Part shown: positions 1 to 64,000 of the stretch, one piece after another
How positions within the stretch are numbered: the stretch's first letter is position 1
How the letters are laid out: every line of letters starts with the position of its first letter
Source: a virus
Direction: 5' to 3' (one strand)
Virus record (IMG/VR): IMGVR_UViG_3300032268_001078
Coordinates: 96,001-160,000 of that record
Length of the DNA: 64,000 nt
Position numbers and translations under genes: made by a program
Notes under the pieces: model-generated
What the model was told of the DNA's origin: nothing
The model's database searches: none
What the model saw: the letters and a program-made list of their open reading frames with translations, nothing else

Positions 1-642
1 TAATTTTTTTACTGATTTATCATCATCATAGTCTAAATACTGAGACCATCCCCACTCAAGTAATACTGAGTATCCTGGTCTCATAAATAAAAGTTCTAAT
101 TCATTTAGTTGGTTTATGTCCCAAGCATAGAATTTTATTGTTGTTTCAAATAAAGAACCATATGCTGATTTAGTATGCATGTTAACATCTATAATTCCAG
201 GCATTGGCCTAATACCATATACTTGATAATAATCCTTATCTACTGTGTTATTTGCGCGTACATCTATATTACCACCATAGACGCTGTTTTTTTGAGCTAT
301 TCCGTATCTTTGTGATGCTTCTACTATATTGGTTCCGTTGTTAGATTTAGTATAAAGTGTTCCACCTTCTAAAATATATTTTTTACTTAGTTGATTTCCG
401 TTGTAGCCACCATCAGGTTTTACACCAATGTTTCCAGCACCATTAAAAGTTAGGTCTTTTCCTGAAGTGAAATTGACAAAACTAGTCATTCTTACCCAAG
501 AATTTTTACTTAAATAAAACGGTAATAAATTATTTCTGTTGTTATTATTAATAGTACCAGATGAATTTCCTGCTATTACGTTTGTTCTAGCCTGTAACTG
601 AGTTTGTATAGACTCTGCTATTGTTTCTTTGAATATGCTCAC
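1..642 (-). CDS. Baseplate hub-like virion protein, N-terminal part (runs off the window edge; not in the ORF track)
   Basis: GTG start at 642, frame open to position 1: MSIFKETIAESIQTQLQAR...GIRPMPGII...SAYGSLFETTIKFYAWDINQLNELELLFMRPGYSVLLEWGWS. Directly follows the LysM/gp53-like gene, the usual hub position. Confidence 0.7.
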   Translation of the reverse strand, partial: MSIFKETIAESIQTQLQARTNVIAGNSSGTINNNNRNNLLPFYLSKNSWVRMTSFVNFTSGKDLTFNGAGNIGVKPDGGYNGNQLSKKYILEGGTLYTKSNNGTNIVEASQRYGIAQKNSVYGGNIDVRANNTVDKDYYQVYGIRPMPGIIDVNMHTKSAYGSLFETTIKFYAWDINQLNELELLFMRPGYSVLLEWGWSQYLDYDDDKSVKKL

Positions 643-650
643 GACTTTTA

Positions 651-947
651 TTAAGGATTAAGTTTGTCAAAATCTTGTAAAATTTTAGTTAAATCTTGTG
701 GAATTCTTAATTGTATTCCAATAGGAGGATACAATGAATCACGATTTAACTCATTTGCTATTTGGAAAATCCAATATAATGTTGGATCTCCATAAAATTG
801 TGTTGCTAAATTATCTAATCTGTCTCCTTGTTGTGTAATAATATACACATCATTAGTAGACTCAACAATAAAAGGATACTTTGTTGAAGCAAAATATCTT
901 GGTCCTTTTGGTTCTTTTAAAATATTATTTAAAGGATATCTATTCAT
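651..947 (-). CDS. LysM / tail-X / gp53-like baseplate wedge protein
   Basis: IITQQGDRLDNLATQFYGDPTLYWI motif; located downstream of tape measure and tube-initiator genes. Confidence 0.8.
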   Translation of the reverse strand: MNRYPLNNILKEPKGPRYFASTKYPFIVESTNDVYIITQQGDRLDNLATQFYGDPTLYWIFQIANELNRDSLYPPIGIQLRIPQDLTKILQDFDKLNP

Positions 948-2764
948 TATTGAGCTGGTGTAGTGTTAATTTTTATTGTTGTGTCTTTACCATTTACAGA
1001 AACTCCATTTTCATCTGTTGATATTCTCAATCTAGTTTGAGGTAAATAACGATTTGGGAAACCTTGTCTAAAATCAGGAGTAATAAATGTTGCAGTATGG
1101 TCCTTATCTCTTTTATTTTTCTTAGGTAAGAAGCTATGAATAGGTTTAAAGGCCATTGAAATTTTCATGTATTTTGGAACTTCGTGTTGAGAAGCATCAC
1201 CTAAACTTGTAGTTCTAAGTTCAGGTTCATTTATTGCTATTTCCCAAGGTGCTGTTAATAAATCACTAACATTTAATGAAGTAAATACACCAGGTTGTTG
1301 GTAAATATAATCTCCTATTGTTAAATATGCATAATTTCCTCTCATTTGACCTTTACTGGTATAATCAGGAGCCATATTAGACATTAAGTAATTTAATTTA
1401 GTGTAAATAGCAGGCATTTCTGCTGCTGAGTGAGCATATAAATAAAAACTAAAGTTAATGTCTCTTTTAAAACCTTCATATGTGTAAAAAGGCTCACCTC
1501 TTCCCATATAATTAAATTCTTTCCAAGTAGATGAAAAATTATCTGAAATATCAGCTAAATATGCTCTAAATGCTAATACATCTGTATTTTGGGTAGGTGC
1601 TACACCATTTGTTGTTGATGTAGGCCAAACCGGTTGATCATTGTTTAAAAATTCTATTCTAAATTTAATAATGTCTCTAGCATAGTTACCAGATATTTTC
1701 TTTGCTACTTCAGTAGCATTAAATAATCCAGTGTATATTTGATTTATATCTTTAATACCAGCTTTTTTAGCTGAGTTTGAATTATTATAAAATGTAGATC
1801 TAGGAGTGATAGTTAACATGTTTATGCTATCTATAGTATTAGGACTACCAATATTTGAATTATTACTAGTAACACCTACTCTACGATGAACATTTTTAGT
1901 AATATAATTATTTCCTTTAAATTTTCCTTTATATTCGGTAAAATCAACTGGGTATTTGGCTAAATTTGATTCTTCTGTTTCAGTTAATGAATTTTTAGTA
2001 ATATATTTACTATTTTCTCGAATATCTTCATAAGACCAAGGTATAAACCCATTAGTAGAACTATTAGTTTCAGATGATGGATTATATATTTTATCTGTAG
2101 AAAAATCATTTCTATTTAAAAAATTTGATCCAGCTACTGCTTTAGTTTTTCCTAGACCTAAATAAGAATCAGGACCACCATTATATTGAGATAATGTCCA
2201 ACTTCCAGCGCCTCTATTATCATCCATCTTATCTTTATATAGAGTTAATCTAGATATAAAGTTATTATCATTATCACCTGTATTAGCATATAAATAACTA
2301 CCAGGAATAAGATCTGTATTACTAAATGTTGGTTTTAAACCATGTCTGTCAAAGTGTAGTCCAAAAGCATTTCCACCAGCTGCTGCTAATGGGCCAACAT
2401 AGTCAAAAAGTTGAGTATCTATTACTTTACTACTAGTTGTAGCTATTGTATATGAAGTATTTGGATTACTAAATTGTAGTCCACTTTGTTTTACTAAACT
2501 TAATACTCCATTAGTACTTAGTAAAAATTTACCTAGTCTTACTTCGTCTAAAGCGGTAGCGGTTATAGCATTGTATAGTCCTCCTCTAATAAGTCCATCA
2601 TCAAATTTTTCAAATGGACCATCTCCTTCAACAGGAGCAGGAATATGTGTTTGACCAGCTAAGGTAACTGTTTCTTGAGTTGTAGAGACACCAAAGACAT
2701 CATAAACTCTAGTGAATTTACCCGATAGTGATTCCTCATATAGTTCCCTTAAGCTTTTAGCCAT
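947..2764 (-). CDS. Tail tube initiator-like (gp48/gp54-type) baseplate protein
   Basis: C-terminal FRAYLADISDNFSSTWKEFNYMGRGEPFYTYEGFKRDINFSF resembles contractile-system tube-fold proteins; position after the tape measure. Confidence 0.65.
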   Translation of the reverse strand: MAKSLRELYEESLSGKFTRVYDVFGVSTTQETVTLAGQTHIPAPVEGDGPFEKFDDGLIRGGLYNAITATALDEVRLGKFLLSTNGVLSLVKQSGLQFSNPNTSYTIATTSSKVIDTQLFDYVGPLAAAGGNAFGLHFDRHGLKPTFSNTDLIPGSYLYANTGDNDNNFISRLTLYKDKMDDNRGAGSWTLSQYNGGPDSYLGLGKTKAVAGSNFLNRNDFSTDKIYNPSSETNSSTNGFIPWSYEDIRENSKYITKNSLTETEESNLAKYPVDFTEYKGKFKGNNYITKNVHRRVGVTSNNSNIGSPNTIDSINMLTITPRSTFYNNSNSAKKAGIKDINQIYTGLFNATEVAKKISGNYARDIIKFRIEFLNNDQPVWPTSTTNGVAPTQNTDVLAFRAYLADISDNFSSTWKEFNYMGRGEPFYTYEGFKRDINFSFYLYAHSAAEMPAIYTKLNYLMSNMAPDYTSKGQMRGNYAYLTIGDYIYQQPGVFTSLNVSDLLTAPWEIAINEPELRTTSLGDASQHEVPKYMKISMAFKPIHSFLPKKNKRDKDHTATFITPDFRQGFPNRYLPQTRLRISTDENGVSVNGKDTTIKINTTPAQ

Positions 2765-3078
2765 TAATAGCGACCTTCAGCTGGACCTTTAGAACTGTAT
2801 GGACCCCAAGGAGCCGGTTTACCCGCACCACTTGAACCAAAAGCTAATTGAGTACTTCTAGTGAAATAAGCATAACCTGGAATTTGTGTTGAAACCCTAC
2901 CAGTAATCAAATCTTGAGATTTAGATAAAGTATTTGAAATAGGTAAAGTAGTTCTTGCCTGAATTTCAGATGTGTATTTTTGACCTAAATTTTCAAATGT
3001 AGGTCCTGGAATACCTAATAATCCATATCTGCTTGTATTAAGCGGGTCTAATAATCTGTCTCTTAATGAATATGCCAT
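2764..3078 (-). CDS. Hypothetical virion protein, 104 aa
   Basis: ORF with upstream ATATTTAT motif; stop overlaps the next start. Confidence 0.6.
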   Translation of the reverse strand: MAYSLRDRLLDPLNTSRYGLLGIPGPTFENLGQKYTSEIQARTTLPISNTLSKSQDLITGRVSTQIPGYAYFTRSTQLAFGSSGAGKPAPWGPYSSKGPAEGRY

Positions 3079-3093
3079 AGTTAGTGTTTATTG

Positions 3094-3101
3094 ATAAATA
3101 T
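3094..3101 (-). promoter_or_regulatory. Class I motif ATATTTAT
   Basis: 15 nt upstream of start 3078. Confidence 0.65.
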
Positions 3102-5419
3102 TAAACCCAGTTAGAAGAATAACTTTGTTTTTGGTATTGAGTTGCCGATTTTCCTATTTGTTGACCGTTTTGATTAATTGTAGATTCACTCTTAACATAA
3201 ACATTAATTTCTTTATTATTATTATTTGATGTAGGAACGTTTATTCCACCAACTCCGCCACCACCACTTGGAGCAGCTATGTTTGTTTCACCTCCAGACG
3301 CTGCATTGATTGCAGCATATGCTACTCCGGCTGCTGCTAATGCTACTAATATACCAGTACCGACTGTTAAGAAAGAAGTTGTTAATGCTGCTTCAGCAGC
3401 CACACCACCAAATTGAACAAGAACTGGAGCTAATTTTAATGCCATGTCTACTAATCCTCCTACCATCTTAACAGCTATAATAGTACCTATAGCAACTATA
3501 ATTCCTTTTAAAGTATTAGCACTACTTACTAATTTAGCAAATTTATCCATCATTGTTCCTAAAGGACCATTAGCTAAAATAGCAATTCTTTCTTGAAGAT
3601 TTTCTACTAATGAATTAAAGCGTTCTTGGTTTGATATTTGAGTAGCTTGGGCTACTAATTGTTCACCGTTTTGAGCTTGAGCTAATTCTGCATTTAATTT
3701 TGAATAATCACCAGTTCTACCTGCTTCTCTAGCCATTTCTTCAAATGCTGCTTTAGATTCAAGTGTAGTTCCTGCTAAAAGTTTTTGTTGTTTTAACATA
3801 TCAGCCATTTCATCTGCTGATAATCCTATAGATTCTGCTAATGATTTTTGTTGAATTACGTTTAAATTTTGAAATTCTTCTAAACTTCCTACTTGATTTA
3901 CTAATTCTTGAGCAGCTTTAGCGGTTTCACCTCTTAAAGCTAATTCACGAGCTTGTTCAAGATTTAATGCTTTACCGGTTAATAATTCTGCTTTTAATTC
4001 ATTTTCAATACTAGTCTCGAAACTTAATAAACTATTTGCCATCTTAGCGGCTTGTTCAAAACTAAGTCCTAATTTTTGTACTTGAATTACAGCTTCAGCT
4101 ATTCTTTTAGGGTCATTGCTGTATTGAGCTGATAATTGTCCTCCAACTTTAGCTACATCTGATAAAACTTTTCTATAATCTAGTGTTATTCCTGTAGCTT
4201 TTCTTAAATTTACTACTTGATTACCTACTTCTACATTTACATCATGAGCACTTTGTTGGTTTAGTTTACCCAAACCATAAAGTTTAGCACCTTCAGCCGC
4301 TTGTAAACCCATTCCCTTAACGATCTCAATTTGATCTAAACGTGATTTAGCAGTAAATAAGGCTCCAGTTCCTAAAGCTTCATTTAATTGGTTATTTGCT
4401 TCTACCTGATTTTTTACACTTGCTAAAACACTGTCTACATTTTTGTTTATATTAGAAACATTGTCAGCTGCTGTTAAAAAACCTTCAGATACAGTTCTAG
4501 CTCCATCTTTTGATATTTGTAAACTTTTACTTAAGTTAGTTACTAAACTGTCAAATTTTAAAACATTTTCTAAAATCTTTTTAAAACTAATTCCTATGTT
4601 TTCTAATTGGTTATCAAGAAATTTAAAAGCTCCACCAAATATTGGAGAATCTCTTAATTTTTTATTGTAAAATTCTACTTTTCCTGTTAATTTATCCCAA
4701 CTACCTAAATTTTTATTTAGAGCATCAAATTCTTTACCATGATTAGTTATAATATTACGACCAATATCCATTTGTTTTTGGTATTTAGCTAATTTTTGTA
4801 ATAATAATTTATCTTCGTCTGTTATATTTTGAAGACTAGTAAAACTTCCATCGTTAATATCACTTACAGCTTTTAATTGTTCATTAAGAATATCTACTTT
4901 AGCTTGTTGTGATAAAGCATCTTCTTGAGCATTTTGTACAGCAGTTGCTGTAACGCCATTTAATCCTCTTGCTAAATCTTTTTCTAGTATTTTAGCTTCA
5001 TTTTGTTTTGCTTCTAATTCAGCAATTTCTTCTGTTATTTTATAACGAGCTGTTAAACCATCTACATATTGTTGAGCAGCTTTTTGACCATCTGTGCTAA
5101 GCTTACTTTGTATATCTTTAGATTTTTCTAAACCAACCTTATATAAATTTTGAGCTTTATTAATTTTTTCTTGTAATTCTGCAAATCTTAAACCAGATTT
5201 TTCATTATCTTTGAGTGCTTCTAATTGTTGTTTAATAACTTCTACTAAATTTTTAGAATCATTAACAGATTTTTTCATAGAATCACCAAGGGCTTGATAT
5301 TGACCTACTAAAGCTTTAGCAAGATTTTCTTGAATACCAATTTCAGTGTTTAAATCTTGGGAGTATCCTAACCGCTGTCTTTCAATACCAATGTCTTCCC
5401 TGCCAAATTGTTCAACCAT
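3101..5419 (-). CDS. Tape measure protein
   Basis: 772 aa helical, Ala/Gln/Leu-rich, hydrophobic C-terminal segment; directly downstream of the tail chaperone pair. Confidence 0.85.
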   Translation of the reverse strand: MVEQFGREDIGIERQRLGYSQDLNTEIGIQENLAKALVGQYQALGDSMKKSVNDSKNLVEVIKQQLEALKDNEKSGLRFAELQEKINKAQNLYKVGLEKSKDIQSKLSTDGQKAAQQYVDGLTARYKITEEIAELEAKQNEAKILEKDLARGLNGVTATAVQNAQEDALSQQAKVDILNEQLKAVSDINDGSFTSLQNITDEDKLLLQKLAKYQKQMDIGRNIITNHGKEFDALNKNLGSWDKLTGKVEFYNKKLRDSPIFGGAFKFLDNQLENIGISFKKILENVLKFDSLVTNLSKSLQISKDGARTVSEGFLTAADNVSNINKNVDSVLASVKNQVEANNQLNEALGTGALFTAKSRLDQIEIVKGMGLQAAEGAKLYGLGKLNQQSAHDVNVEVGNQVVNLRKATGITLDYRKVLSDVAKVGGQLSAQYSNDPKRIAEAVIQVQKLGLSFEQAAKMANSLLSFETSIENELKAELLTGKALNLEQARELALRGETAKAAQELVNQVGSLEEFQNLNVIQQKSLAESIGLSADEMADMLKQQKLLAGTTLESKAAFEEMAREAGRTGDYSKLNAELAQAQNGEQLVAQATQISNQERFNSLVENLQERIAILANGPLGTMMDKFAKLVSSANTLKGIIVAIGTIIAVKMVGGLVDMALKLAPVLVQFGGVAAEAALTTSFLTVGTGILVALAAAGVAYAAINAASGGETNIAAPSGGGGVGGINVPTSNNNNKEINVYVKSESTINQNGQQIGKSATQYQKQSYSSNWV

Positions 5420-5423
5420 GTCA

Positions 5424-5431
5424 ATAAATAT
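5424..5431 (-). promoter_or_regulatory. Class I motif ATATTTAT
   Basis: 4 nt upstream of the tape measure start. Confidence 0.65.
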
Positions 5432-5435
5432 TTAG

Positions 5436-5666
5436 TTATTTTTTCTTTATAGAAGATACAATATCCGGTTTAAATCGCGATATATCTGGTGTAGACTTAG
5501 AAGAATTTGATCCTTTAGCTGCAGCTTCTTCAGCTTCTGCTTTTTTCTTAAGAAATTCATTGATTTTATGAATATGATATCTTCTGTTAGATATAGGCAT
5601 GTCCCATACTTCACTCCATATGAAACCTCCTCCGCCATGATAAACTAAATCATGGACCTCATTCAT
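5436..5666 (-). CDS. Tail assembly chaperone, second ORF (gp51-like); probably also a frameshift extension of the upstream gene
   Basis: HDLVYHGGGGFIWSEVWDMPI; lies between the gp26-like gene and tape measure; frame is open back to the T7 run at 5697-5703. Confidence 0.7.
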   Translation of the reverse strand: MNEVHDLVYHGGGGFIWSEVWDMPISNRRYHIHKINEFLKKKAEAEEAAAKGSNSSKSTPDISRFKPDIVSSIKKK

Positions 5667-5676
5667 AAAAATTGGT

Positions 5677-6435
5677 CTATAGTGTAATGTCAGGCCAAAA
5701 AAAGCTCACATTCATTGGTATTGAGGCGCCCTCCACAACGTCTCCTTTACTGTCTGTATAACTAAAAGTCATATCTAGATCAGGCGTAATTTCGTTGATG
5801 AATTTGCGAAGTGCTCTAACATCCATGGAAAGCATGTTGTCCACAAAGTTTCTTATTACTTCGTCACGAGTATCGCCGTTTATTGCGGTTATAGTGTGTT
5901 TGAGGGTAGTAGTAATGTCAAAACTTTCTTGTGGTTTAACTTTTTTCAAACCTTTAATTTCATTGTCAATATTGATTTGATTAGTTTGATTTAAAAGTTT
6001 AAATTTAACACTAACTTTTGACTGAGGTAAAATAAAATCAAACTCATTTTGTCCAGCTATAAATAAGTCTTCATTGATTTTTTTATTTTTCAACTCAGAT
6101 AAATCTATATCTACAGGAATTTTAGCTCCAAATTTGTCTGTTACATCAACACGGTATTTTGCACCGTATCCTAAAATTCTAGCAGCAACTAAAATAGCAT
6201 TTTTATCTCCTGTAATTAATTCGTTGTAATCAATTTTACTTACTATTAAAGACTGTAATAACTTGTCTATTACAATTCCTTTTTCTAAGTAATTTTGGTT
6301 AGTAAGAATGTCTTCTTCACGAGCAGACATGTATTTTAATTCAATTGTACCTGATGATAGTGGACTTGATTCAGGATAGACTAAACCTTTACTTGGTAAA
6401 TCTATAACTTCTGTTGGGAAACGGAACTCGTTCAT
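5677..6435 (-). CDS. T4 gp26-like baseplate hub / tail assembly chaperone
   Basis: FPTEVIDLPSKGLVY...MSAREEDILTNQN...ARILGYG...FFWPD. Confidence 0.8.
   Translation of the reverse strand: MNEFRFPTEVIDLPSKGLVYPESSPLSSGTIELKYMSAREEDILTNQNYLEKGIVIDKLLQSLIVSKIDYNELITGDKNAILVAARILGYGAKYRVDVTDKFGAKIPVDIDLSELKNKKINEDLFIAGQNEFDFILPQSKVSVKFKLLNQTNQINIDNEIKGLKKVKPQESFDITTTLKHTITAINGDTRDEVIRNFVDNMLSMDVRALRKFINEITPDLDMTFSYTDSKGDVVEGASIPMNVSFFWPDITL
5697..5703 (-). other. Candidate ribosomal slippery site (AGC TTT TTT TGG)
   Basis: T7 run six codons before the stop; the +1 frame opens exactly here and is continuous with ORF 5436..5666. Confidence 0.6.
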
Positions 6436-7031
6436 ATTTTGATTTTATTTGATTTTTTAATATTTTCTACATGCCACATAGGACGTAAATTTGTATAATG
6501 ATTTAACTTTTTTACTTCTTCTTCTGTTTTTGCTAATGATTTAGGTTTAATATGATCAATACTCCAACTTTCTTTTGTATTACCATAATTTTCCCAACTC
6601 ATACCTTCAATCCACTGTGATTCAATGTGTTCTCTAAATTTATCCCAACTTTCCAAACCTAATATTTCTAATGTTGACTGGTTTTTGTAAATAGAATTTA
6701 TTTTTAATGATTTCCACACGGCATGCATTAATGAATTATGTAATTTTACTAATGGATCCTTTCTTTTATTTTTCATCCATTCATTTTGATATTCTTTAAG
6801 TTGTTGTTTACGAATATCTTTTGGAGTTTTTTCTTTTATAATATAATATTTTTTAAAAGTTTTTTGATGACTTTCTCTATTTTTTTCTGGGTTATTTATT
6901 TTCCATTGTTTAGAAGATATAGAGGCGCATTGTTTACAATTAGATTGTAATCCATCTTTAGAATCTTTGTGTTTACAAAAATTACTAATATCTTTTGTTT
7001 GATTACATTTAGAACAATTTTTTACACTCAT
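6432..7031 (-). CDS. Free-standing HNH homing endonuclease with N-terminal Zn finger
   Basis: CSKC...CKQC at the N-terminus; WSIDHIKPKS...NHYTNLRPMWHVENIKKSNK. Confidence 0.85.
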   Translation of the reverse strand: MSVKNCSKCNQTKDISNFCKHKDSKDGLQSNCKQCASISSKQWKINNPEKNRESHQKTFKKYYIIKEKTPKDIRKQQLKEYQNEWMKNKRKDPLVKLHNSLMHAVWKSLKINSIYKNQSTLEILGLESWDKFREHIESQWIEGMSWENYGNTKESWSIDHIKPKSLAKTEEEVKKLNHYTNLRPMWHVENIKKSNKIKI

Positions 7032-7046
7032 ATAACTTTATTTGCT

Positions 7047-7054
7047 ATAAATAT
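7047..7054 (-). promoter_or_regulatory. Class I motif ATATTTAT
   Basis: 15 nt upstream of the HNH start, just after a terminator. Confidence 0.65.
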
Positions 7055-7059
7055 TAAAC

Positions 7060-7088
7060 AAAAAAAGAGTCTGGCAAAAACCAGACTC
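7060..7088 (-). terminator. Rho-independent terminator after the tail tube gene
   Basis: GAGTCTGG-TTTTTG-CCAGACTC followed by T7 on the minus strand. Confidence 0.85.
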
Positions 7089-7112
7089 CTCTTTTTATTT
7101 TTAAGACTACTA

Positions 7113-7601
7113 TTAGTAGTTCAATATGCAATAATCCATAGCAAGTGTCAACTGAATATCTTTTGTAGCTTCACCTGCTGAATAATCACCTTGTCCAAAA
7201 TCTGCATTTTTAATAAATGCACCTTTGATAATCCATTCACCTACTACATCACCAACTGGACCTAGTTCTGATAAAGTAATGTCTTTTTTATAGAAATCAC
7301 TGTAACCATCACGTCCTGTTACTGATTCGTGTGATAAACGAATCCATTCCATTGTTACTTGTTCGCCTGAAGGAGTAACTGGATCCCAAAGTGTTAAGTC
7401 CATATCTGACCATCTAGCTTTTCCTTTGATTTTACGATAAACATTAATGTGATCTAAAACAATCTCATTTAAGTTTACTGTTGGAAATTTAACTTTATGG
7501 ACCAAATACGCAGGAACACCCTGGATAGTCATTAACCAGCGATTTTGAACTTTAGGTTCGAACGCTGTGAAAAATATTTCGTTTGAATTTAATACTGGCA
7601 T
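7113..7601 (-). CDS. gp19: Tail tube protein (T4 gp19-like)
   Basis: FEPKVQNRW...IDHIN-type motif (LDHINVYRKIKGKARW)...GPVGDVVGEWIIKGAF; directly follows the sheath gene. Confidence 0.92.
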   Translation of the reverse strand: MPVLNSNEIFFTAFEPKVQNRWLMTIQGVPAYLVHKVKFPTVNLNEIVLDHINVYRKIKGKARWSDMDLTLWDPVTPSGEQVTMEWIRLSHESVTGRDGYSDFYKKDITLSELGPVGDVVGEWIIKGAFIKNADFGQGDYSAGEATKDIQLTLAMDYCILNY

Positions 7602-7628
7602 CTTATTTAGTTTTTATCTTGTTCTATA

Positions 7629-7636
7629 ATAAATAT
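7629..7636 (-). promoter_or_regulatory. Class I motif ATATTTAT
   Basis: 27 nt upstream of the tube gene. Confidence 0.7.
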
Positions 7637-7642
7637 GTTATA

Positions 7643-9370
7643 TTAAGAGAATGTTACACCTGTTGGAGTAATGTTGAATGTTAAATAAATAAATTCAATA
7701 GTTTTAGTAGGTTGAATGTAAATTTGTCCAACTAGTTGATTTCTATCGATTACATCTGCTGTATTATTAGTATCATCCATTACTACTTTGTAAGCATACA
7801 AACCTTGTCTTTGTTGTACACTTTCCAAATATGGATTAACTTGACTTAAAAAATTATTTCTTGTAGAAATAGTGTTTTGTTCAAACAATAAACTTTCAGC
7901 AATATTTCCAATATAACGTTTAAGAGCAATTAACAATCTACGAACATTTACTCGATCTAAAGCACTAGCTTGAGTTTGTAAGGTTTTCTGTCCGTAAGCT
8001 ACTAAACCAACACCAGGGAAACTAGCAATTGGATTAACTTTACCTTGATATAATTTGTCTCTGTCAGTTGTTTGTAGTTTTCTTTCTGCTTGTAAAGCAC
8101 CACCAATTCCACCTCTGTTTAAACCAGCTGGAGCAAACCACTCAGCACTAACTTTATCGTTAAAGCTATAAACACCTGGCATTACTGTTGAAGCCGGAAC
8201 CCATACTAATTTACCTGAAGCTTGACTTAATACTTGAACCCAAGGCCAATAAGCAGCAGCATAGTTAGTATTCATAGTAGCAGCTTGATTTACAACAGCA
8301 CCTACTGTAGCACCATAAGCATAAAGATCAGTAATATAAAAACAATCACCTCTATCTTCAGCTACATTAATAAAACTTGAAACAGCTGAACTGTGTAAAT
8401 TTTGAGTTAAACCTGGAGTAGCTAATAATTGATAATCATATTCTTCTGGATTATCTAATAAATTTGAAGCAGTAATATAATTACCTACTGTAAGTCCTTG
8501 AGTAGTAGTACTAATATTTTCAAATAAGTTTGTAACTGTACTTAAATCATTTCCTTCAGCTCCTCCAAAACTTCCTGAACCTAATACTGGAATAGAAGCA
8601 GTGTAAATACTATTAACAGCACCATTATTTAAGAAATAATTTGGAGTTGGAGTTAGTACACTGTTTACTCTTACATATCTTGAACTATTAGGATAGTTAC
8701 CAGTTTGATTTAAATAATATTGACCTGTAGTAGAATCATAAGCAACATTCACATTTCTGTCTCCAATTACTCGTGAAATATAATTAGGACTATTTGGATC
8801 TAAACTTAAGTTAGTAAAAGTTTCAAGAACAGTTTTATTTAAACTAGTATCATTACCTTGACGAATCAATAATGAAAATAAACCAGATCCTGTGTCAGAT
8901 GCGACTACTTCCCATCTTACGTTATCCACTGAACCACTAATTAAAGCTCCATTAGATAATTGAGATCCAGAACTAAAACTATTCATAATAGTACCTTGAC
9001 CAAGTGTACTTAATGTAAATGAAGCTGAATTGTTAGAAGCTGAAGTAAGATAATTAGCTATTGAACTTGTAGCAGAAGTATATGATCCTGATGTTACGCG
9101 AGTAACTAAAATTGTACTTCCACCTTGTTGAAAGTAGTTGTAAGCAGCTATTGAAGTTAAAAACTCATAATTCACAGATGCACTAGTAAATACATCTCCA
9201 TATCTTCCTTTAAAATCAGAGTATGAAGTAACAAGTGTAGGGATATTTGGTTGGCCTTTAACTGTAGGTCCAACTAAAGCTAAACCTGCTGTAATCGTTC
9301 CCTGAACGATTTGTGATGTATCATTTTCGTTTAATACAATGCCTGGTGATAATAATATTTCGTTTGCCAT
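7643..9370 (-). CDS. gp18: Tail sheath protein (T4 gp18-like)
   Basis: SPG at the N-terminus; YWPW, WFAPAGLNRG, LDRVNVRRLL, PTKTIEFIYLTF. Confidence 0.97.
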   Translation of the reverse strand: MANEILLSPGIVLNENDTSQIVQGTITAGLALVGPTVKGQPNIPTLVTSYSDFKGRYGDVFTSASVNYEFLTSIAAYNYFQQGGSTILVTRVTSGSYTSATSSIANYLTSASNNSASFTLSTLGQGTIMNSFSSGSQLSNGALISGSVDNVRWEVVASDTGSGLFSLLIRQGNDTSLNKTVLETFTNLSLDPNSPNYISRVIGDRNVNVAYDSTTGQYYLNQTGNYPNSSRYVRVNSVLTPTPNYFLNNGAVNSIYTASIPVLGSGSFGGAEGNDLSTVTNLFENISTTTQGLTVGNYITASNLLDNPEEYDYQLLATPGLTQNLHSSAVSSFINVAEDRGDCFYITDLYAYGATVGAVVNQAATMNTNYAAAYWPWVQVLSQASGKLVWVPASTVMPGVYSFNDKVSAEWFAPAGLNRGGIGGALQAERKLQTTDRDKLYQGKVNPIASFPGVGLVAYGQKTLQTQASALDRVNVRRLLIALKRYIGNIAESLLFEQNTISTRNNFLSQVNPYLESVQQRQGLYAYKVVMDDTNNTADVIDRNQLVGQIYIQPTKTIEFIYLTFNITPTGVTFS

Positions 9371-9391
9371 TTTATTAGGTTGTTTCTAGTA

Positions 9392-9399
9392 ATAAATAT
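9392..9399 (-). promoter_or_regulatory. Class I motif ATATTTAT
   Basis: 21 nt upstream of the sheath gene. Confidence 0.7.
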
Positions 9400-9417
9400 G
9401 GACTAAAATATTAAAAC

Positions 9418-9440
9418 ACCAAAGGACCCATAAGGGTCCT
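9418..9440 (-). terminator. Hairpin / possible terminator upstream of the sheath promoter motif
   Basis: AGGACCC-TTAT-GGGTCCT then TTT on the minus strand; short U tract. Confidence 0.55.
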
Positions 9441-9464
9441 CTAGTTAATAGTATTTTAAATTGA

Positions 9465-9713
9465 TTAAGCAGGAATAAATTCACCTTTATCAAGATCAAT
9501 GGTTCCTACACCATATTTTTCTTGGAAAAATTTACCAGTTTCTTGTTCTTTAGTTTTTAGTTCGTTAAAGTATTTTACTACTTCTTCTCTTCTAGCTTCA
9601 ATTTGTAATTTAGTAATTTCTAAACTACCTAATTCTTGTGCTACTGCTTGATTTTCTTTTTGTAACTCTTGCAATTGTTCGATTTCTTCGATTGTAAGTT
9701 TTGTGTTTTCCAT
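9465..9713 (-). CDS. Small coiled-coil protein, possibly a fibre assembly chaperone
   Basis: 82 aa heptad-rich, ends KYGVGTIDLDKGEF; follows the fibre genes. Confidence 0.6.
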   Translation of the reverse strand: MENTKLTIEEIEQLQELQKENQAVAQELGSLEITKLQIEARREEVVKYFNELKTKEQETGKFFQEKYGVGTIDLDKGEFIPA

Positions 9714-9737
9714 ATAACGTTATTTTTTTTTATTTAT

Positions 9738-10076
9738 TTAAGATGGTGTTTCTTCTGTTGGAATGCCTGTGATTTCAAATGTACTAGTTGGATATGAAAT
9801 TTCCAAGCTTTCTTTTACTTTTGTTGTAACATAATAAAGACATTTGTCAACTACAGTGTATCCTGTTTCCATTTTAGGAGCCTCAGCTGTATCTACATAA
9901 AACGGCCAGCAAGCAATTGAGCCAACTCCGTCTAAAAATGCTTGTTTAGATGGATACATAAAACAGTCTACAGGTATTTGAGTTCCTGCTACTGGATAAT
10001 GTAGGGTCAAACGGAAATAAGGTTGTGTGTATGTTCCGTAGTTGTAATCTAATGTATTTGTAACTTGTATTGCCAT
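9738..10076 (-). CDS. Hypothetical protein, 112 aa, possible fibre accessory
   Basis: ORF with upstream ATATTTAT motif. Confidence 0.6.
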   Translation of the reverse strand: MAIQVTNTLDYNYGTYTQPYFRLTLHYPVAGTQIPVDCFMYPSKQAFLDGVGSIACWPFYVDTAEAPKMETGYTVVDKCLYYVTTKVKESLEISYPTSTFEITGIPTEETPS

Positions 10077-10082
10077 ATAGTA

Positions 10083-10090
10083 ATAAATAT
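10083..10090 (-). promoter_or_regulatory. Class I motif ATATTTAT
   Basis: 6 nt upstream of start 10076. Confidence 0.65.
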
Positions 10091-10109
10091 GTAGAAAAAA
10101 TGTTAAATA

Positions 10110-13007
10110 TTAAGCTATTTGCTGGATGATTAGCTGTGTATTTAAATCTCCTCTAATATATTCTCCAGATTGTGCATTGGCAGCTGGTGTAGTTCTAATT
10201 TTAATATCAGTATTTACAGCAGGTGTATAAATAAAATCTAGCGTCCCATCACTTATGTTATTACTTCCATTAGTTGATTGTACTATTTCAACTGTAGGTC
10301 CTATTTGTATATTAGTACTATCATAACAAGAATACTGTAGTAAGTAAGCAGCTGCTGCTGACCATGCTAGTCTTGAAGTAATTCTATAAACTTTCCCTCC
10401 AGTTAAAGAAGCAATTCCAGTTATTGGATTATAAGGTATTCCTTTAATAACTGCAATAGTATCAAATAAAATATCTCGATTTGTCCATGTTTGTGGAAAT
10501 GGAATTGTTTGGTTTGTATTTAAGGTAACATATAAATAATCATTAGGTAATCCGTTATATGAAGATGCTGTTACTGCTCCTACAAATTGTGTATTACCTG
10601 TTTGTAAATTCATATACAATAACCCAGCATTACTTCCTCCGGTATTACTTCCTCGTAAAACTCTAAATTGGTCTTGCCAAGTATCTAACATAGAAGCAGA
10701 TGAATACAACCCTCCAGAAGCTGCAAGTAATATCTGACCTCCTTCCCCAGTTCCTCCGGCAAATGATGGATATACATTTAATGTATTTTCTGTGGATGGT
10801 GTACTTGTAATATTACCAATTGTTACTGCTTGGTTTAAGTTATTAACAAAAGAAGCTGTTAAAGCAAATGAACTACTGATTGCATTATTAGCCCATGAAC
10901 TAGTTCCGAATAAAGATCCAGTGATTGTGGGTGCAATTAAGGATCCTGTTACTGTTAACCCGTTTGTAAATCTACCTAGACCGTCATTTCTTATAATGAG
11001 TCTTGTTAATGTACCTGTTATTATTTCTAATGAACCTGAGTTGTTATTTATGTCAATTGCATTACCTCCAGCTGCTATACTTTGAATCATTGAATGATTA
11101 GTAGCATTTGATTCCAGTTTAAGGATATTTACAGATGCTGAGATATGTAATCTATTAGTTGGACTAATAGTTCCAATACCTACATTGTTGCTTGCATCTA
11201 GAACTAATTTAGGGGTATTATCTGATCCTCTTGTAAATCCGATAACAGAACCAAAAATTCCAAGACGCATTTGAGTGCTTGATCCTCCGCCCCCGATTAT
11301 ATCCAAGTATGCACTTAACGCACCAGTATTTCTAAAGTCAGCAACTACAATTTCGTTGCTGCTGACCTCTAAAGGCCTATTATTTCCGGTTGTGTTATTT
11401 AAAATAACTTTACCTGTGGTTTTAAAAGTTCCATTTAGATCTAAGTTAGTAGTTGGATTTGCAACCCCTATACCAACATTTCCACCAACATATGCTATAT
11501 TGGAGCCAGTTTGAAACCAAGGAAATGATGATGTTAAAGCAAAAGAACTACTTAAAGCATAAGAAGAACTTAATGTATAAGATGAACTTATTGTATTTGA
11601 ACTAGAAACTGCAAATGAACTACTTAAAGCAAAAGAACTACTTACTGCTCTAGATGAAGATACAGCAAATGAACTACTTACGGCATTTAACACATAACTT
11701 GCTGTTTGTGCTGTTACAATATAAGATGCTGTCACCGCATTTGACGACCAGCTTGATGTTCCAAATAATTGACCTGTGAATGATCCGGAGAACGAACCTG
11801 TATTGCTTAGAAATTGATCTACTCTATTTGCTGTTACAATAAGTGAAGGTATGCCTGGTACTACTCCAAATGCTGATTCTGCGTGTAATCGTACGTTAGC
11901 ATCAGGTGAATACCACATTAATTGAAAGTAATCATTTGCAGCAGCATTAACAAAGAAATTCCATGCTGCGACATAATGAGCACCATTACCAACTAATTGT
12001 ATAGATGTAGCAGAATCACTTATGTTAGTTCCATTTTTTCTAATCCATACCCATATCTCATCTGTTCCACTGTCTGTTTTATCTACTTGTGCTGAGAATT
12101 GTATGTCGTAAACTCCGGGATTCTCTACCTTAATATAGGTATTGAAAGGGCTTGTTGATCCAGAGATAGATACTCCATTTGAAATATCAGTCACATTCAA
12201 AGACATTGATCTAGCAGTACTTGCTACATTCGTCTGTGTTTGTGTAGAGTAAAAACTACCGTATGAACCAGTAGCTGTATTTCCGCTTCCACCTGATCCA
12301 CCAGTTGATGTAATTGTGACTTGTCCTAAGCCATTACTTGGTGATAATGTAATATTTGCTCCTGCAAGTAACTGGGTCACTCCGCCGTTCAAAGCATAAC
12401 TTGCTGTGGTAGCTTGAGAGGAAGTTCCTGTTAAATTACCTATAATAGATCCACTTACATTTAAAGAACCTGTAAGATATAACGCATTGTTATTAAGTAA
12501 TGTAAAATTACTACTACCACTAAATAAACCTCCATTATTAAACTGTAAAGAATACAAAGGACCATTTGGAACTCCACTACCAGTACTTGCTAATATAGCA
12601 TTCACTGTTACTATTCCTGTACCTCCCACAGGAGATAAAATAACATTAGTACCCGCTATAATTTGAGTAACTCCACCATTTAATGCATAAGAACTGCTCA
12701 GAGCATAAGACGCGGTACTAGCATAAGAGGCAGATATTGGTACTAATGTACTTAAATTTCTTTCAAAAGTACTATTGTCTCCTCTAGTAGCTGTTAAAAA
12801 TGGATTTGAAAAATTTAAATCAACAACAAATGATCCTGTATTTATACTACTTCCTGTAGACCTTAAATTTATTATATTTTGATTTTTATTTTGTTGTTGT
12901 TTTATAAATGCATTTCCGTCGTATGAATTAATAAGTATGTCTCCTACATTTAATTGTTTAGTAGTAGGAGTAAAATTAGGTATTTGTGTTACTTTAATTG
13001 AAGACAT
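10110..13007 (-). CDS. Fibre-like virion protein, 965 aa
   Basis: Ser/Gly/Thr-rich; TASYA, ALNGGVTQIIAG and NVGIG...P...L motifs; SSSFA tandem repeats. Confidence 0.7.
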   Translation of the reverse strand: MSSIKVTQIPNFTPTTKQLNVGDILINSYDGNAFIKQQQNKNQNIINLRSTGSSINTGSFVVDLNFSNPFLTATRGDNSTFERNLSTLVPISASYASTASYALSSSYALNGGVTQIIAGTNVILSPVGGTGIVTVNAILASTGSGVPNGPLYSLQFNNGGLFSGSSNFTLLNNNALYLTGSLNVSGSIIGNLTGTSSQATTASYALNGGVTQLLAGANITLSPSNGLGQVTITSTGGSGGSGNTATGSYGSFYSTQTQTNVASTARSMSLNVTDISNGVSISGSTSPFNTYIKVENPGVYDIQFSAQVDKTDSGTDEIWVWIRKNGTNISDSATSIQLVGNGAHYVAAWNFFVNAAANDYFQLMWYSPDANVRLHAESAFGVVPGIPSLIVTANRVDQFLSNTGSFSGSFTGQLFGTSSWSSNAVTASYIVTAQTASYVLNAVSSSFAVSSSRAVSSSFALSSSFAVSSSNTISSSYTLSSSYALSSSFALTSSFPWFQTGSNIAYVGGNVGIGVANPTTNLDLNGTFKTTGKVILNNTTGNNRPLEVSSNEIVVADFRNTGALSAYLDIIGGGGSSTQMRLGIFGSVIGFTRGSDNTPKLVLDASNNVGIGTISPTNRLHISASVNILKLESNATNHSMIQSIAAGGNAIDINNNSGSLEIITGTLTRLIIRNDGLGRFTNGLTVTGSLIAPTITGSLFGTSSWANNAISSSFALTASFVNNLNQAVTIGNITSTPSTENTLNVYPSFAGGTGEGGQILLAASGGLYSSASMLDTWQDQFRVLRGSNTGGSNAGLLYMNLQTGNTQFVGAVTASSYNGLPNDYLYVTLNTNQTIPFPQTWTNRDILFDTIAVIKGIPYNPITGIASLTGGKVYRITSRLAWSAAAAYLLQYSCYDSTNIQIGPTVEIVQSTNGSNNISDGTLDFIYTPAVNTDIKIRTTPAANAQSGEYIRGDLNTQLIIQQIA
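11521..11690 (-). repeat. In-frame 18-bp tandem repeat encoding (A-V/L-S-S-S-F/Y)n
   Basis: AVSSSFAVSSSRAVSSSFALSSSFAVSSSNTISSSYTLSSSYALSSSFALTSSF. Confidence 0.85.
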
Positions 13008-13015
13008 GGTTTAAT

Positions 13016-13023
13016 ATAAATAT
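13016..13023 (-). promoter_or_regulatory. Class I motif ATATTTAT
   Basis: 8 nt upstream of start 13007. Confidence 0.65.
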
Positions 13024-13026
13024 AAA

Positions 13027-16000
13027 TCAATATAAAGCATTCCATACTGATCCATCCCAAAAATAAGGTTTTGGAGGAATACTTGAGGATACTGCAAAAG
13101 AACCAGCTAGTATATTCACTGTAGGTAGTGGATCTTGTGGCTGTAATGTAAAAATAGCACCAGATCCAGTAATACTTAAACTACCTGATATTGATGTAAT
13201 AGATCCACTAACTGATATTCTTTGGGTACCTTGACCATCAGCAATTATAATTCTATTATTGTAAACTCCATCAGGTAAAACAACATTTGCTCCTATTATA
13301 GTATTATTTGAACCAGAAACACCAGATCCTGATATGTTATTGTATCCAATAACTGTATTGTTAGATCCAAATCTAACTCCTTGCATTGTTCTATAACCTA
13401 AAACAACATTATTTGATCCAGTGATATTTTGTAAAGATTGAAATCCAATAGATGTGTTATTTGATGTTGCTGTAGCAGAAGTTGAAATCATAGAATCAGT
13501 TCCAATTGCTAAATTACCAGCTGCTGTAGTTATTGATGATAAAGCATTAGCACCTATTGCTAAATTATCATCACCTGTTGTAATATTTCTTAAAGCACTT
13601 GAACCTATAGCGATGCTGTCTTGAGCTCCTGAACCAGATACCATTGCTTGGTATCCAATAGCAATATTATTATTTACTGTAGTTAAGAATTTTAAGGCTT
13701 CAAATCCTATTGCTATATTATTATCTCCTGATGTGACATTTGATCCAGCATCTACTCCTATAAAAATAGAAGAACCAGCGCCTGTTGCTAATTTACCAGC
13801 TCTTAATCCTATTGCTATGTTATTACCAAAACTTGTATTTGAAAATAAAGCCTCAGTTCCTATAGCAATATTATTATCACCGGTTGTAGTTGCATAAGAA
13901 GCTGAGTTTCCTATAGCTATATTATTAGTTATTGAAGTTGTACTTGCTGTAAATACATCAAAACCAATACCTATATTATTATTAGAACCATTACTAGTGA
14001 CTAAAGGCATTATATTATTGCCTAATGCAATATTTCTAAAAGTACTAGTAGCAGATACTAATGATCCTGATCCTATTGCTATATTATTTCGACCACTTAT
14101 AGCACTAGCAGCTAAATTCAATGTAGATAATGCTCTTGGATCACCTAGTACTAAATTAGTCGTATTACTACCAGATCCTTCACTTATAAAAACTCCATTA
14201 ATTCCATTTGTAGAATTTATTGTGTCTAAGTTTGCAATAGATGAAGTTAATATACCATTAATACTTGATGTTCCATTAACTATAAAATTTCCAGTAAATG
14301 GATTTGTAAATATACCTGTTAAATTAGAACCATTTCCATAATAAGCAGATGCTGATACCGCACCAATTACATTAAAGTATGTTGTTCCATTATAATTTGT
14401 ATTAAATCCTTTTATTGGTAATGCAGTAAAATTATTATTACTATCAACAGAATAACCTTGAGCAACAAAATTTAAATCAATTATATTTAGATAAGTAGTG
14501 TCTGTTTGAAAATCTAAGTAACTTAATGTGTTAGATCCAATTGCAGATACAGGATCTTCACCGTCATAGTAAGTATAAGGAAATCCCTGGTTAAATTGTA
14601 GTCTTGTATTTAATCTATTAAAAACATCAACTCCACTTTGTGCATTTCTTGATAAATTAATAAAATTAGCATCAACAGCATAATTATTGACAAGTTTACC
14701 AAATTGTAAGTATTTCTTATCTAAGTTATTATTCCCAATTATTAATAAGTTATTAATAGATGCTGTATTAGTTATAGTTAATGGTCCTCTAAATTCACTT
14801 CCTGAAGCTAAGTAAAGTGGAGATATAATTGAACTACTTACATTTAATACACCATTAACATTAGTTGTACTATTTAAATTAATAGTACCATTATTAATAG
14901 TTGATCCTGTGTTATAGTACCTAACAGATGTATCATTATCTAAACTTGAAGTTGTGATATAAGCAGTTGCTATTACTCTATTTACTAAATAGTCAGGGTC
15001 ACCACCGGTATAATAAGTAGTTGTTCCTGTTACTATACCTAAAAATTTATAATTAGGAATATTATATCCATCTGTTTGTGTTTGACTACCACTACTGTAA
15101 AATACTTTTGTTCCTATTTGAGGAAAAGAAATACTACCAGCAAATGCATCAACATAAAAAGATGAACCGGATGTAATTGAATAACTTACTGAACCTGATC
15201 CTATATCATATAATCCATCCCACTGTTGATTAATTATAGATGGTTTGTTTGAATAAGAAGTTAAGTTTATACTTGAACTATTAAAAACACTATTTTGTAT
15301 AACAGTATCATTAGTAATATTAAAATTTTGTATATCTGAATTTAAAGGTCCGTCTAAATCTATAGAACCGGATATGCGTGCTGAACCTGTGAAAGGAAAC
15401 GCTCCACCACCACCAGTTGAACTCACTGTTACATTTCCTCCACTACCTGATGTGATTAAAATATCTGCACCACCTATGATTGTTGTTACACCACCATTTA
15501 ACGCATAAGAAGCAGTTACTGCTCTTGAACTTGTTCCTAATAATGAACCAGTAAATGAAGTTGCTATTAATGATCCTGTTAATGTTAAACTTCCACTTAT
15601 AGTTGTATTACCTCTTATAGATGTACTACCACTTACAGTTGTACTACCGGTTATAGTTGTACTTCCGCTTATTATTGTATTACCTCTTATAGATGTACTA
15701 CCGGTTATAGTTGTACTTCCACTTATTATTGTATTACCTTTTACAGTTGTACTACCATTTATAGTTGTATTACCTCCTATAGTTGTATCACCATTTACAG
15801 TTGTATCACCATTTAAATTAATAGATCCAGAACCTGGGCTTGGAACTCCATTATAAAATCTAATAGTATTAGGGTATAAGTCTGGCCATGATGTTGTAGT
15901 GTATGCAATACATACAGCATAATATTTTGAGTTAGGATCTTCACCACCAATGATTTCATTGTAACTTTGTGAAACTATACCTAAAAATTTATACTCAGGA

Positions 16001-17397
16001 ATACCGTAAAAATCACTTTCACTGCCACTTAAAAATACTAAAGTTCCTACAGGGGCATTTGGTTGTGGGGTATCAGTTGGATATTCTTTAATAAAAATAA
16101 AAGTTGAACCTTCTGTAATTGAAGTAACATTACTCTCTGTAAATGTCCACTCTCTATTAAGCGTGGATGGAACTAATGAATAAGGATTTAAATTTATAAT
16201 TGCATTCTTAGACCCAGTTTGAGTAATTGTACTATTATTAATGTTAAAATTTTGTGTATTTGAATTTAAAGGACCATTTAAATCTAAACTACCTGATATA
16301 CGCGCTGAACCTGTGAAAGGAAATGATGGTGTTGTATTTAATGCAAAAGAAGCAGTTCCAAACAATGATCCAGTAATTGAATTTGCTATTAAACTTCCGC
16401 TTATATTTGTAGTACCATTTAAATTAATAATACCTAAACCTGAACCAGTATTATAAAATCTAATACTTGGAGGGGTATCATCTAAACTTGAAGTTGTAAT
16501 ATAAGCTCTTACTGACGCGAAATAATAAAAAGTTTCACCTATTTCTGTTGAACCTGTAGTTGTAACTATACCTAAAAATTTATAATTAGGAATACCATAT
16601 CCATCTGTTTGACTACCACTAATAAATACTTTTGTTCCTATTTGTGGAGGAAGTTGTCCATAAGATTCGTCTTGTAAAACATTAAAAATTGAACCTGATG
16701 TAATTGAAGTAACAGTAAAAAGTATAGGTGCTTGATTCCAATCTCTATTAATTGTAGATACTTGATTAGAAACAGTATTTAAATTTATAATTGATGGGTT
16801 ATAAATAGCATTTTGTATAAAATTATTATTATTAATATTAAAACTTTGTGTATTTGAGTTTAAAGGTCCGTTTAAATCTAAACTACCTGATATACCCGCT
16901 GATCCTGTAAAAGGAAAAGATGATCCACCACCACCTCCTCCTGAACCTGTATTAACAGTGATTGGGAATGTTGAACCATCACCCTTGGTGAAAGTTATTG
17001 TGTTTAGATTTACAGAAGCAGTTGTTAATAATGAACCAGTATTTGTACTTCCACCTCCTCCATTTAAAGCAAAGCTTGCTGTTAGAGCGTAACTTGAAGA
17101 CAAGGCTTGAGTTGAATATGATGCTGTACCAAATAAACGTCCAGTAAATGATCCAGTAAATGAACCTGTAGTGTAAGAAGAAGTAAAATTGTTAAAACTA
17201 CTTGTAGTCACAAATGATCCTGTGTTTACAATAGTTCCTCCTCCTCCACCTAAAGCAGAAGACGCTGTAATATACAATTGTCCAGAAGCTGTATCAATTA
17301 AAACAACATTTGATTGAGAGTTAGATGTTAGTCCTCTAAAAAATATAGGTCCTGATATTGTTAATGATCCTGATACTATGGGTTGAAAAATTCTCAT
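13027..17397 (-). CDS. Large modular fibre/adhesin-like virion protein, 1456 aa
   Basis: Triplicated ~160-aa module, hexapeptide beta-repeat, about 16 NxAIG YadA-type repeats near the C-terminus. Confidence 0.75.
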   Translation of the reverse strand: MRIFQPIVSGSLTISGPIFFRGLTSNSQSNVVLIDTASGQLYITASSALGGGGGTIVNTGSFVTTSSFNNFTSSYTTGSFTGSFTGRLFGTASYSTQALSSSYALTASFALNGGGGSTNTGSLLTTASVNLNTITFTKGDGSTFPITVNTGSGGGGGGSSFPFTGSAGISGSLDLNGPLNSNTQSFNINNNNFIQNAIYNPSIINLNTVSNQVSTINRDWNQAPILFTVTSITSGSIFNVLQDESYGQLPPQIGTKVFISGSQTDGYGIPNYKFLGIVTTTGSTEIGETFYYFASVRAYITTSSLDDTPPSIRFYNTGSGLGIINLNGTTNISGSLIANSITGSLFGTASFALNTTPSFPFTGSARISGSLDLNGPLNSNTQNFNINNSTITQTGSKNAIINLNPYSLVPSTLNREWTFTESNVTSITEGSTFIFIKEYPTDTPQPNAPVGTLVFLSGSESDFYGIPEYKFLGIVSQSYNEIIGGEDPNSKYYAVCIAYTTTSWPDLYPNTIRFYNGVPSPGSGSINLNGDTTVNGDTTIGGNTTINGSTTVKGNTIISGSTTITGSTSIRGNTIISGSTTITGSTTVSGSTSIRGNTTISGSLTLTGSLIATSFTGSLLGTSSRAVTASYALNGGVTTIIGGADILITSGSGGNVTVSSTGGGGAFPFTGSARISGSIDLDGPLNSDIQNFNITNDTVIQNSVFNSSSINLTSYSNKPSIINQQWDGLYDIGSGSVSYSITSGSSFYVDAFAGSISFPQIGTKVFYSSGSQTQTDGYNIPNYKFLGIVTGTTTYYTGGDPDYLVNRVIATAYITTSSLDNDTSVRYYNTGSTINNGTINLNSTTNVNGVLNVSSSIISPLYLASGSEFRGPLTITNTASINNLLIIGNNNLDKKYLQFGKLVNNYAVDANFINLSRNAQSGVDVFNRLNTRLQFNQGFPYTYYDGEDPVSAIGSNTLSYLDFQTDTTYLNIIDLNFVAQGYSVDSNNNFTALPIKGFNTNYNGTTYFNVIGAVSASAYYGNGSNLTGIFTNPFTGNFIVNGTSSINGILTSSIANLDTINSTNGINGVFISEGSGSNTTNLVLGDPRALSTLNLAASAISGRNNIAIGSGSLVSATSTFRNIALGNNIMPLVTSNGSNNNIGIGFDVFTASTTSITNNIAIGNSASYATTTGDNNIAIGTEALFSNTSFGNNIAIGLRAGKLATGAGSSIFIGVDAGSNVTSGDNNIAIGFEALKFLTTVNNNIAIGYQAMVSGSGAQDSIAIGSSALRNITTGDDNLAIGANALSSITTAAGNLAIGTDSMISTSATATSNNTSIGFQSLQNITGSNNVVLGYRTMQGVRFGSNNTVIGYNNISGSGVSGSNNTIIGANVVLPDGVYNNRIIIADGQGTQRISVSGSITSISGSLSITGSGAIFTLQPQDPLPTVNILAGSFAVSSSIPPKPYFWDGSVWNALY
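15590..15815 (-). repeat. In-frame 18-bp tandem repeat encoding a G-[SND]-T-T-[IV]-x hexapeptide
   Basis: GDTTVNGDTTIGGNTTINGSTTVKGNTIISGSTTITGSTSIRGNTIISGSTTITGSTTVSGSTSIRGNTTISGS. Confidence 0.9.
16997..17037. repeat. Exact 41-bp direct repeat, copy 1 (copy 2 at 20219..20259)
   Basis: attgtgtttagatttacagaagcagttgttaataatgaacc is identical in two different fibre genes. Confidence 0.9.
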
Positions 17398-17398
17398 T

Positions 17399-17470
17399 TT
17401 ATTTTACTGGTTGTGTTATATGACCTACTTGAATAATAGAATTATTTATTTTTATTAATGTTAATACCAT
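17399..17470 (-). CDS. Candidate 23-aa small ORF (MVLTLIKINNSIIQVGHITQPVK)
   Basis: ATG 8 nt after an ATATTTAT motif; its stop lies 1 nt before the ATG of the 1456-aa gene. Confidence 0.35.
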   Translation of the reverse strand: MVLTLIKINNSIIQVGHITQPVK

Positions 17471-17478
17471 AATATATT

Positions 17479-17486
17479 ATAAATAT
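17479..17486 (-). promoter_or_regulatory. Class I motif ATATTTAT
   Basis: 8 nt upstream of the small ORF at 17470 and 81 nt upstream of start 17397. Confidence 0.6.
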
Positions 17487-19555
17487 TATATATTTGAATA
17501 ACCGTATTCAAAAGGAATTAAATAAACATCAAAAGAACCAGTTACTGTTATTCTGTTACTTATTCCGTATTGAGTAGGAGTAGTTACTTTTGCATACATT
17601 AAATTAGTATCATCATACCAAGTTGTATTAAATTTACCTCCAATTGTAGTAGTTAATGTATATAATAATTGATTGTTTATATTATCATATATATCTACGA
17701 TATAGCCTGAGCCATCTCCGGTATAGTTGTAAATTGAGCCTGATAGAGGATAGGTGTATCTACTTAAATTCATAAATCGTTCAAACCCAAGTCTTGTTCC
17801 AAGAGTTAATATTCTAAATTGTCTATTAATCCATGGATTTAAATAACTAGAAGAAGGTGCTTCAGAGTATCTAGCAAAATAATCTTTATATTCTATTATA
17901 CTATAACTAGAACCTAACTCAACATCTGTTATAACAACATCATTATAAATATTTTTATATCCTACTCCGTTTTCATTAGGTAATATTTTAGCGTCGTAAG
18001 TATAACCTTGTGGATTTTGCACTAAATTATAAAATATATTTCCATTATCTATAATATAAGTACTACTGCTAACTGTCAAAGGAATAGAACTTGTATATAA
18101 TAAAGAAGTATTATTAACAGCACTAGTAAATGTTCTATCAGAAAAAATATGAAATTTAGTACTATTATCTATACCTGTAGAAGGCACATCAGAATGATAA
18201 TTTATTATATATAATCCAGTAACATTACTAGCATTTTGAGTTGTACTAGTTGTAAATATACTTGAAGATATTTCATTTAAACCTCTTACTAGTGTAAATC
18301 CAGAACCATATTCAGCTCCACTATCTATTCTATGTTGTACATTTTTCATACCACATATAGCGCTACCAAAATCATTGTATGTTTTAAAAGAAGATTGCCC
18401 TCCAGTTTTTATCCTTAAAGTAGTAATAGTAGCAGTATCAAACCAATTTAGACGTAAAGCGCTTTGTTTTAACTCTAAATTATTATCTAATATTCTAAAT
18501 GTTTTATCAACAAATGAAGATGAAGGTTCTACTGGATATCCTAATGGTGAATTTATATATTCAGGTATTAAAATAGTATTTAATATTTTTGATGTTGTAG
18601 TTTTATCATATTCATAAGTCACATACAACGAAGGACTAATATGTCTAAAAGCAGTAGCTGTATTAGCTGCTAAATTTAAAGAATGAGTTACTGTTGTATC
18701 TGGCAAGGAAGAAGTGGGAATACTATACATAAAACGATCAAATCTATCAGATTGTAAAGCTCTTTGTATTAAACCAAATTGATACACTGAATTATAGGTT
18801 GAGGAAGTAATTGAGGAAGTTAAAAAAATGTTTATTCCAGCACCTGTGGTTTCATTTCCTTCTATTTCTATAAAATAATCTCTTATTACCACATTAGATT
18901 CTGGTAAAAAACCACCAACACCTGTTAATTGTGGTATATAATCAATAAATGATGAAGTATTTATCCCGGTAATACCTAAAGAAGATGTTGGGCTGTTAAA
19001 TGGAATAATAGCAGTTTTTATGTAAGTGTTGTTATTATTTTCATGCTCATAAGTAGCGAATAATTTCGCTGTGTAATTATAAGCAGCACTACTAGTATTT
19101 GAAGCTGAAATTGAAGAAAGTGTTCTCCAATAAATATTTAAATCAACATCGATTGAAGAAGATTGAGCAGGTATATTAGAGTTGAAATAATTAGTAAAAT
19201 CAAAAGGTCCAAGTACCATAGACCAGTTTTCTCCACTATTTCCTATAGTGTTAGCATCACCGGCGATAGTAGATAAATAATTATAAGAAGATGTTATTGA
19301 AGATCCACTTATTTGTAATGTTATATTATATCCATTTATACTTTGAACTACAGATAGCCCGTCCATCCATCCTATTTCTACTCCAACTGATTTAAAATTT
19401 CTAGATGATGTTTCAGGGAAATATAAAGTTTTTGTTCCTAAAGAAGCAGTGATTGTGTAAAATTGGTTTGCTCCAGACCCTGTTAAAGCAGCGACAGCTG
19501 AGCTAGCTGTTAAAGTAGGCCAAGCATAATATACAGTTTTCGCAACGGTTGCCAT
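17486..19555 (-). CDS. Virion structural protein, 689 aa, beta-rich
   Basis: Long S/T/Y-rich ORF translationally coupled to the upstream fibre gene. Confidence 0.6.
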   Translation of the reverse strand: MATVAKTVYYAWPTLTASSAVAALTGSGANQFYTITASLGTKTLYFPETSSRNFKSVGVEIGWMDGLSVVQSINGYNITLQISGSSITSSYNYLSTIAGDANTIGNSGENWSMVLGPFDFTNYFNSNIPAQSSSIDVDLNIYWRTLSSISASNTSSAAYNYTAKLFATYEHENNNNTYIKTAIIPFNSPTSSLGITGINTSSFIDYIPQLTGVGGFLPESNVVIRDYFIEIEGNETTGAGINIFLTSSITSSTYNSVYQFGLIQRALQSDRFDRFMYSIPTSSLPDTTVTHSLNLAANTATAFRHISPSLYVTYEYDKTTTSKILNTILIPEYINSPLGYPVEPSSSFVDKTFRILDNNLELKQSALRLNWFDTATITTLRIKTGGQSSFKTYNDFGSAICGMKNVQHRIDSGAEYGSGFTLVRGLNEISSSIFTTSTTQNASNVTGLYIINYHSDVPSTGIDNSTKFHIFSDRTFTSAVNNTSLLYTSSIPLTVSSSTYIIDNGNIFYNLVQNPQGYTYDAKILPNENGVGYKNIYNDVVITDVELGSSYSIIEYKDYFARYSEAPSSSYLNPWINRQFRILTLGTRLGFERFMNLSRYTYPLSGSIYNYTGDGSGYIVDIYDNINNQLLYTLTTTIGGKFNTTWYDDTNLMYAKVTTPTQYGISNRITVTGSFDVYLIPFEYGYSNI

Positions 19556-22353
19556 TATTTATATGTTTCTGTTATTAATTGTAAACTTAAATTTGAAGCA
19601 CTTGTATTTGTTTCAACATTTATTAAAAATACATCATTAGGACTAAATGAAGTTGTCCAATTTGATACATCATATGAACTAGTAAACTGGTTATTTATCA
19701 ATTGCGGTTTGTTTGTTGTTATAATAGTATCTGAGGATGTAGGTAGAGTGTTATTTCTTTTCCAAATATTTAATGTTGTTGTAGAACCTGTATTTGATGT
19801 TAAAATAAATCCTTTTATAGATCCTGAATACGGTGAATAAAATATACTGTTGGTTTTACTTCCTACTGTTATTGGAGTTGGAATACTACCTAAATTAAAT
19901 GTAATTGTTCTTGATTCTGTAATAGAAGTAGAAGCAGTTATAGAATAGGAACTTGTTCCTAATAAACTACCTGTAAATCCTAAAGTTGATATTATAGACC
20001 CAGTCACAGTCAAACTTCCTGTTATTATAGCTGATCCTGTAAAAGGAAATGCTCCACCACCACCAGTGTAACTTACAGTTACATCTCCTACTCCACTTCC
20101 AGGTGAAACAGATATACTTGAACCTGCTATAATTTTTGTTACAGCACCACCGCCTCCTCCTCCTGATCCTGTATTAATAGTGATTGGAAATGTTGAACCG
20201 TCACCTTTAGTGAAAGTAATTGTGTTTAGATTTACAGAAGCAGTTGTTAATAATGAACCGGTGTCTGTACTCCCACCGCCTCCTCCGTTCATAGCATAAC
20301 TAGCAGTTAAAGCATAACTTGAACTTAAGGATTGGTTTGAATAAGACGAAGTTCCTAATAAAGATCCAGTAAATCCATTAGTTGATTGTATACTACCTGT
20401 TACTACTAAATTACCTGCTATATTCTGTGATCCTGTATTTGTTAATACTTCATGCCATCCTGGTTGTGATCCAGAATTGTAGTAATAAAGTCCTTCTGTA
20501 GCAGAAGATGTAATGTAGGTTATAAGACCTTGAGCCGGACTACTTATGTTTGATGTTAGGTTTGTTCTAGGTGGTAAGAAACCTTTTGTTGTACTATTTG
20601 CCTGTAAAACTGCCGAAGGTACTTCAGATTGTCCAGATCCAAAATTACCCCAGTTTGTTATTGTTATACTATTTGTATTGATACCTTGAGCACCTGCTCC
20701 AATGATGGTATAACCATCATCTCTAACTCTAAATACTTGTGTACCACTACTATTTTGAACTAAGAGAGCATTGGTGACAGATGTTGTTCCTGATCCTTTA
20801 ACTAATAAACTATTAGTATTAGAACCTGTGATTGTTAAAGTACCTGCTATGTTCTGTGGCCCGGTATCATTTAATACTTTAGTCCATGCCTGATATGATC
20901 CTGAGTTATAATAGTAAAGTCCTTCTGTATCAGAAGATGTAATGTATGTTATTAAACCTTGAGCAGGACTGCTTATACTTGAGGTTAGGTTTGTTCTAGG
21001 TGGTAAGAATCCTTTTGTTGTAGACCGAACTTCAAATATTGCAGAGGTATTAGTAGCTCCAGCAGTTGCAGCTACGTTAATCCCTCCATTAACAGCAAAA
21101 AGTGTCATATCAAATTGCGAACTTAATTGCATACGACCACCATTACTACCATTTAGTGTTCCTCCACCATTACCATTTACGGTAAATGATGAACCTAAAT
21201 TAATTCCTCCATCGTCAGCAACTTTAAAATACTGAGTTCCTGCACTATTCTGAACTAGAAATGAAGATGACAATGAACTTGTAGTTTGGCCTACTATATG
21301 TAATGAAGCAGAAGGTATTATTGTTCCTACTCCTATAAGTCTATTATCAAGTATTGCTAGTGAAGCAGATGCGTTAGCATTTTCTATTCTTAAAGTTGTG
21401 GTAGCAGTAGTTGTACCTGCTCCTTTTACAGTTAATCGAGCAGGTGGGGTTTCAGTCGTCACGTAGGTATTTCCTACAGCCATGTAACTAGGAGCTGAGA
21501 CATGTCCGTTAAGATTTATATACAGTCCATTATTGTTGTTTGCCCTAATTCTAAAATTGTTATAATTTGTAGTTAAAAGAGCATCTGAACCTATATCTTT
21601 AAATTGAAATTCTTTACCATTTATCGCTATAACTGATTGTGATGAACCTGTCACTGTTAAAGATCCAGTGACAGTCAAACTTCCTGTTATTACTGCGCTT
21701 CCTGTATATGGAAAAGTTGAACCACCCCCACCACCTCCTGATCCTGTATTTACAGTAATTGGAAATGTAGTTCCATCTCCTTTAGTAAAAGTAATAGTAT
21801 TTAAATTAACAGATGCTGTTACTAGTAAAGATCCTGTGTCTGTATTTCCACCTCCACCTCCGCCATTTAAAGCATAACTAGCTGTTAAAGCATAAGAAGA
21901 AGTTCCTAATAATGAGCCTGTGAATCCCTGTGTTGCTGTTATTGATCCTGTAACTACTAAAGAACCAGATATTATAGCAGATCCTGTATATGGAAAAGAT
22001 GAATTTTCTTCATTTAATATTCCTCCTACTGAAGCTATAGCAAAACCACTTTCTAAAGTTGGAAAAGTTATTGTTGCACTTGAAGTACTATTTAATAATA
22101 AGTTTTGAGGAATAATTTGATTATAATTTGAATCAAAAACTGTTATAATTGGTGTTCTTGTTCCTAAATTATGATTAAATACCCAAGTATCTGAATTACT
22201 AAATGAAGATGTTATTACAGATCCAGATCCAGATCCAGAAACATATATATTTGTAGTTCCTCCGTTTAAAGCATATGAAGCAGTTCCAAATAAAGATCCT
22301 GTATATGAACCTGTTTGATTAAAGTCTATTTGATGTAATTTGATTAATGCCAT
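19555..22353 (-). CDS. Fibre-like virion protein, 932 aa
   Basis: FVFNHNLG-type motif (WVFNHNLGTR), duplicated KGFLPPR...GLITY modules, poly-Gly linkers. Confidence 0.7.
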   Translation of the reverse strand: MALIKLHQIDFNQTGSYTGSLFGTASYALNGGTTNIYVSGSGSGSVITSSFSNSDTWVFNHNLGTRTPIITVFDSNYNQIIPQNLLLNSTSSATITFPTLESGFAIASVGGILNEENSSFPYTGSAIISGSLVVTGSITATQGFTGSLLGTSSYALTASYALNGGGGGGNTDTGSLLVTASVNLNTITFTKGDGTTFPITVNTGSGGGGGGSTFPYTGSAVITGSLTVTGSLTVTGSSQSVIAINGKEFQFKDIGSDALLTTNYNNFRIRANNNNGLYINLNGHVSAPSYMAVGNTYVTTETPPARLTVKGAGTTTATTTLRIENANASASLAILDNRLIGVGTIIPSASLHIVGQTTSSLSSSFLVQNSAGTQYFKVADDGGINLGSSFTVNGNGGGTLNGSNGGRMQLSSQFDMTLFAVNGGINVAATAGATNTSAIFEVRSTTKGFLPPRTNLTSSISSPAQGLITYITSSDTEGLYYYNSGSYQAWTKVLNDTGPQNIAGTLTITGSNTNSLLVKGSGTTSVTNALLVQNSSGTQVFRVRDDGYTIIGAGAQGINTNSITITNWGNFGSGQSEVPSAVLQANSTTKGFLPPRTNLTSNISSPAQGLITYITSSATEGLYYYNSGSQPGWHEVLTNTGSQNIAGNLVVTGSIQSTNGFTGSLLGTSSYSNQSLSSSYALTASYAMNGGGGGSTDTGSLLTTASVNLNTITFTKGDGSTFPITINTGSGGGGGGAVTKIIAGSSISVSPGSGVGDVTVSYTGGGGAFPFTGSAIITGSLTVTGSIISTLGFTGSLLGTSSYSITASTSITESRTITFNLGSIPTPITVGSKTNSIFYSPYSGSIKGFILTSNTGSTTTLNIWKRNNTLPTSSDTIITTNKPQLINNQFTSSYDVSNWTTSFSPNDVFLINVETNTSASNLSLQLITETYK
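20219..20259. repeat. Exact 41-bp direct repeat, copy 2
   Basis: Identical to 16997..17037; a diverged third copy lies near 21721..21873. Confidence 0.9.
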
Positions 22354-22359
22354 TTCTTA

Positions 22360-23559
22360 CTATATGTATTTTCCTATTACTATCACATAATCTCCAACAA
22401 TAACTGATGATGATCCACTAAATGTGATTTTAATATCACTTCCTTCTTGTTCAATTTCAAATAAAGTTGAGTCAATTGTTACTCCATTTACATAAACAAT
22501 AAAGTTTAATTTACTTGTAGGTGTTAATGATAATGGAGCAGTTAAAATTGTTCTATTTCTTAAATAAGCCAAGTTATTACTCACTACTTCAGCTTGACTT
22601 GTAGTATTTGTGTTTAAATAATTAATAACTAAACTATAATCTGGTGGAGTTCCTCCTCCACCGCCTCCTGGAATAACTTGTGTATCAACTCTAGTTTTAG
22701 TATTAACAGGAACAGTATACATACTTGAAATGTATCCTTCATTAAATTTAACTGTTCCTTTACTCACAAAATTCATTTCATGAGACATAAAAGCATTAAC
22801 AGTATCTGGAATTAAGTATCCATGTAGTGTTAAAGTAATTTTAGAAGTTACAGTTCTTTCTTCATCTTGTGTATATGAGTTCACTGTTGAAAAACTATTA
22901 GCATTTACGCGGAAATAATAGCGGTTCTTATCGCCCCAATAGCTGTTTTCAGCATATTGTATGCTTTCAATAACTCTGTTTAATTGCTCAACGAAATTTG
23001 TATAAATTGTTAAATCATAAGTTATGTTTACATAATCAGGATGAGCAACCATTTTAAATTCTTTAACAGGTTGTCTGTTGTTTAAAACTCCAAAATTATC
23101 ATAAGCATTTTTAGTTGTATAAGATTGTTGGAATATATGTAAATTTTGAGCTACATTACTATCAAGATTTCTACCAATTGTTCTTATTTTTTCTATATTT
23201 GTACGATTTACTACAATAACAGGAGTTAAAATTTTATTATTAACGTCTCTTAAGTATCCGTCTTTTTGCATTGCTACCCATCTTTCAGGATAAGCATAAA
23301 TAACAGGTACTTCTATTAATTCAGTATTTTGATAAATTGTAGGTTTAATGTTTTCTTTAATATGGTTTAACACAGCTGTGTCTAAGTCAATTAATCTAAC
23401 ACTAAAATCTTTAGTTCTTGAGTCTTTAGATGATACTTTAGTAGCTCTATTTTTACTTATTGCTGGTTCCTTACCATAGTCAACTAAATCATAAGGTTCA
23501 ATTTTTTCTTGAACTCTTTCAGCTGGTGTTTTTGGTATAGGTTTTCTAATTTGAGCCAT
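22360..23559 (-). CDS. Tail sheath stabiliser / tail terminator-like (gp15-type) protein with C-terminal extension
   Basis: VPVIYAYPERW, PDYVNITYDLTIYT, YWGDKNRY; follows the two neck genes. Confidence 0.7.
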   Translation of the reverse strand: MAQIRKPIPKTPAERVQEKIEPYDLVDYGKEPAISKNRATKVSSKDSRTKDFSVRLIDLDTAVLNHIKENIKPTIYQNTELIEVPVIYAYPERWVAMQKDGYLRDVNNKILTPVIVVNRTNIEKIRTIGRNLDSNVAQNLHIFQQSYTTKNAYDNFGVLNNRQPVKEFKMVAHPDYVNITYDLTIYTNFVEQLNRVIESIQYAENSYWGDKNRYYFRVNANSFSTVNSYTQDEERTVTSKITLTLHGYLIPDTVNAFMSHEMNFVSKGTVKFNEGYISSMYTVPVNTKTRVDTQVIPGGGGGGTPPDYSLVINYLNTNTTSQAEVVSNNLAYLRNRTILTAPLSLTPTSKLNFIVYVNGVTIDSTLFEIEQEGSDIKITFSGSSSVIVGDYVIVIGKYI

Positions 23560-24161
23560 TATTGTAATTTATAAGGTATTAAATTTAAATGAGTTACTCG
23601 AGTCATATGAGCATCTAATTCATACATTAAACTTTCTCCTCGTTTAAATAAAGGATTTGATTCAAATGTTCCTTGAAGATAATACTGATCATCATTTCCA
23701 AACATAATGTGATTTTCATTTACATTATGAAGTTCATAGTATCTTTCTCTGTCTAATAAAATATCTCCTACTTCAGGAAATACTCCTATTTGAACTAACA
23801 TTTCATGAACAAACCAAAATTTACTTTGTTGAGTATTAGTAGGTCCATAATCATCTACTTGTATTCTTTCATCACCTCTATCAATATAACACTTCATCAT
23901 TACTGGTTCATAGTAGTATTTTGATAAAGATTCACCATAAATGTTCACATTAGATTGTTGGGGAATAATTTTATAGTATGCTACTTGCATAGACATAAGT
24001 CTCTTGTAACCTTCTGTAACAGAAGACACTTGAAAATCTACATCTTGTCCAGGAGCAAATGGATTAGGTCTAGCATTTCCATCAGGATTTGATGGAGTTG
24101 CTTGATAATCACCGGGTGTTGTAACCGCCTGTCCTGGCCTTCTAAAAAATGCACCAGCCAT
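23559..24161 (-). CDS. Head closure / neck protein (gp14-like)
   Basis: NVNIYGES...YYEPV...PEVGDIL...YYEL; second neck gene after the capsid module. Confidence 0.7.
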   Translation of the reverse strand: MAGAFFRRPGQAVTTPGDYQATPSNPDGNARPNPFAPGQDVDFQVSSVTEGYKRLMSMQVAYYKIIPQQSNVNIYGESLSKYYYEPVMMKCYIDRGDERIQVDDYGPTNTQQSKFWFVHEMLVQIGVFPEVGDILLDRERYYELHNVNENHIMFGNDDQYYLQGTFESNPLFKRGESLMYELDAHMTRVTHLNLIPYKLQ

Positions 24162-25669
24162 TATAATATATAAATTTGATTAGGTAATGGAATATTTTTT
24201 GAGATTGTATTAGTAAATTCAACTTCAGCAGCTTGTCTTTCTAATTGTTTTTGTCTGCTTGTTTGATCTAAAAAATCTCTTAATTGTTCTAGTAATTTAT
24301 CTTTATCATTTTGTGATTGAGACATTAAATCTCCAGAACTCATTGCTCCTATTTTAGGAACATCAGCACTTGGAAATTTACCTCTAGAAAATCCTAAAGT
24401 TTCTTTAGCTAATGCTAAAGCATAACGCATAATCCAACTTCTTCCTACTGAATTAATTTCAGAGTATGTTGGATTCATATAAGGAACTCGAGTTACATCA
24501 GTAATTATAGGTCCAGTTGGTTTAGTGTTATTATTAAGATTTTGATTTTGATTTTCTATGTCTTTTTTATTAGCATATTCAATCCAATATTTTCCTGAAT
24601 GTTCAGGTCTTGGAAATATTGTTAAATTATTATTGTTTATACTAAAACTAAATCCACTACTTCTAACGTTTCTAGCCATTTCAATTTCTTGAATTCTTTG
24701 AACGTCAAAATACACAGGCCATACAATATAATTGTTTCCTGAGTAACCATTATAAATACCCCATCCATCTGGGTAAGCACTTACACCACCTAATCCAGGA
24801 AATGGATTGTTGTATTGGGCAATAGCAGGAAGAGCTTCATAAAACACACGAGTTACTACTACATCTTCTCCTTGAGCCATCCAATTATTAACAGTTGAAA
24901 TAGTTTTTAAATCATAAACTTGTTGACCATGAACTACATCAATACTTCCACTGTATGTAGGAATACTTTTAATAAATGCTTGATCTGCAAATTTATTAGA
25001 TATTTTAATTACACCTCCTAAAGTTCTGTCTACTACACGAGTATTCATTAAATTATCTGATTTATAAGGAATATAACTTGCAGAAACATTAGAATTTGAC
25101 AAATTACATCTATAATCAGTGATTATAACAATATTTTCTCCATCTTTATGTGTAAATCTTGCTAAACTATTTCCACACCCTCCGTCTAAACTTAAACCTT
25201 GTAAACTTCCAGAGTCAGCTAAAGCTAAAGCAGGAAAGTAAGGAGCTTTATTTACATAGAAAATACTACCAGAAGCAATTGCTTGGGTAAAATATGGATC
25301 ATTATTAAAATCTGCTGCTGTTGCTGTGTGAGATGGTCCAAAATTCAACAGAGTTTGTTTGTAAGTTACGTTGTAATCACAAAGAAACATATCAGTCGGC
25401 GATCCCTCAAGACTTAAGTAATTCTCGCGTATTTTATACAAATAAACTTCATTACCATAAGTTGTAACTGCTTCTTCATAAGCAGCGTATATTTGAAAAT
25501 CTACTAATTCAACATCAACTACACCATATCCTAAACGACGAGTTATATAAAAACATGCTTTTTGAGCGTCTGTTTGAAAAACAGGATCGTTGTCATAGTA
25601 CCCCCATGGAGTATTTCCTTTTACTGGAAGTAAGTCGGTTGTGGATAGGGCATAGTTGTAGTCACTCAT
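24161..25669 (-). CDS. Neck / head-tail adaptor protein (gp13-like)
   Basis: TPWGYYDND...RRLGYGVVDVEL...WIMRYALALAKETLG..RGKF. Confidence 0.75.
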   Translation of the reverse strand: MSDYNYALSTTDLLPVKGNTPWGYYDNDPVFQTDAQKACFYITRRLGYGVVDVELVDFQIYAAYEEAVTTYGNEVYLYKIRENYLSLEGSPTDMFLCDYNVTYKQTLLNFGPSHTATAADFNNDPYFTQAIASGSIFYVNKAPYFPALALADSGSLQGLSLDGGCGNSLARFTHKDGENIVIITDYRCNLSNSNVSASYIPYKSDNLMNTRVVDRTLGGVIKISNKFADQAFIKSIPTYSGSIDVVHGQQVYDLKTISTVNNWMAQGEDVVVTRVFYEALPAIAQYNNPFPGLGGVSAYPDGWGIYNGYSGNNYIVWPVYFDVQRIQEIEMARNVRSSGFSFSINNNNLTIFPRPEHSGKYWIEYANKKDIENQNQNLNNNTKPTGPIITDVTRVPYMNPTYSEINSVGRSWIMRYALALAKETLGFSRGKFPSADVPKIGAMSSGDLMSQSQNDKDKLLEQLRDFLDQTSRQKQLERQAAEVEFTNTISKNIPLPNQIYIL

Positions 25670-25677
25670 AGTCAGTA

Positions 25678-25685
25678 ATAAATAT
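25678..25685 (-). promoter_or_regulatory. Class I motif ATATTTAT
   Basis: 8 nt upstream of the neck gene. Confidence 0.65.
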
Positions 25686-25692
25686 TACTTAT

Positions 25693-26400
25693 TTAATCTC
25701 TTAATTGTTTGTAAATTTCAAGTATAGGTTCAACTATAGGATGTCTGTGGTTTGTTTTTAAATGAATACTTGCTACTCCTGAAACAGCTGTAACTGCTCT
25801 ACTCATAAAAAATAAACCACTGTCTTTCTTTTGTTTTAAATCAATTTGACCTGTATCACCAACAATAGCCATTTTACTACCTTCACATAAACGAGTTACT
25901 GCTAATTCCATTTGACCATCTGTAATATTTTGTGCTTCATCTAAAATAATAAAACTATTACTAAAGTTTCTACCTCTCATAAAGGCAAATGGAATAATTT
26001 CTATTCTACCTTCTGCAATTTCTTTATCAATTTTTTCTTTATTGTATAATCGATACATGTTATCATAAATAGGTGCAATAAATGGATCTAACTTATCTTT
26101 TAAGTTTCCAGGTAAGAATCCAATTTCTTCCTTCGCTGTTACTACAGGTCTTGCTACAATGATTTTTTCAACTTCTTTGTTAAACAATAAATCTAAAGCG
26201 GCTTGACATGCTACTAATGTTTTACCACTACCAGCTAATCCTGTCAATACTGTAATAGTATTGTCTAGAATCATTTGTTTAGCTTGTTTTTGCTCTGTGT
26301 TTAAAGAAATGTTAAATTTAATTGGGTTTTTTGGCTTGCGCTTCTCTTTGAAGTTGTGATTTGCTACCGCAGTCACTACTCTATCTACATTGTTATCCAT
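25693..26400 (-). CDS. phoH: PhoH-family ATPase
   Basis: GLAGSGKT Walker A; FMRGRNF; ILDEAQN; GDTGQIDL; NHRHP. Confidence 0.95.
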   Translation of the reverse strand: MDNNVDRVVTAVANHNFKEKRKPKNPIKFNISLNTEQKQAKQMILDNTITVLTGLAGSGKTLVACQAALDLLFNKEVEKIIVARPVVTAKEEIGFLPGNLKDKLDPFIAPIYDNMYRLYNKEKIDKEIAEGRIEIIPFAFMRGRNFSNSFIILDEAQNITDGQMELAVTRLCEGSKMAIVGDTGQIDLKQKKDSGLFFMSRAVTAVSGVASIHLKTNHRHPIVEPILEIYKQLRD

Positions 26401-26414
26401 AACGTGTGTTGATA

Positions 26415-26422
26415 ATAAATAT
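26415..26422 (-). promoter_or_regulatory. Class I motif ATATTTAT
   Basis: 14 nt upstream of phoH. Confidence 0.65.
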
Positions 26423-26429
26423 AAATTTA

Positions 26430-26936
26430 TTACAACAGCTTGTTGGATTTTCGTCTATTTTCTGTAATTAGTAAAGGCTGAGTATTGGTATAATGAAAAG
26501 TTCCTTTTTTACTAAGAGGAATAATATGATCTATTTCCCAATAAGTTCCCCAATTGTCCCATGACATTTCTGAAGTAAATTGATTTTCTAAATGTTGTTT
26601 GTAAACTTGAATATCACAACCTAAGTACTCGTCTGTACTTCTGTCTTTTTCGTCTTTTAAGCTATTGTAAATTCTAGCTCTTAAAGCTTCTTTTAATTTT
26701 ACTTCAGGATTTTGTCTTCGTTTTCTAGCAGCCTCAGTAAGTTGTTGAGTTCTATGTTGTTTTTGTTTAGGAGATAAATTAGCTAATCTGTTTTTATGAT
26801 AATCTCCTGTATATTTTGACTTTTCTTTTTCCTTTCTGCAGGATTTACAACCACTCAACATACCACTTTTGTGATCTTTACTTTTATAATACTCAGTAAT
26901 AGATTTATCTACACCACAGATTGTGCATTTTATCAT
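26430..26936 (-). CDS. Free-standing HNH homing endonuclease with N-terminal Zn finger
   Basis: CTIC...CKSC; WEIDHIIPLS...FHYTNTQPL...ENRRKSNK; same family as 6432..7031. Confidence 0.85.
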   Translation of the reverse strand: MIKCTICGVDKSITEYYKSKDHKSGMLSGCKSCRKEKEKSKYTGDYHKNRLANLSPKQKQHRTQQLTEAARKRRQNPEVKLKEALRARIYNSLKDEKDRSTDEYLGCDIQVYKQHLENQFTSEMSWDNWGTYWEIDHIIPLSKKGTFHYTNTQPLLITENRRKSNKLL

Positions 26937-26941
26937 ATGTT

Positions 26942-26973
26942 ATAAATATAAAAAAAGGCTTGGCAAAAGCCAA
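26942..26973 (-). promoter_or_regulatory. Overlapping class I (26942-26949) and class II (26945-26973) motifs inside the capsid terminator
   Basis: TTGG-CTTTTGCCAAGCCT-TTTTTTATATTTAT, ending 5 nt before the HNH ATG. Confidence 0.6.
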
Positions 26974-26977
26974 GCCT
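26950..26977 (-). terminator. Rho-independent terminator after the major capsid gene
   Basis: AGGCTTGGC-TTTT-GCCAAGCCT followed by a T run. Confidence 0.9.
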
Positions 26978-27001
26978 CTTTTAAATCAGGTTTAGGTTAG
27001 A

Positions 27002-28690
27002 TTAAACTACATCTAAATCCGCTACTAAGATTTTTCCGTAGTAATCAGGACGGATCATTTTCTTAGCGTATCTTGTCATTATCCCCTTGCGTGGAGTGAA
27101 GGTTTCAGGATCGTAGATAAGAGGAGTCATAATCAATGGAACATATGGAGCATAAACTGCACCAGTTTCCAAGAATTGACCACCTTTATAACCTAATAAA
27201 ATTGTGTTATCTTTGAAGTATGGGTTTTTGTAAACTTTGTAACGACCGTTGATAGCACCAATCTTTTGAACACCAAATGCATATTTCATTGTTTCAGCAT
27301 CAGTATTGTCAGCTGCAAATCCTGGAATTGATTCCAAAATAGTAGCTACTGCTGGAGAAATAACCATGAAATTAGCACCACCACGTAAAGTTCTTTGGTG
27401 GATGATGTTAGAGATTTTTTGCAATTTGATTCCTAAAGTTTGGAACCAAGACATTTGGTTGTAGTAAACACCAGCTGTGTTACTTACAAATGCGTTTTGA
27501 GCTGCGTTGATTTGGTTACCAACTTTTGCAGACCAAAATTCAGTTGTAGCTGCACCTTGCAACAACATACCTAAAATTTCAAGATCAATTTCCATTGAAA
27601 TTTGTTCAGACAACAATGAAGTTAATTCAGCTTCAGCATCCAAGTTTTGGTATGCGTTCAAGTCTTGAGCAAATTCAGGAGTCCATTGAGCTTTCATTTT
27701 ACGAGTTTCAGCAGTAATACTGTCAGAACGTAATTTGATGTTGATTTCAGGGAAAACAATACTTGTGTTTGATTGAGCATTAGGAAAAGCTAAACCACTA
27801 TTGCCATCTTCAAAATCACCAGCATTGAATGGGTTTACTGTAGTTTCTTTAAAGAAGTAAGCAATACCAGCAGTACCGGCAGAAGCAGTAGCAGCTACAC
27901 CAGTAGCAGAAGCAGTTACATACCAATAAACATTTCCGTCAGCTTTAATATTAGTTAATTCAGCCAATACAGTATTTGGAGTAGTTCCAGAACCACTGAT
28001 GTACCAAGCAGAAATTGCAGATAAATCAGCAATAACACCAGAACCAGTAAATGCACTTGAAGCAGAAACTTCAAAGATTTGACCAGCAGCTAAAGAAGCT
28101 GTATAACGAGCATCAAAATTTAATTTAGCGAAATCACCAACTGTAGTTTGAGATAAAGTTTTAGCTTTCAAAGTAACAGAAGCTGAAAATTCGTTACGAG
28201 TGTAACCATAACGACCTTGACCATAGTAACCACCTTCAGCTAAGTTACTGAAGTTACTGTTACCAAATCCAGGTGCTGGTGTACCATATAAAGAATCACC
28301 ACTAGAGAAAGGAGCTTTATTAGTTCCATATTGGAAATCCAAATAGAAGATAAGTCCTGAAGGCATAGACATAGGTTGTACGCTAACAAATTCTTTAGCT
28401 ACAACTTGACCAAAGATCTTACGAATCATTGGTAAAGCAACACCAGCCCATTGGTAACCGTTACCAACCTGGAAACCAGATGCTGGTGAACTTTGAGGGC
28501 CTGATGTATTAGTTTCAACGATAAGTTGTTTAGCTTGGTTTTCCAACAACATAGACATATTAGTCTTGTCATATCCACTCAAACCTTCCAACAAACCAGA
28601 TTTACCCCATTTGCCTGCTAAACGAGCTGCGTCGTTTTGCAAAGACTGCCATGGGTTAGCAGATTCGAGGAGTTGATTAATTGTACTCAT
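27002..28690 (-). CDS. gp23: Major capsid protein (T4 gp23-like)
   Basis: VSVQPMSMPSGLIFYLDF, RKMKAQWTPEFAQDL, YAPYVPL, FTPRKGIMTRYA. Confidence 0.98.
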   Translation of the reverse strand: MSTINQLLESANPWQSLQNDAARLAGKWGKSGLLEGLSGYDKTNMSMLLENQAKQLIVETNTSGPQSSPASGFQVGNGYQWAGVALPMIRKIFGQVVAKEFVSVQPMSMPSGLIFYLDFQYGTNKAPFSSGDSLYGTPAPGFGNSNFSNLAEGGYYGQGRYGYTRNEFSASVTLKAKTLSQTTVGDFAKLNFDARYTASLAAGQIFEVSASSAFTGSGVIADLSAISAWYISGSGTTPNTVLAELTNIKADGNVYWYVTASATGVAATASAGTAGIAYFFKETTVNPFNAGDFEDGNSGLAFPNAQSNTSIVFPEINIKLRSDSITAETRKMKAQWTPEFAQDLNAYQNLDAEAELTSLLSEQISMEIDLEILGMLLQGAATTEFWSAKVGNQINAAQNAFVSNTAGVYYNQMSWFQTLGIKLQKISNIIHQRTLRGGANFMVISPAVATILESIPGFAADNTDAETMKYAFGVQKIGAINGRYKVYKNPYFKDNTILLGYKGGQFLETGAVYAPYVPLIMTPLIYDPETFTPRKGIMTRYAKKMIRPDYYGKILVADLDVV

Positions 28691-28717
28691 TTTATTTTTT
28701 TTTGTTTTGTTTTAAGT

Positions 28718-30100
28718 TTATTTAATTCCAGCTAGTTTTTGCATTCTTGAAATTTGATCATCAGCTTTAATAATTGGTTGGCTTGCTGGGCGACCACCGA
28801 TTACTTTACTAGCAAATGATGTTTTATTTTCTGTTAAAGCTTTTTTGTTAGATGATTTTTTGATAGTTGTTTTCAAAATTTCATAAACATTTTTAGCTTC
28901 GTTTAATGATGTAGCTTTATCAAAAGAACTAACTACATTTACTTTTTGACCTTCAGTTAAACTGTTTGCTTTGAAAATACGATTAACGTAAATCAATTTA
29001 GCGTTTAATAAATTAACTTCGTTTAATTGACCACGAAGAGTTCTGATGGTACGAATGGCTTCTTTCAATTCTTCTTCTTTAGATTCATCTACATCACCTT
29101 TCATCATTTTTTTCTTTTCCATCATAGCTTTGATTTTAGATTTCATAGCTTCTTTCATGTCATCTTCTTCTTCTTTAATTACTTTAGGTCCTTTATATTT
29201 ACCTTTCATAGTAATTGCAGCAAGATTCTTTTGAGGAGCTACTCCACCTGATGTTCCAGCTTTTTTAGCTTCGTCCATTTCTTTTGGTTCACCTTTGTAA
29301 CCTTTACGTTGTTTCATAGCTTCGTAAAGAGAATAAAGTTCTTCTAATTCTTCTTCTTCAGATTTTTTCTTTTTAGGTTTAGATTTAGATTTTTTGTCTT
29401 CTTCACCTTCTTCTTCACCTTCTTCTTCAGTTTCTTCACCTTCCATTTCACCACCTTCAGCGTCAAAGTTGAAATCCATGTTCATGTCTTCTTCACCTCC
29501 CATGTCTTCCATGCCTTCTTCACCACCTAAACCAGCAGCTTCAAGTTCAGCTCTGATGATTTTTTTAAGTTCATCAACTGTAACTTCACCAATTCCTTCA
29601 CTTCCTGAAGCAGCTTCATTTTCCATGTCGAACATTTCGTTCATCATGTCTTCTTCTTCATTTACTTCTTCACCTTCTTTTTCAAGTTCACGTAAGATTT
29701 CTTCAAGATCAAAGTTTTCTTCCATTCCTTCTTCTTCGGAAAGTTCAGAATCCATTTCATACACAGAACCATCACCATCCATGTCTTCTTCTTCAAGAGC
29801 ATTAAATAATTCTTCTAAGTCGATTTCTTCTTCAAGACTAGTGTTGTCATCAGGATCATAATCCATTCCTTCTTCTACTTCATTTTCTTCATTCATAGAA
29901 ATTAGATCTAAATTACGATCTGAATTGTAAATTTCTTCCATCTCATCTTTTTCATCATCTCTCATACGTTTTTCAAACATAGCTGAAATACGTGGTGCAA
30001 ATGATTCTTCAAGAGAGGCTTTTGCATTGGCAACGGCAGCTTCACGTAGAGCTTTAGCGTCAGCAATGGCTTCTTCGAATAATTTTTTGTTATTTGACAT
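28718..30100 (-). CDS. Prohead scaffold / core protein
   Basis: Very Glu-rich linker, coiled coils, EVNLLNAKLIY, C-terminal RMQKLAGIK; lies between protease and capsid genes. Confidence 0.88.
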   Translation of the reverse strand: MSNNKKLFEEAIADAKALREAAVANAKASLEESFAPRISAMFEKRMRDDEKDEMEEIYNSDRNLDLISMNEENEVEEGMDYDPDDNTSLEEEIDLEELFNALEEEDMDGDGSVYEMDSELSEEEGMEENFDLEEILRELEKEGEEVNEEEDMMNEMFDMENEAASGSEGIGEVTVDELKKIIRAELEAAGLGGEEGMEDMGGEEDMNMDFNFDAEGGEMEGEETEEEGEEEGEEDKKSKSKPKKKKSEEEELEELYSLYEAMKQRKGYKGEPKEMDEAKKAGTSGGVAPQKNLAAITMKGKYKGPKVIKEEEDDMKEAMKSKIKAMMEKKKMMKGDVDESKEEELKEAIRTIRTLRGQLNEVNLLNAKLIYVNRIFKANSLTEGQKVNVVSSFDKATSLNEAKNVYEILKTTIKKSSNKKALTENKTSFASKVIGGRPASQPIIKADDQISRMQKLAGIK

Positions 30101-30115
30101 TTAATTTTTTTGTTT

Positions 30116-30183
30116 TCGCACTGTCTATTAAAGAGACAATATAAGTATTTTTGTAATGTGCGACAGGATATTAGAGATCCTGT
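30116..30183 (-). promoter_or_regulatory. Structured 5' leader of the scaffold/capsid operon
   Basis: Hairpin ACAGGAT/ATCCTGT plus stem TCGCAC/GTGCGA enclosing the TGTCT/AGACA hairpin. Confidence 0.5.
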
Positions 30184-30193
30184 ATGGATATTC

Positions 30194-30211
30194 ATAAATA
30201 TGTATAAATAC
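30194..30211 (-). promoter_or_regulatory. Tandem class I motifs (ATATTTAT plus near-copy GTATTTAT)
   Basis: 10-bp spaced pair upstream of the scaffold/capsid operon leader. Confidence 0.7.
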
Positions 30212-30241
30212 CCAAAAACATGCAACTATTATAAAAACTTT

Positions 30242-30874
30242 TTATCTTATACAACAAACTCCGGTTTGGCTACAAATAATATCTGTAACTAACGAATGGA
30301 TTTTATTGTAAGGATTAGTATTTGTATTATAATTATAATTTTTAGATTCATTTAATCCACCTACTGGTCTCATATAAGCACCATGTGTAGATGGCGTACT
30401 TACAAAATCCCAACAAACTAAATCAAAATCATCTTGTACTTCAACTGTGTTTTCATTCATGGGTGTTGTTGAACCCATTCCACGAGATGAAATACCTACT
30501 GTAATATTATTTAAAAATAAATGTTTTAAAATATTTCCTGAAGGAGTATCTAAAACTTCTATGCGACCAAATAAATCATCACCGTCCCACCATAATTTTT
30601 GAATATTATGACAAACATTTTTAAGATTAATTACTGATGATTCAGGATGATCTAATTCTCCTAATGCTCTATTTTGAGCAATAGGTCCTTGAATGTATTT
30701 TGCAACTTCTCTTTCTAGAATTCCTTTAGGGTAAATACGGCCATTTTCATTTTTAGCATTAGCCCGTTGTACAATACCTTCTACAATTAAATTTTTAGAA
30801 GGATTCATCCTTGCCTCATGTAAATTTTGGGCAATAGGTTTAAAAGGAATATATTCTATTAAAATTTGAGACAT
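30242..30874 (-). CDS. gp21: Prohead core protease (T4 gp21-like)
   Basis: NENGRIYP, ALGELDHP, VGISSRGMGS, WDFVSTPSTHGA. Confidence 0.96.
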   Translation of the reverse strand: MSQILIEYIPFKPIAQNLHEARMNPSKNLIVEGIVQRANAKNENGRIYPKGILEREVAKYIQGPIAQNRALGELDHPESSVINLKNVCHNIQKLWWDGDDLFGRIEVLDTPSGNILKHLFLNNITVGISSRGMGSTTPMNENTVEVQDDFDLVCWDFVSTPSTHGAYMRPVGGLNESKNYNYNTNTNPYNKIHSLVTDIICSQTGVCCIR

Positions 30875-31902
30875 TAAGGAACTTGTTTAAACTTATTTTG
30901 AAAGTCAGGATCTGCAGTGATTTTATCTCCAGGTTTAGCAGATATCATAGTATTTGGATCTTTTTTACTTTGATAAAGTATTTCTTTAATCATACCTTTA
31001 ATAGCTTTTACATTTTCAGGAGTTAAACGAATAGTTCTTGAATCTTGAACTTGAACACCTTCATTGTTTTGAATGCGTCTTTTATTAGCATCATTAGTTT
31101 TACCAACATTGATAATTGGTTCACCTTTTGCTTTTTTATCTGCTTGATATTTTTCCCAAGCTGCATCAACTTCTTTATCAGATGGTCTTTTTTTACCCAT
31201 TTCACTCATTGGGTTTTTTGGATTAGCTTGAGCATGAGCTGCAACAGCCATGTTTCTTTTTTCTTTATCTGTTTTTCCTTTAAATTGAGGAGCTTTAGAT
31301 TTTTCAAAATCACTAACGTACTTACTTATTGGAGCATTTTTACGAATTCTTTCTCCTAATGAAGTATCAGGACCACTAAAATTTTCTTTTAATGCTACTT
31401 TTTTTTCTTTACCGGGCATAGCCATTACTTTAGCACCTCTTGCTTTTTTAGGTGTTTGAGTCATACTAGCTACTTTTCCAGGGTTATTAGGATTTTTAAT
31501 TTTACTGTCTTTTTTAACATTTGCTTTAACATCCTTTTTAGCTACTTTCATTTCATTAGCTTTATCTTTAGTTAAAGTATCATCTTTAGGAGTTTTAACT
31601 TCAGCTTTAACAGCTTCAGCCGATTTAGCAGTGTTACGAGTACCTGGTTTTTTGCCTGATCCCCATTCTCCTACTAACTTTACAGAGTCAGCAGCTAAAC
31701 GATTAGTATAATAAGCTGGATCTGCTTTAAGGTTTTTAATTACTTTAGCTTGTGCTTTTTTAATATTTTCTGGATTTATTTCCCCACCCATTGTGGTTAA
31801 TTCATAATCCATTCCGCTGTCGAATTCATAGACATTTACACGGTCTATTTCTTTTTGTAACGGGTTTATATATTGGTCGAAGTATTGTTGGTTGACGCCC
31901 AT
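30874..31902 (-). CDS. Lys-rich putative internal head protein, 342 aa
   Basis: KNLKADPAYYT; SDFEKSKAPQFKGK module; several L/M/I-x-E sites; head module. Confidence 0.55.
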   Translation of the reverse strand: MGVNQQYFDQYINPLQKEIDRVNVYEFDSGMDYELTTMGGEINPENIKKAQAKVIKNLKADPAYYTNRLAADSVKLVGEWGSGKKPGTRNTAKSAEAVKAEVKTPKDDTLTKDKANEMKVAKKDVKANVKKDSKIKNPNNPGKVASMTQTPKKARGAKVMAMPGKEKKVALKENFSGPDTSLGERIRKNAPISKYVSDFEKSKAPQFKGKTDKEKRNMAVAAHAQANPKNPMSEMGKKRPSDKEVDAAWEKYQADKKAKGEPIINVGKTNDANKRRIQNNEGVQVQDSRTIRLTPENVKAIKGMIKEILYQSKKDPNTMISAKPGDKITADPDFQNKFKQVP

Positions 31903-31906
31903 GGTG

Positions 31907-31914
31907 ATAAATAT
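31907..31914 (-). promoter_or_regulatory. Class I motif ATATTTAT
   Basis: 4 nt upstream of start 31902. Confidence 0.65.
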
Positions 31915-31917
31915 GTA

Positions 31918-32070
31918 TTATCCTTGTCCTATAGAAATTTTTTTATAATTTTTTGAACCTTTATTTTTAGACATTTTTGTTTTGGCATGAATACCTTTAC
32001 GTTTGGTTTTTGTCTTTAATTTAAATATTCTAACAGGTCCACTGCTTTTTGCTTTAACTTTTGCTGCCAT
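31918..32070 (-). CDS. Small highly basic protein, 50 aa (not in the ORF track)
   Basis: MAAKVKAKSSGPVRIFKLKTKTKRKGIHAKTKMSKNKGSKNYKKISIGQG; fills the gap between two head genes. Confidence 0.7.
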   Translation of the reverse strand: MAAKVKAKSSGPVRIFKLKTKTKRKGIHAKTKMSKNKGSKNYKKISIGQG

Positions 32071-32779
32071 TTTTTATTTCTTTTATATTTTTATATAACG
32101 TTTTTAATTCATTCATTAATTGATCTACTATACCTTCAGTTCGTTTATTGTATTGAACATTATTGGTTTCACTTAATTCTACTTTTAACTTACTTGTGTA
32201 ATTAGCAATTTTGTTTACTTCTTGAAGTTTTCGTTTAATTTCTTTCATAGCAACATGCATTTGTGTAGAAGGTTTAACTACTTCAGTTTGTTTCTTAAAT
32301 TGATTATAACGAGTTTCATTCAATGCTTTATTGATTATTTTATTGTAATCAGCCATTGAAAGAGTTTTACCAGTTTCACTTAATCTAATAGTATTCTCAG
32401 CCACATTGTGTAAATCCATGTCAGTTTTCGCATCTTCTCGCGCGTATTCTAACAATCTAATAAATAATGGTACATCTACCACGATTTTATCGGGTTTGTT
32501 GGTAGCTTCCCACAAATCTTTAGCGTCTATTCTATCAGATGGTTTAGCTTTAGTATAACCTATACCAGTATATGCTGTAATGTCTTTTGCTCCTGGAGTG
32601 TATGCTGAAGGAACAGATCCTTTTTTATTTTGTCCTTGATATGTTGGATTTGATTCTTTAATGGTTTTATTTCCATTATGTTGATACCCATTTCCTACAG
32701 AAAAACTAGCATTTTGTTCTTTTATTTGTTTTTGAACAAACTTACGAATTTTTTCTTGTAATTCGGTTTTAGTTCTCAT
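32054..32779 (-). CDS. Putative internal head protein, 241 aa
   Basis: Module VDVPLFIRLLEYAREDAKTDMDLH flanked by LWE and LNE; head module. Confidence 0.55.
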   Translation of the reverse strand: MRTKTELQEKIRKFVQKQIKEQNASFSVGNGYQHNGNKTIKESNPTYQGQNKKGSVPSAYTPGAKDITAYTGIGYTKAKPSDRIDAKDLWEATNKPDKIVVDVPLFIRLLEYAREDAKTDMDLHNVAENTIRLSETGKTLSMADYNKIINKALNETRYNQFKKQTEVVKPSTQMHVAMKEIKRKLQEVNKIANYTSKLKVELSETNNVQYNKRTEGIVDQLMNELKTLYKNIKEIKNGSKS

Positions 32780-33624
32780 GATACTTTTTTAATTTCACTT
32801 AATAATTCATAATATTGAAGTAAGTTAATTAAATGTTCTTCTTTTGGATTTTCATTTTTAAGAACAGGTTTAATTAATTTAATAGATTCATTTAATTTAA
32901 TTTGTGTAGCTAAATCTGGTATTCTTTCAGTATAACTAGTCAAATTTAATTTTAAATAATTAAAGTGATTATTAATAATATTTTTTAATTTAATTGAATC
33001 ATTAATATTATTAATGTATTCTTTTAAAATAAGTTTTTGTTGTGAAGTAAAACTATTATAACGTTCATTGAATTTTTCAATTAGTATTTTATATGTAAGA
33101 ATACGAATATCTGCTGATTCATTTAAAAATAATTTAATGTTTTCATTTTCTCCATTAATTATTTCTTTTTTAGTTAAATGTTCTAATAAAGTAATTTTAT
33201 TATCAATAACTTGTTTTGGATCTGTATATGTTTTTGAACGGTAGTGTTCTAATAAAGTATAAACAGCAGCAGAGGTTTTATAATTAGAAATTTTATTTCT
33301 AAAGAAATTATCTAAATCATAATGTCTTTTAATATCTTTAACTAAATTATATTTTTCTTCATTTATTTTTTTAGTATTTATTTTGATAGCAGATTCTGCT
33401 AGAGTTTGAATAATGGTTTCAGCTTTAGAATCAGTTAGTTTTTCACTGTTATTTACTAAATTATAAAGACGTTGTTCTTTAGCTAATTCAGAATTAGTAA
33501 AGTGTTTTTTCATTATTTTTACAGCAGGTGAATCACCTTTAGTCAACACATCATTAGTTACTTGGCGTACTAACAGCTCAAATATAATACCAGTGTTCTT
33601 TACCTTTGAATGTTTTATTAACAT
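32776..33624 (-). CDS. Hypothetical protein downstream of portal, 282 aa
   Basis: HSKVKNTGIIFELLVRQ; long helical ORF with upstream motif. Confidence 0.6.
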   Translation of the reverse strand: MLIKHSKVKNTGIIFELLVRQVTNDVLTKGDSPAVKIMKKHFTNSELAKEQRLYNLVNNSEKLTDSKAETIIQTLAESAIKINTKKINEEKYNLVKDIKRHYDLDNFFRNKISNYKTSAAVYTLLEHYRSKTYTDPKQVIDNKITLLEHLTKKEIINGENENIKLFLNESADIRILTYKILIEKFNERYNSFTSQQKLILKEYINNINDSIKLKNIINNHFNYLKLNLTSYTERIPDLATQIKLNESIKLIKPVLKNENPKEEHLINLLQYYELLSEIKKVS

Positions 33625-33637
33625 GTTAAATCTAATA

Positions 33638-33645
33638 ATAAATAT
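33638..33645 (-). promoter_or_regulatory. Class I motif ATATTTAT
   Basis: 13 nt upstream of start 33624. Confidence 0.65.
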
Positions 33646-33650
33646 GTATA

Positions 33651-35615
33651 TTAACTAGGAGACATAATGTTGTTTTCACTTAACAAACCATCATCGTCTT
33701 TTGATTCAAATAAGTTTATTTTTCTCATTCCACTTAAACCACTCAACATATTTTTATTTTGAAGATAAACAGTTTGGGTACTTTCTAATGCTAAAGGTGA
33801 ACCACCTTTATATTGTGTTTTTCCAAGTTTATTTTCACCTTCTTCTGGAGCTGAGTATTCTTTGCGGCCTAAGCGATCTTTCCCAAATGGACTATCTTGA
33901 GTATCAATAACACTAGATTTCTTTTCAGGTCTACCAGGTAACCTAACTTTATTAGGTTGATTTTCATCATATCCTGTTGGTACTTGTTCTGGTGCTTTTG
34001 GAGGTCCTGTATAGCGACCTGGTCCATATATTGTTGCTAATATATGAGGTGTACCATATGCTTGTCCTGTTTCTGCTGGATCGTTTCCTTCTTCTTCTAC
34101 TTGTTTTAATCTAAATAAGCGTTTTTTATCTTCAATTACTAAATCTCTCATTTCATCTACTTCATCTTCACTAAAATGAAATACATTATCATAAATCCAA
34201 TCACTAGGCATTAAGCCAGATTCTTGAACTGATTTAGCTAAGTCAACTTTTTCTTTCCATAATGCAACTCTTTCTTGATCATAGATAATACTTGGTGTAG
34301 TTAATGAAAGTTCAAAATTTGCTAATGCTTCTCCATCGTATCCTTGAACATATAAATGAACCAACGCAATTTTTGTAAGTTCACTTACTAATATTCGTTG
34401 TAAACGTTCTACTGTACGAGCAAATCTAATGTCTTCAGCAGCTAATGTAGCTTTACCGGTTAAATCTTTTTCATAACCCATAAATGCTTTAGGAACTTTA
34501 AGAGCGGCAAATAATTTGTCTCTTAAATATTCTACATCTGTAATACCATCATAGTTTAATCCAGGAACATTATCAATTCTAGTAGTTGTATCATTACCAC
34601 GAACTGGAATATAATAATCTTCCATCATATTTTGAACATTATATTTTAAATTATATTGGCCTGTTTGGTTATCCACAAATGGAGTTTTTTTCAATTTACT
34701 AACCATTTGTTGCATATAATTGTCTACTTCTGCTGGAGGAATAGCACCAATATTAATATAAAATAATCTTCTGTCTGGAGCGCGAGTAATTCTATGAATT
34801 AACATAGCATCTTCCATCAACATATATTGTTTAAATAATTTACGAGCAGGCTCTAAATAACTTCTACCATAAGGTAAATAGTTAACATCACTTAATAATC
34901 TAAAGTGAGCCATTTCATAATTTTCAAAATAAATTCCTTCTTCTACATCTTTATTTCCATAACTAGCCCAACCTGCTGCACTAGAAGCACCAGATCCAGC
35001 TGCTGGATCATATTTAAATCTAACATAAGATGGATTGTCTAATTTAATACCTTCTTCTCTTAAAATATTAAAACTACTAAATGGAATAACATTATAAACA
35101 CCAAATTTTTCAGCAATTTCTAATTTTAAATAAAAATCACCGTATTTAAACATGTTTCTAGCCCATGACCATAAATTAAATTCAACATTCAATACATCAT
35201 AAAACAAGTTATAAAGAATTTTTTGAATATTTTCATCACTAGAACGAATATGAAGCATTTCTCCACTTTCATTTCGTAAAGTACACTCATCTGCTAAAAT
35301 ATCTAATGCTGATGCTACAATAGCATCACTATCCATTGCTTCATAATCAGAATATAATTGAGGTCTGATTGAAGGATAATTAATAGCGGTTTGACCAGCA
35401 TATGCTGCTACTCCTGATGTGGTGTAAATTCTATTGAATCTATCTACTACAGAGTTAGTTTGAAGTACCCCCTGAGATTGGATTCTATCAGTATCAATTA
35501 CTTTTAGTTGATCTCCTCCTACATTTCGTATTACTACGTCTGCTGAGAATAATTTCTTTAATCTTCCAAATATACCTGTGGTAGGTGTTTGTGGATTTAT
35601 TTGTTGTTCTGCCAT
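33651..35615 (-). CDS. gp20: Portal protein (T4 gp20-like)
   Basis: SYLEPARKLFKQYMLMEDAMLIHRITRAPDRRLFYI; DVEYLRDKLFAALKVP. Confidence 0.97.
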   Translation of the reverse strand: MAEQQINPQTPTTGIFGRLKKLFSADVVIRNVGGDQLKVIDTDRIQSQGVLQTNSVVDRFNRIYTTSGVAAYAGQTAINYPSIRPQLYSDYEAMDSDAIVASALDILADECTLRNESGEMLHIRSSDENIQKILYNLFYDVLNVEFNLWSWARNMFKYGDFYLKLEIAEKFGVYNVIPFSSFNILREEGIKLDNPSYVRFKYDPAAGSGASSAAGWASYGNKDVEEGIYFENYEMAHFRLLSDVNYLPYGRSYLEPARKLFKQYMLMEDAMLIHRITRAPDRRLFYINIGAIPPAEVDNYMQQMVSKLKKTPFVDNQTGQYNLKYNVQNMMEDYYIPVRGNDTTTRIDNVPGLNYDGITDVEYLRDKLFAALKVPKAFMGYEKDLTGKATLAAEDIRFARTVERLQRILVSELTKIALVHLYVQGYDGEALANFELSLTTPSIIYDQERVALWKEKVDLAKSVQESGLMPSDWIYDNVFHFSEDEVDEMRDLVIEDKKRLFRLKQVEEEGNDPAETGQAYGTPHILATIYGPGRYTGPPKAPEQVPTGYDENQPNKVRLPGRPEKKSSVIDTQDSPFGKDRLGRKEYSAPEEGENKLGKTQYKGGSPLALESTQTVYLQNKNMLSGLSGMRKINLFESKDDDGLLSENNIMSPS

Positions 35616-35622
35616 TGTTTTG

Positions 35623-37227
35623 TTATAATAACCATGTTAAATCTACAATATTACCTTGGGCATCTTGCATTTTAAATGGATTTTGGTTGTTAGTGTAATT
35701 TGTATTATACATTGCTGGCATATGTAAGGCTGTTGATTTTCCTATTCCTTGAATTGCCATTTTTGTTAACTCATCTCCAGTTTGTTTATATTTTAAACTT
35801 GTGTCTCTTAAAAACATTCCTATTCCTAAAGCCATAACTAAGTCATCATTATATCCGTCTTGTGCTTGTGCTTTACCATGTTTCCACACAAAAGTCCTTA
35901 ATTCTTCCAATGTTCTTTTTGATTGAATAGTTACTGATTTTTCATGAATATAAGAAATCATTTTAGCAATGACCAGTGGTCTAGTACGAAGAGATGTAGT
36001 AAATCCTGGAACCATTCCTTCACCTGACTGGTATTTGTTAAGATACAATTCAACATTTACTAATGCTGCATCTTGTCTTGGTGAATAATATAGATTTGGA
36101 TATTGTCTTTCAATAACTGTTTGAACTACATCCCAACCTACGTTAGCATTTTCAACTACTAATAAAGCATTATTATATTCTGTAGCAATACCAACTAAAA
36201 AATGACCATAGTCACGAGTTCCAATTTGTCCTTTATATTCTCCAACTTGAGTATTGGTTTCTATGTCAAAAATATGGAAAGCACTGTAATCTTTTCCGTC
36301 TCCTCTTGCACAATCTGCAATAACTGCGTATTGTTTTGAATAATCTGGACGTTCAAATATCCAAAGATTACCATCCATCCCACGTTTTTCTACAGGTTCT
36401 TTAACATTTGTTTCAATATACCAATTAAGAACCGAAGGATCAATAGCAGTATCACCGGAAGTTGTAAAATCACAATCACATTCTTGTGCTGCCATTCTTG
36501 GTCCTAAATCAACATCTTGTTGATCTCTCCACGATTGATTGCGTTCAGGATGTACAGTCCAAGGTAATCTTATTGGTAAGAAACTAGTTTGACCTTCTTC
36601 TGCTTTAACCCAAGTTCTATGAAACCAGTTTCCTGTACCATATGGAGTAGACATTGCAATACATCCACCACCTGTTGCTAAGGTTTGTTGAGCTGAAACG
36701 AATACTTCTTCGATATTATCAATAAACGCAGCCTCGTCAATCAACAACAATGATACGGCTTCTGAACGTGCACTATCACCAGCTGCTGAAACGGCTTTCA
36801 TTTGAGATCCATTTGCTAATCGAATACTGAGTTTGTTGTTTTCAATTGTTTTAATTTGCATCCAACTAGGTAAGTTATCATAACCAAATTTTACTTTAGT
36901 TACCATATTTTTAGCTGTTTCAGTTTTAGTCGCAATACATAACACGTTTTTATCTGTGTTAAATAACATTAACCACAAACTGTAACCCGATGCTAAAGTA
37001 CTAATACCTAATTGACGAGATTTATTAATAATACAAAATGGATTTTTTAAATATAATTTTAATACTGCTTCTTGAAAAGGATAAAGTTGAAATCTTACTC
37101 TACCTCTTGTAGGATGTTGAATCATATAATACTTCTTCATGAAGTAAATAGGATCCTGCTTACATCTAATAAGTTCTTGTTGAATTGCTTCTTTTATGGA
37201 AGGTTGTATTATTTGCTTATCTTCCAT
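35623..37227 (-). CDS. terL: Terminase large subunit (T4 gp17-like)
   Basis: KSRQLGIST Walker A; LLLIDEAAF Walker B; STPYG; nuclease domain DCARGDGKDYS...YNDDLVMA; no intein seen. Confidence 0.98.
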   Translation of the reverse strand: MEDKQIIQPSIKEAIQQELIRCKQDPIYFMKKYYMIQHPTRGRVRFQLYPFQEAVLKLYLKNPFCIINKSRQLGISTLASGYSLWLMLFNTDKNVLCIATKTETAKNMVTKVKFGYDNLPSWMQIKTIENNKLSIRLANGSQMKAVSAAGDSARSEAVSLLLIDEAAFIDNIEEVFVSAQQTLATGGGCIAMSTPYGTGNWFHRTWVKAEEGQTSFLPIRLPWTVHPERNQSWRDQQDVDLGPRMAAQECDCDFTTSGDTAIDPSVLNWYIETNVKEPVEKRGMDGNLWIFERPDYSKQYAVIADCARGDGKDYSAFHIFDIETNTQVGEYKGQIGTRDYGHFLVGIATEYNNALLVVENANVGWDVVQTVIERQYPNLYYSPRQDAALVNVELYLNKYQSGEGMVPGFTTSLRTRPLVIAKMISYIHEKSVTIQSKRTLEELRTFVWKHGKAQAQDGYNDDLVMALGIGMFLRDTSLKYKQTGDELTKMAIQGIGKSTALHMPAMYNTNYTNNQNPFKMQDAQGNIVDLTWLL

Positions 37228-37787
37228 GATACTCCTCCTAAGAATCCCATACCACTTGTTGAATTTGCTCCAACTCCAAAGTGAAATACTGTATTCTTTT
37301 TATTTTCATAGCTAAGAGTTCCATAACCTCCAATATTAGTTATGTCTACTAAAAATCCTCCATAAAGTTTACGTTGAGCTACTTCATAATGATTGATTGT
37401 TTTTTCTATTGTAGTTGTTATTTTAGGTATTCTATAATTTTTAGTATGTTGTCTAGCAGCTAATTTATTTTTAGTAATAGTATCTCTAATAGCTATATAA
37501 CCTAAACTATCCATTCTAATTGTATCAAAATAAATCAACTTAGCAAAGTAGTCCGCCAATATTTTGGCGGTATCTACATGCTCTATAATTGGAGGTCCTG
37601 GAATATAAATTATTTCACCAGGAATATAAACTGGACTTACAATATTTGTTGTATCCCAAGTTGTATCGTGAGTAACTTGTATAAATGTATCTGATTTTGG
37701 GGCACCATTTGTACAGTATTTAGGGCCTATTAAAGCTAAAACAATTCCTAGTATTATAAGTAGTACTATTTGAATTTTCTTACCCAT
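37209..37787 (-). CDS. Membrane-anchored exported protein, possibly lysis-related
   Basis: N-terminal hydrophobic segment followed by Cys25; amphipathic beta-strand C-terminus ending GVSWKISK. Confidence 0.55.
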   Translation of the reverse strand: MGKKIQIVLLIILGIVLALIGPKYCTNGAPKSDTFIQVTHDTTWDTTNIVSPVYIPGEIIYIPGPPIIEHVDTAKILADYFAKLIYFDTIRMDSLGYIAIRDTITKNKLAARQHTKNYRIPKITTTIEKTINHYEVAQRKLYGGFLVDITNIGGYGTLSYENKKNTVFHFGVGANSTSGMGFLGGVSWKISK

Positions 37788-37965
37788 TTTTATTTCCTCC
37801 TACTGCCCATTTAATTCTGTCTACTTCTTTTTGATCAGGTTTAATCTTTTCTTTAATAAGAGGTTTTTTCTGATTTTCAAAACGTGCTTGTGTTGTTCCG
37901 TCAAACTTCTTTAGTAAGTTTTTGAAGTCATTCTCATCTAAAGGATTTACATTAAAATTACTCAT
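37780..37965 (-). CDS. Hypothetical protein, about 61 aa (likely start MSNF at 37965 rather than 37980)
   Basis: ATG at 37965 lies 14 nt after an ATATTTAT motif at 37980-37987. Confidence 0.5.
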   Translation of the reverse strand: MSNFNVNPLDENDFKNLLKKFDGTTQARFENQKKPLIKEKIKPDQKEVDRIKWAVGGNKNG

Positions 37966-37976
37966 AGTATATTTTA

Positions 37977-38498
37977 TCAATAAATATGAGGAAGAATCAA
38001 GTCTATACGTTCTTGTGTTGTACCACTTATCGTAATAAGTTTTTTAGGTGGATATCTTTCTAATAACTGTTTTATTTGATAATCAACTTGATCTCTGTAG
38101 TCACTGTTAGTTTCTCTAATACCATTACTTTCAATTTCTACACCTTTAGGATCAACATAAATCACAAGATCATATTCATTTTTCAATTGCATTGCTGCTT
38201 TTTCAAAATGATATTTTTGATTATCGTCAATACTTTTAGCTAAAGCTGTAAATGCACAAACATCATAAATAGTTCTATCTGTAATAAGATTAATTTGCAT
38301 TAATTCAGCACTTCTTTCTGCTAAAAATATAAATTGTCCTTTTAAAGTTGAATCTGTATTTAAAGGAATGCCTAAACTTTGTAAATATTGACTTCTTTCA
38401 GTTGCTTTATGATAGTTATTAAAATGATAATCTTGACATAACGCATTTACTAGAGTTGTTTTACCAACACTCATTGTACCACAGAGACCAATTTTCAT
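37977..38498 (-). CDS. AAA_28 / NadR-type P-loop nucleotide kinase-like ATPase
   Basis: MKIGLCGTMSVGKTT; ITDRTIYD; YDLVIYV. Confidence 0.85.
   Translation of the reverse strand: MKIGLCGTMSVGKTTLVNALCQDYHFNNYHKATERSQYLQSLGIPLNTDSTLKGQFIFLAERSAELMQINLITDRTIYDVCAFTALAKSIDDNQKYHFEKAAMQLKNEYDLVIYVDPKGVEIESNGIRETNSDYRDQVDYQIKQLLERYPPKKLITISGTTQERIDLILPHIY
37980..37987 (-). promoter_or_regulatory. Class I motif ATATTTAT
   Basis: In the last codons of the kinase gene, 14 nt upstream of ATG 37965; could drive the terminase operon. Confidence 0.55.
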
Positions 38499-38504
38499 AT
38501 ATAT

Positions 38505-38533
38505 AATATAATAAATTTTTAATTAAAAACCAA
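38505..38533 (-). promoter_or_regulatory. Class II promoter TTGG-N14-TTTATTATATT
   Basis: Exact spacing, upstream of the kinase. Confidence 0.75.
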
Positions 38534-38534
38534 A

Positions 38535-38771
38535 TTACATTGATTGTTCATATCTTGGATCTTTAGACGGAGGTATTCCATTAAAATCTCTTTTAGTTTC
38601 TAACCATTCTTCTCTGGTCATTTGTTGACCAAAAATATAATACTCATCTTTACTTGATTTATCTTTGTAAATAACAGCGGGTGAATCCCAATTGTGTAGT
38701 ACTCTGCGATCATCATTGTTAAACCAATGAATAATTTTACCACATGTTGTTTTTGTTTTTATTGTTTGCAT
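38535..38771 (-). CDS. Hypothetical protein (likely start MQTIK at 38771)
   Basis: LHNWDSPAV...EYYIFG motif; class II promoter at 38790-38818 favours the shorter start. Confidence 0.6.
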   Translation of the reverse strand: MQTIKTKTTCGKIIHWFNNDDRRVLHNWDSPAVIYKDKSSKDEYYIFGQQMTREEWLETKRDFNGIPPSKDPRYEQSM

Positions 38772-38789
38772 TTTATAACTTATTTTTAT

Positions 38790-38818
38790 AATATAATGTT
38801 TTTTACTTGTATTTCCAA
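38790..38818 (-). promoter_or_regulatory. Class II promoter (TTGG-N14-AACATTATATT)
   Basis: Same spacing; TTGG lies in the last codons of the endonuclease gene. Confidence 0.65.
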
Positions 38819-39480
38819 ATATAACCATATGCTGTTTTTTGTCTTCCTGCAGCACAATCGGCTATACTATTTCCTGATTTTTGTAAATGTCTACCTGCTT
38901 CTAATGCTGATTGATATTCTTTTATTATGTTTCCTTCTAAATCTAACTGTAATATTGTTTTAGCATGAGGATTGTGAGTTCTATTTGGAGCAAATATCTT
39001 CATTGATTTACTTATCTTATCTGACCATAATATTTCTCTACCTTTATGTGCTTTACTTATATTAGGTTGTTTTTTATCAGTTCTTGTTTTACTTATTTTT
39101 TCTTTTGTTTCATCACTCATAGGACCTCTAGGTTTTGATAGTTTTTTACCAAAACCTTCAGGTTTAGGTTTTGATAGTTTTTTTCTTCTTTCTGGATTAG
39201 ATTTCATTTCTTCCGTCCAAAACTCAGGACCACTTCCGCCTTTTTTTCTAATATTTACTACATCAAAACCCCATGCTATAAACTGATTTATCCAAAATGT
39301 TTCTAATGGTTCCCAATCCTCATACTTCAATGAGTCAACTTGATCTATTTCATTATAAATGATATTTTTACCAAATGTTCTTTTATGAGAGTTTTTTCTC
39401 CAGTTTCCTTTAGATTTACCAATATAAACTTTATATGGGGTATTATCTATATTTTCTACTAAATAAATATATGTCATCAA
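38803..39480 (-). CDS. Homing endonuclease-like protein (GIY-YIG-like N-terminus, NUMOD3 repeats, NUMOD1 C-terminus)
   Basis: YIYLVE...VYIGKS; SDETKEKISK repeats; KTILQLDLEGNIIKEYQSALEA...KTAYGYIWKY. Confidence 0.85.
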   Translation of the reverse strand: MMTYIYLVENIDNTPYKVYIGKSKGNWRKNSHKRTFGKNIIYNEIDQVDSLKYEDWEPLETFWINQFIAWGFDVVNIRKKGGSGPEFWTEEMKSNPERRKKLSKPKPEGFGKKLSKPRGPMSDETKEKISKTRTDKKQPNISKAHKGREILWSDKISKSMKIFAPNRTHNPHAKTILQLDLEGNIIKEYQSALEAGRHLQKSGNSIADCAAGRQKTAYGYIWKYK

Positions 39481-39482
39481 TA

Positions 39483-39490
39483 ATAAATAT
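39483..39490 (-). promoter_or_regulatory. Class I motif ATATTTAT
   Basis: 2 and 5 nt upstream of the tandem ATGs of the NUMOD endonuclease. Confidence 0.6.
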
Positions 39491-39507
39491 TACCAGAAAT
39501 GAAAAAC

Positions 39508-40869
39508 CTACACAAAAGATATCAAATCTCCATCATACCATGATTTTACTTCATTATCTTTTTCTAAAATATTTATTGTATTTTGTGTTCTAATAATACT
39601 TTCAGCTACATATATTCCATGTGCACCAGAAACAGTAATACCACGAGCAGACAATGCATCACCTACAAAATATATATTAGGATATTGTACTAAAGATAGA
39701 TTTTTATAATCAACTTTTACTTCAGGCGACAAATATTTTACTTCTGGGATATAAACACCCCAATCATTACTAAATTCAAAAATATCTTTCATATCTAAAA
39801 TAAAACTTTCAACATAATCCCAATATTCACCCATTACTTGTCTTACTTTTTGTAAATCTTGAATTTGATAAGCACTGATATCTTTACCTTCAGATGTTGT
39901 TCCTGGTTTTCTTGATGGAGAATAATATAATCCTTTACCATCTTTTTGTAATTGATTTACTACATTTCTTGACCATTCAAATGGATTTTCAATTCCTTTG
40001 ATTTCCATAATAATACCAAAATTAGTTAAGTTGTTTCTAAATTCTTCACCTTTTTTAGCATGACCATTGTAAGTAATATCACCATAAGTTTCTTCAACTG
40101 CTACATAAGCAGCATTATTATTAGTACAAAAACTTCTAATACTTATTTTATCATCTGATTGATATAGTTTAAAATCATAACTAACATCAATTAGTTTTTG
40201 AAAGTATTTTTGTGGTGCTTCAAATCTAACTCCTATTTGTACTGATTTTGGTTCATCAGGTAATTCATAATCCTTTGCTAAGTGTTGAGCAAAATCAATT
40301 CCTGATTTACCTACTGCGAATATTAATTCATCATATGAAATAGGTTCTAATGAATTATCTAATTCAACATATTCATATTTAAAATCAATAAATGTTACTT
40401 TTGTTTCCCATTCAAAATTCACACCTTTATCTACTAAATAACTGTACCAATTTTTAGCAATTTCATGAAGAAAATTTGAACCAATATGCCATACAGGTGA
40501 CATTCTTAATGTAAATTTAGGTTTAATAAAATCAGGTTCTTCTTGTGGATTACTTAAAAATATTTCTTCTGGTTTTGGATGGAATCGTCTAAAGTTTTCA
40601 ACTACTTCATCCATTAAAGACAAAGCTTTAGTTTCACCACAGTATTTAGATAACTGACCTCCTTGACTTGTTGATACTACTAATTTTCCATCAGACCATC
40701 CACCAGCACCTAACATACCTTCCATTACTTCTTCAGGTAAACGATTATGGGGGTCTTTACCCATATCAATAATAGTAATTAAACTACCATCATAACCATT
40801 ATCTACTAATTTAGTAGCAGCGTTAATTCCAGCAACACCTGCTCCTACGATAACTATTTTTTTACTCAT
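39508..40869 (-). CDS. FAD-dependent oxidoreductase (COG2509-like)
   Basis: IVIVGAGVAG Rossmann motif; GAGGWSDGKL; IGVRFE; RSFCTN; FVGDALSARGI. Confidence 0.88.
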   Translation of the reverse strand: MSKKIVIVGAGVAGINAATKLVDNGYDGSLITIIDMGKDPHNRLPEEVMEGMLGAGGWSDGKLVVSTSQGGQLSKYCGETKALSLMDEVVENFRRFHPKPEEIFLSNPQEEPDFIKPKFTLRMSPVWHIGSNFLHEIAKNWYSYLVDKGVNFEWETKVTFIDFKYEYVELDNSLEPISYDELIFAVGKSGIDFAQHLAKDYELPDEPKSVQIGVRFEAPQKYFQKLIDVSYDFKLYQSDDKISIRSFCTNNNAAYVAVEETYGDITYNGHAKKGEEFRNNLTNFGIIMEIKGIENPFEWSRNVVNQLQKDGKGLYYSPSRKPGTTSEGKDISAYQIQDLQKVRQVMGEYWDYVESFILDMKDIFEFSNDWGVYIPEVKYLSPEVKVDYKNLSLVQYPNIYFVGDALSARGITVSGAHGIYVAESIIRTQNTINILEKDNEVKSWYDGDLISFV

Positions 40870-40878
40870 AACTTAGAT

Positions 40879-40907
40879 AATATAATAAAATTTGATAGAA
40901 AAACCAA
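40879..40907 (-). promoter_or_regulatory. Class II promoter TTGG-N14-TTTATTATATT
   Basis: Upstream of the FAD oxidoreductase. Confidence 0.75.
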
Positions 40908-41138
40908 CTATCCTTTAAGCCACTTATCTAAAATTGACTGTTGTTTTTGTGAAGCTTGATAGTTTTGTAATTTAATTGTATTTAATACTTTATAAATAAA
41001 TTCAGTATTAGTATTAATATCAGCCCAACGTTTAAACCAAAGCCAAGCTTGTTCTCCTTCAGCATAACGCCCACCATTTCTATAAACTAGCGGACTAAAA
41101 CTTTCTAAAAGTGATTTTAAGGAAATATGAGACATCAA
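40908..41138 (-). CDS. Hypothetical protein with ISLKSLLE N-terminus, possible internal head protein
   Basis: 76 aa; N-terminus resembles the other LxE-leader proteins. Confidence 0.5.
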   Translation of the reverse strand: MMSHISLKSLLESFSPLVYRNGGRYAEGEQAWLWFKRWADINTNTEFIYKVLNTIKLQNYQASQKQQSILDKWLKG

Positions 41139-41140
41139 TA

Positions 41141-42235
41141 CTAAATATTGAAATAGGTTTGATTTTGTAAACCTTTTTCTTTATCCCACAAGAAAGCTTC
41201 AGCAGATTTACGAGCTCCAATGTATCCTTTTTTATGATGCCAACTATCTGTGCCACTTAAGCTACTCATATAACGAACCATTACGCCTTGTAGTTCATTG
41301 GTAGTATTAAATTTAGTTTCTTTTTTATGATGTAAATGACCTAAATGAAATTCTCTATATATAGTTTTAGCCCATTCAATAGGATTTTCTTGAGCCATTA
41401 TCATTGGTAAATCTGTTACTTTTTCATTATTACCATGAGTAAGACCAATTAAACATTTACCATATGTGAAATACTTACGTGGACTTGCATTGTTATCTAT
41501 AGTAACATTTTCATTATTATGAAACCATCCTTGTAAACTATCACCTAAATAAAAACTACGCTCATAATCATGGTTACCAGGAATAACTTTAACTGTTACT
41601 GGTGCTATTTCTGATAATTTTTGAATACCTGTAATTAATAATTCACGGCCTTTTCTAAATGTATTTTGCCATCTAGTATCTTCTTCTTGAGGTGTGCCAC
41701 TTGTTGTAGCATTAAAAGGATGAGATCTATCTGAATTGAAGAAATCGTTTGAGATTGGAAATAGTATTTGATCTATATTAAAATTTTTATAGGTTTCAAT
41801 AAAATAATCAATACAATCATTGAAACGTTGTGTTGCAATATTAATATTATAATTTTCTCCAACTTCTTCATGCCAAGCTACTTTTCCAAAATGTAAATCA
41901 AAAATATTAATTTCTAATAGTTTACCAGGTTCAAGACTTGATAAAGTTGATTTTGATTTTACTACAGGAGATAACGATTTTAAATCATCTATAAATTGTT
42001 TTCTAATAGCATTTAAATCTATTTCTACTTGTTTACGATTTAACCATACTTTTACTTGAAATAAAGGTGTAGTTACAATTTTTCCATCTGGTCCTTTTGC
42101 ACCTACTTCCCAACTGTTAACTATTTGTTTTTCTATATTCCATTCTTCTAATGAGATATTATGAATATTTAATAGTTGTTCTGTAGTTACAACTCTATTA
42201 GTAACCTCAGATGTTAAAACTTTTTCTATGCTCAT
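41141..42235 (-). CDS. Calcineurin-like metallophosphoesterase
   Basis: DLHFG, NDFF, PGNHD, THG and GHLHH metal-binding motifs. Confidence 0.88.
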   Translation of the reverse strand: MSIEKVLTSEVTNRVVTTEQLLNIHNISLEEWNIEKQIVNSWEVGAKGPDGKIVTTPLFQVKVWLNRKQVEIDLNAIRKQFIDDLKSLSPVVKSKSTLSSLEPGKLLEINIFDLHFGKVAWHEEVGENYNINIATQRFNDCIDYFIETYKNFNIDQILFPISNDFFNSDRSHPFNATTSGTPQEEDTRWQNTFRKGRELLITGIQKLSEIAPVTVKVIPGNHDYERSFYLGDSLQGWFHNNENVTIDNNASPRKYFTYGKCLIGLTHGNNEKVTDLPMIMAQENPIEWAKTIYREFHLGHLHHKKETKFNTTNELQGVMVRYMSSLSGTDSWHHKKGYIGARKSAEAFLWDKEKGLQNQTYFNI

Positions 42236-42247
42236 AAATTATTTTAT

Positions 42248-42279
42248 ATAAATATAATAAAATTTTTCTAAAATCCCAA
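42248..42279 (-). promoter_or_regulatory. Overlapping class II (42251-42279) and class I (42248-42255) motifs
   Basis: TTGG-N14-TTTATTATATTTAT upstream of the phosphoesterase. Confidence 0.75.
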
Positions 42280-43302
42280 TTTTTCCTGGATTTTGTTTAG
42301 TACTTCTTCAGTACTCACTTCATTTTTTATAGGTTTATATTTAATTTCATGTCTTACTTCATTGCCATAAATTCTAGTTATATTGTCTTGAAACTCATGG
42401 TTTGGGGGTGTAAAATCACTAATCAAAAATACGTGACAGTCACAACTATGTGCTAACCAACTCAAACCACTTGATACACCTATAAAATAAGAAGCTGAAG
42501 TTAGTTCGTTTACTCTGTCTTCTATTGGATAGTCGCCTGTTTTATCGATTATGTTTTTTAAGTTGGTTTTTTCGCGCGAAATCACCACAACTTCATAACC
42601 TTTTTCGACGAGGGTATCAATAATTTTTTGCCAATCACCGTGCCACATTTTCATATCTAAACTAGCAAATTCACTTATGCAAATTTTGTTAGATTGTTTT
42701 TCTAAATTTGGTTTTTTCACATTAGCTTTTAAATGAACTCTGTCTAAACCTAAAATATCAGCTGCTATAAATGGAAGTGGTTCAGTAATATAAGAAGAAG
42801 GTTGATAAATTGGTTCATTTTTATCATGAGTTCCAACATAGTATTGAGCATACACATTATCTATTCTTGTATTAGGTTGAACAAACATAATATCTGGATA
42901 AGTTTCTATAAATAAATTATTCCAAAAAGTTGAGCAAATTATTTTAGCTCCACTTGCTTGTCTAAGTGCTTCAATATATGGAATCCATGCTAAGTTATCA
43001 CCTAAAGCATAAGCATCTATTTTTATAAATACTACTTTATCTTTACAATTATAAACATCAGTATGAATTATTTCATTATTATTTTTAATAATTTCTACTT
43101 TCCAAAGTACTAAATACTGTACAGGACCACAAAACGGAACACCAGGAGTTATAGGCAATTCCATAAATCGATTTAATAAAGTATTAGTAAGTCTAACAGA
43201 ATAAGTGTGTTGTAATTCTTCTTCAGAATCAATTGTTAAAAGTACTTCAGGTGAACCTTGTTGAATAGGTAAATGTGTAATGTATTTTATAGAATATTTC
43301 AC
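42268..43302 (-). CDS. Aah/TibC-family (autotransporter O-heptosyltransferase-like, GT9-related) glycosyltransferase
   Basis: AYALGDNLAWIPY, STFWNNLF, WQKIIDTL..KGYEVVVIS, FIGVSSGLSWLA...LISDFT...EF; GTG start. Confidence 0.82.
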   Translation of the reverse strand: MKYSIKYITHLPIQQGSPEVLLTIDSEEELQHTYSVRLTNTLLNRFMELPITPGVPFCGPVQYLVLWKVEIIKNNNEIIHTDVYNCKDKVVFIKIDAYALGDNLAWIPYIEALRQASGAKIICSTFWNNLFIETYPDIMFVQPNTRIDNVYAQYYVGTHDKNEPIYQPSSYITEPLPFIAADILGLDRVHLKANVKKPNLEKQSNKICISEFASLDMKMWHGDWQKIIDTLVEKGYEVVVISREKTNLKNIIDKTGDYPIEDRVNELTSASYFIGVSSGLSWLAHSCDCHVFLISDFTPPNHEFQDNITRIYGNEVRHEIKYKPIKNEVSTEEVLNKIQEKLGF

Positions 43303-43308
43303 CCTATT

Positions 43309-43336
43309 AATATAATAAAACCTTTAATAAAAACAA
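43309..43336 (-). promoter_or_regulatory. Class II promoter variant (TTG-N14-TTTATTATATT)
   Basis: Upstream of the glycosyltransferase; TTG is one nt closer than in the other copies. Confidence 0.6.
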
Positions 43337-43834
43337 TTATGAAGGAATTCTTATGTAAGATCCTGATATTCTATAACCACTTCCAGTAAATGAAGCTGCT
43401 ATATTATAATAGGCTCCACCTAAACTTACAGACATAGTAACTCCGGGAGCTCCACTTAAACGTTTTTGATAAATGTCTGTTATAAATTCATTTCCTCCAC
43501 CATTATATGTTCCTATAAAATACGAAGAACCACCTACAATAGATGAATTAAGTATTGATCCTGATGTAGCTGTCCAACTTAATTGATAATGAACAGGGGC
43601 ATTAGTTGATGTATCAGTTGCAGGAATTTGTAAGAATATTGTATTTGAAGGGTTACTACCAAAACTATAATTAAAAGTTGTTGGTAAGGATGAGGTTAAG
43701 TTAGTATTATTAACAATTAATGAACCAGTTATATTAACATTTCCATCTATTAAAGTACTACCTGTTATTTGTAGAGCGTATCCATTACTACTCCCACTGT
43801 CTTGTATTTCTATTCCAAAATCAAATGTTGACAT
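43337..43834 (-). CDS. Ser/Gly-rich virion accessory protein, 165 aa
   Basis: ITGSTLIDGNVNITGSL motif shared with the fibre proteins. Confidence 0.55.
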   Translation of the reverse strand: MSTFDFGIEIQDSGSSNGYALQITGSTLIDGNVNITGSLIVNNTNLTSSLPTTFNYSFGSNPSNTIFLQIPATDTSTNAPVHYQLSWTATSGSILNSSIVGGSSYFIGTYNGGGNEFITDIYQKRLSGAPGVTMSVSLGGAYYNIAASFTGSGYRISGSYIRIPS

Positions 43835-43835
43835 G

Positions 43836-45692
43836 TTATTTTCTTATCATTAAAGTTGTACCGTTTGCATAAACTCCTCCCACAGGAACACCATTAGTTG
43901 CAGCGTGCGCACTACTACTATAATTCATATTAACCACTTGAGGCAGTACTATTGTACCATCATTTTGACTACCTCCATTTACTTTAGTTATTACTACTTC
44001 AAATAAATTAGTTCTAGGGCCTGATATATTTCCAGCTCCTACAATAAATGGTCTATAACCAACTGTATTATATGTGGTTGTTTGTTCTATATTTCCATGT
44101 CCTACTACAAATTGAGCAGTAGCTGAGGCTATAGTTTGATAACCACTAGTATGTGAATACTCTGATTTTGTTGTTGTTTTGTAACCTTCAGTGTGTGATG
44201 CTTGTCCTATAGTTGTTGTTAACCAGCCTTCAGCGTGTGAATATTGTCCAGAAGCGGTAACATATATACCTTCAGCATGTGAATAAAGTCCTGATGCTAA
44301 TGTATAATATCCTTCAGCGTGAGCTCCTTCAGCTTTAGTTGTAGTAAATCCACCTTCAGTATGTGAAAATTGACCTATAGCTTTAGTTGCTCCTCCTTCA
44401 GCGTGACTATCTGGACTTACAGCTGAAGATGAATTTCCTTCAGCATGAGAATAATCTCCTATAGTTATGGTGTAAAATCCTTCACTATGAGACGATATAC
44501 CTAAAGCTGTAGTACTTAATCCTTCAGCATGTGAATAATTACCCTTAGCTGTTGAAGATCCTCCTTCAGCGTGACTGTAAAGTCCAGAAGCTGATACTGT
44601 ATTTCCATTAGCAAATGAATAACTACCAACTGCTATAGAAGCTAAACCAAATGCAACTGATGATAATGATGAACTATTATTACTAGCTCCTATATTAACT
44701 GAAGATGTAGTTGAATTACCAACAGATGTTACAGATTGTAAATTTTGATTAGTACTGTTTGCTAAATTTAAAGTTCCAGCTGTTTGATTATAACCATTAA
44801 AGAATGTAACAGTATTACTTGATATAGAAGCAGATGCAAAATTTCCACTTGCTGTACCTCGTAAAGATCCTGTTGCTCCTGCTAAAAATACTGCTGAACC
44901 ACTAAAATAACTTGTATAAGTAGATGTATTACTATTATAACCACGTGTTCCACCAAATATAGCGTAAGGTACTGTATCAAAGGTTGTTTTACGAATAGTA
45001 AGAAGTGATGTTGCTGGTATTGTACTTGAACTTAAAACAAAATGCATAGTTGGAGCATCTTGTCCGCTAGGCTCAAATGCTACTATATTACCATTTCCAA
45101 AAGCATAATTTAATGCTAAAAATTGTTGGTTAGTTCCTACTCCAGGTTCCTCTCCTCTAAATACTTTTATTCCACCTAAAAAACCATCAAGACTTTCACT
45201 TGCTACTATTTGTAAATTTCCATCAATATTAGTTGTAGAACCACTAAATCTTACATCATTATAAAAAGTAGTAGGCAAATAAAAACTAGCTGTTTGAGGA
45301 TCAGATCCATTACTACTAGTTACTGAAAAACTACCTGTAAATTGAAAAAATCCACCTCTTCCAACAGATTCACTTAGAATAGTAAATGAATTAGTAACAT
45401 AATTTGAATAAGTAGCAAATAATGAATAATTAGTTACATTAGAAGCACTTAAAGCATAACTTGCTGTTTTAGCATTCATAGCATATGAAGCTGTAAATTT
45501 ACCTAAGTCTTTAATTTCAATTCCACCACCATTAGATCTTGATAAAATTAAACTATTACTTTGAAAATAATGTGTTGTATAACTAACACTTTGTGATTGT
45601 AAAGCAGCGTACTGTATATTATTGTCACCTTCTGTAAAAGTAAGAGGTGATCCTTTGACGTTTCTTAATACTAATGAACCTAAATCTGGCAT
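43836..45692 (-). CDS. Fibre/adhesin-like protein with YadA-type SHAEG repeats
   Basis: N-terminal LRNVKGSPLTFTEGDNN; about 12 repeats of the 14-aa xSHAEGxxTxAxG unit. Confidence 0.75.
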   Translation of the reverse strand: MPDLGSLVLRNVKGSPLTFTEGDNNIQYAALQSQSVSYTTHYFQSNSLILSRSNGGGIEIKDLGKFTASYAMNAKTASYALSASNVTNYSLFATYSNYVTNSFTILSESVGRGGFFQFTGSFSVTSSNGSDPQTASFYLPTTFYNDVRFSGSTTNIDGNLQIVASESLDGFLGGIKVFRGEEPGVGTNQQFLALNYAFGNGNIVAFEPSGQDAPTMHFVLSSSTIPATSLLTIRKTTFDTVPYAIFGGTRGYNSNTSTYTSYFSGSAVFLAGATGSLRGTASGNFASASISSNTVTFFNGYNQTAGTLNLANSTNQNLQSVTSVGNSTTSSVNIGASNNSSSLSSVAFGLASIAVGSYSFANGNTVSASGLYSHAEGGSSTAKGNYSHAEGLSTTALGISSHSEGFYTITIGDYSHAEGNSSSAVSPDSHAEGGATKAIGQFSHTEGGFTTTKAEGAHAEGYYTLASGLYSHAEGIYVTASGQYSHAEGWLTTTIGQASHTEGYKTTTKSEYSHTSGYQTIASATAQFVVGHGNIEQTTTYNTVGYRPFIVGAGNISGPRTNLFEVVITKVNGGSQNDGTIVLPQVVNMNYSSSAHAATNGVPVGGVYANGTTLMIRK

Positions 45693-45707
45693 AGTTTGTT
45701 ATTTGTT

Positions 45708-45715
45708 ATAAATAT
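45708..45715 (-). promoter_or_regulatory. Class I motif ATATTTAT
   Basis: 15 nt upstream of the SHAEG-repeat gene. Confidence 0.65.
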
Positions 45716-45722
45716 ATTAATA

Positions 45723-46043
45723 TTATTTTTCTCTTATTAATAACTCTCCTAACACCTCTAAACGTCCAACTTCTCGTTGAAATTCAATTGGTGTCATATT
45801 TAATGATATTTTTTTTAATGTTTGTTCAAATTCCTTTTCAGCAACTTCTTTATTAAATTTGCTTTCAGTAGCTTTTTTATAGTAAGGAGCTTTAACTTTA
45901 AAGTGATGCCATGTTAATAAAGCTAAACCACCTTTTTCTTTAGCATTTGAAGCTATTTTAGCAGCACCTTCACCACGTTTTTTGGCAAACTCTTCAAAAG
46001 TTTCTTTCTTTATTTCTAATAATAATTTTATCAAGTTTATCAT
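45723..46043 (-). CDS. Putative internal head protein
   Basis: N-terminal MINLIKLLLE. Confidence 0.55.
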   Translation of the reverse strand: MINLIKLLLEIKKETFEEFAKKRGEGAAKIASNAKEKGGLALLTWHHFKVKAPYYKKATESKFNKEVAEKEFEQTLKKISLNMTPIEFQREVGRLEVLGELLIREK

Positions 46044-46927
46044 TATCTACCTACAAGAAGAGATGTTTTAGTGCTATCAGGTTGGCCAGACATATCTGGA
46101 TTATAATTTGGATTTCTTTGTTTATATCCTACTAACGGCGTTGAACGTCCTGAACTATCAATAACCTTAATTGTTATTTGTCTGTTTTTAATAGTAGGAA
46201 GTAATTTTTTCAAAAATTCAACAAAGTCTCTTCTATCAGGGAATAATTCAGCTATGTCTCTTTCTTCAGAGTTTTTATTAACATTATATAAATAGTATCC
46301 TGATTTTAATTCAATAGGACCCTTAACCTTTTGAGAGTATTTTAATTCAACATATGGTTTTAAGAATCTAAATACAGATACTTTGTATGTTGTAGATTTT
46401 TCTATTTTAGTACCGTCTTCTTGATCATATATTTTAGTTCTTGTTATATAGACATTATTATATCTGTCTTTCTCATCTACTTTAATTTTCTTAAATATTA
46501 AATCTTTATCTGCACCTGTAGTTAAATCACCAAATTCTGAAGTGTCTCCAAGATCAAAAACATTGTCATTTGGTTCAACTTCTGGTGTTGTTACTTTTTT
46601 AGTTACATCACCCCTTAATGGAATTAAAATTCCTGCTTGTTTTAAGTCAGGAATAAAAGCTCTATTAATAGCTTGTCTACTAGTATAACCAAAAACAGTC
46701 ATTAAATCAGTAGACGTTAAAAAATCTTTATATTGAAGTTTTTCTAAACCTGATTTTAGTGTTTTATATCCTCTAGATGAGTTGTATTGATGAGTATTTT
46801 GAAAGTTAGTTGCTTTTGTTTCCCAATCATCTGCCAAAGTAAACATTTCTGTCATTCTAGGCATTTCTTCTAGATTGCGTCTTACAGCTTCATTTAGTAC
46901 TTTTACTATAAATTTTTTAATATCCAT
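46043..46927 (-). CDS. Putative internal head protein, possible HTH region
   Basis: MDIKKFIVKVLNEAVRRNLEEM leader. Confidence 0.55.
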   Translation of the reverse strand: MDIKKFIVKVLNEAVRRNLEEMPRMTEMFTLADDWETKATNFQNTHQYNSSRGYKTLKSGLEKLQYKDFLTSTDLMTVFGYTSRQAINRAFIPDLKQAGILIPLRGDVTKKVTTPEVEPNDNVFDLGDTSEFGDLTTGADKDLIFKKIKVDEKDRYNNVYITRTKIYDQEDGTKIEKSTTYKVSVFRFLKPYVELKYSQKVKGPIELKSGYYLYNVNKNSEERDIAELFPDRRDFVEFLKKLLPTIKNRQITIKVIDSSGRSTPLVGYKQRNPNYNPDMSGQPDSTKTSLLVGR

Positions 46928-46938
46928 ATTATTAATTA

Positions 46939-47472
46939 TTATTGTGTTGGAGTTTCTTCACCTGCTGAAAAAGGATTACCTCCTTCTTCTTCTCCACTTA
47001 ACGGTTCAGGAGATGAATTTGATATATTTTCGCTTGTATCACCAGATGGTTCATTTCCTAACGGAGATCCCATTGCTAATAGTCTTGCTATTGCATCTAT
47101 TGCTCTTCCTCTTTCACCAACATTTAAAAGATAGTATTTTTTACCACTTACTTTAGCCATCCAAGTTCTTCCCATGTATATCATATAGAAATACTGATTG
47201 TTATGTAGAATTATTTTAAATGTTGTAGGAATAGGAGCAATAATATATATTCCTGTTATGTATTCTAAAAAATTATCTGTTAATAATGTTTCTAGAGTTT
47301 CTTTTAGAGTAGGATAATAATAAAGAATATATCCTATTGGATCATCTTCAAATGTTGGTGTTGGTAATATTTCATCTATTGTATTATCAAATGATTCTTC
47401 ACCCTGATTCCGTTCTTGTTGGAATTTCTCAAATTCTTGAGCAAAAATCTTTTTGAATGTTTCTAAATTCAT
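46939..47472 (-). CDS. Hypothetical protein, 177 aa, acidic tail
   Basis: YPTLKETL..LLT.NF..YITGIYIIAPIPTTFKIILHNNQYF core. Confidence 0.6.
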   Translation of the reverse strand: MNLETFKKIFAQEFEKFQQERNQGEESFDNTIDEILPTPTFEDDPIGYILYYYPTLKETLETLLTDNFLEYITGIYIIAPIPTTFKIILHNNQYFYMIYMGRTWMAKVSGKKYYLLNVGERGRAIDAIARLLAMGSPLGNEPSGDTSENISNSSPEPLSGEEEGGNPFSAGEETPTQ

Positions 47473-47942
47473 TAGTATCCTGGATCTTCTTGACCGCCTG
47501 TAATAATATTTTTAGGATTTTTGTTTATTTTTTGATTATTAACTTCTTCACCATAAAGATAACCATAAACTGATTGTAAATAGTCTTCAGCTTTAGTTAA
47601 TTTAGCTTGAACCCATGCATCTAATTGTTCTTCTTGATCAATCATGTCACATAACCCTGTAGATAATCGTTTAATATTAGAAAGTTGACTGTAAGCCATA
47701 TCAGCTTCATCATCTTTTTGCATCCAATCGTCTTCATATAATTTTTCTTCTAAATCAGTAGCATCATGGTGCATTTTAACAGGTTGTTCATCCATGTTTT
47801 TAGCAATAGCCATCCCACGTTTTTTTTCATACGGTGATATTATATCATCCTTGTTTAAGTCTGATTTTTGTCTATTGAATGGAACTGCTTCATTCATTGC
47901 TTGTTTTAAGCGCCATTCGTGTATATCAAAATTATCCTTCAT
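47472..47942 (-). CDS. Putative internal head protein, modular
   Basis: AMNE / NMDE / KLYE separate DLNKDDIISPYEKKRG and AWVQAKLTKAEDYL modules. Confidence 0.55.
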   Translation of the reverse strand: MKDNFDIHEWRLKQAMNEAVPFNRQKSDLNKDDIISPYEKKRGMAIAKNMDEQPVKMHHDATDLEEKLYEDDWMQKDDEADMAYSQLSNIKRLSTGLCDMIDQEEQLDAWVQAKLTKAEDYLQSVYGYLYGEEVNNQKINKNPKNIITGGQEDPGY

Positions 47943-48573
47943 TTGCGAATTCTGTTAAAGAGTTATGTAATTTTACTTTTGTGAATTGGTGAGATATTTT
48001 TTCTACTGCTTGTTTTAGTTTTTCTTTACTGTATTTTGAGTTTTTATCTAATGGGAATTCGATATTAACTGCGTCTTTAGAGTAATAAACCAAAGGTAGT
48101 TTTTGTTTTTTCAATGTATTTAATGCTTTATCACGTAATTGTTCAGTATCAAATACTAAACCTATATTTAACTCAGCTTCTGTTGATTTTGTTTTATCTT
48201 TTTTTTCGTCTTTTTCAAAAATACCAGCTAATTCTTGCATTCTTTTAATTTCATTTGCTGAACCAGCAGGTAAACCTTCACCAGATGCGCGACCGGGTTG
48301 GCTATTATTATAATTATTCCAAACTGAATCAATACTCATCTCAAAATCTTCTTCAGGCCCCAGATCAAATTCTTCTGGTTCTATTAAACCAATATGAAAT
48401 TTTTCTAAGTATGGTTCTACTTGTCCACTTGCCATAAATTCAGTTACTTCATCTGCATCTCCATCAAAATACTGAACTAAGTCCTCATAAAGATTATCAA
48501 AATCCTCATCAGTCCATTTCATGATAATATTCTTATCACGATATTTGAAGAATATTCTGTCTAAATCGTTCAT
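47932..48573 (-). CDS. Putative internal head protein with scaffold-like RMQELAGI motif
   Basis: EIKRMQELAGIFE matches the scaffold C-terminus RMQKLAGIK. Confidence 0.6.
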   Translation of the reverse strand: MNDLDRIFFKYRDKNIIMKWTDEDFDNLYEDLVQYFDGDADEVTEFMASGQVEPYLEKFHIGLIEPEEFDLGPEEDFEMSIDSVWNNYNNSQPGRASGEGLPAGSANEIKRMQELAGIFEKDEKKDKTKSTEAELNIGLVFDTEQLRDKALNTLKKQKLPLVYYSKDAVNIEFPLDKNSKYSKEKLKQAVEKISHQFTKVKLHNSLTEFANEG

Positions 48574-48575
48574 AA

Positions 48576-48941
48576 TTACTTATTTGTATCAATAAGTTTA
48601 GTAACGTCTTGATAGATTTTTCTCATATTATTATGCATTTTTTCAATTTCTTTTAACATGTCATCATGAGTTTCAGGAGTCATACTTTCATATGTTGATT
48701 TTACTTGACTATGCATTTCTTCAAGTTCACTAAGCATAGCATTATGTTGAATTCCAATTTCATAAGCTTTAGCAATTTCTTCTAATTCAGCTTTTGCTAA
48801 TTTTCCATCATATTCATATAAACCTTTAAAGTATTCTTTAATTTGTTTACGATTACAGCCTACTTTAGCACCTTTTTTACCGTCTTTCTTTTTGTAAATG
48901 CATTTAGCATCATCGCCTGTACCAGTAATATATTTTCCCAT
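48576..48941 (-). CDS. Hypothetical protein, 121 aa
   Basis: CIYKK...KVGC N-terminal module then coiled coil; upstream ATATTTAT motif. Confidence 0.55.
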   Translation of the reverse strand: MGKYITGTGDDAKCIYKKKDGKKGAKVGCNRKQIKEYFKGLYEYDGKLAKAELEEIAKAYEIGIQHNAMLSELEEMHSQVKSTYESMTPETHDDMLKEIEKMHNNMRKIYQDVTKLIDTNK

Positions 48942-48955
48942 AATTATTATTTGTA

Positions 48956-48963
48956 ATAAATAT
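48956..48963 (-). promoter_or_regulatory. Class I motif ATATTTAT
   Basis: 14 nt upstream of start 48941. Confidence 0.65.
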
Positions 48964-49541
48964 TATTGTATTTTTTCTTTCTGTAATTTAATCCAATCTT
49001 TTACTTCTTTAACATGTTCTGGTGTTAAACTATTTCCAGTCCATTCATTTACTTCACCGTCTTCAGTTAAAGTTTTACTAAATCCTAATTTAATAAAATC
49101 ATCAAATTCCATTTCTATATTATTTAACATTTGATTTAAATTATTAGTATGTAAGTTTTTAGCATATTCTTCAAATTTACCTTCTAACTTTAAATTACTT
49201 TCCATTTTAGCAATACATGTAGGACATTTATGTAGTAAATTATACATGTATTTTACATAATCACTTTTGTGATTTAATAGTCCATTACATTCAGGACAAG
49301 TAAGAGGCATATTAAATTGTTTTTTAAACTTACTTAATTTAGGAATACTTCTTTTAATACCATTTTTAATAGTCCAAGTTTTACCTTGTTCTTCCCATGT
49401 GTCTCCTTCTTTTCTTTGAATATTATTTTCATAACCTATTTGACTTTGTGTTTTATCGCCATGTTTTTTCATAACAATATTTCGCATTCTTTGTACTTCA
49501 CGCTCAGTAAACTGGCGATTTAGTAATGTTTCTTTATTCAT
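48963..49541 (-). CDS. Hypothetical protein with Zn-finger-like CxxC pairs
   Basis: CPEC...CPTC; EGDTWEEQGKTWTIKNGIK. Confidence 0.6.
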   Translation of the reverse strand: MNKETLLNRQFTEREVQRMRNIVMKKHGDKTQSQIGYENNIQRKEGDTWEEQGKTWTIKNGIKRSIPKLSKFKKQFNMPLTCPECNGLLNHKSDYVKYMYNLLHKCPTCIAKMESNLKLEGKFEEYAKNLHTNNLNQMLNNIEMEFDDFIKLGFSKTLTEDGEVNEWTGNSLTPEHVKEVKDWIKLQKEKIQ

Positions 49542-51967
49542 AACTCGTATTTGTGTAATTTTTCTATTGATTCTTTTGAATTTTCTGGGTTGTTTTTTAT
49601 TCCTATCCCACCAGCTTGAGTAAATTCTGTTGTGTTTTTACTCATATCATCTATTAAGATATAACCTTCTTTAGCTTCTGTGTGTTTATCTTTTGCTTGT
49701 TTAAATACTCTGCGATTTTGTGGAATAGATGTATGTTTATTTAACCATTCATTTTTACCTTTTTTAGCGTCTCCATTAGGATCTAAACCAGGACTTGATA
49801 ATACCCAAACTTCAATACCATTTTTAGGAGCCATTTTCATAACATAATTATAAAGTTCTTTTCCTCCAGGATTCCAATTCATTCCTGACCAGTATGTATC
49901 TGTTCCTTTGTTAATTATATCCCAAGCTTTTTTAGCGCCATATTTTCCAATGTATTCTTTAAAATCTAATTTTTCGTCATTGTATTTTTTAAACTGCTCG
50001 TCAAAATCAGCTAATACTCCATCTAAATCAAAGTAAATTCTTGTAATTTTTGGATTTTTTTTTTCATTTAATTTAGGAGTATTGTCATGTCCACATTTAT
50101 GACACACATACATATCTTTTCCTCCATCTTTCTTTTTCCAAGTCCAACCACAATTATCACAAGTTATAGTTTTTTTTGTTTCAGATTCGTTTAACACACC
50201 AATTTTATAAATGTCTGGGTTTTGTTTGCCATAGTCTCTCATAATAATACCAGCAATACTATTAGCATCATTTTCATGGTCACTGCCTGTTTCACCACTA
50301 TTTGGTTTAAGTAAACCTATTTCATTTTGTTTAGCATGAACTAATTCATGAGCTAATGTTCTATAAATGTCAACAATATTCCTATTAGAAGGATTAATGA
50401 GTATATGATGATCAAAGGGAACATAAGCCCCAAAGCTAGGTTGTTCCTCTCCGAATTCGTATCGGATTTCCAACGTTGGCGGGTTTTGAATTTGGAGTTC
50501 TTGACAGGCATAAGACATAAAATTATTTAAAAGTGATTGGATATTATCTTGAGATGATTCATTCAATGAAATTGTTTTATCAATCAACTCATTTTTTAAA
50601 TCATTCAATTTATCTAAATAACCTGTGTTTCTTAAATCTTTAAATGCTAAATTTTCAACTGAGTATTCTCCGTTTTTATCTAATCCAGCTTGTCTAAAAT
50701 TCTTTAAACGTTCTTGTATTGTTTTTATTTGTTCTATTGATTTTTCAGGATTTTTATTTCCTGTTTTTAATAATTGATTTATTTTTTCTTTAAAAGGACG
50801 AGATTTTTTCTTAATATTTCCATCAGGAATATTTATAGCTTCATATTCTGGTTTCTTTTCCCATTTATCATTTAATACTGAATAAACTCCTGTAGATGTG
50901 TGTTTTTCATTTAGGTTTTGAACATAAATTTCTATAGGTTGTTTACCTAGTTTTGGATCATGAGCATTATTCCAATTATTTTTTGCTGAGTCAAACCATT
51001 TCTTTACCATTTCTGGGTTGGGAAATTTATTAAAATCAATAACAATGTGTAAATCTATATCAGATAAATTAGAATAATTGTAATTAGCAGATGAACCTGT
51101 TAATACAACATCATCAAATGGTTCAGGAATATCTAAACCATCCCAAAACATTGTAGCAATTTTTAATAATAATTCTTTAACTTGTGGGTCTAATTTGTCA
51201 CCATCAAATAACATAGGATTAAGTTGGTTATTATTTTTATATTCTTCTAACCAAACCCAATTTTTTTCTTTATTATAGTTATTATCCTCTTGTAATGATT
51301 TAGGATTAATTGGATTTATTTTTAGAATTTTTAAAAAATCATCAAATAATCCTTTATTAATAAGAGATTCAGGCATTAATGCTTTTAAATAATCATATGT
51401 GTTGTTATAATCATTTAAAGCTATTGTATATTCTTTAGTTCCTTTTTGTTGTTTACGTAGTTTATTAAAAGTTTCTTTTAATTTACTTATTGTTCCAACA
51501 AATTCAGCTTCACCAACGTCTTCTCCATCTTTATCAGTAAAATGATCATTTATAACTTGACTATAAACACGATCACTAAATTTTTCTTGTAGTTTATTTA
51601 CATACCCATTAGTTGTTTCTTCTTGAGATCCAGCAACATATGCTTCATTTTCTAAATTAGCAAAAAAGCTAAATAAGTCTTTAATAGGAGATGCATTTTT
51701 AGCAATAGCAATTTTTACCTTTGGATTTGGATTAGATTCTAAATATAAATCCCAAATAGCTTTACTTTGTTGTGGAGTAACATTGTTTTTAGTATCGTTT
51801 CCTATTAAAACAATAACTTGATTTATATAGTTTTTTCCAGCTAATGATTCAACAGCATTAAAATGTCCTTTATTAGGTGGTTTAAAAGCCCCTGGATAAT
51901 AACATGATAAAGGAGGATTTGCTATTTGTTCTCCTATTTGTTTCCCTATTTGTTCTATATTTACCAT
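49538..51967 (-). CDS. Five-domain polyvalent protein: HIGH-type nucleotidyltransferase, Pol-beta nucleotidyltransferase, HExxH metallopeptidase, Zn ribbon, HAD 5'-nucleotidase
   Basis: YPGAFKPPNKGH; LTGSSANYNY...SDIDLH; TLAHELVHAKQ; CDNC...CHKC; YFDLDGVLADF...LIDD. Confidence 0.85.
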   Translation of the reverse strand: MVNIEQIGKQIGEQIANPPLSCYYPGAFKPPNKGHFNAVESLAGKNYINQVIVLIGNDTKNNVTPQQSKAIWDLYLESNPNPKVKIAIAKNASPIKDLFSFFANLENEAYVAGSQEETTNGYVNKLQEKFSDRVYSQVINDHFTDKDGEDVGEAEFVGTISKLKETFNKLRKQQKGTKEYTIALNDYNNTYDYLKALMPESLINKGLFDDFLKILKINPINPKSLQEDNNYNKEKNWVWLEEYKNNNQLNPMLFDGDKLDPQVKELLLKIATMFWDGLDIPEPFDDVVLTGSSANYNYSNLSDIDLHIVIDFNKFPNPEMVKKWFDSAKNNWNNAHDPKLGKQPIEIYVQNLNEKHTSTGVYSVLNDKWEKKPEYEAINIPDGNIKKKSRPFKEKINQLLKTGNKNPEKSIEQIKTIQERLKNFRQAGLDKNGEYSVENLAFKDLRNTGYLDKLNDLKNELIDKTISLNESSQDNIQSLLNNFMSYACQELQIQNPPTLEIRYEFGEEQPSFGAYVPFDHHILINPSNRNIVDIYRTLAHELVHAKQNEIGLLKPNSGETGSDHENDANSIAGIIMRDYGKQNPDIYKIGVLNESETKKTITCDNCGWTWKKKDGGKDMYVCHKCGHDNTPKLNEKKNPKITRIYFDLDGVLADFDEQFKKYNDEKLDFKEYIGKYGAKKAWDIINKGTDTYWSGMNWNPGGKELYNYVMKMAPKNGIEVWVLSSPGLDPNGDAKKGKNEWLNKHTSIPQNRRVFKQAKDKHTEAKEGYILIDDMSKNTTEFTQAGGIGIKNNPENSKESIEKLHKYEL

Positions 51968-51977
51968 TACTCAATTA

Positions 51978-51985
51978 ATAAATAT
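51978..51985 (-). promoter_or_regulatory. Class I motif ATATTTAT
   Basis: 10 nt upstream of the polyprotein start. Confidence 0.65.
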
Positions 51986-52764
51986 TACTCTAATTTAGTT
52001 GTTATAGGTAATGTTTCAAATAATGGTTTATTATTTGGATTTTCAAGAGAAAATATTTCATAAATATTCTTAAACATTTGAAAATAATTATCAATTGATT
52101 TATCTGGTTCAACTATTTCCCAACCTTCTCCTTGTAATTTACCATCTTTTGCTTTTCTTTTTGATGATTTTAACCACAATAATCCTACTTTTTCAATTTT
52201 ATTTTCACTTATTTCATTCCAAGCTTTAGCATATGCTGATAATTGTAAATTATATGAAGTATGTAATGAATTTGATGTTTTAATGTCTAAAATCCATAAT
52301 TTATCTTGAATTTTAACAATCAAATCACACGTTCCTGCATATTTGTGTTCATGAGATAATAAATGAATTTCACTAGCTACTAGTTCTGGTTTATGAGTAT
52401 TCCAAAAATCACTAAATTTTAAAATCATTTTCCATACATCTAAACTGTATTTTGCTGTTCCATTTTCATCCATCCATTTTAATTCTTCACCTTGTAAGAA
52501 ATTTTCAATAGCATTGTGAACAGCTGTTCCTTCTTCACTTGCTTTTCTAACAATAATATCACTATTGTGTGAAACATCTTTTAACCAATTTTCAAAAAAT
52601 TTATTTTTTGGATAAAAATTTAATATAGATGTTACAGATGGATAAAATTCTCCAGTTTCTGTTTTATAAAATCTACTATCTAAAAAATTTATTTGTTCTC
52701 CTTGATGTTCTACTATACGTTTTAAATAAGGATGTTTGTAAATATTATCGTTTTTTTGTATCAT
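51985..52764 (-). CDS. PD-(D/E)XK exonuclease (Cas4/RecB-like)
   Basis: YPSVTSIL; GTAVH; YAGTCDL...ILDIKTS; LQLSAYA. Confidence 0.9.
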   Translation of the reverse strand: MIQKNDNIYKHPYLKRIVEHQGEQINFLDSRFYKTETGEFYPSVTSILNFYPKNKFFENWLKDVSHNSDIIVRKASEEGTAVHNAIENFLQGEELKWMDENGTAKYSLDVWKMILKFSDFWNTHKPELVASEIHLLSHEHKYAGTCDLIVKIQDKLWILDIKTSNSLHTSYNLQLSAYAKAWNEISENKIEKVGLLWLKSSKRKAKDGKLQGEGWEIVEPDKSIDNYFQMFKNIYEIFSLENPNNKPLFETLPITTKLE

Positions 52765-53687
52765 AAATTTATTTTTCTAAGCATTAATTCACTAAGTGTT
52801 AGTGGGTATGCATTATGTAATTTTTCTGTAAATTGTTCAAATCCCATTTCACTAGGATCTTTATCTTCCATATCAACCATATACACTTCTTTACCATAAC
52901 TTAATAAAGTTTGCGCGTGATTTAATGCAGCCTTTTGAGCATCACAATCTAATGCAATATATATTGTTTTTACACTAGACTCAACGAGTTTTTTCATTAA
53001 TGCAGTAGAAAGTGTCTTACCAAAGATAGGAATAGAATTGCGACGAACAGCAATGGCGTCAAACGATCCCTCAACAAGTATAATTGGCATCTCCCAATTG
53101 ATGAGTGCCTCAAAACCAATAATATCGTTTTTGTTGCATTTTGGTGTATCATATTTTCTAGACTTATTCGGATCCATAGTGCGACTGACAAAATAGTTGA
53201 CACTGTAAGAACTGTTATAAGAAGGAATAATAATACTATTAGCATATTGTCCAGTAGTTGCATATCCTATATTATATTTTATAATTTCTGTTTCTGTTAT
53301 TCCACGTTTTTTTAAGTATGTTTTAGCTCTTCTTGCTTCTAAACTTGTATCGGCAATAAGATGAATAAATTCTTTAGGTAATTCTACTTGATTGTAGTCT
53401 TTTACCAAATCTTGTTTAGGAGAAACACCTAAAATTGAACGAAGTTCAAATACTTTTTCTCTAGGTGCTTTTATTTTCCTAAATAAATTTGGAAGTTGTA
53501 AACCTTTTACATTACAAACCCAACAAGCAAATGGATTTTCTCCTTTAGTATTGGTTTGAAGTTGAATTTCTAATTTTGGTTTATGATGATTACACAACGG
53601 ACAATGAAATGCATAATTTCCTCTTGCTGTTTTTTTACTTTTTCCTAAAACACCTTCTAAACAATTTAATAATAGAATATTATCCAT
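52761..53687 (-). CDS. DNA primase
   Basis: Zn finger CPLCNH...CWVC; TOPRIM LVEGSFDA...IALDCDA...KDPSE. Confidence 0.92.
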   Translation of the reverse strand: MDNILLLNCLEGVLGKSKKTARGNYAFHCPLCNHHKPKLEIQLQTNTKGENPFACWVCNVKGLQLPNLFRKIKAPREKVFELRSILGVSPKQDLVKDYNQVELPKEFIHLIADTSLEARRAKTYLKKRGITETEIIKYNIGYATTGQYANSIIIPSYNSSYSVNYFVSRTMDPNKSRKYDTPKCNKNDIIGFEALINWEMPIILVEGSFDAIAVRRNSIPIFGKTLSTALMKKLVESSVKTIYIALDCDAQKAALNHAQTLLSYGKEVYMVDMEDKDPSEMGFEQFTEKLHNAYPLTLSELMLRKINL

Positions 53688-53694
53688 TATTAAT

Positions 53695-53723
53695 AATATA
53701 ATAAATTAACTTGGAAGAACCAA
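53695..53723 (-). promoter_or_regulatory. Class II promoter TTGG-N14-TTTATTATATT
   Basis: Upstream of the primase. Confidence 0.75.
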
Positions 53724-54167
53724 ATCTTTTCTAAAAAAATGTCCAGAAATATTATCATTAAAACTAAGTGGATCTTCTAAAACATTGTATTTAAATAAAT
53801 ACTTCAATTCAGTGTATGTTTGAATTTTCTTATTGGGGCAAATCGCTAAAATTTCTCTTTTAAAGTTGTTTTTACCTTCTGCTTTAACATAAGTTAAGAA
53901 TTCTTTACTAGAACCCCAATAGTCTTTCCAAGTACTTTCTTTAGTAACAATTTTAGTTGATGGTTTTCTACCTCTTCCAGTTTGTTCTAATAATTCTTTT
54001 TTACCAAGTTTTTGTTTGGTATTATTAAATAAAATCTTTTTTCCAATATAATATCGATTTGATGTCTTATGTGTAATTTTATACACGAAACCAAACGAAT
54101 CTTGAGGAAAATCGTCAACTGTATTGTAACATTTTAGTTCATTTTTAAATTCGTACCACATTACCAA
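53706..54167 (-). CDS. Seg-like GIY-YIG nuclease domain protein
   Basis: FGFVYKIT...RYYIGKK; WKDYWGSS; FKREIL. Confidence 0.75.
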   Translation of the reverse strand: MVMWYEFKNELKCYNTVDDFPQDSFGFVYKITHKTSNRYYIGKKILFNNTKQKLGKKELLEQTGRGRKPSTKIVTKESTWKDYWGSSKEFLTYVKAEGKNNFKREILAICPNKKIQTYTELKYLFKYNVLEDPLSFNDNISGHFFRKDLVLPS

Positions 54168-54559
54168 TCCATTTTAATTATAAAAGTCATATCTGTATTA
54201 TTTGATAAAGGAACAGGTTGAGCCATTTTAGCTATTGCTAAAAGTTGATTTGAATCATTGTATAAACCTATTACTGATATGTATGGACTAAAATCTGATC
54301 CAGTAGCAAAGTTTTTTATTTGTGTGTCTGGTTGAGTATAGTAACTACTTGTATATGGTGTTGGAAGTACACTACCTGTAACCCAATCAGATCCAGATAA
54401 ATACACATAACCTGTTGATCCTGTAGTTAAAGTTGGATTGTAACTTGTGTTAAATTCATAGTCTTTAACAACACATTTTATAGTTTGTTCATAAACAGGA
54501 TAAGTGTTATTTATCTGTAAATTATATATACTGCTGGTATTTACTGTGAATAATGCCAT
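54161..54559 (-). CDS. Baseplate / fibre-anchor-like protein (C-terminal-domain type)
   Basis: PYISVIGLYNDSNQLLAIAKMAQP. Confidence 0.65.
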   Translation of the reverse strand: MALFTVNTSSIYNLQINNTYPVYEQTIKCVVKDYEFNTSYNPTLTTGSTGYVYLSGSDWVTGSVLPTPYTSSYYTQPDTQIKNFATGSDFSPYISVIGLYNDSNQLLAIAKMAQPVPLSNNTDMTFIIKMDW

Positions 54560-54560
54560 A

Positions 54561-55256
54561 TTAACTACATACGTAATAACCTTGATTGTTTTGTGGTGTT
54601 ACATCAGGAGTGTAAAAATCAGGAACAAAGTAAGATGTTGTACAAATATTTGCTGTTATCAATGTAATAGGAATAATAGTTAATGTAGCTAAACCTTGTT
54701 CATACCATACATTCCCAACATAACTTGATTGACTCAATATTGTATTATTTACAGAACTAGAAATATTATTTCCTGACCATCTTAAATTGTATTCTCCATC
54801 ATCATAAATTACACCTCCACTAACTTCTAATCTAATACTACCTGGTTGGATTTTTTCATAATAAATATTTTTAGGAATGTTTAATGTTAAAATATAATTT
54901 CCTGTGTCTGTAGGAAAGTATTTTTCTGTTGTAGTTCCATTTCCTAGTCTTTGTAAAGCGTTATAATCAATATTTTGTTTTAAAGTACTATTTAAATTAT
55001 TAGTTTGAAAATAAGAAGAAGTACTATGAGACTCAGTAGGATAAAATTCAGGATAATAGTTACTTAATACAGATTGATAAAGTAAATTTTCAGTTGTGTA
55101 TTGATTTTTAGGAATACTTCCTGCTTTTTCTCCTATATTAAATTTTATATTATAAGAATTAAATGAAGCAGATACAATATCATAATGTTTATTTGCTTCA
55201 TAAGGAGAAACAAAAACATCACTTACATCAAATCTTTTATTAAAAGTATCTGCCAT
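54561..55256 (-). CDS. Baseplate-associated protein, 231 aa
   Basis: KIQPGSI...DDGEYNL...VGNVWYEQG, parallel to the middle of the 341-aa neighbour. Confidence 0.6.
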   Translation of the reverse strand: MADTFNKRFDVSDVFVSPYEANKHYDIVSASFNSYNIKFNIGEKAGSIPKNQYTTENLLYQSVLSNYYPEFYPTESHSTSSYFQTNNLNSTLKQNIDYNALQRLGNGTTTEKYFPTDTGNYILTLNIPKNIYYEKIQPGSIRLEVSGGVIYDDGEYNLRWSGNNISSSVNNTILSQSSYVGNVWYEQGLATLTIIPITLITANICTTSYFVPDFYTPDVTPQNNQGYYVCS

Positions 55257-55265
55257 GCCATTTTA

Positions 55266-56291
55266 TTAGTAATCCAGCTTAATTCTTACAAGTGTTTCTT
55301 TTGTAAAGTCTTTTTGTAATGGTTTACTTAATTTAGCTACAGCTAATAATTCATTATTATCATTGTATAATCCTACAGTAGTAATATAAGTTACAGGAGA
55401 ATAAATCAATTGGTTATAAATTAAATTTCCATCACTATCAATAATAGTTGGGTTTGCTGTGTAATTATTTTCAGCATTTTTAGCTCTACAAAATATAAAA
55501 TTTGAAGAAATTACTTCACTTGCTTGTAAACTAAAATTAGCACCAGAACTCACAGCATTAAATAATATTCTATTGTTATAATTATAAAATGGATTTTGTT
55601 CAGGTGTTGAAGAATTACTTGTATTCCAACTTATACCAATACCTCCATCAGCTATAGATGCACTTAAAGCATTAGGATTTAAAATAATAGCTCCTAAATC
55701 AGGAAATACATAACCATATGTTCCCATAGCTGTTCCAGCTGTACTGTAAGCATTTCCTTGACTTCCACTTATTAAAGTATAATACTGAGTAGAATTAATA
55801 AATGTAGCTGATGTTTGAACTTGACTATTGTCTGTTAAACTTAATTCATCTGTTCCATTTTTTAATTTTAAAGTTAAACTTCCTGGATTGAAAGATTGTT
55901 TATATTTACTTCTAGCTACTGAAATTACCGCAATACTATCAGAACCTGAAGTATAATCAAAATTAAATTTAGAATTTTCATCTCCTAAAATTAATGCTCT
56001 CCATTGTCCATAAACATCTTTAGTAGGAGTTGAATATGGAGCTAAACTATTAAAATAATATGATCCGCTTCCTAAAATATTACCATAAGCTATTGAAAAT
56101 TGATTAGTAGCATTAGCATCAGTTGAAGATGTTTGGTAAACATTTAAATAAAACCTACCAGTACTTCCACTTTCTTGAATAGAACTAGTAAAAAATGAAT
56201 TTAATGTATAAACATTATTAGACCAAGCGGGAGATACTAGTATCTCATTATTTACTACTTGGTCATCTGGTTGTATAGTTGTAAAAGCCAT
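55266..56291 (-). CDS. Baseplate / fibre-anchor-like protein, 341 aa
   Basis: TYITTVGLYNDNNELLAVAKLSKP. Confidence 0.7.
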   Translation of the reverse strand: MAFTTIQPDDQVVNNEILVSPAWSNNVYTLNSFFTSSIQESGSTGRFYLNVYQTSSTDANATNQFSIAYGNILGSGSYYFNSLAPYSTPTKDVYGQWRALILGDENSKFNFDYTSGSDSIAVISVARSKYKQSFNPGSLTLKLKNGTDELSLTDNSQVQTSATFINSTQYYTLISGSQGNAYSTAGTAMGTYGYVFPDLGAIILNPNALSASIADGGIGISWNTSNSSTPEQNPFYNYNNRILFNAVSSGANFSLQASEVISSNFIFCRAKNAENNYTANPTIIDSDGNLIYNQLIYSPVTYITTVGLYNDNNELLAVAKLSKPLQKDFTKETLVRIKLDY

Positions 56292-56956
56292 TATTGTTTT
56301 TTCTTAACTGTGTATGGAATACTAATTCTAGCACCTGAATTTCTACCTAAAATATTAATAGTTGTTGTAACTTGAGTAACACCAGTTGGGAAAATATCAT
56401 TTAAACTAGTAGCAGTGATAGTAAATGCTGTACCAATTTGAGTAACACTTAATGGAGCTCCTGATGTAGTTGGAGTTGCTGTTGTACTTGGTAAAGCTGT
56501 TGTATCAACTCCTGTACCTGTAAAAGATGCTACTAAATTTTGATTAGAAATTGTAATTAAATAACCTAAAGGTTCAACAGTTTCAATAGTTCCTAAATAA
56601 TTTAATGTTGTAGGTTGTAAAGTAACAGTAGCCCCTTGTTGTATACTGAAACTAGCTCTACCACCAACATTTAATACTGGTAGTCTTGAAGTACCTCTTG
56701 GTAGAGTTACTAATTGATATTTAAGATCTTGAGTATCATCTACAAAAGCTTCTAATAAAGGTAAACGCTCAATTGCTTCACCGTAAAAAGCTGATCCTGA
56801 TGGATGATTTGGATTATAAAGTGTATAATCAATTTCATCATCTGCTAATGCAAATTGAGTAATTCTAAAAGAACCGTCGTTTCGTGCTAATAATTCTCTG
56901 CCTTTACGGGTTAGAACAGCGTCTATAGTAACAAATTCGTTATTTAAATATGCCAT
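56291..56956 (-). CDS. Baseplate structural protein, 221 aa
   Basis: DAVLTRKGRELLA...FRITQFALADDEIDY. Confidence 0.65.
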   Translation of the reverse strand: MAYLNNEFVTIDAVLTRKGRELLARNDGSFRITQFALADDEIDYTLYNPNHPSGSAFYGEAIERLPLLEAFVDDTQDLKYQLVTLPRGTSRLPVLNVGGRASFSIQQGATVTLQPTTLNYLGTIETVEPLGYLITISNQNLVASFTGTGVDTTALPSTTATPTTSGAPLSVTQIGTAFTITATSLNDIFPTGVTQVTTTINILGRNSGARISIPYTVKKKQ

Positions 56957-56964
56957 AATTTATG

Positions 56965-56972
56965 ATAAATAT
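56965..56972 (-). promoter_or_regulatory. Class I motif ATATTTAT
   Basis: 8 nt upstream of start 56956. Confidence 0.65.
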
Positions 56973-59900
56973 TATACTAATAAGTTTTTTGATGCTAAAT
57001 CTTGAACTATATTTGAAAAATTTTCTTTTAATGTTGAAGAAGGATATTTAGGTAATATAAATCCTGGGCCTTGAGAGTTTTGAGTATTTAACATTATAAA
57101 ACCAGGGTCATCTATTAATCGTCTTATAACAAAATAATCTAAATTTTGTCCTTGAGGAGTTCTATCTAAAAATAAATGTAATTGATTAGAAAGATCTATT
57201 GATGATGATAAAATAGTATATACTTGACTTTCATTTCCCATAAATCTTATTTCATCATTTATATTAATAGTAAAAGGTAAAGGACTTGAAAAACCACTAT
57301 TAGGATTTGATATTAATGGATATGTATATGAATCTAATTGAGTATAACTTTCACCATAAAAATAACTTAATGATGGAGATACTACTAATTCTGTACTTCC
57401 TGTTGTTGTTGTTACTAAAAATGGTGCTTTAGCGTTTGTGTAAAGTGCTGCTCCAGCTGGATCTATTTTAAATTGAGTATAATTTCCTCCATCTTCATCT
57501 AAAATATAAATTGCTGAACCAACAGGATCTCTATTATCGGAGTAGGTTACATAGAAACTATCTCCTGCTTTTAATAATCCTGTCCAACTAACATCAAAAA
57601 TTCCTGTTGTATTATCACTAACATTTTTAGCCTCGGTGTCTAATAATACACCATTATTGTATAAACGTATAAATACAAATACAGTATCTGGTGAAATATT
57701 AAAATTATTTCTAACTATTACTTTAGCAGATACAGTAACTTGACCAGTAGAATTTCTAGTTACATTGTAAGTAGAAGTTGAAGTATTCCATCCTCTGGCT
57801 TCATCTTCAGCAATATCATTAAATTTTATACCTTCAAATTCTACAGGTTGGTATGTATCAGTTAATCCTACTAATGTTGTAATTGCAGTTATATCACCAG
57901 AAGGTGAATAAAAAGACATTGTTGTATTATATCCTGGCTGTAAATAATTTGTATCTAATGATCCTGTATCTGAGTAAAGTATTGTTGAATAAGTTCTTAA
58001 TGGTCTATGAACTGTAGTTGATTTTGAAGATTGTTGATAATAAGTAGCATTATATAATGTATAATTTACTTCATCATATGCTCCAAATCCTTGATCTACA
58101 ATACCATAATACTCTGATCCAGTTGGTTCAGGTAAATATGTTTTCCCAGTTTCATCAATTAAATATCTAATATGAAAATTATTAGAACCTTGTCTTTCAG
58201 CTAAAGTATCACTAGTCCAATCATAGAATAACATATATGGTGTAGTTACTTCTACATTACTAAAAGACAAAGAAGGATAATTATTAATAAATTGATTAAA
58301 ACCAGGAGCTGTAAGTTTTACACCTTCTACTCTACTTCTATCCCAACTAGTTTCAGTTAATAAACTGTCTTGAAATTCAACACTTCCACTTTTTAAAACA
58401 TTTATAGTTGATGGTTGGAATATAAATTCAACAAACAACCATGATAAAAATCCAGGACCATCAAATGAATATAAACTTCCTTCACATGCATCTATAAGTA
58501 TATTTCTACCACCTAAAAGAGCACTAGGAATAAGTGTTAATTGACTATTACCACTACAGTCTGTATATGTTAATATATGAGCACTACTTATATCTAAATT
58601 ATTTACATCATATCTTACACAAGTACACCTTGTATCTGGTTCTACTTGAGTATTAAGTTTTTTAAATTTAAATTGACTAATTATAGCTTTATCAACATTA
58701 TTATTTAAAGCATCATATCCTCCATATTGTTGAACAAATCGTGTTCCATAATAAGGTTTAGAATCTAATATTGTATATCCAGTTCCAAAAATATGACCTA
58801 TTTGATCTTTTAAAGCTATAATTTGAATTTGATTTAACCCACTAGAACCAGAAGCTTGTTGTGTGTTACTACAATCTGACCAGGTAAGTAATCCATCATA
58901 TTGAATTGTATACTCATAACATTCAGTCACAGATGTGAATGGATTAATTTGTTCATAAGAACTGTCTAAATTTATAGTAGAATCACTTATATTTCCTGTA
59001 TAGAAAGCTTCATTTAATGGAGAATTTCTTGAACAACAATAATTTCCAGGATTAGATCCTTCGATAGTCACAATTTCAGTTTCACCAAAATACACAGAAC
59101 TTGTACTAACATTAGGTTCATGTCTAGCTACTTTGTTTCTTTCAAGAATATGAGGTTTAATTATTACACCACTAGACATGTCTGTTCTAGCTGGTGTAAA
59201 ATCATTTAAATATCTAAATAAAGACTTATGAAAAGTCTCCATTAGTATTAAAAAATCTTTATAATTGTAAGCAGTATTGTATTTAGTAAAATAGTTTTCT
59301 TGTAATTTAGTTAAAGCTTCATAATTAGAATCTGTAAGAGTTGATGGATCTCCTATAATATTATCTAAATTATAAGTATTACCTAAGTGAGCTATAATAT
59401 CATTGTTAATTTGATCTTGTGGACTAAATCCAGCTTGAGTAGTTTGAACATCAAATGTTCTAGAACTAGTAGAAGGATAAACTACAGATTTATTAAATTG
59501 AAGAATGTTTGAAGCTAAACTTTCACTAACTATTCTAATTTTATTAGTAACAGGAACAGAATATCCTCCAATAGCTGGTTGGCTATAATACATTTCTGTA
59601 AAAGAAATATAATTTGAACCAGTAAGATTTAAAGTAATATCTGGTCTTAAAGTTGGTTGTGAACCAGTAATTCTACTTCCACTTATTTGTAAATCATTTC
59701 CTAAAGGAAATCTAAATAATAAATCATTATAAGCTGAATTTGAATTATTTCCTACATATGATTCTGGATTTAATGTATGAGTATTAATTATAGATTCAGA
59801 AATAAAATTATTGTATGCTTTTAATTCTTGAAATTGACCATAATATTCACCAGTTCCAAAATTATAAAAAGGAGAACTAATTAAAGATGCTGTAATATTT

Positions 59901-62077
59901 GGAGGAATTGTTCCTAAGTAAGTATTACTTCCAGTTTCAATAAATCTACTATTAGATGGAGTTGAAATAAATGAAGAAGATTGATGTCCTATTTCTCCAC
60001 TTAATTCAGATTTTACATAAAGTCTAGTAGTAGTAGAATTTCTTTCTAAAACTACATTCCACCAATTATAATCTCCATCAGAACCAGTTACATAAAATGG
60101 TAAAGTTACTTGTAAAGGAGTGTTATATAAAGCCAACCCAGAGTCATTTGAATAAAAACTTAAAGTTCCATATTGATAACTTCCACTTTGATTTCCATTT
60201 AATGTTATAATACTATTAGGTCTTTTAGAAGAACCTGTAGGAAAATTACTAAATAAAGATTGAGTAGCATAAACAGAAGCACTAGGATAAGGTTTAAATC
60301 TAAACTCTAATGTTTGAATTTGTTGAGTTGTTGAGTTAGGTAAACTTAATTGAGTATAAGTAGTTTTACTACTACTTAAAGCATAAGTAAATTTAGGATA
60401 GCTGTATTCAACTGTATTTGAGTCTTTATCAATACCACCAAATTCTAAAGGTATTAATACTGTATCAGGAATACCATAAAGTGTAGTTAAATAATTTACA
60501 AACTTGGTTGTGCCTTTTGATTTAAGCAATGTTGGTAAATTAGCATATATTCTTTTAAATACTGATTTGGCTTCATCTTGTCCAGATAAAGTAGGATTAG
60601 AAGCAGTTACAGCGGTTTGCCAAGATTGAGGCATAAATGTATAACTTCCACTTTGATTTATACCATAAAGATAAGTAGCTAAATCATCTTGATCACCATC
60701 AGTGTAAAGACTAATACCTAAAGACTGTAGAGCATCTCCTACTAAATCTTTAGAAATACCATCCATTAAACTATTTTTTGCTTTCCAAATATCGGTAATA
60801 GCTCTTATATAAATCCAAATGTCATCAAACATTTGACCCATAGAATGAATAAATGGTTTTACATATTCAAAATCATCTCTTTCTTGTAAATAAATTGGTA
60901 AACCATAAACTAAATTATTATTATTAAATTCATCATAATAACTAGCTGATGTGTAATTAAGATTATACCAGTTTATTGCTTGAGATGAAGTTGAAGAATA
61001 TAAATTAAAAGGAGGTTGATTATTAGATTTGGGCCAAGCAAAACTTGTAGATTCAAAATACAAATAAGTTTCATATCCATCAAATCCTTTAATAATTTCA
61101 TTTATTTTATTTTGGTAAACTATATTATCTAAACTTGATGATGGTAAATAATTATTATATAATTCTAATTTTTGTATTTTAGTTTTAAATGTACTTAGTC
61201 TTTGAGTTTGTGATCCAAAATGAGTAAAATTATTATAGTTTGTATAATCAACATTAATAATTGGATTAGAACTACTAATAAAACCTAATAAGTTTTGTAA
61301 TTGAGGATTATTTGACCCAGTTAAAGCTATTAGTTGATTAAAATTATAATAATCACTTGAACCTATTCTTTGATCATCTACATTTAAACTAAAATTAGCT
61401 TGACGTAAAGAAGGTAAAGCAGATGCTTCTACAGGTATTTGATTTATTATTGCTTCAAACCCTTGTGTTTCTGAGATTTCTTCTACTAAATTAAGAGGAG
61501 AATTTACTACTATTGTATCGGGTAAAGCATTAAATAATTTAACAAGAATACTAACATTTCCATTAATATCTTTTTCTACAGCAAATGAATTAGCTGTTAT
61601 TAAATTATTACTTCCTAAGTCTAAATAAAATTCAAGAAAATAATTTCTACTATTTATTAAATCTATATATGTTAAAGCATTACTGTAAACAACATCATTT
61701 GATTCTACTGTAGTAGCTATTTTTATTTCAGTTCTATCTTGAGAAATATTTTGAATAAATAAATCAAGATTAGAATTTAATGTTACTATAGGTCTTAAAA
61801 AATTATAATATAAATTATATGTTCCTAATCTATATCCTAAATCTGTAATATCTTTTTCAGGATCAAGATTTATTACTTTATTATCAGTAAGAGTATAATT
61901 CTGAAAGTTAGAAATATTATTTAATAAGGTATTAGTTGATGTATTATAAACATATAACTGAATAAAATCTTGAGGTAGTCCAAAATATCTAGTAATTTCT
62001 TTAGAATCTACAAGACCTTGTTCTTGTGGACTTAATATACCGCCTGGGGTTCCTATAGAATTTATTATAACTGTCAT
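56972..62077 (-). CDS. Large baseplate wedge-like protein, 1701 aa, with a LamG-like central domain
   Basis: HSMGQMFDDIW, LLKSKGT, YGIPDT, EFGG; FRFKP...WNVVLER...GQFQELK; GVIIKPHILERNK. Confidence 0.7.
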   Translation of the reverse strand: MTVIINSIGTPGGILSPQEQGLVDSKEITRYFGLPQDFIQLYVYNTSTNTLLNNISNFQNYTLTDNKVINLDPEKDITDLGYRLGTYNLYYNFLRPIVTLNSNLDLFIQNISQDRTEIKIATTVESNDVVYSNALTYIDLINSRNYFLEFYLDLGSNNLITANSFAVEKDINGNVSILVKLFNALPDTIVVNSPLNLVEEISETQGFEAIINQIPVEASALPSLRQANFSLNVDDQRIGSSDYYNFNQLIALTGSNNPQLQNLLGFISSSNPIINVDYTNYNNFTHFGSQTQRLSTFKTKIQKLELYNNYLPSSSLDNIVYQNKINEIIKGFDGYETYLYFESTSFAWPKSNNQPPFNLYSSTSSQAINWYNLNYTSASYYDEFNNNNLVYGLPIYLQERDDFEYVKPFIHSMGQMFDDIWIYIRAITDIWKAKNSLMDGISKDLVGDALQSLGISLYTDGDQDDLATYLYGINQSGSYTFMPQSWQTAVTASNPTLSGQDEAKSVFKRIYANLPTLLKSKGTTKFVNYLTTLYGIPDTVLIPLEFGGIDKDSNTVEYSYPKFTYALSSSKTTYTQLSLPNSTTQQIQTLEFRFKPYPSASVYATQSLFSNFPTGSSKRPNSIITLNGNQSGSYQYGTLSFYSNDSGLALYNTPLQVTLPFYVTGSDGDYNWWNVVLERNSTTTRLYVKSELSGEIGHQSSSFISTPSNSRFIETGSNTYLGTIPPNITASLISSPFYNFGTGEYYGQFQELKAYNNFISESIINTHTLNPESYVGNNSNSAYNDLLFRFPLGNDLQISGSRITGSQPTLRPDITLNLTGSNYISFTEMYYSQPAIGGYSVPVTNKIRIVSESLASNILQFNKSVVYPSTSSRTFDVQTTQAGFSPQDQINNDIIAHLGNTYNLDNIIGDPSTLTDSNYEALTKLQENYFTKYNTAYNYKDFLILMETFHKSLFRYLNDFTPARTDMSSGVIIKPHILERNKVARHEPNVSTSSVYFGETEIVTIEGSNPGNYCCSRNSPLNEAFYTGNISDSTINLDSSYEQINPFTSVTECYEYTIQYDGLLTWSDCSNTQQASGSSGLNQIQIIALKDQIGHIFGTGYTILDSKPYYGTRFVQQYGGYDALNNNVDKAIISQFKFKKLNTQVEPDTRCTCVRYDVNNLDISSAHILTYTDCSGNSQLTLIPSALLGGRNILIDACEGSLYSFDGPGFLSWLFVEFIFQPSTINVLKSGSVEFQDSLLTETSWDRSRVEGVKLTAPGFNQFINNYPSLSFSNVEVTTPYMLFYDWTSDTLAERQGSNNFHIRYLIDETGKTYLPEPTGSEYYGIVDQGFGAYDEVNYTLYNATYYQQSSKSTTVHRPLRTYSTILYSDTGSLDTNYLQPGYNTTMSFYSPSGDITAITTLVGLTDTYQPVEFEGIKFNDIAEDEARGWNTSTSTYNVTRNSTGQVTVSAKVIVRNNFNISPDTVFVFIRLYNNGVLLDTEAKNVSDNTTGIFDVSWTGLLKAGDSFYVTYSDNRDPVGSAIYILDEDGGNYTQFKIDPAGAALYTNAKAPFLVTTTTGSTELVVSPSLSYFYGESYTQLDSYTYPLISNPNSGFSSPLPFTININDEIRFMGNESQVYTILSSSIDLSNQLHLFLDRTPQGQNLDYFVIRRLIDDPGFIMLNTQNSQGPGFILPKYPSSTLKENFSNIVQDLASKNLLV

Positions 62078-62400
62078 TATTGATTGTTAAAAGTGTCGAT
62101 TTGTTTTTGTAATAATTCGTTTTGAACTTGTAATTCTTGTAATTGTAAAAGTAATTGTTGTAAATTAAGACCAATATATTCACTACTTTTTTCTATAAGA
62201 GTTTCGTGACTATTTGTTCCTGTTTTTGGAATATTATAAAATAAATTATCATAATTTTCAAAAAGTTGAGGAACATCAACTACAGGAGGTGCTGGTGTTG
62301 TATCTACAGGTGGAATATAGTTTGTAAAAGTAGTATTTATAACCTTATTTATATCAGGACTATATATTCTTTTTTGAGATGGAATGTTTATCTGTGCCAT
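62077..62400 (-). CDS. Hypothetical baseplate-region protein, 107 aa
   Basis: FENYDNLFYNIPKTG..SHETLIEKSSEY; coiled-coil C-terminus. Confidence 0.6.
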   Translation of the reverse strand: MAQINIPSQKRIYSPDINKVINTTFTNYIPPVDTTPAPPVVDVPQLFENYDNLFYNIPKTGTNSHETLIEKSSEYIGLNLQQLLLQLQELQVQNELLQKQIDTFNNQ

Positions 62401-62402
62401 AA

Positions 62403-63638
62403 TTAAGGAGTTTCAGAAATATAACAAGTCTCAACCCATCCTGCATCTACATATGGATATACAATTGAACCTGTAGGTATAGGTGCCGGACCGGGAGGTG
62501 CATCTGGTGTTGGTAAAAGTATTGGGTTTAGTATATCACTCGTTGGACCAGAATTTTGAGTAACTTTAAAATTTAAATTATCAGTTAATGTATAAAAATT
62601 ACCACTTAAATATGTTCTAACTTGAATTTGATAGTATCTATTAGGTTCAAGTGTATCCATATCTAAATTAAAGAAATTACTTGTATTATCAGCACTTAGT
62701 CTAGTACCTATACTATTAAAAGGAACAATAATATCATTAGTATCTACATCAACAATCTGATACCAAGAATTATAAGGTAAAATTTTATTATAAGCATACA
62801 ACGATTGAGTAGTAAATGTTCTAGCAGGATATCTTTCTCTAGCATATACTCTTAATTGTACTTTTTCATTTGATTGAAATTCATTTCTGTTATTTCCTAA
62901 AGTAGCTGTAAAATCTTGATTAGAAAGAATTCTACTGTAACTTCCAGAAGTTAAATTCCATGTTTGATCATTCCAATAAAATATTAAACTTGGAGGATAA
63001 ATAGTATTTGTGTCTCTACTAAAATAACTTAAATGATATTGATAAGCAGGATTATTTTCAGTATTTGAATCTACATGCAGTATATGACCATAATTAGGAA
63101 TATAATTATAATAATGTAATAATACTTGATCTGTTATATTAGCAAATATATCAAATGGAGTATATGTTGAAATTGATTGAGTTGTAGTATAATTTTCATA
63201 CCATGAACCACCTCCAACTGAACTTGAATAAGATCCTGTAATTCCATATGATCCACTAATAGACCAATTAGTAAGAGTTGTTGGGTAAGTCCAACTAACT
63301 CCATTAGTTGTGGCAGGACTATTAGCTAATCTTCCAGTTCCCATATCCCACGCGTTTCCTACCGGATCTATGTTAATATCTAATTGAGTAGGTAATGAAT
63401 CTACTTCACTACAATACATTCTTAAATAAGCATTCCATGAACCTGAAGTAATTGTAGGAACAATTTTATTATTAACTACATTTTCTATTTGTTGTTGATC
63501 AAAAGCTATTACAATTCTAGAAGGATTGTATTTTGATGTTTTAGAAAGTTCTAATATTTCATCAATCCCAGTATTAGTAGCTGGATATTCTTGGTATAAT
63601 GTAGCGTCTTTAGAAGGAAACAGTTGATAGAATGCCAT
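62403..63638 (-). CDS. Baseplate-region structural protein, 411 aa
   Basis: FPSKDATLY...NTGIDEILE; FSRDTNTIYPP; Pro-rich linker before a short C-terminal tail. Confidence 0.65.
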   Translation of the reverse strand: MAFYQLFPSKDATLYQEYPATNTGIDEILELSKTSKYNPSRIVIAFDQQQIENVVNNKIVPTITSGSWNAYLRMYCSEVDSLPTQLDINIDPVGNAWDMGTGRLANSPATTNGVSWTYPTTLTNWSISGSYGITGSYSSSVGGGSWYENYTTTQSISTYTPFDIFANITDQVLLHYYNYIPNYGHILHVDSNTENNPAYQYHLSYFSRDTNTIYPPSLIFYWNDQTWNLTSGSYSRILSNQDFTATLGNNRNEFQSNEKVQLRVYARERYPARTFTTQSLYAYNKILPYNSWYQIVDVDTNDIIVPFNSIGTRLSADNTSNFFNLDMDTLEPNRYYQIQVRTYLSGNFYTLTDNLNFKVTQNSGPTSDILNPILLPTPDAPPGPAPIPTGSIVYPYVDAGWVETCYISETP

Positions 63639-63644
63639 GTGTTA

Positions 63645-63652
63645 ATAAATAT
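63645..63652 (-). promoter_or_regulatory. Class I motif ATATTTAT
   Basis: 6 nt upstream of start 63638. Confidence 0.65.
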
Positions 63653-64000
63653 TAAATACTAACAACTCTGCCTAATATATCATTATCTGGGAATTTTATT
63701 TCAAAAATCATAGGGTCTAAACTTGGATAAATAACTCCATTTAAATTAGCTCCAGTTAAATCATAAGTATATGGACTATAATTTCCTCCAGATTTATTTA
63801 TAAATTCAAGTTTTTTAACAGCAGCTACTCCATTTACATTAGCAGCAGATATTATATTTTCAACTTGAGATAAAATAATAGGTTGGTTAATTGACCATTT
63901 TTTAGTATCAAAAAATGATTTTAAACTATTAATTGCTCCAACTAATACTTGTTGAGCGTTAAAACCTTGAAGTACTTGAATTTCAAAATTAATTCCAATA
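63652..64000 (-). CDS. Baseplate wedge subunit (T4 gp6-like), C-terminal part
   Basis: IGINFEI...WSINQPIILS...YPSLDPMIFEIKFPDNDILGRVV; start lies outside the window. Confidence 0.75.
   Translation of the reverse strand, partial: IGINFEIQVLQGFNAQQVLVGAINSLKSFFDTKKWSINQPIILSQVENIISAANVNGVAAVKKLEFINKSGGNYSPYTYDLTGANLNGVIYPSLDPMIFEIKFPDNDILGRVVSI

What the first reader, a model, noticed from the sequence alone, without database searches (positions are those of the whole stretch)
42268..45692. Candidate virion glycosylation system: Aah/TibC-like transferase beside an autotransporter-like fibre
Seen: a glycosyltransferase with Aah/TibC-family motifs directly downstream of a YadA-type SHAEG-repeat gene and a Ser/Gly-rich small gene. 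The window also encodes over 4,000 residues of Ser/Thr-rich beta-repeat fibre proteins. Established: E. coli Aah and TibC O-heptosylate serines in beta-helical repeats of the adhesins AIDA-I and TibA, encoded next to them. Inference: the phage glycosylates its own fibres for folding, protease resistance, receptor binding or shielding. If the host is a Bacteroidota lacking ADP-heptose, the donor may be a different nucleotide sugar.
Basis: partly seen in the sequence, partly recalled or inferred. Interest (0 to 1): 0.8.

Follow-up and report, generated by a model that had tools for sequence, protein, structure and literature searches.

The report
Phage TibC-like enzyme beside YadA-like fibre
A 180-kb uncultured phage, probably of Flavobacterium-type bacteria, carries a stripped-down relative of the E. 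coli adhesin-glycosylating enzyme TibC next to a fibre gene built like a bacterial YadA adhesin head, and this pairing recurs across related phages, so the phage probably sugar-coats its own fibre, though no sugar has been seen.

Summary
Three tightly packed minus-strand genes encode:
- a 618-aa fibre with 11 exact 14-residue SHAEG repeats;
- a 165-aa Ser/Gly-rich protein of unknown role;
- a 344-aa glycosyltransferase.

**The enzyme** is a true TibC/Aah relative. It matches TIGR04414 at E 1.5e-47, TibC in the PDB at E 2.5e-24, and a pLDDT 95.6 model gives TM 0.83 to TibC. The catalytic Asp, the phosphate- and heptose-binding residues and the adenine-contacting Arg are all kept. It scores below the curated family cut-off and lacks two family hallmarks, the Cys4 iron finger and the beta-hairpin thumb.

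**The fibre** repeats are a real YadA-like head (profile E 6.9e-23 and Z 18.8 to the BpaC head), but the protein has no autotransporter anchor.

**The new result** is that this short Cys-free form is one clade, found only on viral contigs. Of 30 non-redundant members, 13 have a SHAEG fibre within three genes and 8 more have one elsewhere on the record. Cys-bearing phage forms never do (0/23); they sit beside collagen-like Gly-Ser/Thr fibres instead.

The phage has no ADP-heptose genes, so the host must supply the donor.

This scan has already flagged TibC-like phage enzymes on much other DNA. The distinct part here is the minimal enzyme and its YadA-head partner. Fibre glycosylation remains an inference.

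The parts
43836..45692 (-). 618-aa fibre gene. It has an N-terminal anchor-like motif (LTFTEGDNNIQY), a poorly predicted middle part, a YadA-like head repeat array and a C-terminal domain.
   Evidence: ORF; phrog_25468 at E 2.2e-37. Homologues are annotated tail spike or tail fiber in Flavobacterium phage immuto and Verrucomicrobia phage P8625. Many metagenomic homologues carry PF05658, PF13884 or PF11962.
44115..44660 (-). YadA-like head: about 13 turns of a 14-residue repeat (residues 345-526). Eleven carry the SH[AST]EG anchor at exact 14-residue spacing. Consensus: S-H-A-E-G-x-x-T-T/I-A-S/I-G-x-Y.
   Evidence: AF2 pLDDT is 77-93 over residues 370-510. VIA-align gives BpaC head Z 18.8 at 31% identity, UspA1 Z 17.5, CbpF Z 17.3 and BoaA head Z 13.7. 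The sequence profile matches the BpaC head at E 6.9e-23.
43337..43834 (-). 165-aa Ser/Gly/Thr-rich protein of unknown role, translationally coupled to the fibre gene. Possibly a distal fibre part or an assembly factor.
   Evidence: ORF; composition. No hit in Pfam, NCBIfam or PHROGs, no homologue in 80 related loci, and only uninformative atlas neighbours.
42268..43302 (-). 344-aa minimal TibC/Aah-like (BAHT-like) glycosyltransferase: beta-barrel N-domain plus GT-B catalytic domain, with no iron finger and no thumb.
   Evidence: Residue map: D102=D110, S214=T226, K218=K230, R263=R286, S277=P300/AAH S294, W282=W305. Clade census.
45707..45714 (-). TATTTATA motif (as read on the coding strand) ending 14 nt before the fibre start codon. 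It may be a promoter element shared with other genes of this phage. There is none before the GT gene.
   Evidence: The motif lies 3-14 nt upstream of 11 genes of the genome, including the 965-aa fibre gene but also the exonuclease gene. It is inconclusive for timing.

Best explanation
The 344-aa protein is an active, inverting GT-B glycosyltransferase of the TibC/Aah lineage. It O-glycosylates Ser/Thr residues on the YadA-like beta-roll head of the phage's own SHAEG fibre. That means the adjacent 618-aa protein and probably also the 996-aa paralogue 68 kb away.

The reaction would happen in the infected cell's cytoplasm, before or during fibre assembly. The donor would be a host-made ADP-activated sugar, most likely ADP-heptose.

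The enzyme has lost the iron finger and thumb that build the TibC dodecamer and grip the right-handed TibA helix. It therefore probably works as a monomer or small oligomer and recognises a different acceptor fold.

Shown here: homology, intact catalytic and donor residues, loss of the two modules, the YadA-head nature of the fibre, and clade-specific enzyme-fibre co-occurrence. Inferred: that the fibre is the acceptor, the identity of the sugar, the oligomeric state, and the benefit (shielding, stability or receptor binding).
For: (1) Enzyme identity. TIGR04414 at E 1.5e-47; TibC in the PDB at E 2.5e-24. The AF2 model has pLDDT 95.6 and its best Foldseek hits are all TibC, at E about 1e-25 and TMq 0.82-0.84. 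LPS heptosyltransferases WaaC/WaaF reach only TM about 0.5.

(2) Functional residues, named in PMC4358343.
- The equivalents of Asp-110, Lys-230 and Trp-305 are invariant in all 98 non-redundant relatives.
- Thr-226 is Ser in 30/30 of the short clade.
- The adenine-N1-contacting Arg-286 is Arg in 29/30 of the short clade, but in 0/23 Cys-bearing phage forms.

(3) Linkage.
- The short Cys-free forms are one clade (SH-aLRT 98), all on viral contigs.
- 13/30 have a SHAEG fibre within 3 genes, against 0/23 Cys-bearing viral forms (Fisher p 1.9e-4).
- 8 more have one elsewhere on the record, and 7 of 9 records of at least 119 kb do. In contrast, 0/14 records with Cys-forms have one.
- Gene order varies between loci: the fibre lies upstream or downstream, with 0-2 genes between.

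(4) Not merely phage ancestry. G022 has a capsid protein 54% identical to this phage's, yet carries a Cys-form enzyme, a collagen-like neighbour and no SHAEG gene on its 77.6-kb fragment (about 44% complete). G004 and G005 (57% identical capsid protein) carry the short form and SHAEG fibres.

(5) Acceptor plausibility. The repeat domain is a beta-roll with two conserved hydroxyl positions per 14-residue turn (S1 92%, T8 89% of 315 units). The family's known acceptors are Ser residues in beta-helical repeats of adhesins encoded next door (PMC4358343).
Against: - No glycan has been observed on any of these fibres. All the evidence is comparative.
- The short clade has a single origin, so its association with SHAEG fibres is one evolutionary event that has persisted, not many independent ones.
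- In half of the clade, including the jumbo-phage lineage, the enzyme gene is not next to a fibre gene. There it sits among small ORFs, an LRR protein and an RNaseH-like gene.
- SHAEG fibres vastly outnumber the enzyme, and phage immuto has them without it.
- In TibC, iron-finger mutants were inactive (PMC4358343), so activity without that module is an assumption.
- The BAHT homologue BimC, which sits beside the trimeric autotransporter BimA, was reported to lack transferase activity (PMC6439308).
- The phage encodes no gmhA or rfaE, and the host is unknown.
Confidence: 0.55

Rival explanations
1. The enzyme glycosylates other phage proteins instead of, or besides, the SHAEG fibre. Candidates are the four Ser/Thr-rich fibre or baseplate proteins at 10110-22353, the 165-aa neighbour, or capsid and tail proteins as in mycobacteriophages.
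For: The window holds 4042 aa of other Ser/Thr-rich structural proteins. In loci L003 and L004 the adjacent large Ser/Thr/Gly-rich gene is not a SHAEG array, although SHAEG genes lie elsewhere on those records. In half of the clade the enzyme is not adjacent to a SHAEG gene. Virion glycosylation of capsid and tail tube is known in mycobacteriophages (Freeman et al. 2023, as cited in PMC12619734).
Against: The only neighbour family that recurs across the clade is the fibre family (17 proteins in 15 of 30 loci). SHAEG genes track the enzyme clade at genome level, and Cys-form phages lack them.
Confidence: 0.15
2. The enzyme acts on the host: it modifies a host surface protein, such as a host YadA-type adhesin, or LPS during infection. 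This could block superinfection or free progeny from debris.
For: Phage glycosyltransferases that alter host surface antigens are well known (general knowledge; Markine-Goriaynoff et al. 2004, as cited in PMC12619734). The gene lies outside the main structural module, next to an exonuclease and other non-structural genes.
Against: The fold is that of TibC, with its beta-barrel, not that of the LPS heptosyltransferases (TM 0.83 against about 0.5). The full-length short form was found only on viral contigs and never in the cellular genomes scanned. The enzyme co-occurs with phage SHAEG genes, and nothing ties it to a host target.
Confidence: 0.12
3. The protein is a non-catalytic fibre partner, such as an assembly or targeting factor. 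BimC was reported to be this for the trimeric autotransporter BimA.
For: BimC is a BAHT homologue encoded beside a YadA-type trimeric autotransporter. It binds that protein and was reported to lack transferase activity (PMC6439308). In TibC, loss of the iron finger abolished activity.
Against: The catalytic base and all four donor-binding residues are invariant or nearly so across a clade that has diverged to 38% identity. That is hard to explain without catalysis.
Confidence: 0.08
4. The adjacency is incidental, and the enzyme modifies DNA or a small molecule.
For: The genome has a 7-deazaguanine pathway and a GT2 elsewhere (earlier scan note, not checked here). Phage GT-B enzymes that glycosylate DNA exist (Pyle et al. 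2024, as cited in PMC12619734).
Against: No similarity to DNA glycosyltransferases appeared in the fold search. The clade-specific co-occurrence with one fibre type is not expected under this reading.
Confidence: 0.03

Closest known systems
TibC-TibA and Aah-AIDA-I of E. coli: bacterial autotransporter heptosyltransferases (BAHT; TIGR04414; PDB 4RAP, 4RB4; PMC4358343)
   Same: - Homologous beta-barrel plus GT-B catalytic domain (TM 0.83).
- Catalytic Asp, phosphate-binding Ser/Thr and Lys, heptose-binding Trp and adenine-contacting Arg are all kept.
- Ser at the Pro-300/Ser-294 stereoselectivity site, as in AAH.
- Encoded next to a Ser/Thr-rich beta-solenoid repeat protein.
- A soluble enzyme that would meet its acceptor in the cytoplasm.
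   Different: - Encoded by a phage.
- 344 aa instead of 406.
- No Cys4 iron finger: 41 residues after the E303 equivalent against a median of 73, with no Cys.
- The thumb segment is 9-10 residues shorter.
- The score is below the curated cut-off.
- The acceptor candidate is a left-handed YadA-type beta-roll of a fibre with no membrane anchor, not a right-handed AIDA-type beta-helix.
- Activity, donor and oligomeric state are untested.
Cys-bearing, often multi-domain TibC-like enzymes of large phages that sit beside proline-free collagen-like Gly-Ser/Thr fibres
   Same: Phage-encoded TibC homologues next to Ser/Thr-rich repeat fibres, sometimes in phages of the same lineage (G022, capsid protein 54% identical).
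   Different: - Those keep 3-4 Cys in the tail, and many are fused to other enzyme domains (560-925 aa).
- They lack the Arg-286 equivalent (0/23).
- Their neighbours are collagen-like (12/23), never SHAEG (0/23).
- The present form is a separate clade with the opposite pattern.
BimC-BimA of Burkholderia (PMC6439308)
   Same: A BAHT homologue encoded beside a protein with a YadA-type trimeric head.
   Different: BimC binds iron and was reported to lack transferase activity, acting in the polar targeting of BimA. The phage enzyme has no iron site and keeps all the catalytic residues.
Trimeric autotransporter adhesin heads (YadA, BpaC, UspA1, BoaA, CbpF)
   Same: The fibre's 14-residue repeat array is homologous in sequence and fold (E 6.9e-23; Z 13.7-18.8; 23-31% identity).
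   Different: No signal peptide is visible and no anchor domain was found. The N-terminus resembles those of phage fibres, and homologues carry phage-fibre C-terminal chaperone domains (PF13884, PF11962).
Mycobacteriophage virion glycosylation (Freeman et al. 2023, known here only through citations)
   Same: Phage-encoded glycosyltransferases that decorate the phage's own virion proteins.
   Different: Different enzyme families, different targets (C-termini of capsid and tail tube), and experimentally shown. Here the enzyme is TibC-like, the target is a fibre repeat, and nothing has been shown experimentally.

Membership tests
BAHT / TIGR04414 (autotransporter strand-loop-strand O-heptosyltransferase) | Score at or above the curated equivalog cut-off (200 bits) | tested here: not met
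   162.4 bits at E 1.5e-47, matching only model positions 57-316 of 374.
BAHT / TIGR04414 | GT-B catalytic domain homologous to TibC, with catalytic Asp-110 and donor-binding Thr-226, Lys-230, Arg-286 and Trp-305 | tested here: met
   D102, S214, K218, R263 and W282 align with them. They are invariant or 29/30 in the clade.
BAHT / TIGR04414 | N-terminal flattened beta-barrel packed on the catalytic domain | tested here: met
   The AF2 model has eight strands in residues 2-95. The Foldseek alignment to TibC spans about 381 columns at TMq 0.83. This rests on a model, not on a solved structure.
BAHT / TIGR04414 | Cys4 iron finger (TibC Cys-339, 342, 358, 370) | tested here: not met
   There is no Cys in the 41 residues after the E303 equivalent. 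All 30 clade members have 0-1 Cys there, against 3-5 (up to 7 in a few) in most other forms.
BAHT / TIGR04414 | Beta-hairpin thumb (tip Phe-265/Val-266) mediating ring contacts | tested here: not met
   A 9-residue deletion at that site. The segment is 11 residues in all 30 clade members, against a median of 20 in cellular forms.
BAHT / TIGR04414 | Dodecameric ring; heptosyl transfer from ADP-heptose to Ser of the acceptor | not testable with these tools
   Needs SEC-MALS or cryo-EM, metal analysis and an enzyme assay.
BAHT / TIGR04414 | Encoded next to its beta-solenoid repeat acceptor | tested here: met
   The fibre gene lies two genes upstream here. A SHAEG fibre lies within 3 genes in 13/30 clade members. 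The acceptor fold differs from that of AIDA-I/TibA.
YadA-like head of trimeric autotransporter adhesins (PF05658) | Array of 14-residue repeats homologous to solved YadA-like heads | tested here: met
   Exact 14-residue spacing. Profile E 6.9e-23 to the BpaC head, 7.6e-6 to CbpF and 2.9e-4 to BoaA. Z 18.8, 17.5, 17.3 and 13.7.
YadA-like head of trimeric autotransporter adhesins (PF05658) | Pfam gathering score for YadA_head | tested here: not met
   No hit for the 618-aa protein. The 996-aa paralogue scores 20.7 bits against a cut-off of 25. Many homologues carry a precomputed PF05658 hit.
Trimeric autotransporter adhesin (whole protein) | C-terminal YadA-type membrane anchor and secretion signal | tested here: not met
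   No anchor domain in the Pfam or NCBIfam scans. The N-terminus MPDLGSLVLRNVKGSPLTF shows no signal-peptide-like hydrophobic stretch (read from the sequence; no predictor was run).
Phage tail fibre / spike | Presence in the virion | not testable with these tools
   Support is indirect only: homologues annotated as tail spike or fibre, PF13884 and PF11962 in homologues, and phrog_25468 of unknown function.

The most novel reading that the evidence does not exclude
The short form is an iron-free minimal BAHT that does not form the dodecamer. It has been re-tooled for a different acceptor architecture, the left-handed YadA-type beta-roll. Related phages exchange matched enzyme-plus-fibre cassettes (short form with SHAEG head, Cys form with collagen-like tract) to change a glycan coat on their fibres. 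The retained adenine-contacting Arg would make this clade an ADP-sugar user, while the collagen-associated phage clade has moved to another nucleotide. If so, this would be a compact natural enzyme-acceptor pair for O-heptosylating repeat proteins, and a hidden layer of phage host-range or shielding variation.
Probability: 0.3. Interest if true: 0.75.

Novelty: new variant of a known kind. Interest (0 to 1): 0.6.

Why it matters
Protein O-heptosylation by TibC/Aah is known only from bacterial adhesins. There it depends on an iron-containing dodecamer.

A phage-only clade keeps the chemistry but discards the iron finger and the thumb, and it is tied to a different acceptor fold. That would show which parts of the machine are needed for catalysis and which for handling one substrate.

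It would also add fibre glycosylation to the ways in which aquatic phages vary their surface. I found no paper describing phage-encoded BAHT enzymes.

The pair is small (344 aa plus a fragment of about 200 aa) and can be tested directly in E. coli, which makes ADP-heptose.

Interest is tempered in two ways. This scan has already flagged the general theme many times, and no experimental fact exists yet.

Tried and rejected
Contexts therefore came from the search for related loci and the genome search.
- **A single-sequence scan of viral contigs** found nothing. An alignment was needed.
- **ADP-heptose genes in the phage.** No match for gmhA or rfaE domains I and II. GmhB and HldD were not searched.
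- **Host sugar supply.**
  - Only a phylum-level sample of Bacteroidota could be taken.
  - rfaE domain II scored over the cut-off in 127/201 genomes. GmhA-like genes reached E<1e-30 in 42/61, but only 4 passed the curated cut-off.
  - This does not identify the host or prove a complete pathway.
- **The small 165-aa protein.** No family, no homologue in related loci, and uninformative atlas neighbours.
- **Whole-fibre fold.** Only the repeat region is confident. Residues 1-340 and 532-618 are below pLDDT 50 and say nothing.
- **Repeat-position Ser/Thr comparison** between enzyme-linked fibres, immuto and metagenomic fibres. There are differences at positions 9 and 11, but only 9 immuto units and a background of unknown enzyme status. 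I treat this as uninformative.
- **Promoter and terminator scans.** Sigma-70-like sites are at chance level. The TATTTATA motif also precedes the non-structural exonuclease gene, so it gives no timing.
- **Neighbours of the enzyme in the jumbo lineage** (an LRR protein, an RNaseH-like protein and small ORFs), and the 453-aa FAD-binding protein near it in four loci, show no link to sugars.
- **DNA modification and LPS modification** were considered and judged unlikely on fold and distribution.


Full report
**Setting**

The window is bases 96001-160000 of a 179,715-bp IMG/VR virus record that CheckV rates complete. Nearly all genes are on the minus strand.

It is a myovirus: it has a tail sheath (phrog_23, E 8e-78) and a major head protein (phrog_138, E 3e-67).

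The few DNA or fibre matches to cultured phages are to Flavobacterium phage immuto, Sphingomonas phage PAU and Verrucomicrobia phage P8625.

Three minus-strand genes are packed at 42268-45692 with gaps of 1 and 34 nt. There is no terminator-like site between them.

- *Fibre (618 aa).* Its SH[AST]EG anchors lie at residues 373 to 513, every spacing exactly 14.
- *Middle gene (165 aa).* It is rich in Ser, Gly and Thr and matches nothing.
- *Third gene (344 aa).* It matches TIGR04414 hepto_Aah_TibC at E 1.5e-47 and TibC crystal chains at E 2.5e-24.
- *Other fibres.* The 4042 aa of further Ser/Thr-rich structural proteins at 10110-22353 are also there.

**The enzyme**

An AlphaFold2 model built on 33 homologues has mean pLDDT 95.6. 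Its best Foldseek matches are all TibC chains, at E about 1e-25 and TM 0.82-0.84 over the whole length. The LPS heptosyltransferases WaaC and WaaF come next at a TM of only about 0.5. The fold is therefore that of the protein-modifying branch, beta-barrel included.

I used the residues defined in the TibC structure paper (PMC4358343) and the alignment.

| TibC residue | Role | Equivalent here |
|---|---|---|
| Asp-110 | catalytic base | D102 |
| Thr-226 | beta-phosphate binding | S214 |
| Lys-230 | beta-phosphate binding | K218 |
| Arg-286 | contacts adenine N1 | R263 |
| Trp-305 | heptose binding | W282 |
| Pro-300 (Ser-294 in AAH) | stereoselectivity | S277 |

Two hallmarks are missing.
- The thumb hairpin carries a 9-residue deletion.
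- The 41 residues after the last conserved motif hold no Cys, so there is no Cys4 iron finger.

The protein also scores 162 bits against a curated cut-off of 200. It is a relative of the family, not a standard member.

**A separate, phage-only clade**

The large protein database holds 343 relatives at E<1e-5, most of them 336-355 aa long. A profile search of 1.84 billion cluster representatives finds 1654 relatives. Only about a dozen clusters are full-length short forms. The rest are longer and mostly multi-domain.

An alignment-based scan found 182 viral contigs that encode a relative, and I fetched 80 loci. In 185,579 species genomes, 72 loci matched, but only over residues of about 60-316 and at no more than 43% identity.

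After removing sequences more than 90% identical, 98 domains remained.

| Feature | Short Cys-free forms | Cys-bearing viral forms | Cellular forms |
|---|---|---|---|
| Number of domains | 30 (339-355 aa) | 23 | 45 |
| Source | viral contigs only | viral contigs | cellular genomes |
| Thumb segment | 11 residues in all | median 17 | median 20 |
| Residues after the E303 equivalent | median 41 | median 62 | median 73 |

The 30 short forms make one clade (SH-aLRT 98).

**Enzyme clade tracks fibre type**

- *SHAEG fibre within three genes.* Found in 13 of 30 short-clade members and in 0 of 23 Cys-bearing viral forms (Fisher p 1.9e-4).
- *Collagen-like neighbour.* A proline-free Gly-Ser/Thr neighbour with no SHAEG repeats occurs in 0 of 30 against 12 of 23 (p 5e-6).
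- *Whole records.* I searched 19 short-form records that lack an adjacent SHAEG gene. Nine have SHAEG genes elsewhere, including 7 of the 9 records of at least 119 kb. None of 14 Cys-form records has one, among them a complete 271-kb genome.
- *This phage.* It has a second SHAEG protein of 996 aa beside its DNA polymerase, 68 kb from the enzyme.
- *Recurrent neighbours.* The only neighbour family that recurs across the clade is the fibre family, in 15 of 30 loci.

The clade has one origin, so this is one association that has persisted through deep divergence (down to 38% identity) and through changes of gene order. It is not many independent events.

The confound of shared phage ancestry is only partly broken.
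- G004 and G005 have a capsid protein 57% identical to this phage's, and carry the short form with SHAEG fibres.
- G022 has a capsid protein 54% identical, yet carries a Cys-form enzyme, a collagen-like neighbour and no SHAEG gene in its 77.6-kb fragment, which is about 44% complete.
- A jumbo lineage (capsid protein 40-46% identical over the C-terminal half, up to 362 kb) also has the short form plus SHAEG genes.

**The fibre**

The full-length model is poor (pLDDT 49.7) except for residues of about 370-510, which reach 77-93 and show strands with a 14-residue period.

- *Fold.* That region aligns with trimeric autotransporter heads: BpaC at Z 18.8 and 31% identity, UspA1 at Z 17.5, CbpF at Z 17.3 and BoaA at Z 13.7. 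Hyperglycosylated TibA itself reaches Z 12.1, as a generic beta-solenoid match.
- *Sequence.* A profile of the fibre matches the BpaC head at E 6.9e-23.
- *Not an autotransporter.* The repeats are a true YadA-like head, but no anchor domain was found.
- *Signs of a phage fibre.* Homologues carry phage-fibre C-terminal domains (PF13884, PF11962) and are annotated as tail spike or fibre.
- *Repeat variation.* Close homologues differ by whole 14-residue units.
- *Candidate acceptor sites.* Over 315 units from enzyme-linked fibres the consensus is S-H-A-E-G-x-x-T-T/I-A-S/I-G-x-Y, with hydroxyl residues at position 1 (92%) and position 8 (89%). Which positions are exposed is unknown.

**Donor**

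The phage has no gmhA or rfaE, so the host must supply the donor.

In TibC, Arg-286 explains the preference for an ADP-sugar. Its equivalent is Arg in 29 of 30 short-clade enzymes, in 30 of 45 cellular ones, and in 0 of 23 Cys-bearing phage forms. I checked this in the alignment itself. This points to an ADP-sugar for this clade and perhaps another nucleotide for the collagen-associated clade.

In a phylum-wide sample of Bacteroidota, an HldE-domain-II-like gene passed the curated cut-off in 127 of 201 genomes. A GmhA-like gene reached E<1e-30 in 42 of 61. ADP-heptose is thus not excluded for such hosts, but the host itself and a complete pathway are unverified.

**Caveats and rivals**

- Nothing shows that a sugar is attached.
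- SHAEG fibres are very common (>7000 proteins at E<1e-8), and the cultured relative immuto has them without the enzyme. Any modification is therefore optional.
- Iron-finger mutants of TibC were inactive.
- BimC, the BAHT homologue beside the YadA-type adhesin BimA, was reported to lack activity. A non-catalytic role is therefore conceivable. The invariance of every catalytic and donor residue across the clade argues against it.
- Other virion proteins or a host target remain possible acceptors.

**Comparison and verdict**

I found no paper on phage-encoded BAHT enzymes or on heptosylated phage fibres.

This scan has flagged TibC-like phage enzymes 322 times in at least 252 genomes, mostly the fused Cys-bearing forms beside collagen-like fibres.

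What this case adds:
- a minimal, Cys-free, thumb-less clade found only in phages;
- an ADP-type donor pocket in that clade;
- a specific link between that clade and YadA-head fibres.

I rate it a new variant of a known kind, of moderate to high interest, and directly testable by co-expression in E. coli.

Noticed in passing
Outside the window: G000 68743-71733, minus strand (L082:6744-9734): A second SHAEG-repeat protein of 996 aa with 28 anchors. It looks like a tandem duplication of repeat array plus C-terminal module. It lies directly beside the family-B DNA polymerase gene, not in the structural module.
   Followed up: partly
Loci L045-L081 (viral Cys-bearing TibC-like forms): All 23 non-redundant Cys-bearing phage forms lack the equivalent of TibC Arg-286, the adenine N1 contact. 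They have Val, Leu or Ala there and a one-residue deletion in the TGD-P---R motif. This suggests a different nucleotide-sugar donor from that of the short clade and most cellular forms.
   Followed up: partly
G022 (record of L058) compared with G000, G004 and G005: Phages whose capsid proteins are 54-57% identical carry different enzyme-fibre pairs: a Cys form with a collagen-like fibre, or the short form with a SHAEG fibre. This hints at exchange of matched cassettes.
   Followed up: partly
window 45707-45714, 42247-42254, 26941-26948, 13015-13022, 7046-7053 and six more sites in the genome: TATTTATA (coding strand) ends 3-14 nt before the start codons of 11 genes, always in intergenic DNA. 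Across the genome there are 40 copies on the coding strand against 20 on the other. It may be a promoter element giving nearly leaderless transcripts.
   Followed up: partly
window 39508-40869 (-); L002 +2, L005 -1, L007 -1: A FAD-binding protein of about 430-465 aa, for which only the N-terminal Rossmann motif is recognisable, stays within three genes of the short TibC-like gene in four loci of the nearest subclade. Its function is unknown.
   Followed up: partly
window 38803-39480 (-): A GIY-YIG / group I intron endonuclease-like ORF (TIGR01453, E 6e-12) lies between the NadR-like ATPase gene and the FAD-protein gene. A GIY-YIG ORF also sits next to the enzyme in L002.
   Followed up: no
Alignment A2 (fibre and close homologues): Homologues 63-88% identical to the fibre differ by insertions or deletions of whole 14-residue units, while the N-terminal 340 residues are nearly invariant. 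This points to rapid length variation of the head.
   Followed up: no
L022-L029, L034, L037, L039, L040 (jumbo lineage): Here the short enzyme gene sits in conserved synteny with paralogous 103-118-aa ORFs, a 466-526-aa leucine-rich-repeat protein and an RNaseH-like protein, far from the SHAEG genes of the same records.
   Followed up: partly

Follow-up and report, generated by a model that had tools for sequence, protein, structure and literature searches.

A candidate capsid-delivered enzyme polyprotein with prohead-protease-type motifs at its joints in an uncultured T4-like phage

Our analysis of an uncultured T4-like phage revealed a chain of 809 amino acids in which five unrelated effector-type modules are joined in one protein, as in polyvalent proteins, with an L-[NQ]-E tripeptide at each of the four joints between them. 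The chain is encoded in the window (the 64,000-nucleotide stretch analyzed, part of a 179.7-kb virus record), and its modules follow in the order HIGH nucleotidyltransferase, Pol-beta nucleotidyltransferase (NTase), HExxH zincin, CxxC zinc ribbon and HAD 5'(3')-deoxyribonucleotidase-like domain (Table 1). Since every flexible joint bears the cutting motif of the head protease that the phage itself encodes, capsid loading, cleavage and injection of the chain together with the DNA are probable. We think it fairly probable that it is a cargo polyprotein of the "polyvalent" kind for a T4-type head, which would be packaged, cut by the Peptidase_S77 prohead protease and delivered with the genome.

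Table 1. Positions of the polyprotein, its parts and related features in the window
Feature	Position	Strand	Remark
Polyprotein open reading frame (809 residues plus stop)	49538..51967	-	stop overlaps the next gene's ATG (ATGA)
N-terminal candidate leader, 13 residues ending I-G-E	51929..51967	-	
HIGH-type nucleotidyltransferase, ~residues 14-224	51296..51928	-	PPNKGH
Joint 1, L-Q-E, residues 225-227	51287..51295	-	
Pol-beta NTase with helical C-terminal subdomain, ~residues 243-467	50567..51241	-	GS...DxD
Joint 2, L-N-E, residues 468-470	50558..50566	-	
Small HExxH zincin (predicted), ~residues 471-591	50195..50557	-	HELVH and downstream ENDAN glutamate
Joint 3, L-N-E, residues 592-594	50186..50194	-	
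CxxC...CxxC zinc ribbon, ~residues 595-632	50072..50185	-	
Joint 4, L-N-E, residues 633-635	50063..50071	-	
HAD 5'(3')-deoxyribonucleotidase-like domain, residues 636-809	49541..50062	-	DLDGV and DD motifs
Promoter-like "late-type" motif ATATTTAT	51978..51985	-	18 nt upstream of the polyprotein start codon
Prohead protease (Peptidase_S77, gp21-like)	30242..30874	-	
Major capsid protein	27002..28690	-	served for inferring the protease cutting rule

Five modules in one chain

The gene had originally been given the span 49538-51985. The reading frame is real, but positions 51968-51985 are noncoding and belong to a 17-nt spacer that bears the promoter-like motif. The five domains of the original prediction were recovered by profile hits (Pfam and phrog) together with Foldseek folds, with weak support for the zincin. 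Foldseek matched the HIGH domain to the NMNAT/NaMNAT/PPAT fold (E 6e-4 to 4e-3, TMt 0.63-0.66). In sequence it gave a weak match to PPAT in the PDB (E 0.029) and one to Pfam CTP_transf_like (PF01467, E 0.099) that lies below the cut-off, and its HIGH motif reads NKGH here and HKGH in most homologues. Beyond the PPAT match, sequence-only PDB searches with the four large domains returned nothing useful. The NTase belongs with phrog_36119 (E 5e-43) and contains GSSANYNYSNLSDIDLH, the GS...DxD motif. Against NTP_transf_2 (PF01909, cut-off 21 bits) the polyprotein scores 14.3 bits, and homologues pass with 21.3-23. Its fold bears a weak likeness to AAD(9)/AadA, CD-NTases and MNT (E 3e-3), and a Foldseek search with a model of the NTase and zincin together found nothing at E <= 1e-3.

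The zincin matches the phrog_87 metallo-protease (7.6e-5) and, below the Pfam cut-off, DUF6782 (0.002), with weak fold matches to abylysin, selecase, Wss1 and IrrE (E 0.03-0.13, TMt ~0.6). We therefore treat it as a weakly supported, predicted peptidase; an embedded zincin-like metallopeptidase is a frequent, though not an obligatory, trait of polyvalent proteins. The zinc ribbon gave weak Pfam zinc-ribbon hits and is an optional part of the family, absent from 58 members, with the module order of the present protein found in 18. The same ribbon module occurs in other phage proteins, mostly with [LI]xE before it. The HAD domain is a member of the NT5C family by its gathering score (PF06941 at residues 644-796, 25.5 bits against a Pfam cut-off of 24.8), by its DxDGV motif (DLDGV at 649-653) and by its cdN/mdN fold (Foldseek 2jao/2i7d, E 1e-5), and it also matches phrog_2643 (E 2.6e-19).

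Motifs at the joints and the probable rule of the head protease

On the reading frame, all four joint motifs stand at exactly the residues and nucleotides predicted for them. The AF2 model of the 809-residue chain has a mean pLDDT of 89.4 and falls below 50 only at residues 224-242, 468-472, 592-597 and 633-636, that is, at joints 1 to 4 respectively, each of these segments beginning at, or no more than one residue from, the L of its L[NQ]E site. The boundary check proposed with the original prediction thus places the low-confidence segments at the four named motifs, and in the model an (L/I)-x-E tripeptide lies in an exposed flexible segment at every joint. The same prediction had counted five L[NQ]E sites, namely these four and an NLNE inside the NTase; all five exist, but the total is six, KLQE at 126-128 having been overlooked. 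The latter sits within a helix, and the sites at 126 and 352, both inside folded domains, are poorly conserved.

How far does this pattern depart from chance? Composition alone predicts 0.69 L[NQ]E sites against the six observed, and at least six appeared in one of 20,000 shuffles (P ~5e-5). The polyprotein has the highest L[NQ]E count in the genome, and the proteins next in rank include those of the head core (32054-32779 and 32776-33624), the scaffold-like product of 28718-30100 and the protease, at its C-terminus. Over its full length the polyprotein has no excess of the general pattern [IL]xE (11 observed, ~9 expected); the departure from chance lies in where the motif stands, at the joints, and in the N or Q at P2.

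Homologues extend the pattern well beyond this one protein. Explicit module mapping of 121 homologues distinguished 16 module types in 29 architectures and 39 ordered junction types, a mosaic variety that is itself a trait of polyvalent proteins, and at every joint of the 121 an [LIM]xE lies in a linker of 10-25 residues, a pattern found in 17% of random 15-residue windows. The motif is thus kept in homologues with other domain orders, as had been put forward as a check. This mapping replaced BLAST HSP end-points, which are a noisy measure of breakpoints because homology extends into the linkers; HSP ends lay a median of 7 residues from a motif Glu, against 22 at random. Some of the relatives' extra modules (ParB-like by a DGxHR motif, a second zincin, and those labeled M4-M11) had no Pfam match and were named by eye.

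Each joint has its own record. For joint 1, all 112 HIGH-to-NTase joints have the motif, and relatives have DUF5661 and M6 modules inserted exactly there. Joint 2 carries it in all 120 family members. Joint 3, where extra modules are most often inserted, has it in all zincin-to-next-module joints, and joint 4 in all zinc-ribbon-to-next-module joints. In one relative a joint reads LNE-P, which places Pro at P1'.

These joints also bear on a reading in which the protein is never cut, being a cytoplasmic enzyme of nucleotide or NAD metabolism that arose by fusion of neighboring genes, with the [LI]xE joints as domain-capping residues or leftover recombination-linker DNA. We consider it unlikely. 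Many linkers do have longer strings in common, such as LNESKQSN, as expected of recombination joints, and the motif's L is part of the domain before it; since the NTase ends in ...LSL even when it stands alone, that residue is partly structural. Yet the four joints of the present protein are alike only in L-[NQ]-E and differ in their flanks, and fifteen unrelated modules all end in the motif. The Glu, moreover, is found only where another domain follows: distant relatives with at least 40 residues after the NTase have the joint-2 motif in 117 of 128 cases, whereas it is missing in 8 of 9 proteins that have the NTase as their last domain. At ~35% identity, P3 (L or I) and P1 (E) at the end of the NTase are retained in those 117 of 128, while P2 and P1'-P10' are nearly free, which points to selection on these two residues.

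The gene thought to encode a prohead protease proved to specify a Peptidase_S77 (PF03420, E 8e-33; phrog_207, E 6e-54), in the same genome as the polyprotein, and the capsid protein matches Pfam Gp23 (E 3e-75). With arrows marking the bond after Glu, the LTE↓AEIGG site of T4 gp23, which we take to be cut after Glu65 (LTE↓A), aligned with QL-IVE↓TNTSG of the capsid protein; two upstream [LI]xE sites aligned as well, and the C-terminal GG-LNE↓SK of the protease aligned with E-ITE↓SQ of T4 gp21. With the T4 gp23 site aligned to I-V-E in the capsid protein, adherence of the S77 protease to the [LI]-x-E rule is very probable. In T4, gp23 is cleaved by gp21 (T4 record; review).

Expression, proposed packaging and possible cutters

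The first 13 residues of the chain are a possible capsid-targeting or processing leader, judging by conservation. Their terminal IGE is found in 115 of 121 homologues, with IAE in 2 more, and in a second lineage the corresponding position is taken by another leader, MKSLVKSLITPF-LAE. In the AF2 model a helix of residues 4-16 (pLDDT ~84) covers the leader and forms part of the first domain. The leader is unlike the MIKLxxLLxE-type leaders of other reading frames in the genome, and neither a clear T4-like capsid-targeting sequence nor an RMQxLAGI scaffold-type tag was found in the polyprotein. Residues 8 and 10 of the capsid-targeting sequence are needed for processing in T4, and an Asp at P1 of that sequence prevents it (PMC9026906).

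The late-type motif attributed to the gene is present: ATATTTAT stands at -18, overlaps the final base of the exonuclease stop codon and has the same syntenic place in relatives, one of which carries it at the same position after its exonuclease gene. Genomic surroundings of homologues were read from IMG/VR loci. Across the genome it is found 12-35 nt before 48 of 235 genes, mainly structural, and as an 8-mer it is 16-fold enriched within 60 nt upstream of genes. The T4 late promoter TATAAATA was rejected as the enriched signal (26 observed, 21 expected), the coding-strand motif being ATATTTAT. That a motif common to structural genes precedes the polyprotein gene speaks against an uncut metabolic fusion, whereas the neighborhood speaks for one: the gene stands outside the head module, at a distance of ~17 kb from that of the protease, and has the primase and exonuclease genes beside it. 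A possible "internal-protein cluster", which was said to lie next to it, is suggested by LxE leaders.

Related phages supply evidence on both sides of the same question. The HIGH nucleotidyltransferase and NTase of cyanophages are separate neighboring genes close to the primase, and free-standing NT5C homologues in immuto and HTVC008M phages are annotated as nucleotide-metabolism ("auxiliary metabolic") genes, as a fusion of metabolic neighbors might lead one to expect. Against this, ORF154 (a cytidylyltransferase), ORF155 and ORF156 were detected in purified virions of a cultured, T4-like cyanophage, S-CREM2, among them two free-standing homologues of the modules described here, although the authors caution that abundant non-structural proteins may co-purify with virions (PMC10665884). 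ORF156 (gp156) is 35% identical to polyprotein residues 250-468 (E 2e-43), and the N-termini of ORF154 and ORF156, MKNFSSF-LTE↓A and MKKL-ISE↓L, are short leaders ending in [LI]-x-E. ORF154 is a HIGH-family nucleotidyltransferase with PPHKGH, and the gene order is the same. Only this motif links our HIGH domain to the cyanophage cytidylyltransferase (hhalign probability 59%), and profile comparison did not establish their orthology. Unlike in the polyprotein, the S-CREM2 genes are separate and come without zincin, zinc ribbon or HAD module. NMNAT-like virion proteins have also been noted in S-CBWM1, S-SZBM1 and S-SCSM1 (as cited in PMC10665884).

A packaged and then cut polyprotein, as originally proposed, is consistent with the domain boundaries, the joint motif, the late motif, the S77 protease and the free-standing homologues found in virions; the embedded zincin offers another cutter. 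It is conceivable, if quite improbable, that cutting at the joints is the work of the zincin and not of the prohead protease, in cis or in trans, and that it takes place in the cytoplasm, inside the head or following injection. Its HExxH is intact in 121 of 121 homologues, it also directly follows the NTase in most distant relatives, and the best-conserved joint, LS-[LI]xE, lies immediately upstream of it. Metallopeptidase domains have likewise been argued to release the other domains of polyvalent proteins, and the part of that account drawn on here gives neither a joint motif nor a link to a prohead protease (PMC5512222). Several observations nevertheless favor the head protease. The motif is the rule of T4-type proteases and marks head proteins and the protease C-terminus, all of which lack a zincin; zinc-ribbon-GNAT proteins of relatives have the same flanking motifs, again without a zincin. 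The free-standing S-CREM2 virion homologues bear [LI]xE leaders, and no HExxH occurs in the four neighboring genes examined in the related phage S-CRM01 (g126, g124, g123 and g122). The nearest structural matches of the zincin, minigluzincins and Wss1, are weak, and we know of no Glu-specific cutting rule for either.

With the S77 protease as the cutter, we infer the following course. The polyprotein would be transcribed from the late-type promoter and would enter the prohead through its 13-residue leader or some other contact. There the protease may cleave every exposed linker on the C-terminal side of the [LI]-x-E Glu, yielding pieces of ~24 kDa (HIGH nucleotidyltransferase), 28 kDa (Pol-beta NTase), 14 kDa (zincin), 4.6 kDa (zinc ribbon) and 20 kDa (nucleotidase). 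The folded pieces would remain in the head, enter the cell with the DNA and could find their substrates among nucleotides, NAD-type cofactors or proteins ahead of any phage gene expression.

Relation to known delivery systems

The polyprotein joins two themes, those of polyvalent proteins and of T4 internal proteins. The T4 proteins IPI-III and Alt carry a capsid-targeting sequence, are cleaved by gp21 after (L/I)-x-E, are loaded into the head and are injected. With these the present system has in common the Peptidase_S77 family, the tripeptide rule and a possible short N-terminal leader ending in the motif. The T4 cargo, however, consists of separate gene products, each cut after its short leader, whereas the single chain described here would come apart into five folded pieces at four internal sites and shows no evident T4-like targeting sequence. 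Polyvalent proteins combine 2-15 unrelated effector-type domains per chain in phages and conjugative elements, and they are predicted to accompany the DNA on delivery and to be processed into separate units (Iyer, Burroughs, Anand, de Souza and Aravind 2017, PMC5512222). Unrelated enzyme domains, a zincin-like metallopeptidase among them, and mosaic architectures are likenesses to the present family; the NTase family found here (phrog_36119), phage-borne and with a helical C-terminal subdomain, is a difference. In phiKZ, 201phi2-1 and SPN3US, a diverged gp21 homologue cuts ejection or inner-body proteins after Glu, at several sites in each (PMC9026906). Several predicted Glu sites per protein and a gp21-like protease are features in common with these giant phages, but their cuts have few determinants besides Glu and mostly remove propeptides rather than separate a recognizable chain of enzymes.

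In the searched collection of cultured phages the five-domain fusion was not found, matches being to single domains only, and a DNA search of the phage collection gave zero matches. Nor did we find a statement of the joint rule in the literature. With some hesitation, and aware that it may well not hold, we advance the broader idea that, wherever a phage has a gp21-type protease, [LI]-x-E joints serve as a general rule of construction. Any module ending in such a joint could be spliced into a capsid-delivered polyprotein, so that one gene would load a changeable set of enzymes for the head protease to separate. The set would comprise NAD and nucleotide enzymes and a peptidase here, and ParB-like DGxHR modules in relatives, acting against nucleotide-based host immunity at injection.

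If the joints are cut, a single gene would equip the phage with an exchangeable toolkit of enzymes made in advance and delivered alongside its DNA, and the head protease would release cargo as well as process the shell. This would unite polyvalent proteins and T4 internal-protein processing in one testable statement, allow cargo proteins of thousands of uncultured phages, T4-like and giant, to be predicted from their sequences, cast NAD and nucleotide enzymes as counter-defense tools of the first minute, and offer a means of loading chosen proteins into T4-type capsids of laboratory strains. Among seven virus records that are at least 90% complete and contain such proteins, six encode a Peptidase_S77.

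Genome setting and domain architecture

The 179.7-kb virus record, of which the window is bases 96001-160000, belongs to a distant T4-like phage, whose capsid protein is nearest to that of Flavobacterium phage vB_FspM_immuto (64%). The open reading frame originally predicted at 49538-51985 is real, but coding starts at 51967; a 17-nt spacer occupies bases 51968-51985. Upstream of this polyprotein gene lie PD-(D/E)XK exonuclease and primase genes; downstream, the gene for a 192-aa zinc-ribbon (CxxC) protein overlaps it by ATGA (49538-49541) and is followed by genes for small acidic proteins. The gene pair is syntenic in two relatives (L002 and L003), where an additional ATPase-like gene (phrog_2071) overlaps the start of the polyprotein gene.

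The five domains of the original prediction stand on Pfam NT5C, phrog_36119, folds and motifs. The N-terminal HIGH nucleotidyltransferase has an NMNAT/NaMNAT/PPAT fold and reads PPNKGH, the majority of homologues having PPHKGH. Residues 244-468, the Pol-beta nucleotidyltransferase (NTase), match phrog_36119 (E 5e-43) and contain GS...DxD, and homologues of this domain pass the NTP_transf_2 cut-off. A small HExxH zincin spans residues 476-576, with weak but consistent matches to phrog_87 and DUF6782 and weak fold matches to abylysin, selecase and Wss1. Between the zincin and the C-terminal HAD domain (residues 644-796) comes a CxxC...CxxC ribbon. The HAD domain passes Pfam NT5C, carries DLDGV and DD motifs and folds like the 5'(3')-deoxyribonucleotidases of human and mouse. 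The zincin and HIGH identities rest on fold and motif rather than on curated cut-offs.

Features of the phage (entries prefixed G000 C1 lie outside the window; ↓, known or predicted cut position)
Feature	Coordinates	Strand	Remark
Capsid protein (Pfam Gp23)	27002-28690		
Scaffold-like protein	28718-30100		C-terminus RMQKLAGIK
Protease (Pfam Peptidase_S77)	30242-30874		
Pfam Portal_T4	33651-35615		
ORF with leader	45723-46043		MINLIKLLLE
ORF with leader	46043-46927		MDIKKFIVKVLNE
213-aa protein	47932-48573		[KR]MQxLAG[IL] at residue 111
Polyprotein ORF	49538..51967	-	809 aa, real ORF
ORF with leader	G000 C1 168419-169756		MIKLKNLLNE↓S
ORF with leader	G000 C1 170934-171323		MIKLTNILTE
626-aa protein with leader	G000 C1 90711-92591		MKKLLNE; [KR]MQxLAG[IL] right behind (residue 11)
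Upstream motifs, examples	26941-26948, 30203-30210, 48942-48962		

Protease-type sites at the domain joints

An AlphaFold2 model built from a 78-sequence alignment (mean pLDDT 89.4) falls below 50 in only four segments, 224-242, 468-472, 592-597 and 633-636. The four joint motifs occupy 225-227, 468-470, 592-594 and 633-635, each segment starting at the motif Leu (three of four) or one residue earlier (one of four), which bears out the predicted site at every domain junction. L[NQ]E occurs six times in the polyprotein, against 0.69 expected from composition, and a count of at least six arose in 1 of 20,000 shuffles. Besides the joints, one intradomain site had been recognized (352-354; LNE in only 4 of 121 homologues, from the best 120 of 304 matches); a second had been overlooked, at 126-128 within a helix, its Glu retained in about three-quarters of the same homologues. 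Genome-wide, 56 L[NQ]E sites compare with 31.7 expected; the polyprotein holds the most, two head-core proteins adjoining the portal and the scaffold-like protein are also rich, and the motif recurs at the C-terminus of the protease.

Searching 5.8 billion proteins yielded 304 matches, the best 120 of which were analyzed. Among these, all large insertions relative to the polyprotein fall at residues 226, 595 and 635-638, and 16 module seeds mapped on 121 proteins resolve 29 architectures with 39 ordered junction types. HIGH-NTase-zincin-HAD is commonest (58/121), and the order found here, with the added zinc ribbon, occurs in 18. Homologues with different domain orders do keep the motif: [LIM]xE stands in a 10-25-aa linker at every joint, the lone apparent exception being a mapping overlap (raw sequence R-LNE-E), against a baseline of 17% in random 15-aa windows from the same proteins. 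Within the same set, 15 unrelated modules, the extra ones named by eye only, each terminate in [LIM]xE. Natural short forms end at the zincin terminus, at or just before the joint, and none extends to the joint Glu.

The zinc-ribbon module (CDNCGWTWK..GG.DLY.CHKCGHDN) is also mobile alone in IMG/VR relatives (L012, L013, L028, L029, L034, L036), usually with [LI]xE before it and often after; in these other phage proteins it partners GNAT-like domains, other zincins or unknown modules.

A full HMMER scan extended the NTase family to 8127 relatives, in which this domain is often the first of 500-2288-aa proteins. At about 35% identity its end reads D-x-x-L-S-[LI]-x-E, with P2 and the ten residues past Glu almost free. 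With at least 40 residues following, 117 of 128 proteins carry the motif, whereas 8 of 9 proteins with the NTase last end at ...LSL or nearby, without x-E; the Leu is thus part of the domain, and the Glu is present only with following sequence. Of the NTase-first proteins, 76 of 88 begin M-[ND]-[IL]-x-E. Peptidase_S77 occurs in 6 of 7 virus records at least 90% complete, a set composed of carriers of such proteins only.

Alternatively, the protein could be a metabolic fusion that stays in one piece, its joints being domain caps or scars of recombination, as might be expected from a gene adjoining replication genes, from free-standing NT5C genes that appear metabolic, and from longer strings common to many linkers. 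Selection specific to P3 (Leu/Ile) and P1 (Glu) over deep divergence, and a Glu whose presence depends on a following domain, argue against this.

Free-standing NTase homologues also have leaders. In Maribacter phage Molly_1 (L047, 1941-3708), three consecutive genes, including the homologue gp026, begin MKTGKIKT-LIE, MNLKT-LVE and MKLRQEEIK-LDE, and from these leaders the trio looks like a small capsid cargo cluster in a non-T4 family. In the uncultured 636-kb phage LR756504 (L042, 3989-4774), the leader is duplicated (MKSKVLK-LNE-FVLK-LNE-F), giving two protease-type sites.

Proposed cutting and packaging of the polyprotein

In pairwise alignment, the T4 gp23 cut position, which we take to be after Glu65 (LTE↓A), is matched by QL-IVE↓TNTSG in the capsid protein, and the T4 delta domain has two more [LI]xE sites that align as well. 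About 33 residues before its C-terminus, the protease carries GG-LNE↓SK, which lines up with the C-terminal E-ITE↓SQ of T4 gp21 and suggests self-trimming as in T4. Cleavage of gp23 by gp21 is established, and the ten-residue T4 capsid-targeting sequence is processed via residues 8 and 10, Asp at 10 preventing cutting (PMC9026906).

Two indirect lines, an upstream motif and the virion proteomics of relatives, may point to packaging of the polyprotein. In 48 of 235 genes, mainly structural ones, the 8-mer ATATTTAT occurs 12-35 nt upstream (16-fold enriched), and clusters of small, presumably early, genes have a separate motif. ATATTTAT is found at -18 of the polyprotein gene and in the same position in L002, directly after the exonuclease gene. 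CsCl-purified virions of the cultured T4-like cyanophage S-CREM2 contain ORF154, ORF155 and ORF156, ORF154 being a cytidylyltransferase called an NMNAT homologue (PMC10665884, Table 3); its authors cite NMNAT-like proteins in three further cyanophage virion proteomes and caution that abundant proteins may co-purify. ORF156, which ends ...KDLSLK, is the NTase as a free-standing protein (35% identity over 221 aa, E 2e-43). Gene order in S-CREM2, HIGH-type transferase then NTase, matches domain order in the polyprotein, and the related S-CRM01 has the same succession a few genes from its primase gene. N-termini in S-CREM2 read MKNFSSF-LTE↓A and MKKL-ISE↓L. The polyprotein HIGH domain and ORF154 have only the PPHKGH region in common (hhalign probability 59%), so their relation is at superfamily level.

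The most economical reading, towards which we lean, is a fusion of packaged enzymes re-separated by the head protease in the capsid. Enzymes that other T4-like phages package singly, each with an [LI]xE leader, would here be joined in one chain with the same motif retained between them, and the head protease would part them again inside the capsid. The embedded zincin, found in every homologue among the best 120 of 304 matches, could instead cut the chain itself, and Iyer et al. 2017 (PMC5512222) propose cutting by the embedded peptidase for polyvalent proteins; the joint motif, however, is the T4 protease rule and also marks proteins without a zincin. Polyvalent proteins, T4 cargo processing and multi-site processing in giant phages are already known; in the literature passages covered, we found no statement of a prohead-protease motif at polyvalent-protein joints or of modules shuffling at them.

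Leaders, candidate tags and upstream motif classes

Several ORFs of this phage, among them the five tabulated, have similar short leaders (about 7-13 residues) ending L-x-E. Resembling T4 capsid-targeting sequences, these may mark its real internal proteins. The string [KR]MQxLAG[IL] is absent from the whole polyprotein (809 aa); common to the scaffold-like, 213-aa and 626-aa proteins, it is a candidate portable tag for docking to the capsid. Upstream motifs apparently fall into three classes across the genome: ATATTTAT(TA); TTTGTGTAATAAGTATAA, found before about 15 small genes located at the ends of the record; and a hairpin followed by TTATTATATTAT, for example before the primase gene. The pattern resembles a promoter programme with three stages.
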